Shown: positions 1 through 32,000 of the stretch, one piece after another
Layout: every line of letters starts with the position of its first letter
How positions within the stretch are numbered: the first letter of the stretch is position 1
Assembly: GCA_947628215.1 (NCBI GenBank)
Contig: CANQYZ010000009.1
Coordinates: 2,463-34,462 of the forward strand
DNA from: an uncultured Clostridia bacterium
GTDB lineage: Bacteria > Bacillota > Clostridia > TANB77 > CAG-508
Reading direction: 5' to 3'
Length of the DNA: 32,000 bases
Translations under genes and position numbers: made by a program
The notes under the pieces: model-generated
What the model saw: only the letters and a program-made list of their open reading frames with translations
What the model was told of the DNA's origin: nothing
The model's database searches: none

Positions 1-1
1 C

Positions 2-1067
2 AGAGAAAAATACAAAAATGGTAATATGGTTGTATTTGGAACAAGTGGAGCTGGTAAATCATTTTTTATAAAGCTGCAAATTCTTAGATATAGACTGATG
101 GGAATAGAGCAATACGTTATAGATCCAGAAAGAGAATATGAGAAAATTTGTAAAAACTTAAATGGAGTAATTTTTAAAATTGGTCCATCTTCAGATACTT
201 ATATAAATGTTTTAGATATAAGAGAAGAGTCAATTGAGGAGTCAAAAGGATATTTATCAAATAAAATTCAAAGATTAATTGGATTTTTTAATTTAATTTT
301 CAATAATTTAAACGAAGAAGATAGAGCAATATTAGAAGAAAGTATAATAGAATGCTATAAAAGAAAAAACATTACTTTTGACGATGAATCATTATATAAA
401 AGAAAAAATAAAAAAAGAATGTTTAAAGAAAGCATTGATATGCCCATCTTAGAAGATTTGTATAACGTACTTTTAGAAAAAGAAGCTACAAAAATATTAG
501 CATTAAAATTAAAACCATTTATTAGTGGTTCATTAAAATACTTTAATAATCATACAAATATTGAAATTAATAATAAACTTATAATTGCAGATATTTATGA
601 ACTTCGGAGAAGAAAATATTAAATATGGGATGTATATATTTACAGAATTATTTTGGGATAAGATAAAAAAAGATAGAAATAAAGAAAAAGCTATTTATTT
701 AGATGAAATATGGAGGTTAATTGGTGTTACATCAAATAAAGAAGTCGCATCTTTTATTTATAAGATATTTAAAACAATTAGAAAATATGGAGGAACCGGA
801 ATTGCCATTACACAAGATGTTTCAGATCTATTTGGACTTGATAATGGAACATATGGAAAAAGTATATTAAATAATTCTAGTATTAAAGTATTTTTCTCTT
901 TAGAAGAAGAAAATATAAATATATTAAGCAAAAATACTAATTTATCTGAAAAAGAGAAAGTCGAAATTAAATCACTAAGAAAGGGGGAGTGCATGGTATT
1001 CATAGATAAAGAGCATTTATTACTAAAAGTAGAAAGCTCAGAATATGAAAAAAATATTATAATATGA
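2..1067 (+). pseudogene. VirB4/TrsE-family conjugative T4SS ATPase, C-terminal ~350 codons. It runs in from the left window edge and is interrupted by a +1 frameshift.
   Basis: The frame is open from nt 2 (REKYKNGNMVVFGTSGAGKSF, Walker A). A Walker B-like AIYLDEIW lies in the second ORF. ORFs 26..622 and 585..1067 overlap in different frames. They join as ...ADIYEL|GEENIKYGMYIFTELFWDKI... if one nt is skipped at CGG 605-607. Confidence 0.75.
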
Positions 1068-2146
1068 TGATAAGTATTATAACTGCATTGTTAAATGAAA
1101 ATATAAATTACAAATTAAGAAAAATTAATAATTTATTTATAAAATATGATGATATTCAATATGAAGATGGAATATTTGAGATATTATATAGTGAAAAAAA
1201 TATAGACTATATTATTTTAAATAATAAAATAATAGAAAATGGTAATATTGAAAACACTATAAAAAAAATAATAAAAATAAACAATAATATAAAATTCATT
1301 ATCATTGATGAAGAAAATGCTAATATTATAGAAAAAAGTAAATATAAAAATATTATAGAGATAATATTTTTAAATGATAATGAAAGCGAAGAAATTCTAT
1401 TAAATAAAATAATAGAAATAATAAAAAAAGAAGAAAATATTAATTTAAATAATATATATATAAATACTAAAAAACATAAAGAAAATGAAGAAGAAATAAA
1501 TGATGAGAGTAAAGGAAAAACAATTATATTTATTGGAGTAGAAGGTGCTGGAAAAACATTGATATCTGCAATTATGGCAGATAAATTAAGCAAAGATAAA
1601 AAAGTATTGCTAATAGATATGAATTTTTATAACAATGATTTTAAATTATTATTTAAAATAAATAATAATACTACTAATAATAATGAAGAAGTGCTTAAAA
1701 TAAAGAAAAATTTAGATTTAATAACCGATATGAAATATAAAATTAAATATAAAAAAGATTTATTTAATAAAAAAATAAATAGATATAAAAATATCTATGA
1801 TTTTATAATAATTGATTTAAAAGGAAATAGAGAGGAATTATTCTTAAAACAATTTTTAGAAAAAAATGATGATCTTATTTTATTAATAGAACCGAATCTA
1901 ATAAATATAAAAAGAACTAGAAATAAATATAGAAAAATAATAAATAAAAATAAAAAAATTAAAATAATTATAAATAAAACTAATAAATATTCTATAAATA
2001 AAAAAATAATAAAGAAATTAATATGTTCTAATATTATTGGAGAAATTAAATATAATGATTTATTTGAAAAATTAATAAATAATTGTATAAATAAAAAAAA
2101 TTATTCAAAAATAAAAGATTTAGAAAAAATAATAAAAGAAATTTAA
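1064..2146 (+). CDS. ParA/MinD-superfamily P-loop ATPase with an N-terminal receiver-like region (CpaE/TadZ-like architecture)
   Basis: Carries a deviant Walker A (IGVEGAGKT) followed by KVLLIDMN, and a hydrophobic-Asp Walker B-like DFIIIDL. ATGA start/stop overlap with the VirB4-like ORF at 1064-1067 suggests translational coupling. Composition is extremely N/K/I-rich. Confidence 0.6.
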   Translation: MMISIITALLNENINYKLRKINNLFIKYDDIQYEDGIFEILYSEKNIDYIILNNKIIENGNIENTIKKIIKINNNIKFIIIDEENANIIEKSKYKNIIEIIFLNDNESEEILLNKIIEIIKKEENINLNNIYINTKKHKENEEEINDESKGKTIIFIGVEGAGKTLISAIMADKLSKDKKVLLIDMNFYNNDFKLLFKINNNTTNNNEEVLKIKKNLDLITDMKYKIKYKKDLFNKKINRYKNIYDFIIIDLKGNREELFLKQFLEKNDDLILLIEPNLINIKRTRNKYRKIINKNKKIKIIINKTNKYSINKKIIKKLICSNIIGEIKYNDLFEKLINNCINKKNYSKIKDLEKIIKEI

Positions 2147-4803
2147 AAAAATTAAATATTACAAAAACAAACTATAAAAAATTAAATTTAAAAATATATT
2201 TAATTAGCAAAAATAAAAATTTAATAATAAAACTTTAAAAAAATATATTTTATAAAAAAAGAAATTTATAAATTTATAAATAAAAAGAAAAAATTTTTTA
2301 TTTACAAAAATATAAAATATTTAATTTTATATCATAAAAATTTTTTTAAACAAAAAAATAAAAATTAATTTAAATTAAAAAAAGAAGATTTTTTTAAAAC
2401 AAGTAATTTTAAAAAAGAAAAATATTAACTCAATTTTTTTATTTTAATTCAAATTATAAGAAATCCAAAATAAATCTAATAAAATTTAAAGTCTAAAAAA
2501 GCAGGGAAATAAGCTTATTAGAGATTAAGATCTAAAAATTAAAAATTTAAAATAATTAATTAAAAATTATAGAAGTATAATTTTTAATAAAAAAAGCAAT
2601 ATGAAAATTAATGAAATTTTTATTTATGAGATTAAAAAATAGACAATAAAAAATGAAGATAATTAAAGATTAAAAATATTTTAAATTAAAAATAAAAAAT
2701 TAGGACAAAGTTTATTTTATTAAAATAATTTATTTTTATTAAAATTAAAAAAATTTAATTTAATAAATTTATTTAATTAAAATTTTATTTTTTTAAAAGA
2801 TTAATTAAGAAATTAATAAAATTATAAATATTACAATAAATAAAAAATAAAATAATAAAAAATAAAATAATAAAAGATAATTAAAAAAATTAAAATAATA
2901 ATTAAAATAAAAATAAATAATAATAAAAAATTAAAAAAATAATTAATTAATAATATATTTTAGTATAAATAAAATGAATATTGTTTATGAACAATTTAAT
3001 TATTTTGATTAATGTTAGATAATTTAAAAGATAAATGACTAGTTATGAGATATTATATAAAACAATAAATATATGAAAATAAATAAAAAATTAATATATA
3101 TCTCTTAAAATTATTAAAATAGTAAAAATATAGTTTATTACAAAATAAAATTAATATAATTTAATTTTTTCATTAAAAAAATTAAATAAGAAATGTCAAA
3201 AAAATTATTTTAAAAAATAAATTAATTTAAATTTTATATTTATAGAAATTAATTAATAAAAAATTAAATTTACAAAAATATATAATTTTCAAAATTTAAT
3301 TAAATAATTTTTTTCGAGTCTAAAAAAATTATTTTCAAAGTTAGAAATATTAATTAATAATTTTAATTATTTTTTGTTTTAAAATAAAAAAATAAATACC
3401 ATAAATTTAAAAAATCTTAAAATTAGGATTTAATTTTAAAATATAATAGCTAAAATTTAAAATCTAAAAACGCAGGGAAATAAGCGTGTTATAGCTTAAG
3501 GAAAAAAAATAGAATTTTTAAGATTATTTGATGAAAATGTTTAAATTATAAATTTTAATAAAAAAAGCAATATTTAAATTAATTAAATTATTATTTTTTT
3601 AATTAAAAATAATAGACAATAAAAAATAAATAAAATTAAAAAAATCATGATGATAAAAATAAGAATAAGAAAATAGGACAAAATTTATTTAATTAAAATA
3701 TTAGATCTTTAAAATTAATTTTTAAAATTAAATTAAATAATTAATTAAAATAAAATTAATTAAATTTATAAAATTTTTTAAAATTTATAAATATTACAAT
3801 AAATAAAAATAATAAAAAATAATTAATAATTAAATTAAATAAATAATATTAATTATAAAAAAATAAAAATAAAAATTAATAGTAGTATTTGAAAGTAAAA
3901 ATGTTATTAATAATATATTTTTTTATAAGAAAAGAAATATTATTAGAAAATAATTAAACTAATCTAATAAATATTAGATTACTTGAAAGATAAATAACCT
4001 AATTAAGAATTCTTATTTATAAATATAAGAAAATAAATATAAAAATAAATAAGTATTTTTTTAAAATATAAAAATTAAATAATAAAGTTATGATTTATTA
4101 CAAATAAAAATTAGTTTATTTAAAATTTTTTAAATAAAAAAATTAAATAAAAAAAGTCAAATAAAATTTTAATTCAAAAAATAAAAAAATTTTAATCAAA
4201 GATTTTTTAAAATTAATTAATAAAAATTATTTTAATTAATTAAATTTTAAATTTACAAAAATATAAAATTTTAAATTTTTAATTTGTAAAAATTTTTTAT
4301 AAGAAAAATTTCAAAATAAAAAATCTGATTTTATTTTTTCAAAAATAAAAAAATAAATGACGTCAATTTAAAAAAAGATAAAATTTTTTCTATCTAAGAA
4401 CAAAACATCCAAAATTTAAAAACAAAAAAAGAAAGGGAAAGTGGCATATTAGAGAATTTATATTAGAATAACTTTTTTAAAGCCTTTGGAGATGGAAAAT
4501 TAAATTTTATTAAATTTGATTTTAAAAGCAATATTTATTGTGAGATAAAAAACAGACAATAAAAATTAAAATAAATTAATTGTTTAATTTTTTAAAATTT
4601 AAAATAAAAAAAGAAAGACAAATTTTATTAATTAAAAATAATATTTTTTTCTATAAAATGAAAAAATTATTTTCAATAAAATAATTTAATAAAAAAATTA
4701 AAAAAATTTTTAAATATTACAAAAAATAAAAAATAATAAAAAATAAAAATAAATAATTAAAAATAAATAATTAATTATTTATTAATAAAAATAGGAGAGA
4801 AAA
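2147..4803. repeat. ORF-free ultra-AT-rich tract made of ~2.7 tandem degenerate units of ~0.92-0.98 kb (units approx 2147-3125, 3126-4085, 4086-4803)
   Basis: No ORF >=60 aa on either strand. G/C-containing islands recur in the same order and spacing in each unit (see finding). There are G/C-free runs of 86 nt (2877-2962) and 84 nt (3798-3881). Confidence 0.85.
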
Positions 4804-5490
4804 ATGAGTGAACTAGAAATAAATAATGATTTAAATAAAAACGAATTTTTAAATTCTACAATGGGTAAGATGATAAATAAAGCTGTAGATTTAGCAATAA
4901 GAACTGCACTACCAGATTTAATAGATGACCAGGTTATTAATATTAAAGATGCTATTTTGGTAGGAGGTTTTCAAGAAGGAGTAAAAGAATTAATTAATTC
5001 TGGAAATAATTTAAAAGAAAGTGTTAAAGGAATAATAACAGGTGAATTTAGTAGCTTAGAACAGATGAAACTTGCAGTAAAAGATGGCGGGATTTTAGAT
5101 TTCGTTTCTTTTTGTGTTGATAAGGGGATAAATTATATAAGTAAAAAATCTGGAATAGATAATAGTGTATTAAAAATTATTACTACAACTAAAAACTCAA
5201 TTATAAATCAAGTAAGCAAAGATATAGAGAATAAATATACTTCTCAAATAGAAAATATTGAGAAAATGGATAAATATAGTAAAGAGTGGAAAGAAGCCTT
5301 TGATAATAAGGATATTGAAGCAATGGAGAAAAGCAATAAAAAAATAATTAATCAGAGAAAAAATATAATAAATATTGAAAACATTATTGGAAAAGCAAAT
5401 ACAATAAAAAATATAACTGAAATTGTATCTAATTCTAAAGATTTTAAATTAAGTAATGAAGAATTAGAGTTAGCAAATAAGATTTATTAA
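4804..5490 (+). CDS. Hypothetical protein, 228 aa, no signal peptide, K/N/E-rich probably coiled C-terminal half
   Basis: ATG is preceded by GGAGAG (4794-4799) at good spacing. The ORF is clean with ordinary amino-acid composition. I recognise no family motif. Confidence 0.65.
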   Translation: MSELEINNDLNKNEFLNSTMGKMINKAVDLAIRTALPDLIDDQVINIKDAILVGGFQEGVKELINSGNNLKESVKGIITGEFSSLEQMKLAVKDGGILDFVSFCVDKGINYISKKSGIDNSVLKIITTTKNSIINQVSKDIENKYTSQIENIEKMDKYSKEWKEAFDNKDIEAMEKSNKKIINQRKNIINIENIIGKANTIKNITEIVSNSKDFKLSNEELELANKIY

Positions 5491-5581
5491 ATTTATTAAA
5501 ATTAAATTAATTTTGAAAAATTTTTTAAAAAATAAATTAAATTTTTGGCTTATTTAAAGCAAAAAATGGGCTATAAAAAAC

Positions 5582-5610
5582 TTGCATATTTTCTTACGGT
5601 TTAGTATAAT
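5582..5610 (+). promoter_or_regulatory. Sigma-A type promoter for gyrA
   Basis: TTGCAT (5582-5587), 17-nt spacer, TATAAT (5605-5610), about 36 nt upstream of the gyrA ATG. Confidence 0.6.
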
Positions 5611-5646
5611 ACAAGAGAAAATGAAATAAAGAAAAGGGGTTTTGAA

Positions 5647-8091
5647 ATGGACAAGCAAGAAGAAAAAATTATAGTCAGAGACATTGAAGAAGAAATGAAA
5701 ACATCTTATATAGATTATGCTATGAGTGTTATTGTTTCTCGTGCTTTACCAGACGTTAGAGACGGACTAAAACCAGTACATAGAAGAATTTTATATGCTA
5801 TGTATGAAGATGGTATAACATCTGATAAGCCATACAGAAAGTGTGCTAATACTGTAGGTTCCGTTTTAGGAAGATATCATCCTCATGGTGACTCTTCCGT
5901 ATATGATGCTATGGTAAGACTAGCTCAAGACTTTTCTATGAGATATATGTTAATTGACGGACATGGTAACTTCGGTTCTATTGATGGTGATGGAGCAGCC
6001 GCAATGAGATACACAGAAGCAAGAATGGCAAAAATTGCTGAGCAAATGCTAGTAGATATAGAGAAAAATACAGTTGAATTTATGCCAAACTATGATGATA
6101 GACTTCAAGAGCCAACAGTATTACCTGCAAAAGTTCCTGCTCTTTTAATTAATGGTTCATCTGGTATTGCTGTAGGAATGGCAACAAATATACCACCTCA
6201 TAACTTAAGTGAAGTAGTAGATGGTGCAATAAAAATCATAGATGAAGATAATGTAACAGACGAAGATTTAATGCAAGTTGTAAAAGGACCAGATTTCCCA
6301 ACAGAAGGTATAATTTTAGGAAGAGAAGGAATAAAAGAAGCTTATACAACAGGAAAAGGAAAAATCACAGTAAGAGCAGAAGCTGAGATTGAGGAGATGA
6401 GTGGAAATAAGAGAAGAATTGTAGTATCTTCACTTCCATATCAAGTAAATAAAGCAAAATTAATAGAAAATATTGCTACTCTTACAAGGGATAAGAGATT
6501 AGAAGGTATATCTGATATAAGAGATGAATCTGATAGAGAGCATAAAGTAAGAATAGTAATAGAATTAAAAAGAGATGCTAATCCTCAAGTTGTATTAAAT
6601 CAATTATATAAAAATACACAAATGCAAGATACATTTGGTGTAATAATGCTTGCTTTAGTAAATGGAGAACCTAAAATATTAACATTAAAACAATGTTTGC
6701 AATATTACATAGATCACAGAAAAGATGTTATTTTACGTAGAACAAAATTTGAGCTTGATAAAGCTGAGGCTAGAGCTCATATATTAGAAGGATTAAAAAT
6801 AGCAATAGACAACATAGACGAGGTAATTAAAATAATTAGAGAAGCATATGATGATGCTAAAGAGCAATTAATGCAAAGATTTGGACTTTCAGAAATTCAA
6901 GCTCAGGCAATTCTTGATATGCAATTAAAACGTCTATCAGGTTTACAAAGAGAAAAACTAGAAGAAGAATATAATGAATTAATGGCTCTTATAAAGAGAT
7001 TAAAAGAAATTTTAGCTAGTGAAACTTTAGTATATGGAATAATCAAAGATGAATTATTAGAAATGAAAGAAAAATTCGGAGATGAAAGAAAAACTAAGAT
7101 AGTAGCTGCTGAAGGTGAAATAGATGTAGAAGATTTAATTAAAGAAGAGCAAACTATAATAGCATTAACAAACTTTGGATATATTAAGAGAGCTCCAGTA
7201 GATACTTACAAAAGCCAAAAAAGAGGTGGAAAAGGAATTACTGGAATGGCAACAAAAGAAGAAGATTTTGTTAAAGAAATCTTTACAGCCTCAACACATG
7301 ATACAATTCTATTCTTTACTAATAAAGGAAAGATGTATAGACTAAGAGGTTATGAAATACCAGAAGCTGGAAGAACAGCTAAAGGAACTGCTATAGTTAA
7401 TTTATTAAGTCTTGATGCAGATGAAAAAGTTTCAACAATTATTCCTATTCAAAACTTTGCAGATGGAAAATATCTATTATTTGCAACAAAGAACGGATTA
7501 ATTAAAAAGACATCATTAAAAGAATATGATTCAAGTAGAAAAACAGGTCTTCAAGCTATTACATTAAAAGATGAAGATGAATTAATAGATGTAAAACTTA
7601 CAGATGGTGAAGATAATGTAGTACTTGTTACTAGAAATGGTATGAGTATAACATTTGATGAAAAAGATGTAAGAGCTATGGGAAGAGTATCACAAGGTGT
7701 TCTTGGAATTAGAGTAGATAAAGATGATGCAGTAATTGGTATGGAATCTGTAATTGGAGGAGCAAAAGCAACACTTCTTGCTATTACTGAAAATGGATTT
7801 GGTAAGAGAACAGAACTTGATGAATATAGAGTTCAAATAAGAGGTGGAAAAGGAGTAATAACATATAAAGTTACTGCTAAAACAGGAAAAATAGTTGGAA
7901 TCAAAATTGTTACAGAAAATGATGATGTAATGATGATTACAGATACAGGAACAGTTATAAGACTTGAAGTAAAAGATATAAGTGTACTTGGAAGATCTAC
8001 TCAAGGTGTTACATTAATGAGAACAAATGAAGGAAGAGTAGTAAGTATTGAAAAAATACAAGAAGACTATAAAGACATGATGAATGATTAA
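5647..8091 (+). CDS. gyrA: DNA gyrase subunit A
   Basis: 814 aa. The N-terminus has the catalytic-Tyr motif [11 protein letters not shown] and the [17 protein letters not shown] GyrA-box-like QKRGGKG in the C-terminal beta-pinwheel argues for GyrA rather than ParC. SD AAAGGGG lies upstream. Confidence 0.97.
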
Positions 8092-8107
8092 AAATTAAAT
8101 CAAATAT

Positions 8108-8141
8108 AAAAACGGGATATTTAGAAATATCCCGTTTTTAT
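8108..8141. terminator. Bidirectional rho-independent terminator between convergent gyrA and the dnaI-like gene
   Basis: Stem acgggatat (8112-8120) / atatcccgt (8127-8135), flanked by an A-run on the left and a T-run on the right. Confidence 0.75.
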
Positions 8142-8162
8142 ATTAATAATTATTATAAATTA

Positions 8163-9173
8163 TTATTTATTTTTCTTAAATCTAATATCATCACCAAAAA
8201 ACTTATAAATATTATAATGTCCTACAAGTCTAGATCCAATTCTCTCATTATATATAGAAAATATACTTTTCAAATCTAAATTAGTAGAAATAATAGTTTT
8301 AGTAATTTTTTGATTTTGATTTAAAAGCCTTGTATTAATAATAGTAAATAGTTCAGTAAATTTCATACTGTTCATAGTTTCAGTTCCTAAATCATCTATT
8401 ATTAATAAATCAACATTTAACAAATTATCAATAAAGTTTGAATCTTGTTTGTCAAATCTTGATGAAATTATAGATTCTAACATTACAGGAGCAGTCTGAT
8501 AAAGAACAGTTTTTCCTTTATCTAAAAGTGCTTTAGCTATACAATTAGAAAGAAATGTTTTTCCAAGTCCAGTAGGACCTAAAAACATAAGGTTTTTTTC
8601 ATTTGGATCATCAAAATTTTCAACAAATTTAATAGAATCATTATAAATTTTCTTTATATTTTCTCTTGGTGATATATCATAAGAATATAACTCTTTATTT
8701 GGAATGTCAGAATAAACATTAAAATTAAATGTATCAAAATTTTCTTTATCAATGTTTCCAATATTAGACTTATTATATTGGATATTAAGCAATTTTTGTT
8801 TTATGCAATTACAAAGTACAGTCCTTGAATTTTCATCCGTTATATACCCAGTATCTTTGCAAATTTGACATTCAAATGTAGGTTCTAAATCTTCTGATTC
8901 GATACCATGTTCTTTTAATACATTAAACTTACTTAATTTTAAATTATTAGACTCTTCTTCTAAGTTTTTTAAATATAATTCTTTTTCTGTTTTAGAAGAA
9001 ATAAGCATTGATTTTAGTGTACTTATAGAAATATCATGAAGTTTATCATCTATATTTTGAAGCTCAGGGATAGAGCTATATACTTGCTTTCTTTTAATAT
9101 CTGCATCAGAAATAGCTTTAGTTCTCTTAGAGTCATATTCAGTTAATAATTTTTTTAGTAAAAAATTATCCAT
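8163..9173 (-). CDS. dnaI: Replicative helicase loader, DnaI/DnaC (IstB-like AAA+) family
   Basis: Walker A GPTGLGKTF, Walker B LLIIDDLGTE, and an N-terminal Cys cluster CQICKDTGY...LCNC. I prefer the ATG at 9173 (MDNFLLKK), which has AAAGGG 9 nt upstream, over the track's TTG at 9191. Confidence 0.85.
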   Translation of the reverse strand: MDNFLLKKLLTEYDSKRTKAISDADIKRKQVYSSIPELQNIDDKLHDISISTLKSMLISSKTEKELYLKNLEEESNNLKLSKFNVLKEHGIESEDLEPTFECQICKDTGYITDENSRTVLCNCIKQKLLNIQYNKSNIGNIDKENFDTFNFNVYSDIPNKELYSYDISPRENIKKIYNDSIKFVENFDDPNEKNLMFLGPTGLGKTFLSNCIAKALLDKGKTVLYQTAPVMLESIISSRFDKQDSNFIDNLLNVDLLIIDDLGTETMNSMKFTELFTIINTRLLNQNQKITKTIISTNLDLKSIFSIYNERIGSRLVGHYNIYKFFGDDIRFKKNK

Positions 9174-9206
9174 TAAGTAAATCCCTTTCAATATATTAAG
9201 TCTTTA

Positions 9207-10172
9207 TTAATTTGCAAATAGATTATCTAAATTATCATAATTTCTTTGAGTTGAACTATTATTATTGTAATTTGTTTTCTTTTCTAATTCTTTTATTTCT
9301 TGAGTTTTCTTTTTCCTTGATTCTAAAAAGTTCTGAATTTCTACTGGAGTTTTAAGATTTCTATCATGCCAATCAGAAATAGTCTTATCAAAATAATCAA
9401 AACTTATATTTGCTTTTGAAGTACTTCTTTTAAGAGCAAGCTCAATTATATCAATTGAATATCCAAAATCTATAACCCATTTTTCAAGATATGCATCTTC
9501 ATAAGTAGTAAGATTACGATTTAATCCTAATTTTTTAATAATTTGCTTCTTAATTAGAGAAATTTTTTCTTGTTTTTGATAGTAACTATCTAAATCAGAA
9601 AAAGATCTAATTTTATTTTTATACCAGCTATCCGCTACAACTTGCAAGTAATTTCTATGAAGAGCTTGTCTGTCATAGCAATAATTAAATAATGCAAGCA
9701 TTACTTGTTCATCAAAACCATATTTTTTAAACCATAAATCAATATCATTGTACCAAGATGGTGACATAAGGCCTTGAAAGAATTGATTATTTATATTTTC
9801 AATAGCCTTTATTCTATATTGATTTTTCTCACTTTTTTCTATATCTTCAGGAGAAGAAGTTAATTTAGGAGAATATAATTTTAAAAGTTCAGTTTCTTGG
9901 ATATTAGATAGAATATATCCAGTAGTTTTCTTTACTAAAACTCCACATTCTTCCCAGTATTTGAAAGCTTCTTGAATAGTTTTTAAAGGTAGTGCAAGTT
10001 TTTTTGATAAATCGTTAATTTTTATATCTTTATCATATTTTGATAAAAATAATAAATACAAATATACCTTAACAAAATCGCCATTTGCTTGAGATAAATA
10101 TTCTGTAAAAAATACATCCGGAATTTCTGTTGATGAAAATAGCATTGATTTATCATTTTGTTCTAATTTCAT
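9207..10172 (-). CDS. DnaD-domain replication initiation / helicase-loading protein (DnaB/DnaD-like)
   Basis: The N-terminal winged-helix-like region (FVKVYLYLLFLS...LSKKLALPLKTIQEAFKYWEECGVL) and a C-terminal DnaD-like repeat are typical of this family. It sits immediately upstream of the loader ATPase, as in Firmicute dnaB-dnaI operons. SD is AAAGGGG. Confidence 0.7.
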   Translation of the reverse strand: MKLEQNDKSMLFSSTEIPDVFFTEYLSQANGDFVKVYLYLLFLSKYDKDIKINDLSKKLALPLKTIQEAFKYWEECGVLVKKTTGYILSNIQETELLKLYSPKLTSSPEDIEKSEKNQYRIKAIENINNQFFQGLMSPSWYNDIDLWFKKYGFDEQVMLALFNYCYDRQALHRNYLQVVADSWYKNKIRSFSDLDSYYQKQEKISLIKKQIIKKLGLNRNLTTYEDAYLEKWVIDFGYSIDIIELALKRSTSKANISFDYFDKTISDWHDRNLKTPVEIQNFLESRKKKTQEIKELEKKTNYNNNSSTQRNYDNLDNLFAN

Positions 10173-10210
10173 ACTACTACCCCTTTTAAAAAAATTTAAG
10201 CTTTTCCAGA

Positions 10211-10239
10211 ATTATATCACCATAATCTAAGATTTACAA
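10211..10239 (-). promoter_or_regulatory. Sigma-A promoter with extended -10 for the DnaD-like/dnaI operon
   Basis: On the minus strand: TTGTAA (10239-10234), 17 nt, TGaTATAAT (-10 hexamer at 10216-10211). Confidence 0.5.
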
Positions 10240-10246
10240 CAAAAAA

Positions 10247-10534
10247 TCATATTGATTTCTTTTGATATAGATATACTTTAGGGGAAAGAATATATTTTAT
10301 AAGTACAAGGATTATTATGAATATATTTTCTTTATCAGTACGTAAAATGGTAAATAAAAGAAATGGTAAGAAAAGTATTATAAACATACATATTCGAAGA
10401 TAGATTCGATTAAAAAGAAAGTTTATTATACCAAATAAAATAGCAGCATATAAAAGATTAATAAAAATAGTAGAATAATCAATTATACCAAGAAACTTGT
10501 ATGAAAAATTATAATTTTTAGGAAAAATAAATAT
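10247..10534 (-). pseudogene. PrgI/VirB3-like small membrane protein. This 95-codon open frame is missing from the ORF track because it has no ATG/GTG/TTG start.
   Basis: A strong SD AGAGGTGA (10548-10541) is followed 6 nt later by ATA (10534-10532). The frame then reads (I)FIFPKNYNFSYKFLGIIDYSTIFINLLYAAILFGIINFL...: a PK-x-aromatic N-terminus plus two hydrophobic helices, typical of VirB3/PrgI/TcpE-like proteins. It lies directly downstream of the VirB6-like gene. Confidence 0.45.
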
Positions 10535-10553
10535 TTTAAATCACCTCTTAAAA

Positions 10554-11429
10554 TTAATTAAATATATTTTTTATACTAGAGATTCCAGAAGATATGTCAG
10601 TCGTAAATCCACTAGTAAAATCTTTAACAAAGGAAGTTGCTTTAATTAGAGCATATAAACTTCCAATATATAATATTTTAATTGTAGCATCGCTAAATGA
10701 ATACTTAAGAGAAATAATTATTACAAGTAATAGTGATACTATTATTTGTATACTTAAAAGCATTAGAAAATTTTTAAGCCACATTTTAAATAGCCATTTC
10801 GTAGAGTTTAATGAAAAAGCAAGTATGAAAAACGGAGATAGAAGAATTAAAACTTTAATTAATATATATCTATAAGAATAGGTAAATAGTAAATTAAAAA
10901 AGCCAAAAGTAATAAATAAGTTTAAAATACCGTCAAAGGAAAAAAAGGTTGTATTTACCATATTCTCTCTTAAGAAAACTTTATTTAACTGATCTGCAAG
11001 ATATGTAAAAGAAATATCTGAAGAAAAAATGAAAAATCCAAATTCACGCAAACAATCAGTTATAATATCAAATATATTTACAATTTGTTCACAAATAAAG
11101 TAAGAACTATTCACACATATTGCACAAACTGTGAATTTAACTAGAAATTGCATAGGATTTTCGACGGAATTTCCAGACAAATGTGAAAAAAGATATGATA
11201 GACCATAATAAATTAAAAATGCTATAAGCATTGCATTTACAATATAGATAATACTCTGAGTTTTATCTGTTAAAAAAGAAGAAAAATAATCATTTCCTAG
11301 AATTTTTGTGTCTATAAAAGTAATATCATCTAATATAGAAAAAGAATCTCCATTAAAAGAATTTACTAAACTATTATAGAGAGAATTTATTGATGATGAT
11401 ATAGTTTCATTTAAAGTACTTAAATCCAT
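10554..11429 (-). CDS. VirB6/TrbL-like polytopic T4SS membrane protein
   Basis: 291 aa with about 6 hydrophobic helices. Its position between VirB2-like and VirB3-like ORFs fits the assignment. Only 3 nt separate it from the upstream gene. Confidence 0.5.
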   Translation of the reverse strand: MDLSTLNETISSSINSLYNSLVNSFNGDSFSILDDITFIDTKILGNDYFSSFLTDKTQSIIYIVNAMLIAFLIYYGLSYLFSHLSGNSVENPMQFLVKFTVCAICVNSSYFICEQIVNIFDIITDCLREFGFFIFSSDISFTYLADQLNKVFLRENMVNTTFFSFDGILNLFITFGFFNLLFTYSYRYILIKVLILLSPFFILAFSLNSTKWLFKMWLKNFLMLLSIQIIVSLLLVIIISLKYSFSDATIKILYIGSLYALIKATSFVKDFTSGFTTDISSGISSIKNIFN

Positions 11430-11432
11430 ATT

Positions 11433-11765
11433 TTATCCAAGTAGTGCATTTATAGTAGATAAAATTAAATCTATGCATAAAATAAATGCATATGAAAATA
11501 ATGAACCTGTAATTAATCTTTTACCAGTTCTAATTTTTTCTTCATCACCAAAGCTAAATTTTTTCATAAGAATTCCACTTCCAACTGCTACAGCAGCTGC
11601 AGGAGTAGATATATTTATTATCCAAGATTCTATTTTTGTAAATGCAGAGTTTAAAGTTGTTATAAGTTTAGGATATGCACCAAGAGAAGTGTTTGGAGAT
11701 AAAATAAAAAGAAAAAGTATTATAAATAGTAAAATAAAAATTCGTAAAATTAATTTAAATTTCAT
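11433..11765 (-). CDS. TrbC/VirB2-like pilin-type small membrane protein
   Basis: 110 aa. A signal-peptide-like N-terminus (...SPNTSLGA) is followed by two hydrophobic helices separated by a short charged loop. SD is GAAAGGA. Confidence 0.45.
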   Translation of the reverse strand: MKFKLILRIFILLFIILFLFILSPNTSLGAYPKLITTLNSAFTKIESWIINISTPAAAVAVGSGILMKKFSFGDEEKIRTGKRLITGSLFSYAFILCIDLILSTINALLG

Positions 11766-11788
11766 AAATAAAAGTCCTTTCTATATTT

Positions 11789-13514
11789 TTATTTTTTAAA
11801 ATAAGGCAAAGTGAATATTTTTTTAGGAGAAATAATCTTAAAACCAGTAGATATAAAAGAAAGACAAGAAAAGGTTTCTAAATTTTGAGTAAAGAAATTA
11901 GTATCATAAATTAAATCTAGTTGTTTATATGTATTTATACTTTCAGAAATGTTTGAATCATGAGAAATAAAAGTATTTGTAAAACGATTATAAGATGTTT
12001 CTTTTGCATTTTCTGAGACTGTATTTGAAGTATAAGTTTTTTCTTTTTTTCCAATTTGCTTTTGAGCTTCTTCTATAGTAAAAATATCATCTGTTCTAAA
12101 CCAAAACTTATTTACTAAATTTTGAGTAATTACTTTAGTATCAGACTCACTTTTTAGGGTATTTAGTATAGATGTATAACTCTGAGTTGCAAGAATATTT
12201 ATACATTTGGCTTCTCTAGATTGAGCAAAAAAATTAGCATCAGAAGAGGTAACAAATTCATGATATTCATCACTTAAAAAACAAGAAATTCTAATATCAT
12301 CAGAAGATTTTTTAGAAAGAGTAGATAATACCTCAGATTGAAAATCTAATTTTAAATAAGCAGATATGATTTTTGCAAGAGATGAATATTCAGAAATGTT
12401 CATACTAAGTACGACAATTTTCCCTGATAAAAGTGTATTTGAAAATCATTTAAAATTAATTTCAGATTTGTTAGGACAAAATGTTTGCTGTACAGCAGAG
12501 TCAGATACAAAGACATTTGTAATTCTTGTAATTTCTGACTTTAGTATAGAAAGTACTCTAGAATCAAGAGAAAAAAACTCATTTTCAAAGAAATCAAGAA
12601 TACTAGATAGCTCTGAAATATGTGATTTTGAAAGTTTTCTTTTTAAAAATAAATCTTTTAAATAATTGATTTTTTCTTCGTAATATTTTCTATTAATTAT
12701 TAATTTATGAATTTCAGAAAACGTTACATATCCATTATTATAAAGTCTACAAAGTTTTATACATTCAGTAATAACTTGCTCAGCTTTATCAAGCCAATAA
12801 GGATCAGAATTTCCTGAATCTCCGAAATAGCTTTAAAATAGTAATTAATCTATTTGCAAGTATCTGAGGTTTTAGATTGGGTTTATCTAAAGGGTTATAT
12901 TTATATCTGCCACCAAGTTTTATAATGATTACATCATTTTGTCTATTAACACTTTTAGCACAAGACAGTACATGTTTATAATAATTTCCTTTAACATCAA
13001 GTATAAGCATTGCAAGCTTTTCATCTATATTGTTTGATTTATATGATATAAGTTGCTTAGTTACCGGGTATAAAAAAGAGCTAGTTTTACCACTTCCAAT
13101 AGTTCCAGTTACTAAAATATTTTGAAATAATCCTTTATATGGAATATAAACATTATTATCATTTTCATCTTTTCCTACTAAGATATTAAGTTTATCTTTG
13201 TTTAAAATAATATCATTTGCTAAATTAGTTATTACTTTTTCTTTATTTTCTTTATTAGAATTGTTATCCAGAAAATTAAAGAATTTCGAAGATAAATAAT
13301 AAAATATTATAAAAGATGAAGCTATAGAAGTAATAATATAAATTTTTTTAAATATATTCCAAAACACAGGAAACCTTATGCAGATATCAAAAGGATGTAC
13401 AGAAAATGTAAATATAAGTGACTTTGCAAATAAAATATCTTTAAATATAGTTATGATTAAAATATTAAATAACAGACATAAAATAAGAGTGAGTAATAAT
13501 TTCTTTTTAATGAT
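11789..13514 (-). pseudogene. VirD4/TraG-family type IV coupling protein, inactivated by a missing start codon, one +1 frameshift and one in-frame TGA
   Basis: Two N-terminal TM helices, Walker A GTIGSGKTSS and LILDVKGN. The middle segment, read in another frame, gives YFGDSGNSDPYWLDKAEQVI... The C-terminal part contains ...LLSGKIVVLSMNISEY... and FFAQSREAKCINILATQS. The frame break is at CGG 12824-12822 and the in-frame TGA is at 12448-12446. SD AGGAGGA (13528-13522) is followed 7 nt later by ATC (13514-13512) rather than ATG. Confidence 0.75.
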
Positions 13515-13526
13515 ATTGAAATCCTC

Positions 13527-13733
13527 CTAATATGAAATTTTTTTATTTAATTTTGAACCTTGTTTTTGAGATAAAATTGTAGACTCAAAAAATGAATATA
13601 TAAAAGAAAAAATCACATAAACATTGATTAAAAAAGTAATAAAAAATGTGATAATTAAAAAATTCAAATTGTATAACCTCCTATGATTTTTGGATAATAC
13701 AACATTTTTTCTAGTTTGTCTATACTTTTTCAA
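13527..13733 (-). CDS. Possible small single-TM protein (68 aa, TTG start)
   Basis: This ORF has one hydrophobic helix and no convincing SD. It lies in the same frame as the VirD4-like gene, separated from it by a TAG. Confidence 0.2.
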   Translation of the reverse strand: MKKYRQTRKNVVLSKNHRRLYNLNFLIITFFITFLINVYVIFSFIYSFFESTILSQKQGSKLNKKISY

Positions 13734-13783
13734 AAAAAAGTGCTAAAATTATTACGACAATTATTTAATAAGGAGGATATGAA

Positions 13784-13966
13784 ATGATAGAGAAAACAAC
13801 AACTATAGGCGAATTATTAGAATCAAATCCTGAAAAAGCTGAAATATTATTAAATGCAGGAATGCACTGTTTAGGATGTCCAGCTTCTCAAGCAGAAACT
13901 TTAGAAGAAGCTTGTGATGTACATGGAATAGATGTAGAAGAACTTATAGAAAAATTAAATACATAA
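13784..13966 (+). CDS. DUF1858 / hybrid-cluster-protein-associated redox disulfide domain protein (60 aa)
   Basis: MHCLGCP motif within the family-typical sequence TIGELLESNPEKAEILLNAGMHCLGCPASQAETLEEAC. SD AAGGAGG lies upstream, and a possible extended -10 TGcTAAAAT is at 13741-13749. Confidence 0.8.
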   Translation: MIEKTTTIGELLESNPEKAEILLNAGMHCLGCPASQAETLEEACDVHGIDVEELIEKLNT

Positions 13967-13978
13967 GAAAAACCAAAG

Positions 13979-14011
13979 GTAAGCTACCTAAAAAAGATAG
14001 CTTACTTTTTT
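13979..14011 (+). terminator. Rho-independent terminator
   Basis: Stem gtaagcta (13979-13986) / tagcttac (13998-14005) followed by TTTTTT. Confidence 0.7.
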
Positions 14012-14032
14012 AAAAAATTAAATATAATGAAT

Positions 14033-14109
14033 GTGTCTATAGCTCAGTAGGATAGAGCGCTCCCCTCCTAAGGGAGAGGCCACAGGTTCGATTCCTGTTA
14101 GGCACACCA
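14033..14109 (+). tRNA. tRNA-Arg, anticodon CCU (reads AGG), with encoded CCA
   Basis: Full cloverleaf traced by hand: acceptor gtgtcta/taggcac, D arm gctc/gagc, anticodon stem ctccc/gggag with loop cuCCUaa, T arm acagg-ttcgatt-cctgt, discriminator A, CCA. Confidence 0.95.
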
Positions 14110-14118
14110 GTATTTTTT

Positions 14119-14150
14119 AGCCATTTCAAAAAAAGAAATGGTTATTATTT
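14119..14150 (+). terminator. Probable terminator after the tRNA
   Basis: Stem agccatttc / gaaatggtt with an A7 loop, followed by a T-rich tail. Confidence 0.5.
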
Positions 14151-14165
14151 TAATATTTCCTAAAA

Positions 14166-14194
14166 TAGACAAAAAACAGCAATTATGGTAAAAT
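14166..14194 (+). promoter_or_regulatory. Sigma-A promoter with extended -10 for tadA
   Basis: TAGACA (14166-14171), 17 nt, TGgTAAAAT (-10 at 14189-14194). Confidence 0.45.
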
Positions 14195-14233
14195 ACAGCC
14201 ATAGAAAATAAAATGAAAATGAGAAAATAAATT

Positions 14234-14701
14234 ATGAATAAAGAATATTATATGGAAAAGGCTTTAATGGAAGCTAAAAAAGCATTTTGTATAGATGAAG
14301 TACCAATAGGTGCTGTAATTGTATTAAATGATAAAATTATAGCAAGAGCTTATAACGTAAAGGAAACTAAAAAAGATACAACAAAACATGCAGAATTACT
14401 TGCTATACAAAAAGCAAGTAAAAAAATAGGAGCATGGAGATTAAGTGAGTGTGAATTATATACAACACTTGAGCCATGTCCGATGTGTGCGGGAGCAATC
14501 ATAAATTCAAGAATCAAAAAAGTATATATAGGAGCAAAAGATGCAAAAGCTGGAGCAGTAGGATCAGTGCTAAATTTATTTGAAGACTATGACTTCAACC
14601 ATAAGCCAGAAGTAGAATATGGTATAAAAGAAAAAGAATGTAGTATAATGCTAAAACAATTTTTTAAAAAATTAAGACAAAATAAAAAACAGGAGAAATA
14701 A
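14234..14701 (+). CDS. tadA: tRNA-specific adenosine deaminase
   Basis: CDA-fold zinc motifs HAELLAI and PCPMCAGA, with typical length (155 aa) and context. Confidence 0.93.
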   Translation: MNKEYYMEKALMEAKKAFCIDEVPIGAVIVLNDKIIARAYNVKETKKDTTKHAELLAIQKASKKIGAWRLSECELYTTLEPCPMCAGAIINSRIKKVYIGAKDAKAGAVGSVLNLFEDYDFNHKPEVEYGIKEKECSIMLKQFFKKLRQNKKQEK

Positions 14702-15441
14702 TGGATCTAGAAAAAAAGAAAGTTATAAAAAAATATGTATTTGTATTTTTCATATGTGTCATTATTCTAATTACAGCATTTATAATGGTTAGATATTATG
14801 TAGAAGGCGAAGAAAACATGCCATTTAAGTTAGATAGAATAATAATTAGAAGCTCAATAGATTCCAGTGAAGTAGATAAGGACAACCTACTTAAAACCGG
14901 TCTATCACAAGAAAATGACATATTTATTTATATTGCAAAAGAAAATAATGCAGATAAAAAAATAAAAATTTCAAAAGTAGAAATACAAAATATAAAAATA
15001 ACAAAAGCATCAGAAAAATATAATTACAAAGTATTTCTACCAGTATCAAACAATATTTCTACAATGTATAAAGATAGTAGTAAAGATTACTTAAAAGAGA
15101 AAATAGAATATTTAGCAGGAAGTGCAGATAGTAGTGAAAGACATATCATAAATGAAGATGGTGGAAGAATTGCTTTTAGAATTTCAAATCAAAGTATAGG
15201 CTCATTTGAACTTAGTAAAGATAATGGAGTAACTTATAATGGAGAACTTTTAACAGAACTTGGAATAAAAGAAGAAGAGTTAGCTTTTAATGTATATATG
15301 GAGCTTATAATAGAAACAACAGAAGGTATAAGATATAAAACTGAACTTGATTTTGAAATGCCTGCAGACAAATTTGGAAAAAGCAGTACAAAATCAAAAA
15401 CAATTACAGATTTTACAGATGTTATTTTTAAAAGAGAATAA
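14701..15441 (+). CDS. Hypothetical membrane-anchored protein (246 aa, one N-terminal TM helix)
   Basis: TAATG overlap with the tadA stop. The TM helix is YVFVFFICVIILITAFIMV. No motif recognised. Confidence 0.65.
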   Translation: MDLEKKKVIKKYVFVFFICVIILITAFIMVRYYVEGEENMPFKLDRIIIRSSIDSSEVDKDNLLKTGLSQENDIFIYIAKENNADKKIKISKVEIQNIKITKASEKYNYKVFLPVSNNISTMYKDSSKDYLKEKIEYLAGSADSSERHIINEDGGRIAFRISNQSIGSFELSKDNGVTYNGELLTELGIKEEELAFNVYMELIIETTEGIRYKTELDFEMPADKFGKSSTKSKTITDFTDVIFKRE

Positions 15442-15459
15442 ATTTTAACTAAATAAGTA

Positions 15460-15488
15460 TTGATAAAAAGCACATATCATTATATAAT
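15460..15488 (+). promoter_or_regulatory. Sigma-A promoter for SRP RNA
   Basis: TTGATA (15460-15465), 17 nt, TATAAT (15483-15488). Confidence 0.6.
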
Positions 15489-15496
15489 CATCTATA

Positions 15497-15636
15497 TCGG
15501 TATAAATGATAGCTTTTGTGTGGAGAGTATGTTCAATAAAAAGCTATGAACCTCGTCAGATTCGGAAGAAAGCAGCGATAAATAGTGCATTTATGTGATA
15601 CATGCTTTCCACAGAGAAGCTAAAGTTTATACCATT
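15497..15636 (+). ncRNA. ffs: Signal recognition particle RNA, short (about 140 nt) form
   Basis: Conserved domain IV sequence GUCAGAUUCGGAAGAAAGCAGC (15555-15576) with a GGAA tetraloop. A long closing helix pairs ggtataaa (15499-15506) with tttatacc (15626-15633), agctt with aagct, and tgtggagag with ctttccaca, followed by a U-run. It occupies the classic Firmicute position between tadA and dnaX. Confidence 0.7.
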
Positions 15637-15660
15637 TTTTTATGAAAGAGGTGGAAAGAG

Positions 15661-17241
15661 TTGGCATATACAGCGTTATATAGAAAATTTAGACCACTAA
15701 AATTTGAAGATTTCGCAGGACAAGAGCACATAACAAGAACACTAAAGAATCAAATAATAGCAGATAGAGTAGGACATGCATATTTATTTAATGGGGGAAG
15801 AGGAACTGGAAAAACGTCAGCAGCTAAGATACTTGCAAGAGCAGTAAATTGCTTAAATCCTAAAGATGGAGAGCCTTGTAATGAATGTGAAATCTGCAGA
15901 GAAATATTAAATGGTTCTCTTACAGATGTTGTAGAAATGGATGCTGCATCAAATAACAGTGTAGATGATATAAGAAGTATAAGAGAAGAAGTTAATTTTT
16001 TACCAACAAAGGCAAAATATAGAGTATATATAATAGATGAGGTACATATGTTGTCACCAGGCGCTTTTAATGCACTTTTAAAGACATTAGAAGAACCACC
16101 AGAACATGTAAAATTTATATTAGCAACAACAGAACCTCAAAAACTACCCAATACAATACTTTCTAGATGTCAAAGATTTGATTTTAAAAAGATTTCAGAA
16201 GAGGATATAATAAAAAGACTTAAAGTAATTTGCAAAGAATCAGATATAAAAATTACAGAAGATGCTTTAAATACAATTGCTGTCCTTTCAGAAGGTGGAA
16301 TGAGAGATGCTATAAGCATTCTAGAAAGATGTATTCAAGACGGAGACAAAGAAATAATAGATGATAAAATAAAAGAATTAGTAGGAATTCCTAAAATAGA
16401 ATATATAAATAAAATTACTGAAAGCATAATAGAAAAAGATGAAGAAAAAGCATTAAACACAGTAGAAGAAGTAATTGCAGATGGAAAAGATTTATATAAT
16501 TTTTTATGGGAAATTATCAAATATGTAAAAGACATTCTTTTATTTAAAGTACAAGGAAAAGTTTCTTTATATAATGAAAATGAACAAAATTATATAAAAG
16601 ATATTGCAGGCATAGCAGAAAAAGAAGAACTTTTTGATATAATATACAAATTATCAGAACTTGAAAATGATATAAAATGGTCTACTCAGAAAAATATTAT
16701 GTTTGAAGCTGGAATATTAAAATTAATAGCTAAAAGAAAACAAAAAGTAACAGATGATTTTGAAAAGAGATTAGAAAGTCTAGAAGAGAAAATGACAAAA
16801 GGCTCTTTCAAAGAAGTAAGAAGAGAAGAACCAAAAACATTAAATGAAAATAAAATTGTACCACAAGAAGTAACTACAAAAAAAGAAGTGAAAGATCAAG
16901 TAAAAAAAGAAAATTTTAAAAATATAAGTAGTGAAAACTACTGGAAGGATGTTATAAACAACTTAAGAGGAAAAGGAAAAGTAACTTTATTTACAAATCT
17001 ACTTAATTCAAAAGCTGTAGAAATAAATGATATGCAACTTGGAATTGTAGGACTTACTTCTTTTGGAAAACAAATTGTTGAAAGTCCTGAAAATAAGCAA
17101 GAAATATCAAGAGCTATTTTAGAAGTAACAGGAAAAGAAATGCAAGTAAAAGTTGAAGAAGAGAAAAATATTATAGAAAAAAAGGCTAAAAAAGATAACT
17201 TTAATGGTATTGATATGCCAATAAATATAATTGACGAATAG
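15661..17241 (+). CDS. dnaX: DNA polymerase III subunit gamma/tau
   Basis: TTG start with SD GAGGTGG. Motifs present: YRKFRP, Walker A GGRGTGKTS, zinc module CNECEIC, DEVHML and SRCQRF. Confidence 0.95.
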   Translation: MAYTALYRKFRPLKFEDFAGQEHITRTLKNQIIADRVGHAYLFNGGRGTGKTSAAKILARAVNCLNPKDGEPCNECEICREILNGSLTDVVEMDAASNNSVDDIRSIREEVNFLPTKAKYRVYIIDEVHMLSPGAFNALLKTLEEPPEHVKFILATTEPQKLPNTILSRCQRFDFKKISEEDIIKRLKVICKESDIKITEDALNTIAVLSEGGMRDAISILERCIQDGDKEIIDDKIKELVGIPKIEYINKITESIIEKDEEKALNTVEEVIADGKDLYNFLWEIIKYVKDILLFKVQGKVSLYNENEQNYIKDIAGIAEKEELFDIIYKLSELENDIKWSTQKNIMFEAGILKLIAKRKQKVTDDFEKRLESLEEKMTKGSFKEVRREEPKTLNENKIVPQEVTTKKEVKDQVKKENFKNISSENYWKDVINNLRGKGKVTLFTNLLNSKAVEINDMQLGIVGLTSFGKQIVESPENKQEISRAILEVTGKEMQVKVEEEKNIIEKKAKKDNFNGIDMPINIIDE

Positions 17242-17253
17242 GAGGAAAAAAAG

Positions 17254-17598
17254 ATGTCAAAAAGAGGTGGATTTCCAGGAGGAATGAATGGCTTTGGAGG
17301 AATGAATATAAATAAGCTTATGAAAGAAGCCAAAAAAATGCAAGCTGATATGGAAAAAACACAAGAAGAATTAACAGAAAGAGAGTTTGAAAATACAGTA
17401 GGTGGTGGAGCCATAAATGTAAAGGTTTCTGGAGATAAAAAAATAAAAGAAATAAAAATACAAAAAGATGCAGTAGATCCAGAAGATGTAGAAACTCTAG
17501 AAGATTTAATTATAACATGCGTAAATGGTGCAATGGATAAAGTTGATAATGCTGCAGCAGAAAGTATGGGAAAATATAATATACCAGGACTAATGTAA
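17254..17598 (+). CDS. ybaB: YbaB/EbfC-family nucleoid-associated protein
   Basis: 114 aa with the family-typical MNINKLMKEAKKMQADMEKTQEEL N-terminus, in dnaX-ybaB-recR context. Confidence 0.92.
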   Translation: MSKRGGFPGGMNGFGGMNINKLMKEAKKMQADMEKTQEELTEREFENTVGGGAINVKVSGDKKIKEIKIQKDAVDPEDVETLEDLIITCVNGAMDKVDNAAAESMGKYNIPGLM

Positions 17599-17607
17599 AA
17601 GGAGAAA

Positions 17608-18210
17608 ATGATGTCAAGTTATTCGCCATCAATAGAAAAACTAATAGAAAGTTTTGAAAAACTTCCAAGTATAGGTCATAAAACAGCAATAAGATTAGCT
17701 TTTCATATGTTAGATTTAAATGAAGAAGAAACAAATGAATTTATAAAATCTATAACAGATGCAAAATCTAAGCTAAAATATTGCTCAAAGTGTTTTAACA
17801 TAGCAGATACAGATCCATGTCCTATTTGTTCTAATCCAAAAAGAGACCAAGGAACAATATGCGTTGTTGAAGATGTAAGAGATATAATAGCAATGGAGAG
17901 AACAAACGAATTTAAAGGAGTATATCATGTGCTTCATGGTACAATATCTCCTATGAATGGTATAGGACCTGAAGATATAAAAATAAAAGAACTTTTAGAT
18001 AGAATAAGAGATAATGATATAAAAGAAATTATAATTGCTACAAATCCTAGAGTTGAAGGGGAAGCAACATCAATCTATTTATCTAAATTAATTAAACCAC
18101 TAGGAATTAAAGTAACAAGAATTGCACATGGAATTCCAGTTGGTGGTGATCTAGAATATACAGACGAAGTAACATTAACTAAAGCTATGGAAGGAAGAAG
18201 AGAGATTTAA
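17608..18210 (+). CDS. recR: Recombination protein RecR
   Basis: Helix-hairpin-helix [15 protein letters not shown]4 zinc finger CSKC...CPIC, and a Toprim segment ICVVED. Confidence 0.95.
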
Positions 18211-18230
18211 AATAAATGAATATATAAACA

Positions 18231-18268
18231 AAAAAGAGATCAATTTTTTATAAATTAATCTCTTTTTA
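18231..18268. terminator. Bidirectional terminator between recR and abrB-like gene
   Basis: Stem aaaagagat (18232-18240) / atctctttt (18258-18266), flanked by A-rich and T-rich sequence. Confidence 0.6.
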
Positions 18269-18296
18269 TAATGAATTTTTTGAGAAAATATAAATA

Positions 18297-26576: not shown

Positions 26577-29500
26577 CTACATTAGTTTTTTCTTCTTATA
26601 TTCAATTAATATGATATTTGTTATTATAAGTATAAAGAATGGTAAGAAGAATACTATTAATACTTGAGCTTTTTCAAAATCTATACCAGTATATAATCCA
26701 ATAATTATTGTTGCTTCACTTTTATTATCGTCAAGTGTAACTTCTGGTGCATTTGATTCATTTTGTGTTTCTATTATCTCAGCTGTATTTACTTTTTCAC
26801 CAAAGTTTGCTTTTGATTTATCCCAGATTAATACTAAGAATAAATCTTGATAATCGCCGGGGTCTATAACTTCTGTTGTACATACTAGGTTGTCATTTTC
26901 ATCTTTAGTCCAATCAGAATTGTCACTAGATACTGAAAATCCTTTTGGCACAGTATCTTTTACTGTTACACTTCCTGGAATTAGACCAGTATTTGTTACC
27001 CTTAGACAATATACAACTTCAAGTTTTGAACTTTTAATAAGTTTTGATTTAATATCTACTTTAGTCATTTTCTCATCTGAAATCTTTTTATCACTATTAT
27101 TTACGCTTACACTTTGAATGGTTTTATCTAGTTTAAAGTTAAATGGCTTAGCTTCTGTAACAACTTCATTTGTATCTACACCATCAACTTTTGCAATATT
27201 GGTGATAGTAACAGTTTCTTGATCATCTTCTAAATGATTTACAGTAACTGTAAAGCTTAATACTGACTCTCCTGGAATTATACCATCTCTTGATGGTTTT
27301 CCTTCAGTAGAATCATCTGAAGAATCTTCTTTAGGATTTTCGGCAGGAGTATCAGATTCGCTATCAGAATTATTATCATCTGTTATTTCTCCTAGAAGAT
27401 CAGCCACCTCATTTTTATTTTCTGTTTCAGTATTATCTTTGCTTTCTGTTTCATTTTCTTTATTTGTTTCTTCAGTATCATTATCTGTTTCTGGTTTATT
27501 AGTTCCAGTTCCGCTTGTCTTAGTTTTTCCTTTAACTAATACTATAATACCATTTTTTAAATCTTCTTCTGTATACTTTTCATTTACTTCACCATTTATA
27601 GATATACTTCCTTCTACAAATGTAGTGCCTTCTGGTATATCGTCTTGTACTAAAACTTCTTTTTCAAGAGAACCATCGTTTTGAACAGTTATATCATAAG
27701 TAATAGTTTCATTTTCTGCTACATAGTCTTTACTATATTGAGTTTTAATACTCTTAAGTTCACTAATTACTGATTCTATATATACAAGAGATACTTCATT
27801 TGTGCTTACATCATCAACATATGCTGTATTTAAAATTGTATCTTCATCTGTCAAATCATTTACTGTAACATCAAATTTTAAAACTACAGTAGATTTTCCA
27901 GATGTAGATTCTTTCTTAGAAGGAATTAGAAGAGTAAGTCCTTTTTCTAATTCTTCTTTTGTATATTTAGTAGTTTCATCATTTACTTTTATACTACCTT
28001 CTACAAAAGTAGTTCCTTCTGGAATAGTATCTTTTACAACAACATTCTTTTCTAATGTACCACTGTTTTCTACTTTAATAGAATATGTAACTTTTTCATC
28101 CTTTACAACATAGTCATTATTAAACTCTGCTGAAACTTCTTTACTTTGACTAATAATTGGTTCTGAATAAATAGCTTTAACTTCATTAGTATCTGTTCCA
28201 TCAACATTTGCTTTATTTAAAATTTCTTTTTCATCATCTATATCATTTACTGTTACGTCAAATGAAAGACTTTGTTCAGAATGCTCTGGAATAAGTAAAT
28301 CTATACCAGATAATAATTCGTCTTTAGAATAAGATGAATTATCATCTTTTTTCAATTCTTCATTATTGTGTTTTATACTACCTTCTACGAAAGTAGTTCC
28401 TTCTGGAATAGTATCTTTTATAGGAACTATTTTTGAAATACTACCATCATTTTTTACTTTAATAGTATAAGTAATCTTTTCACCATTTACTACAAAGTCT
28501 TTTCCAAATTCAGTTTTAATTTCCTTAGAACTTGAAATGATAGGTTCATAATATACAGTTTTAACTTCATTAGTATCTATTCCATCAACATTTGCTTTAT
28601 TTATAATTTCATCTGTATCATTTATATCATTTGCAGTTACTTTAAAGCTTACAACAACTTTTGCTGCTCCTGATGAAGAAGTTTTTCTAGATGGGATTTT
28701 TACCTTTATACCATTTTTTAAATCTTCTTCAGAATAATCTTCACTTCCACCATCTACTTTTACACTACCTTCTACAAAAGTAGTTCCCTGAGGGACAGTA
28801 TCTTTTATAACAACAGTTTTTCCAAGAGTACCGGTATTTGTTACGACGATAGAGTAGGTTATTGTTTCATTAGTTATAACATAATCATGACTGTTTTCAG
28901 TGCTCATCTCTTTACTTTGACTGATAATTGGCTCTGAATATATTGTATCTACAGCATTTGTATCTTTTCCATCAACATTTGCTGTATTTGTTATTTTGGT
29001 TTCATCATCTAAATCATTAACTGTTACATCAAAAGTAAATTCTTTAGTAGTAAGAGCAGGGATTTCAGCTTGAAATCCTGTAGTTAAATCACTTTCTGTA
29101 ATAGCAGAACCATTTGTCTTTGATACAGCTTGACCATCAAGTTTTACACTATTTGGAACAAATGTTGTACCTTGTGGAATAGCATCTTTTATTACAACCG
29201 TTTTTCCTAAAGTACCATCATTTTTTACTGTGATTTTATAAGTAATCTTTTCACCATTTATAACATAATCTTCATCATGCTGAGTTGTCATACTTTTATT
29301 TTGACTAATAATTGGTTCTGAATATACAGTCTCTACTGTATTTGTATCTTTTCCGTCAACATTAGCTTTATTTGTAATTTTATCTTTATCAGTTATATCA
29401 TTTACTGTTACATCAAAAGTTATAGTTTGAGTAGAATTTTCTGGAATATTTATTGATAATCCGTTTGTTAAATCAGTAACAGTTGGTATTGATTTGTCAG

Positions 29501-31187
29501 TTTTTTGAACAGCTTGTCCATTTAATTTAATACTATTTGGAACAAATGTTGTACCTTGTGGAATAGTATCTTTGATTATTACTGTTTTAGCATATCCACC
29601 TTCATTTTTTACTGTGATTGTATAAGTAATTCTTTCACCTGCTACAACAAACGCTTTTTGGTTTTGTGTCGTCATAGCTTTAGTACTTGATATGATAGGT
29701 TCTACGTATTTTACTGAAATTTCACTAGAATCTTTTGTTGATTGTCTAGACGTTACAGTAGTGTCTGTTAAAGAAGCTTTATTTTTTATAGTTGCTCCAT
29801 TTTCCAAATCATTTACTTTAACCTTAAATGTTAAAGTAGCAGATTGATTAGGAGCTATATTACTTACTGTTATACCACTTGCTAATTGCTGTTGAGTGGA
29901 ATTATTAGCTGTGCCATTTACAGTTATACTATTTGGAACAAAAGTAGTTCCTGCAGGAATTGTATCTTTAAATAAAGCAGTTCCTGTTACTGTACCGGTA
30001 TTTTTTGCTGTAAGTGTATATGTGATTTCATTATTTACTGTTACATTTGAGTTCGGAGCAGGGGTAGACGTTTTCGTAATGTCTATTTTTACCCATTGAG
30101 CAGTGATTGTTTCGTCTTTTTCTTCTGATCCAAAAGTATAAGTTGCATCATCTGTTAATGAGGTCATCGTTCCTATTTCACTAGAACCAGGTTTATCCCA
30201 TTTTACGAAAGTATAACCAGGACGTGTTGGAAGAGGAATATGATGAGTGTCTTTATATACACCAGTTACTTCACTTGTCGTATTTTTACTTTCCCACGTA
30301 CCACCATTTGGATTTACATATAATTTATGTGGAATTATATTTATAATTGTTGCTGCAAAATTAGTTAAATTAAAATGACCAATTTGATAACAACTATGAG
30401 GATAATGAACTGTGAAGAATCCATATCCTTCACCTGTATTAGCATCATTTTCTACATTTATTATCTCATTTAAACCATTGTTATTTTTATTACTTGTTAT
30501 TTTTATAGAAGTAGAAGTAGAATCAATTGTTATGTTACCAGTTTTAGCAAGATTTAATTCTTTTACTAATGTTTTTGTTATATTATTATTGCTATTATTA
30601 TTTAATTGATAAGTAAATTTCCATATTGCGCCAAGATGATTATGCGCAGCTACATAATAATCTCTAGAAGTAGAAGAAGTTCCAGATTGATCATTATTAA
30701 AACTTAGCATATATCCGCTTAAGGTATTATCTGTTTTTTTAACTCTAAGCATAACTCCGGCTGCAATAAAGCTATCACCATAATCTATATCATAATCAAA
30801 AGAAAAAACTTGTTCTTGGGAAATATCTGGAATAATATAAATTGCATTTTTTCCGGCGTTTGATTGGTTACCAGTCATTTTAACAACTTTTCCTTGATCC
30901 TCAAATGTAATACTTCCGATTGAAGAACTTATATCCTGTTGCCAATTGAAAGAAGAAATAATATCAGTCTTTCCAAGTTTTTCATCATTATTATCAACTT
31001 TACTATTTGCATCAATTTCAGTGCTTTCACCGGTTAAAGTAGATGCTGAATATTTATCTTTGCCCTTACTAAAGAAAATCTTATCAGAAAATATAACTAG
31101 CATTGCTAGTGCACTAAATAAAATTAAGATTGTAGTAAGAATAAAGATAAACGAAATTACTTTATTGTTTCCGTTTTTTGTGTTCAT
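26577..31187 (-). CDS. Giant cell-surface protein (1536 aa). Domain order: N-terminal signal/anchor, lectin-like jelly-roll region, Listeria-Bacteroides (Flg_new) repeat, seven DUF11-type repeats, distinct C-terminal Ig-like domain, C-terminal TM helix plus KKKK tail.
   Basis: SD AGGAGA. GYTFVKWD identifies the Flg_new repeat. The repeated core ITYxIxVxNxG...V(V/I)KDTIPxGTTFV...NxAxVDG.DTN identifies DUF11. The C-terminus is VLIVFFLPFFILIITNIILIEYKKKKLM, with no LPXTG upstream. Confidence 0.9.
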   Translation of the reverse strand: MNTKNGNNKVISFIFILTTILILFSALAMLVIFSDKIFFSKGKDKYSASTLTGESTEIDANSKVDNNDEKLGKTDIISSFNWQQDISSSIGSITFEDQGKVVKMTGNQSNAGKNAIYIIPDISQEQVFSFDYDIDYGDSFIAAGVMLRVKKTDNTLSGYMLSFNNDQSGTSSTSRDYYVAAHNHLGAIWKFTYQLNNNSNNNITKTLVKELNLAKTGNITIDSTSTSIKITSNKNNNGLNEIINVENDANTGEGYGFFTVHYPHSCYQIGHFNLTNFAATIINIIPHKLYVNPNGGTWESKNTTSEVTGVYKDTHHIPLPTRPGYTFVKWDKPGSSEIGTMTSLTDDATYTFGSEEKDETITAQWVKIDITKTSTPAPNSNVTVNNEITYTLTAKNTGTVTGTALFKDTIPAGTTFVPNSITVNGTANNSTQQQLASGITVSNIAPNQSATLTFKVKVNDLENGATIKNKASLTDTTVTSRQSTKDSSEISVKYVEPIISSTKAMTTQNQKAFVVAGERITYTITVKNEGGYAKTVIIKDTIPQGTTFVPNSIKLNGQAVQKTDKSIPTVTDLTNGLSINIPENSTQTITFDVTVNDITDKDKITNKANVDGKDTNTVETVYSEPIISQNKSMTTQHDEDYVINGEKITYKITVKNDGTLGKTVVIKDAIPQGTTFVPNSVKLDGQAVSKTNGSAITESDLTTGFQAEIPALTTKEFTFDVTVNDLDDETKITNTANVDGKDTNAVDTIYSEPIISQSKEMSTENSHDYVITNETITYSIVVTNTGTLGKTVVIKDTVPQGTTFVEGSVKVDGGSEDYSEEDLKNGIKVKIPSRKTSSSGAAKVVVSFKVTANDINDTDEIINKANVDGIDTNEVKTVYYEPIISSSKEIKTEFGKDFVVNGEKITYTIKVKNDGSISKIVPIKDTIPEGTTFVEGSIKHNNEELKKDDNSSYSKDELLSGIDLLIPEHSEQSLSFDVTVNDIDDEKEILNKANVDGTDTNEVKAIYSEPIISQSKEVSAEFNNDYVVKDEKVTYSIKVENSGTLEKNVVVKDTIPEGTTFVEGSIKVNDETTKYTKEELEKGLTLLIPSKKESTSGKSTVVLKFDVTVNDLTDEDTILNTAYVDDVSTNEVSLVYIESVISELKSIKTQYSKDYVAENETITYDITVQNDGSLEKEVLVQDDIPEGTTFVEGSISINGEVNEKYTEEDLKNGIIVLVKGKTKTSGTGTNKPETDNDTEETNKENETESKDNTETENKNEVADLLGEITDDNNSDSESDTPAENPKEDSSDDSTEGKPSRDGIIPGESVLSFTVTVNHLEDDQETVTITNIAKVDGVDTNEVVTEAKPFNFKLDKTIQSVSVNNSDKKISDEKMTKVDIKSKLIKSSKLEVVYCLRVTNTGLIPGSVTVKDTVPKGFSVSSDNSDWTKDENDNLVCTTEVIDPGDYQDLFLVLIWDKSKANFGEKVNTAEIIETQNESNAPEVTLDDNKSEATIIIGLYTGIDFEKAQVLIVFFLPFFILIITNIILIEYKKKKLM
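27147..30086 (-). repeat. In-frame tandem coding repeats (7 units of 128-129 codons; the last is expanded to 210 codons)
   Basis: Unit starts, marking the EPIIS/ESVIS junctions, are at 29702, 29318, 28934, 28547, 28163 and 27776, with the first unit from about 30086. All are in frame with the ATG at 31187. Confidence 0.85.
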
Positions 31188-31640
31188 TTAAATCAAATCT
31201 CCTACTTATATAATTTTAAAATATTTTCATATATATAATAGAAATTAGAAAAAGAGAATTCAAGTAGAGCAAGGAATAAGTAGGTTTTAGTAGTTTCAAA
31301 GAAGTTACGGATTTATTTTCTTTTGAGATTTAAGAAAAAATATTATTTTTTTATTACATTTTTGAGCAAAATGCGGACACAGAAAGAGTTTTAAAAGATA
31401 ACTTGGCTAAAATGACAATAAAATTTTAAGAATGACAGAAATCCGTAAGAAATCAATGTGACAACATGCACTTTTTTATTGCTTTTTTTGTGAAAGTGTA
31501 ATAGAATAAAGGCACTGCGAGGAGAATTACGAAAAATAGTATCACAATATGTAAATAACTTTTTTATTTTAATACTAATAAACGACATACTTTTTAGCTT
31601 TTAAGTGGTATTAAATATAAAGAAGTATGAGGTGGTAAGG

Positions 31641-32000
31641 ATGTTTCTAAATATAGCTGAAAATATTATGCGAAAAAATAAGAATGATAAATTAAATAAT
31701 GAGAATACAAGTAATCAAAATAGATTATTACATGTTCAAAATATTATTATTTATGTAATAGCTTTTTTAGTATCTATGATGAACATAAAAGGGATGATTA
31801 CACCTTTTGCACTTTCAATATTTGTAGCATCATGTAATAGTAATGTCCCAGCAGGAATTGTTTTAATAGTTACTATTATAGGAAGTTTAATAGGATTTGG
31901 GATAGATTCTACTTTTACATATATATTAAATGTTTTAGTTTTTATGATTTCTATTTTAATATTTAAACCAGTAATACAAGATAATAGAAATGAAATGACA
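31641..32000 (+). CDS. spoIIE: Stage II sporulation protein E (PP2C phosphatase), N-terminal polytopic membrane region; continues past the window end
   Basis: ATG at 31641 with SD GAGGTGG. 120 codons are open to the window edge. A short polar leader is followed by successive hydrophobic helices (IIIYVIAFLVSMMNIKGMITPFALSIFVA...), as in SpoIIE N-termini. Confidence 0.65.
   Translation, partial: MFLNIAENIMRKNKNDKLNNENTSNQNRLLHVQNIIIYVIAFLVSMMNIKGMITPFALSIFVASCNSNVPAGIVLIVTIIGSLIGFGIDSTFTYILNVLVFMISILIFKPVIQDNRNEMT

Follow-up and report, generated by a model that had tools for sequence, protein, structure and literature searches.

The control regions upstream of some transfer or partition operons of plasmids and ICEs consist of repeated protein-binding sites, as in the omega-protein heptad arrays of pSM19035 and in arrays of the parC/parH type, which double as operators. 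Bacteria also have clade-specific families of intergenic repeats, such as REP/BIME, BOX, RUP and the Rickettsia palindromic elements, whose members measure 30-300 bp, usually have a palindrome or other structure and are scattered over the genome. Bacterial genomes that are A+T-rich and reduced also carry junk DNA from degraded duplicates or pseudogenes, such as the ~25% non-coding DNA of Rickettsia prowazekii (PMC4683814); junk DNA is covered by the review 'Factors Behind Junk DNA in Bacteria' (PMC3899985).

The window is the whole stretch of DNA that was analysed, 32,000 nucleotides from an uncultured gut Clostridium, in which a 2.66-kb A+T-rich tract separates a ParA/MinD-family ATPase gene from a gene termed ORF4804. 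The array within this tract is similar to the omega-heptad and parC/parH arrays in that both are non-coding, putatively cis-acting, A+T-rich, upstream of and co-oriented with genes of a cluster derived from a mobile element, and composed of short repeated boxes; the window array likewise adjoins a ParA-family gene. By contrast, the boxes of the window are 25-130 nt apart, neither contiguous nor helically phased, and the period is ~1 kb and not 7-22 bp. Similarly to REP/BIME, BOX, RUP and the Rickettsia palindromes, the window array has recognisable non-coding units with conserved cores in several copies within one lineage, whereas its units are ~1 kb long, unstructured, strictly tandem and found only at two positions that flank a single gene cluster. 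The resemblance to Rickettsia-type junk lies in the neutral composition of most of the tract, its near-synonymous divergence and indel polymorphism, the decaying state of the cluster and an analogous tract of decayed gene fragments in a distant relative (L084); the difference is that the window units have no detectable parent gene and carry islands that are conserved across species and positions. The features of the locus are (i) the tract and its flanks, (ii) the tandem units, (iii) three copies of an ordered set of islands, here termed module M, and (iv) a strain deletion, as follows.

1064-2146, plus strand: ParA/MinD-family (CbiA) ATPase gene, 360 aa, 13.6% G+C; upstream flank of the tract, T4SS-like cluster
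2147-4803, plus strand: A+T-rich gene-free tract; three tandem units and a 91-bp tail that ends at the ORF4804 ATG
2154-2826, plus strand: Unit A, island 6 to island 6, 672 bp, without ~300 bp that is found in units B and C (four-way alignment)
2827-3789, plus strand: Unit B, 963 bp (alignment and island 6 positions)
3790-4712, plus strand: Unit C, 923 bp, followed by the island 6 copy closest to ORF4804
2475-2862, plus strand: module M copy 1 (nhmmer E=3e-56), island 2 to island 6 distance 323 nt; island 2 at 2481-2525 with the core GCAGGGAAATAAGC at 2500-2513, island 3 at 2592, boxes AGACAAT at 2639 and GGACAAA at 2702, island 6 at 2826
3443-3826, plus strand: module M copy 2 (nhmmer E=5e-59), spacing 315 nt; island 2 at 3452-3496, boxes at 3612 and 3675, island 6 at 3789
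4401-4755, plus strand: module M copy 3 (nhmmer E=6e-48), spacing 278 nt, orthologous to positions 394-745 of L013; degenerate island 2 (GAAAGGGAAAGTGGC) at 4411-4455, boxes at 4552 and 4614, island 6 at 4712
4711-4746, no strand: 36-bp stretch deleted in strain contig L002 (global alignment of L002 with the window), which removes the island 6 nearest ORF4804
4793-4797, plus strand: Shine-Dalgarno AGGAG of ORF4804 (direct sequence reading)
4804-5490, plus strand: ORF4804, 228 aa, conserved family of the T4SS-like cluster with 139 homologs
5582-5610, plus strand: gyrA sigma-A-type promoter TTGCAT-17-TATAAT (context), with the block AAAAAACTTGCATATTTTCTTA identical in L013

The tract has a G+C content of 8.47%, in keeping with the first-pass annotation, which had put it well under 10% and described the tract as free of ORFs. 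No ORF of at least 60 aa is found on either strand, the longest being 34 aa, and no small ORF is conserved among the units of the window. The two runs without G or C that had been reported (2877-2962 and 3798-3881) are exact, and three more are present (2711-2798, 3708-3796 and 4721-4793). The island coordinates in that annotation are likewise correct in every case checked against the sequence, and its last unit does lead into the Shine-Dalgarno and ATG of ORF4804.

The tract consists of three head-to-tail units of ~0.96 kb that are ~70% identical, a true tandem triplication. A repeat search finds families with spacings of 968-973 and 940-961. In Smith-Waterman alignments, scored with a log-odds matrix derived from the base composition of the tract itself and compared with shuffles made globally or in 20-bp windows, the first and second units score 140, the second and third 76-83, and the first and third 52, against 17±2 (maximum 29) for shuffles. 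Identity is 71.5% between the first and second units (2480-3039 and 3451-3998) and 69% between the second and third (3065-3576 and 4019-4537), where 44% is expected by chance at the composition of the tract. Single-lag autocorrelation of G/C matches in the tract is no better than in shuffles because indels shift the register, and alignment was used instead. Thus, the ~0.97-kb periodicity noted earlier goes beyond A/T low complexity, with alignment scores far over those of shuffles. The same annotation counted ~2.7 copies of a degenerate unit; the degenerate tandem units stand, but the count becomes three full sets of islands with a fourth island 6 (AAATATTACAA) at 2154-2164, immediately 3' of the ATPase stop codon. 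The four island 6 copies are placed at 2155, 2827, 3790 and 4713, at intervals of 672, 963 and 923 bp.

An assembly artefact, in which a low-complexity region is mis-joined or artificially expanded, might be suspected from the extreme DNA composition and the low contig coverage of ~6x; however, three independent SPAdes metagenome contigs (L001-L003) cover the entire tract at 99.2-99.98% identity and differ across it by one SNP and one 36-bp indel at most. As the units are only ~70% alike, they are effectively unique sequence for an assembler and form no collapsible repeat. Orthologous sequence is present in a second species (L013), and analogous arrays are independently assembled in L008, L009, L010, L015, L338 and L339. 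An artefact is therefore exceedingly improbable. The 36-bp indel is the deletion in L002, in which three AATATTACA words are present compared to four in L001 and L003.

Most of the tract looks like neutral DNA in its G+C content, which is third-codon-like (8.5% compared to 8-16% at third-codon positions of neighboring genes), in its synonymous-like divergence (orthologous identity of 0.66 between the third unit and L013, compared to 0.71 at ORF4804 synonymous sites) and in the 36-bp deletion carried by one strain. Overall, the G/C sites of the tract are conserved less than a stationary model predicts. Within the window/L013 lineage, constraint on the islands shows in 13 G/C columns that are invariant in all four copies, compared to 8 in three and 16 in two, and in two invariant 12-nt runs. 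Selection appears to maintain a few short islands, probably as promoters or as sites of protein binding: the filler is neutral-like, yet different clades share islands 2 and 6 at a conserved spacing. The gyrA promoter downstream provides a separate example of a constrained non-coding element in the window genome.

Module M spans ~300 nt per unit and runs from island 2 (GCWGGGAAATAAG) through the RGWCAAW boxes to island 6. On the gene strand it reads AAAAAG-CWGGGAAAYAAG..ATTAGA for island 2, then two or three heptad-like RGWCAAW boxes, then AAATATTACAAAA for island 6. Sister species have M between gyrB and the first gene (TraC-like) of the T4SS-like cluster, as a degenerate single copy in L005 and as three tandem copies in L008 and in the L338/L339 species; in the window/L013 lineage an M array separates the ParA-like ATPase gene from ORF4804. 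All 13 copies have islands 2 and 6 at a distance of 262-323 nt, with order and orientation fixed. In every species that bears M, the last island 6 is ~80-200 nt upstream of the next gene, and a canonical sigma-A promoter (TTGACA-17-TAnnAT) lies between the two in L005, L008 and L339. No M-type unit occurs elsewhere in ~1.5 Mb of related loci, where M has been found at these two positions only.

The composite pattern GGGAAAYAAR-N(250-311)-AATRTTACA is found, always on the gene strand, only in the M-bearing lineages among 339 loci; M copy 2 of the window fits its narrower form, GGGAAAYAAR-N(281-311)-AATRTTACA, as seen in L001-L003, which have the same sequence. The chance of GGGAAATAAG in a tract of such composition is 0.002-0.003 and the expected number of composite matches is ~1e-6, values from a test that was built after seeing the data, in which use of the exact words of the window avoids circularity but the islands are still a post hoc choice. 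In direct alignment, the window tract and the gyrB-TraC tract of L339 score 35.2, compared to 21.4±2.4 for shuffles (reached by 1 of 300), over 51 nt centered on island 2; in the alignment of the window tract with that of L008, 5 of 300 shuffles attain the observed score. At E<=0.01, an nhmmer profile of the whole module from either clade fails to detect the copies of the other; thus, homology across the clades rests on the short islands and their spacing. Between these clades GyrA is 92% identical, ORF4804 is 53-55% identical, and synonymous third positions agree at 0.63-0.69, where 0.51 is expected by chance. At such divergence, a 10-mer with four G residues should not persist neutrally, and both chance and neutral descent appear unlikely for the islands that the clades share.

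The exact 14-mer GCAGGGAAATAAGC was also sought in metagenome and viral contigs, where 240 of the 240 matches listed are in DNA of at least 28% G+C; these are chance matches, the pattern being too short. A blastn search of the tract against plasmids and phages returns only compositional matches of 65-70% to other A+T-rich DNA, for example that of Stammera, of a Mycoplasma phage and of a plasmid from C. perfringens. GCWGGGAAATAAG and AAATATTACAA match none of the described operators, centromeres or nic sites that could be compared, and none of the consensuses for sigma-H, -F, -E, Spo0A, CtsR, PhoP and dif fits in sequence as well as spacing.

The genes that flank the tract belong to a T4SS-like cluster that lies between gyrB and gyrA in all 16 of the related loci whose gene tables were compared. 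Its members include the ParA-like ATPase, a VirB4-like ATPase, a coupling protein, a VirB6-like protein and a pilin-like protein. The type IV pilus cluster with which the TANB77 pilin paper is concerned is a different one (PMC11680825). The cluster is a few kb from dnaA in these loci, and the pair of ATPase and ORF4804 homologs recurs across ~80 sampled species. The ATPase, aligned with 12 orthologs, matches Pfam CbiA (28.8 bits, cut-off 25.4), with weak ParA, BcsQ and KGGVGR matches, and bears out the earlier assignment to the ParA/MinD type. ORF4804 belongs to a family with no Pfam or NCBIfam match and, judging from identities to L013 of 0.88, 0.93 and 0.66 at the three codon positions, is under purifying selection. 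The cluster is degenerating in the window genome, with the VirB4-like gene split and the coupling-protein gene broken, and the T4SS remnants reported near the tract are real.

In ~60 related loci, the gap between the ATPase gene and the ORF4804 homolog is at most 150 bp and the ATPase stop codon abuts or overlaps the next gene: the two genes overlap in a species of 58% identity, are 1 bp apart in one of 54% identity and are separated by -26 to +10 bp in the sister clade. Thus, the tract arose in the window/L013 lineage. The head-to-tail copies have no counterpart at the orthologous junction of sister lineages, a pattern also expected of pseudogene junk.

Such junk would result from a tandem duplication at the ATPase/ORF4804 junction, possibly of ATPase fragments, that has since decayed to neutral A+T-rich DNA devoid of sequence-specific function, with the islands as chance or mutational survivors. 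The neutral-like composition and divergence, a strain deletion that takes out an island and the decay of the cluster are all consistent with this origin, as is the ATPase gene itself, which is the most A+T-rich and lowest-complexity gene of the locus. Tandem A+T-rich tracts occur at the same junction in the distant relatives L070 (3.5 kb), L045 (1.5 kb) and L084 (1.4 kb), and the units of L084 demonstrably derive by decay from copies of the 3' half of the ATPase gene: their collinear alignment gives z=7-8 (0 of 400 shuffles), tblastn gives 35.8 bits compared to 23.9±2.5, and a Walker-B remnant is visible. Tandem junk can, thus, arise at this junction without function. The same decayed-ATPase tests are negative in L045, L070, L059 and L008. 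The units of L045 contain a pair of paralogous minus-strand ORFs, which look like antisense translation of A-rich DNA.

The window units, by contrast with those of L084, do not detectably resemble the ATPase gene, ORF4804 or any other part of the window, whether compared as DNA or as protein. Descent from decayed ATPase copies is negative in local, semi-global and forced-global alignments (two registers), in tblastn with shuffles, and with HMMs of 4 and 13 sequences on six-frame translations. As decayed copies of ORF4804, with or without the downstream spacer, the units give no signal in either DNA or protein, and an ancestral consensus of the units that favors G/C yields no parent gene and no Pfam match. 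Two matches caught by eye, AAGCCTTTG at 4480/5295 and a 31-nt match of 2126-2156 to 2864-2894, are not significant. It had been argued that intact genes at the homologous position in relatives would reduce the units to decayed gene copies; no relative carries a gene there, but the distant L084 tract does consist of decayed ATPase fragments. Pure junk is further opposed by the recurrence of islands 2 and 6 elsewhere in sister species, in the same order, spacing and strand and far beyond chance, at a species divergence large enough that neutral DNA should have lost them. We consider it rather unlikely.

A second alternative is a DNA-processing or segregation platform, whether oriT-like, centromere-like for the ParA-like ATPase and a partner protein, or derived from an ancestral replication origin of the iteron type. 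The setting is suggestive, in that the array adjoins a ParA-family gene inside a T4SS-like cluster and lies at the cluster edge in sister species, and so is the makeup, which is A+T-rich, orientation-specific and putatively cis-acting, with co-oriented RGWCAAW boxes and strongly conserved short cores. However, the tract lacks TTATCCACA-like DnaA boxes (at most one mismatch; 6 occur elsewhere in the window, where ~10 are expected) and iterons of 17-22 bp, a tandem-repeat search (TRF) finding low-complexity A/T repeats only; with no DnaA boxes and no helically phased iterons, the idea of a replication-origin platform put forward in the first-pass annotation is not upheld. In relatives, dnaA is ~8-10 kb upstream and has its own dnaA-dnaN spacer. 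The centromere-like idea does not appear to hold either: parS-like sites and contiguous short-repeat arrays are absent from the tract, and neither the scanned proteins of the cluster nor the precomputed Pfam calls of related loci include a ParB-like partner. A relaxase is likewise absent from those proteins and calls, the coupling-protein gene is broken in the window genome, the DNA around the islands has neither an inverted repeat nor a hairpin that is conserved, and in sister species the array is ~4 kb from the ParA-like gene. CRISPR repeats of 24-48 bp with spacers of similar size are not found in the tract, the period of which is ~960 bp. The proposal of curved DNA fails as well, since the A-tracts have no helical phasing (spectral power at 10-11 bp of 0.099, compared to a null mean of 0.135 and a 95th percentile of 0.231). 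We regard a DNA-processing or segregation platform as improbable.

A more specific variant, in which the M arrays are oriT- or centromere-like recruitment platforms for a domesticated conjugation-like machine, is very improbable. If true, islands 2 and 6 and the RGWCAAW boxes would be the signals that let the machine act on origin-proximal chromosomal DNA, and three copies would be a state maintained in at least two lineages.

The islands are confined to one strand, that of the downstream genes, as would be the case for three paralogous small-RNA genes or long leader RNAs. The tract, however, has no Rfam match at E<=5, and its G+C of ~9% does not suffice for stable folding. Folding energies do not consistently surpass those of shuffles and predicted structures differ between copies; RNAalifold gives zero conserved pairs around island 2 on either strand; terminator-like sites are absent from the tract (the scan is no different from shuffles). 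Such RNA genes are highly improbable. A scan of the tract for sigma-70 promoter patterns finds 48 sites, compared to 45±6 in shuffles, and has little power to discriminate at this base composition. The earlier suggestion of paralogous promoter or small-RNA units is, thus, retained in the weaker form of promoter or binding units, given the conserved islands and boxes, but not for small RNAs, for which neither an Rfam match nor a fold is found.

The explanation that we favor, and to which we give about an even chance, is that the tract is a tandem triplication of M, a clade-specific non-coding cis-acting module of a chromosomal T4SS-like cluster, embedded in neutral A+T-rich filler. It builds on the demonstrated tandem structure, lineage-specific position and neutral filler and on the cross-species conservation of the islands with their order, spacing and orientation. 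The module is upstream of and co-oriented with the cluster genes, and its short motifs are conserved amid unconserved DNA, which fits a cis-regulatory role. The islands would be putative sequence-specific protein-binding and/or promoter (-35-like) elements that control transcription of the downstream cluster genes, which in the window means ORF4804. The M array would drive or regulate ORF4804 because this gene has lost the tight junction with its upstream neighbor. The copy nearest ORF4804 has the most degenerate island 2 and, in one strain, a deleted island 6, which speaks against an essential promoter or operator set at a constant distance from this gene. Unequal recombination or slippage in DNA of very low complexity probably gave rise, as by-products, to the kb-scale period, to the triplication and to the ~85% of bases that lie outside the islands, the filler having since drifted to the neutral G+C floor.

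If the favored explanation is right, the near-pure A+T and the kb-long repeats are mostly ordinary, that is, unconstrained DNA at a neutral G+C of ~8-14%, and a previously undescribed clade-specific module marks the control region of a conjugation-derived cluster that is fixed between gyrB and gyrA in many uncultured gut Clostridia. Tracts of this type would then be tandem-amplification hot spots that break short-read assemblies and could pass for origins or centromeres. Module M would also help to track down the regulator of this cluster or the protein partner that binds its DNA.

The tract at window 2147-4803, which separates the gene of a ParA/CbiA ATPase (1064..2146) from that of a 228-aa protein (ORF4804, 4804..5490), is a real feature, and the observation of the first-pass annotation is confirmed. 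Its G+C content is 8.47%, compared to 24.9% for the whole window. As had been claimed, it is devoid of ORFs of at least 60 aa on both strands (the longest inside is 34 aa), and the coordinates given for runs without G or C are exact; three further such runs are found in the tract. The proposed periodicity of ~0.97 kb is genuine at ~0.96 kb, with repeat families spaced 968-973 and 940-961 bp. The tandem units (u1, u2 and u3) were aligned locally using a log-odds matrix derived from the tract's own base frequencies, which places little weight on A/T matches. Scores are 140 for u1/u2, 76-83 for u2/u3 and 52 for u1/u3, while shuffles (global or in 20-bp windows) reach 17±2 with a maximum of 29. 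Unit-to-unit identity is ~70%, whereas composition alone predicts 44%. The estimate of ~2.7 copies needs correction: of the recurrent G/C-containing words (islands), an extra, fourth copy of island 6 (AAATATTACAA) resides at 2154-2164, immediately past the ATPase stop codon. Successive copies of island 6 are, therefore, 672, 963 and 923 bp apart, with three complete island sets in the array. Mis-assembly is very unlikely, as three independent metagenome contigs (L001-L003) span the tract at 99.2-99.98% identity; the only differences across it are a single SNP and the loss of 36 bp (4711-4746) from L002.

The flanking genes point to a spore-forming Clostridium of low G+C with the standard genetic code. 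Neighbours in the window include gyrA, DnaD/DnaI-like genes, dnaX-ybaB-recR and putative sporulation genes (the latter named by reading their translations). The features that define the locus are as follows.

Window 1-13400, also in L005, L008, L011, L338 and about 75 other loci: conjugation-type gene set
Window 26-1067: VirB4-like gene as two overlapping ORFs, with an identical split in L008 and L338
Window 5582-5610: well-formed gyrA promoter, TTGCAT-17-TATAAT, with every base kept in the 81%-identity species
Window 11789-13367: coupling-protein gene in two pieces, ORFs of 187 aa (N-terminal) and 204 aa (C-terminal) separated by 400 non-coding bp
Window 14033-14109 and 15520-15615: tRNA-Arg(CCT) gene and bacterial small SRP RNA gene, upstream of dnaX, both ordinary
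Window 26577-31187, minus strand: predicted surface protein of 1536 aa with a C-terminal membrane anchor

The two RNA genes are the sole Rfam or ARAGORN matches in the window. The predicted surface protein has about seven tandem ~95-aa repeats of the motif ...TYTI.V.N.G....V.IKDTIP.GTTFV..S... The members of the conjugation-type set are a TraC-like piece, a CD1110-family VirB4-like ATPase, the ParA-like ATPase, the ORF4804 family, a VirB6-like membrane protein, a type IV secretion system (T4SS) pilin-like protein and a TraD/TrwB-like coupling protein. In relatives, the order is dnaA-dnaN-recF-remA-gyrB, a T4SS-like block (TraC-like N-terminal piece, VirB4-like ATPase, ParA/CbiA ATPase and ORF4804 homolog), gyrA, DnaI-like, DnaD-like, VirB6-like, pilin-like and coupling protein. 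Gene tables were examined for 16 related loci; in all of them, gyrB and gyrA flank the set and dnaA is a few kb away. The ParA-like ATPase is paired with an ORF4804 homolog in ~70 of the ~80 loci of the genome scan. The set resembles the remnant of an ICE that was fixed long ago and possibly domesticated, not a recent insertion. The ORF4804 family is under purifying selection in the case of ORF4804 itself, is without a Pfam or NCBIfam model and has been found only in MAGs of uncultured gut Clostridia; titles of the relatives include Clostridium sp. CAG:343, CAG:354 and CAG:567 and Candidatus Scatovivens. The cluster is degenerating in the window species. The earlier description of T4SS remnants is fair, given the split VirB4-like gene and the break in the coupling-protein gene, which is intact at 554-575 aa in relatives. 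Unlike the tract 5' of ORF4804, gyrA has its own conserved promoter, which suggests that gyrA is independent of read-through.

With the ATPase gene and its ORF4804-type neighbour placed by HMMs in every related locus compared, the tract is lineage-specific at this position. The gap between the two genes does not exceed 150 bp in about 60 loci, where the genes often overlap; in the sister clade (L005, L008, L015 and L016), it ranges from -26 to +10 bp. The genes also overlap in the 58%-identity species and are 1 bp apart in the 54%-identity species. This tract is shared only with the 81%-identity species, known from a 1.6-kb contig (L013), in which 783 bp upstream of the gene (9.5% G+C) are alignable with unit 3; window and L013 fall on one branch of a neighbour-joining tree. 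In L058 (1-3600) and L093 (upstream of 4218), the 4-5 kb flanking the ORF4804 homolog on its 5' side (6-13% G+C in L058) contain no detectable ATPase gene; all of the cluster's upstream half may have been lost to decay in these loci.

In a distant clade, the same junction has gaps of 3483 (L070), 1750 (L059), 1486 (L045), 1441 (L084) and 781 bp (L083), with internal tandem lags of 735 (L070), 833 (L045) and 729 bp (L084); a 554-bp gap in L069 is a frameshifted ATPase C-terminus. Tracts at the junction include the following.

L045 8458-9943, L070 6479-9961 and L083 9127-9907: unrelated second tandem family, period 730-830 bp, at the ATPase/ORF4804 junction
L084 8425-9889: two tandem ~730-bp copies, 87% identical, between an intact ATPase gene and the ORF4804 homolog

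The second family is mutually similar, has no sequence in common with the window and includes conserved G/C islands of its own (e.g., TAGGCGTTA...GAAGAAG...TAGTTTACATATA). By sequence comparison, the L084 units are provably decayed copies of the last ~0.7 kb (3' half) of the ATPase gene, the highest A+T gene of the locus (9-24% G+C across loci). They have many stop codons and a still recognisable Walker-B remnant (ILIDLSK vs VIIDLLK), score 35.8 bits by tblastn (vs 23.9±2.5), and align collinearly with the ATPase gene at z=7.0 and 8.1 (0 of 400 shuffles as high; negative controls z <=0.5). L084 shows, at an early stage, how such tracts can originate. The junction, with its recurrent tandem tracts and gene fragments, is therefore a tandem-duplication hot spot where junk can arise. 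A parent gene was also sought for the window units, by local, semi-global and forced-global DNA alignment, by tblastn with shuffle controls, by family HMMs on six-frame translations, and by a G/C-favouring ancestral consensus run against family HMMs and Pfam; no significant similarity is detected to the ATPase gene, to ORF4804 with its downstream spacer or to any remaining part of the window on either strand.

The bulk of the tract behaves as neutral DNA, and its extreme composition is ordinary for such DNA in this genome. The G+C of 8.5% is at the level of third-codon positions in neighbouring genes (8-16%), while other intergenic spacers, with promoters and RNA genes, are at 17-31%. The A>T skew (+0.21) is within the third-position range on the same strand, irrespective of gene orientation. 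Orthologous identity of u3 and L013 is 0.66, compared to 0.71 at synonymous third positions of ORF4804; G/C sites taken together are conserved below the prediction of a stationary model, and the L002 deletion takes out the island 6 copy closest to ORF4804.

Embedded in this filler is a ~300-nt module, M, which recurs in gene-free tracts of sister species.

L008 3310-6641, L339 419-3347, L338 1-2603 and L015 1-1030: tracts between gyrB and the TraC-like gene

These tracts (3.3 kb and 7% G+C in L008, L009, L010 and L015; 2.9 kb and 6% G+C in L338 and L339) are tandem, with three copies of M each; L005 has a single degenerate copy, recognised by eye. One tract includes a 100-N scaffold gap, showing that such tracts break assemblies. 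M is composed of island 2 (AAAAAG-CWGGGAAAYAAG..ATTAGA), two or three RGWCAAW boxes (islands 4 and 5 of the first-pass annotation) and island 6 (AAATATTACAAAA), in an order and strand identical in sister species and window units, with islands 2 and 6 separated by 262-323 nt in 13 of 13 copies. The window tract scores 35.2 against that of L339 (vs 21.4±2.4; 1 of 300 shuffles as high), and its score against L008 is matched by 5 of 300 shuffles. The pattern GGGAAAYAAR-N(250-311)-AATRTTACA, composed post hoc, occurs among 339 loci only in the window and M-bearing sister lineages, always on the gene strand. In Markov simulations, the probability of GGGAAATAAG in a tract of such composition is 0.002-0.003, and ~1e-6 matches to the composite, chosen after the data were seen, are expected. 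Whole-module nhmmer profiles give no cross-detection between the two clades at E<=0.01; therefore, the islands alone are conserved and the filler is not. GyrA is 92% identical between the clades. Neutral retention of the G-rich 10-mer in most copies is improbable, because ORF4804 (53-55% identical) and synonymous third positions (0.63-0.69 identical vs 0.51 by chance) are far diverged. In the window/L013 lineage, 13 G/C columns show no variation among the four copies, against 8 that are present in three and 16 in two, a pattern that does not fit a single retention rate.

Several roles once suggested for the units find no counterpart in the tract: there is no Rfam match or conserved fold on either strand (small RNA), no DnaA box or short iteron (replication origin) and no A-tract phasing (curved DNA). 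Sigma-70-like sites are not in excess over shuffles, no terminators or conserved small ORFs are found, and plasmid and phage collections give no match beyond composition. An oriT-like or centromere-like role of M is improbable: no feature tested supports it, and no parS is present in the tract. In sister species, the neighbourhood of M includes a promoter.

L005 ~6499-6540, L008 ~6418-6470 and L339 ~3267-3335: sigma-A-type promoter, TTGACA-17-TAATAT or TAGTAT, 5' of the TraC-like gene

In these loci, some 80-200 nt separate the last island 6 from the TraC-like gene downstream, and the canonical promoter (TTGACA-17-TAnnAT) lies between the two; M thus forms the region upstream of the first operon of the cluster. 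In the window lineage, the M array is ahead of ORF4804, whose tight junction with the ATPase gene is lost. The most economical reading is of a control region in neutral filler: M would act in cis through putative protein-binding and/or -35-like elements, its amplification and copying would stem from unequal recombination within DNA of low complexity, and the kb-scale filler around it would be neutral. A strict promoter model leaves unexplained the copy proximal to ORF4804, in which island 2 is the most degenerate and island 6 is deleted in one strain. About 30-40 nt ahead of the TraC-like promoter is the word TGTCGAA, the Spo0A-box consensus (AGTCGAA in L008), which hints that the T4SS-like cluster may be tied to sporulation control. 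The functional core of the tract is predicted to be a small non-coding module, previously undescribed and specific to the clade, that belongs to a conjugation-derived cluster.
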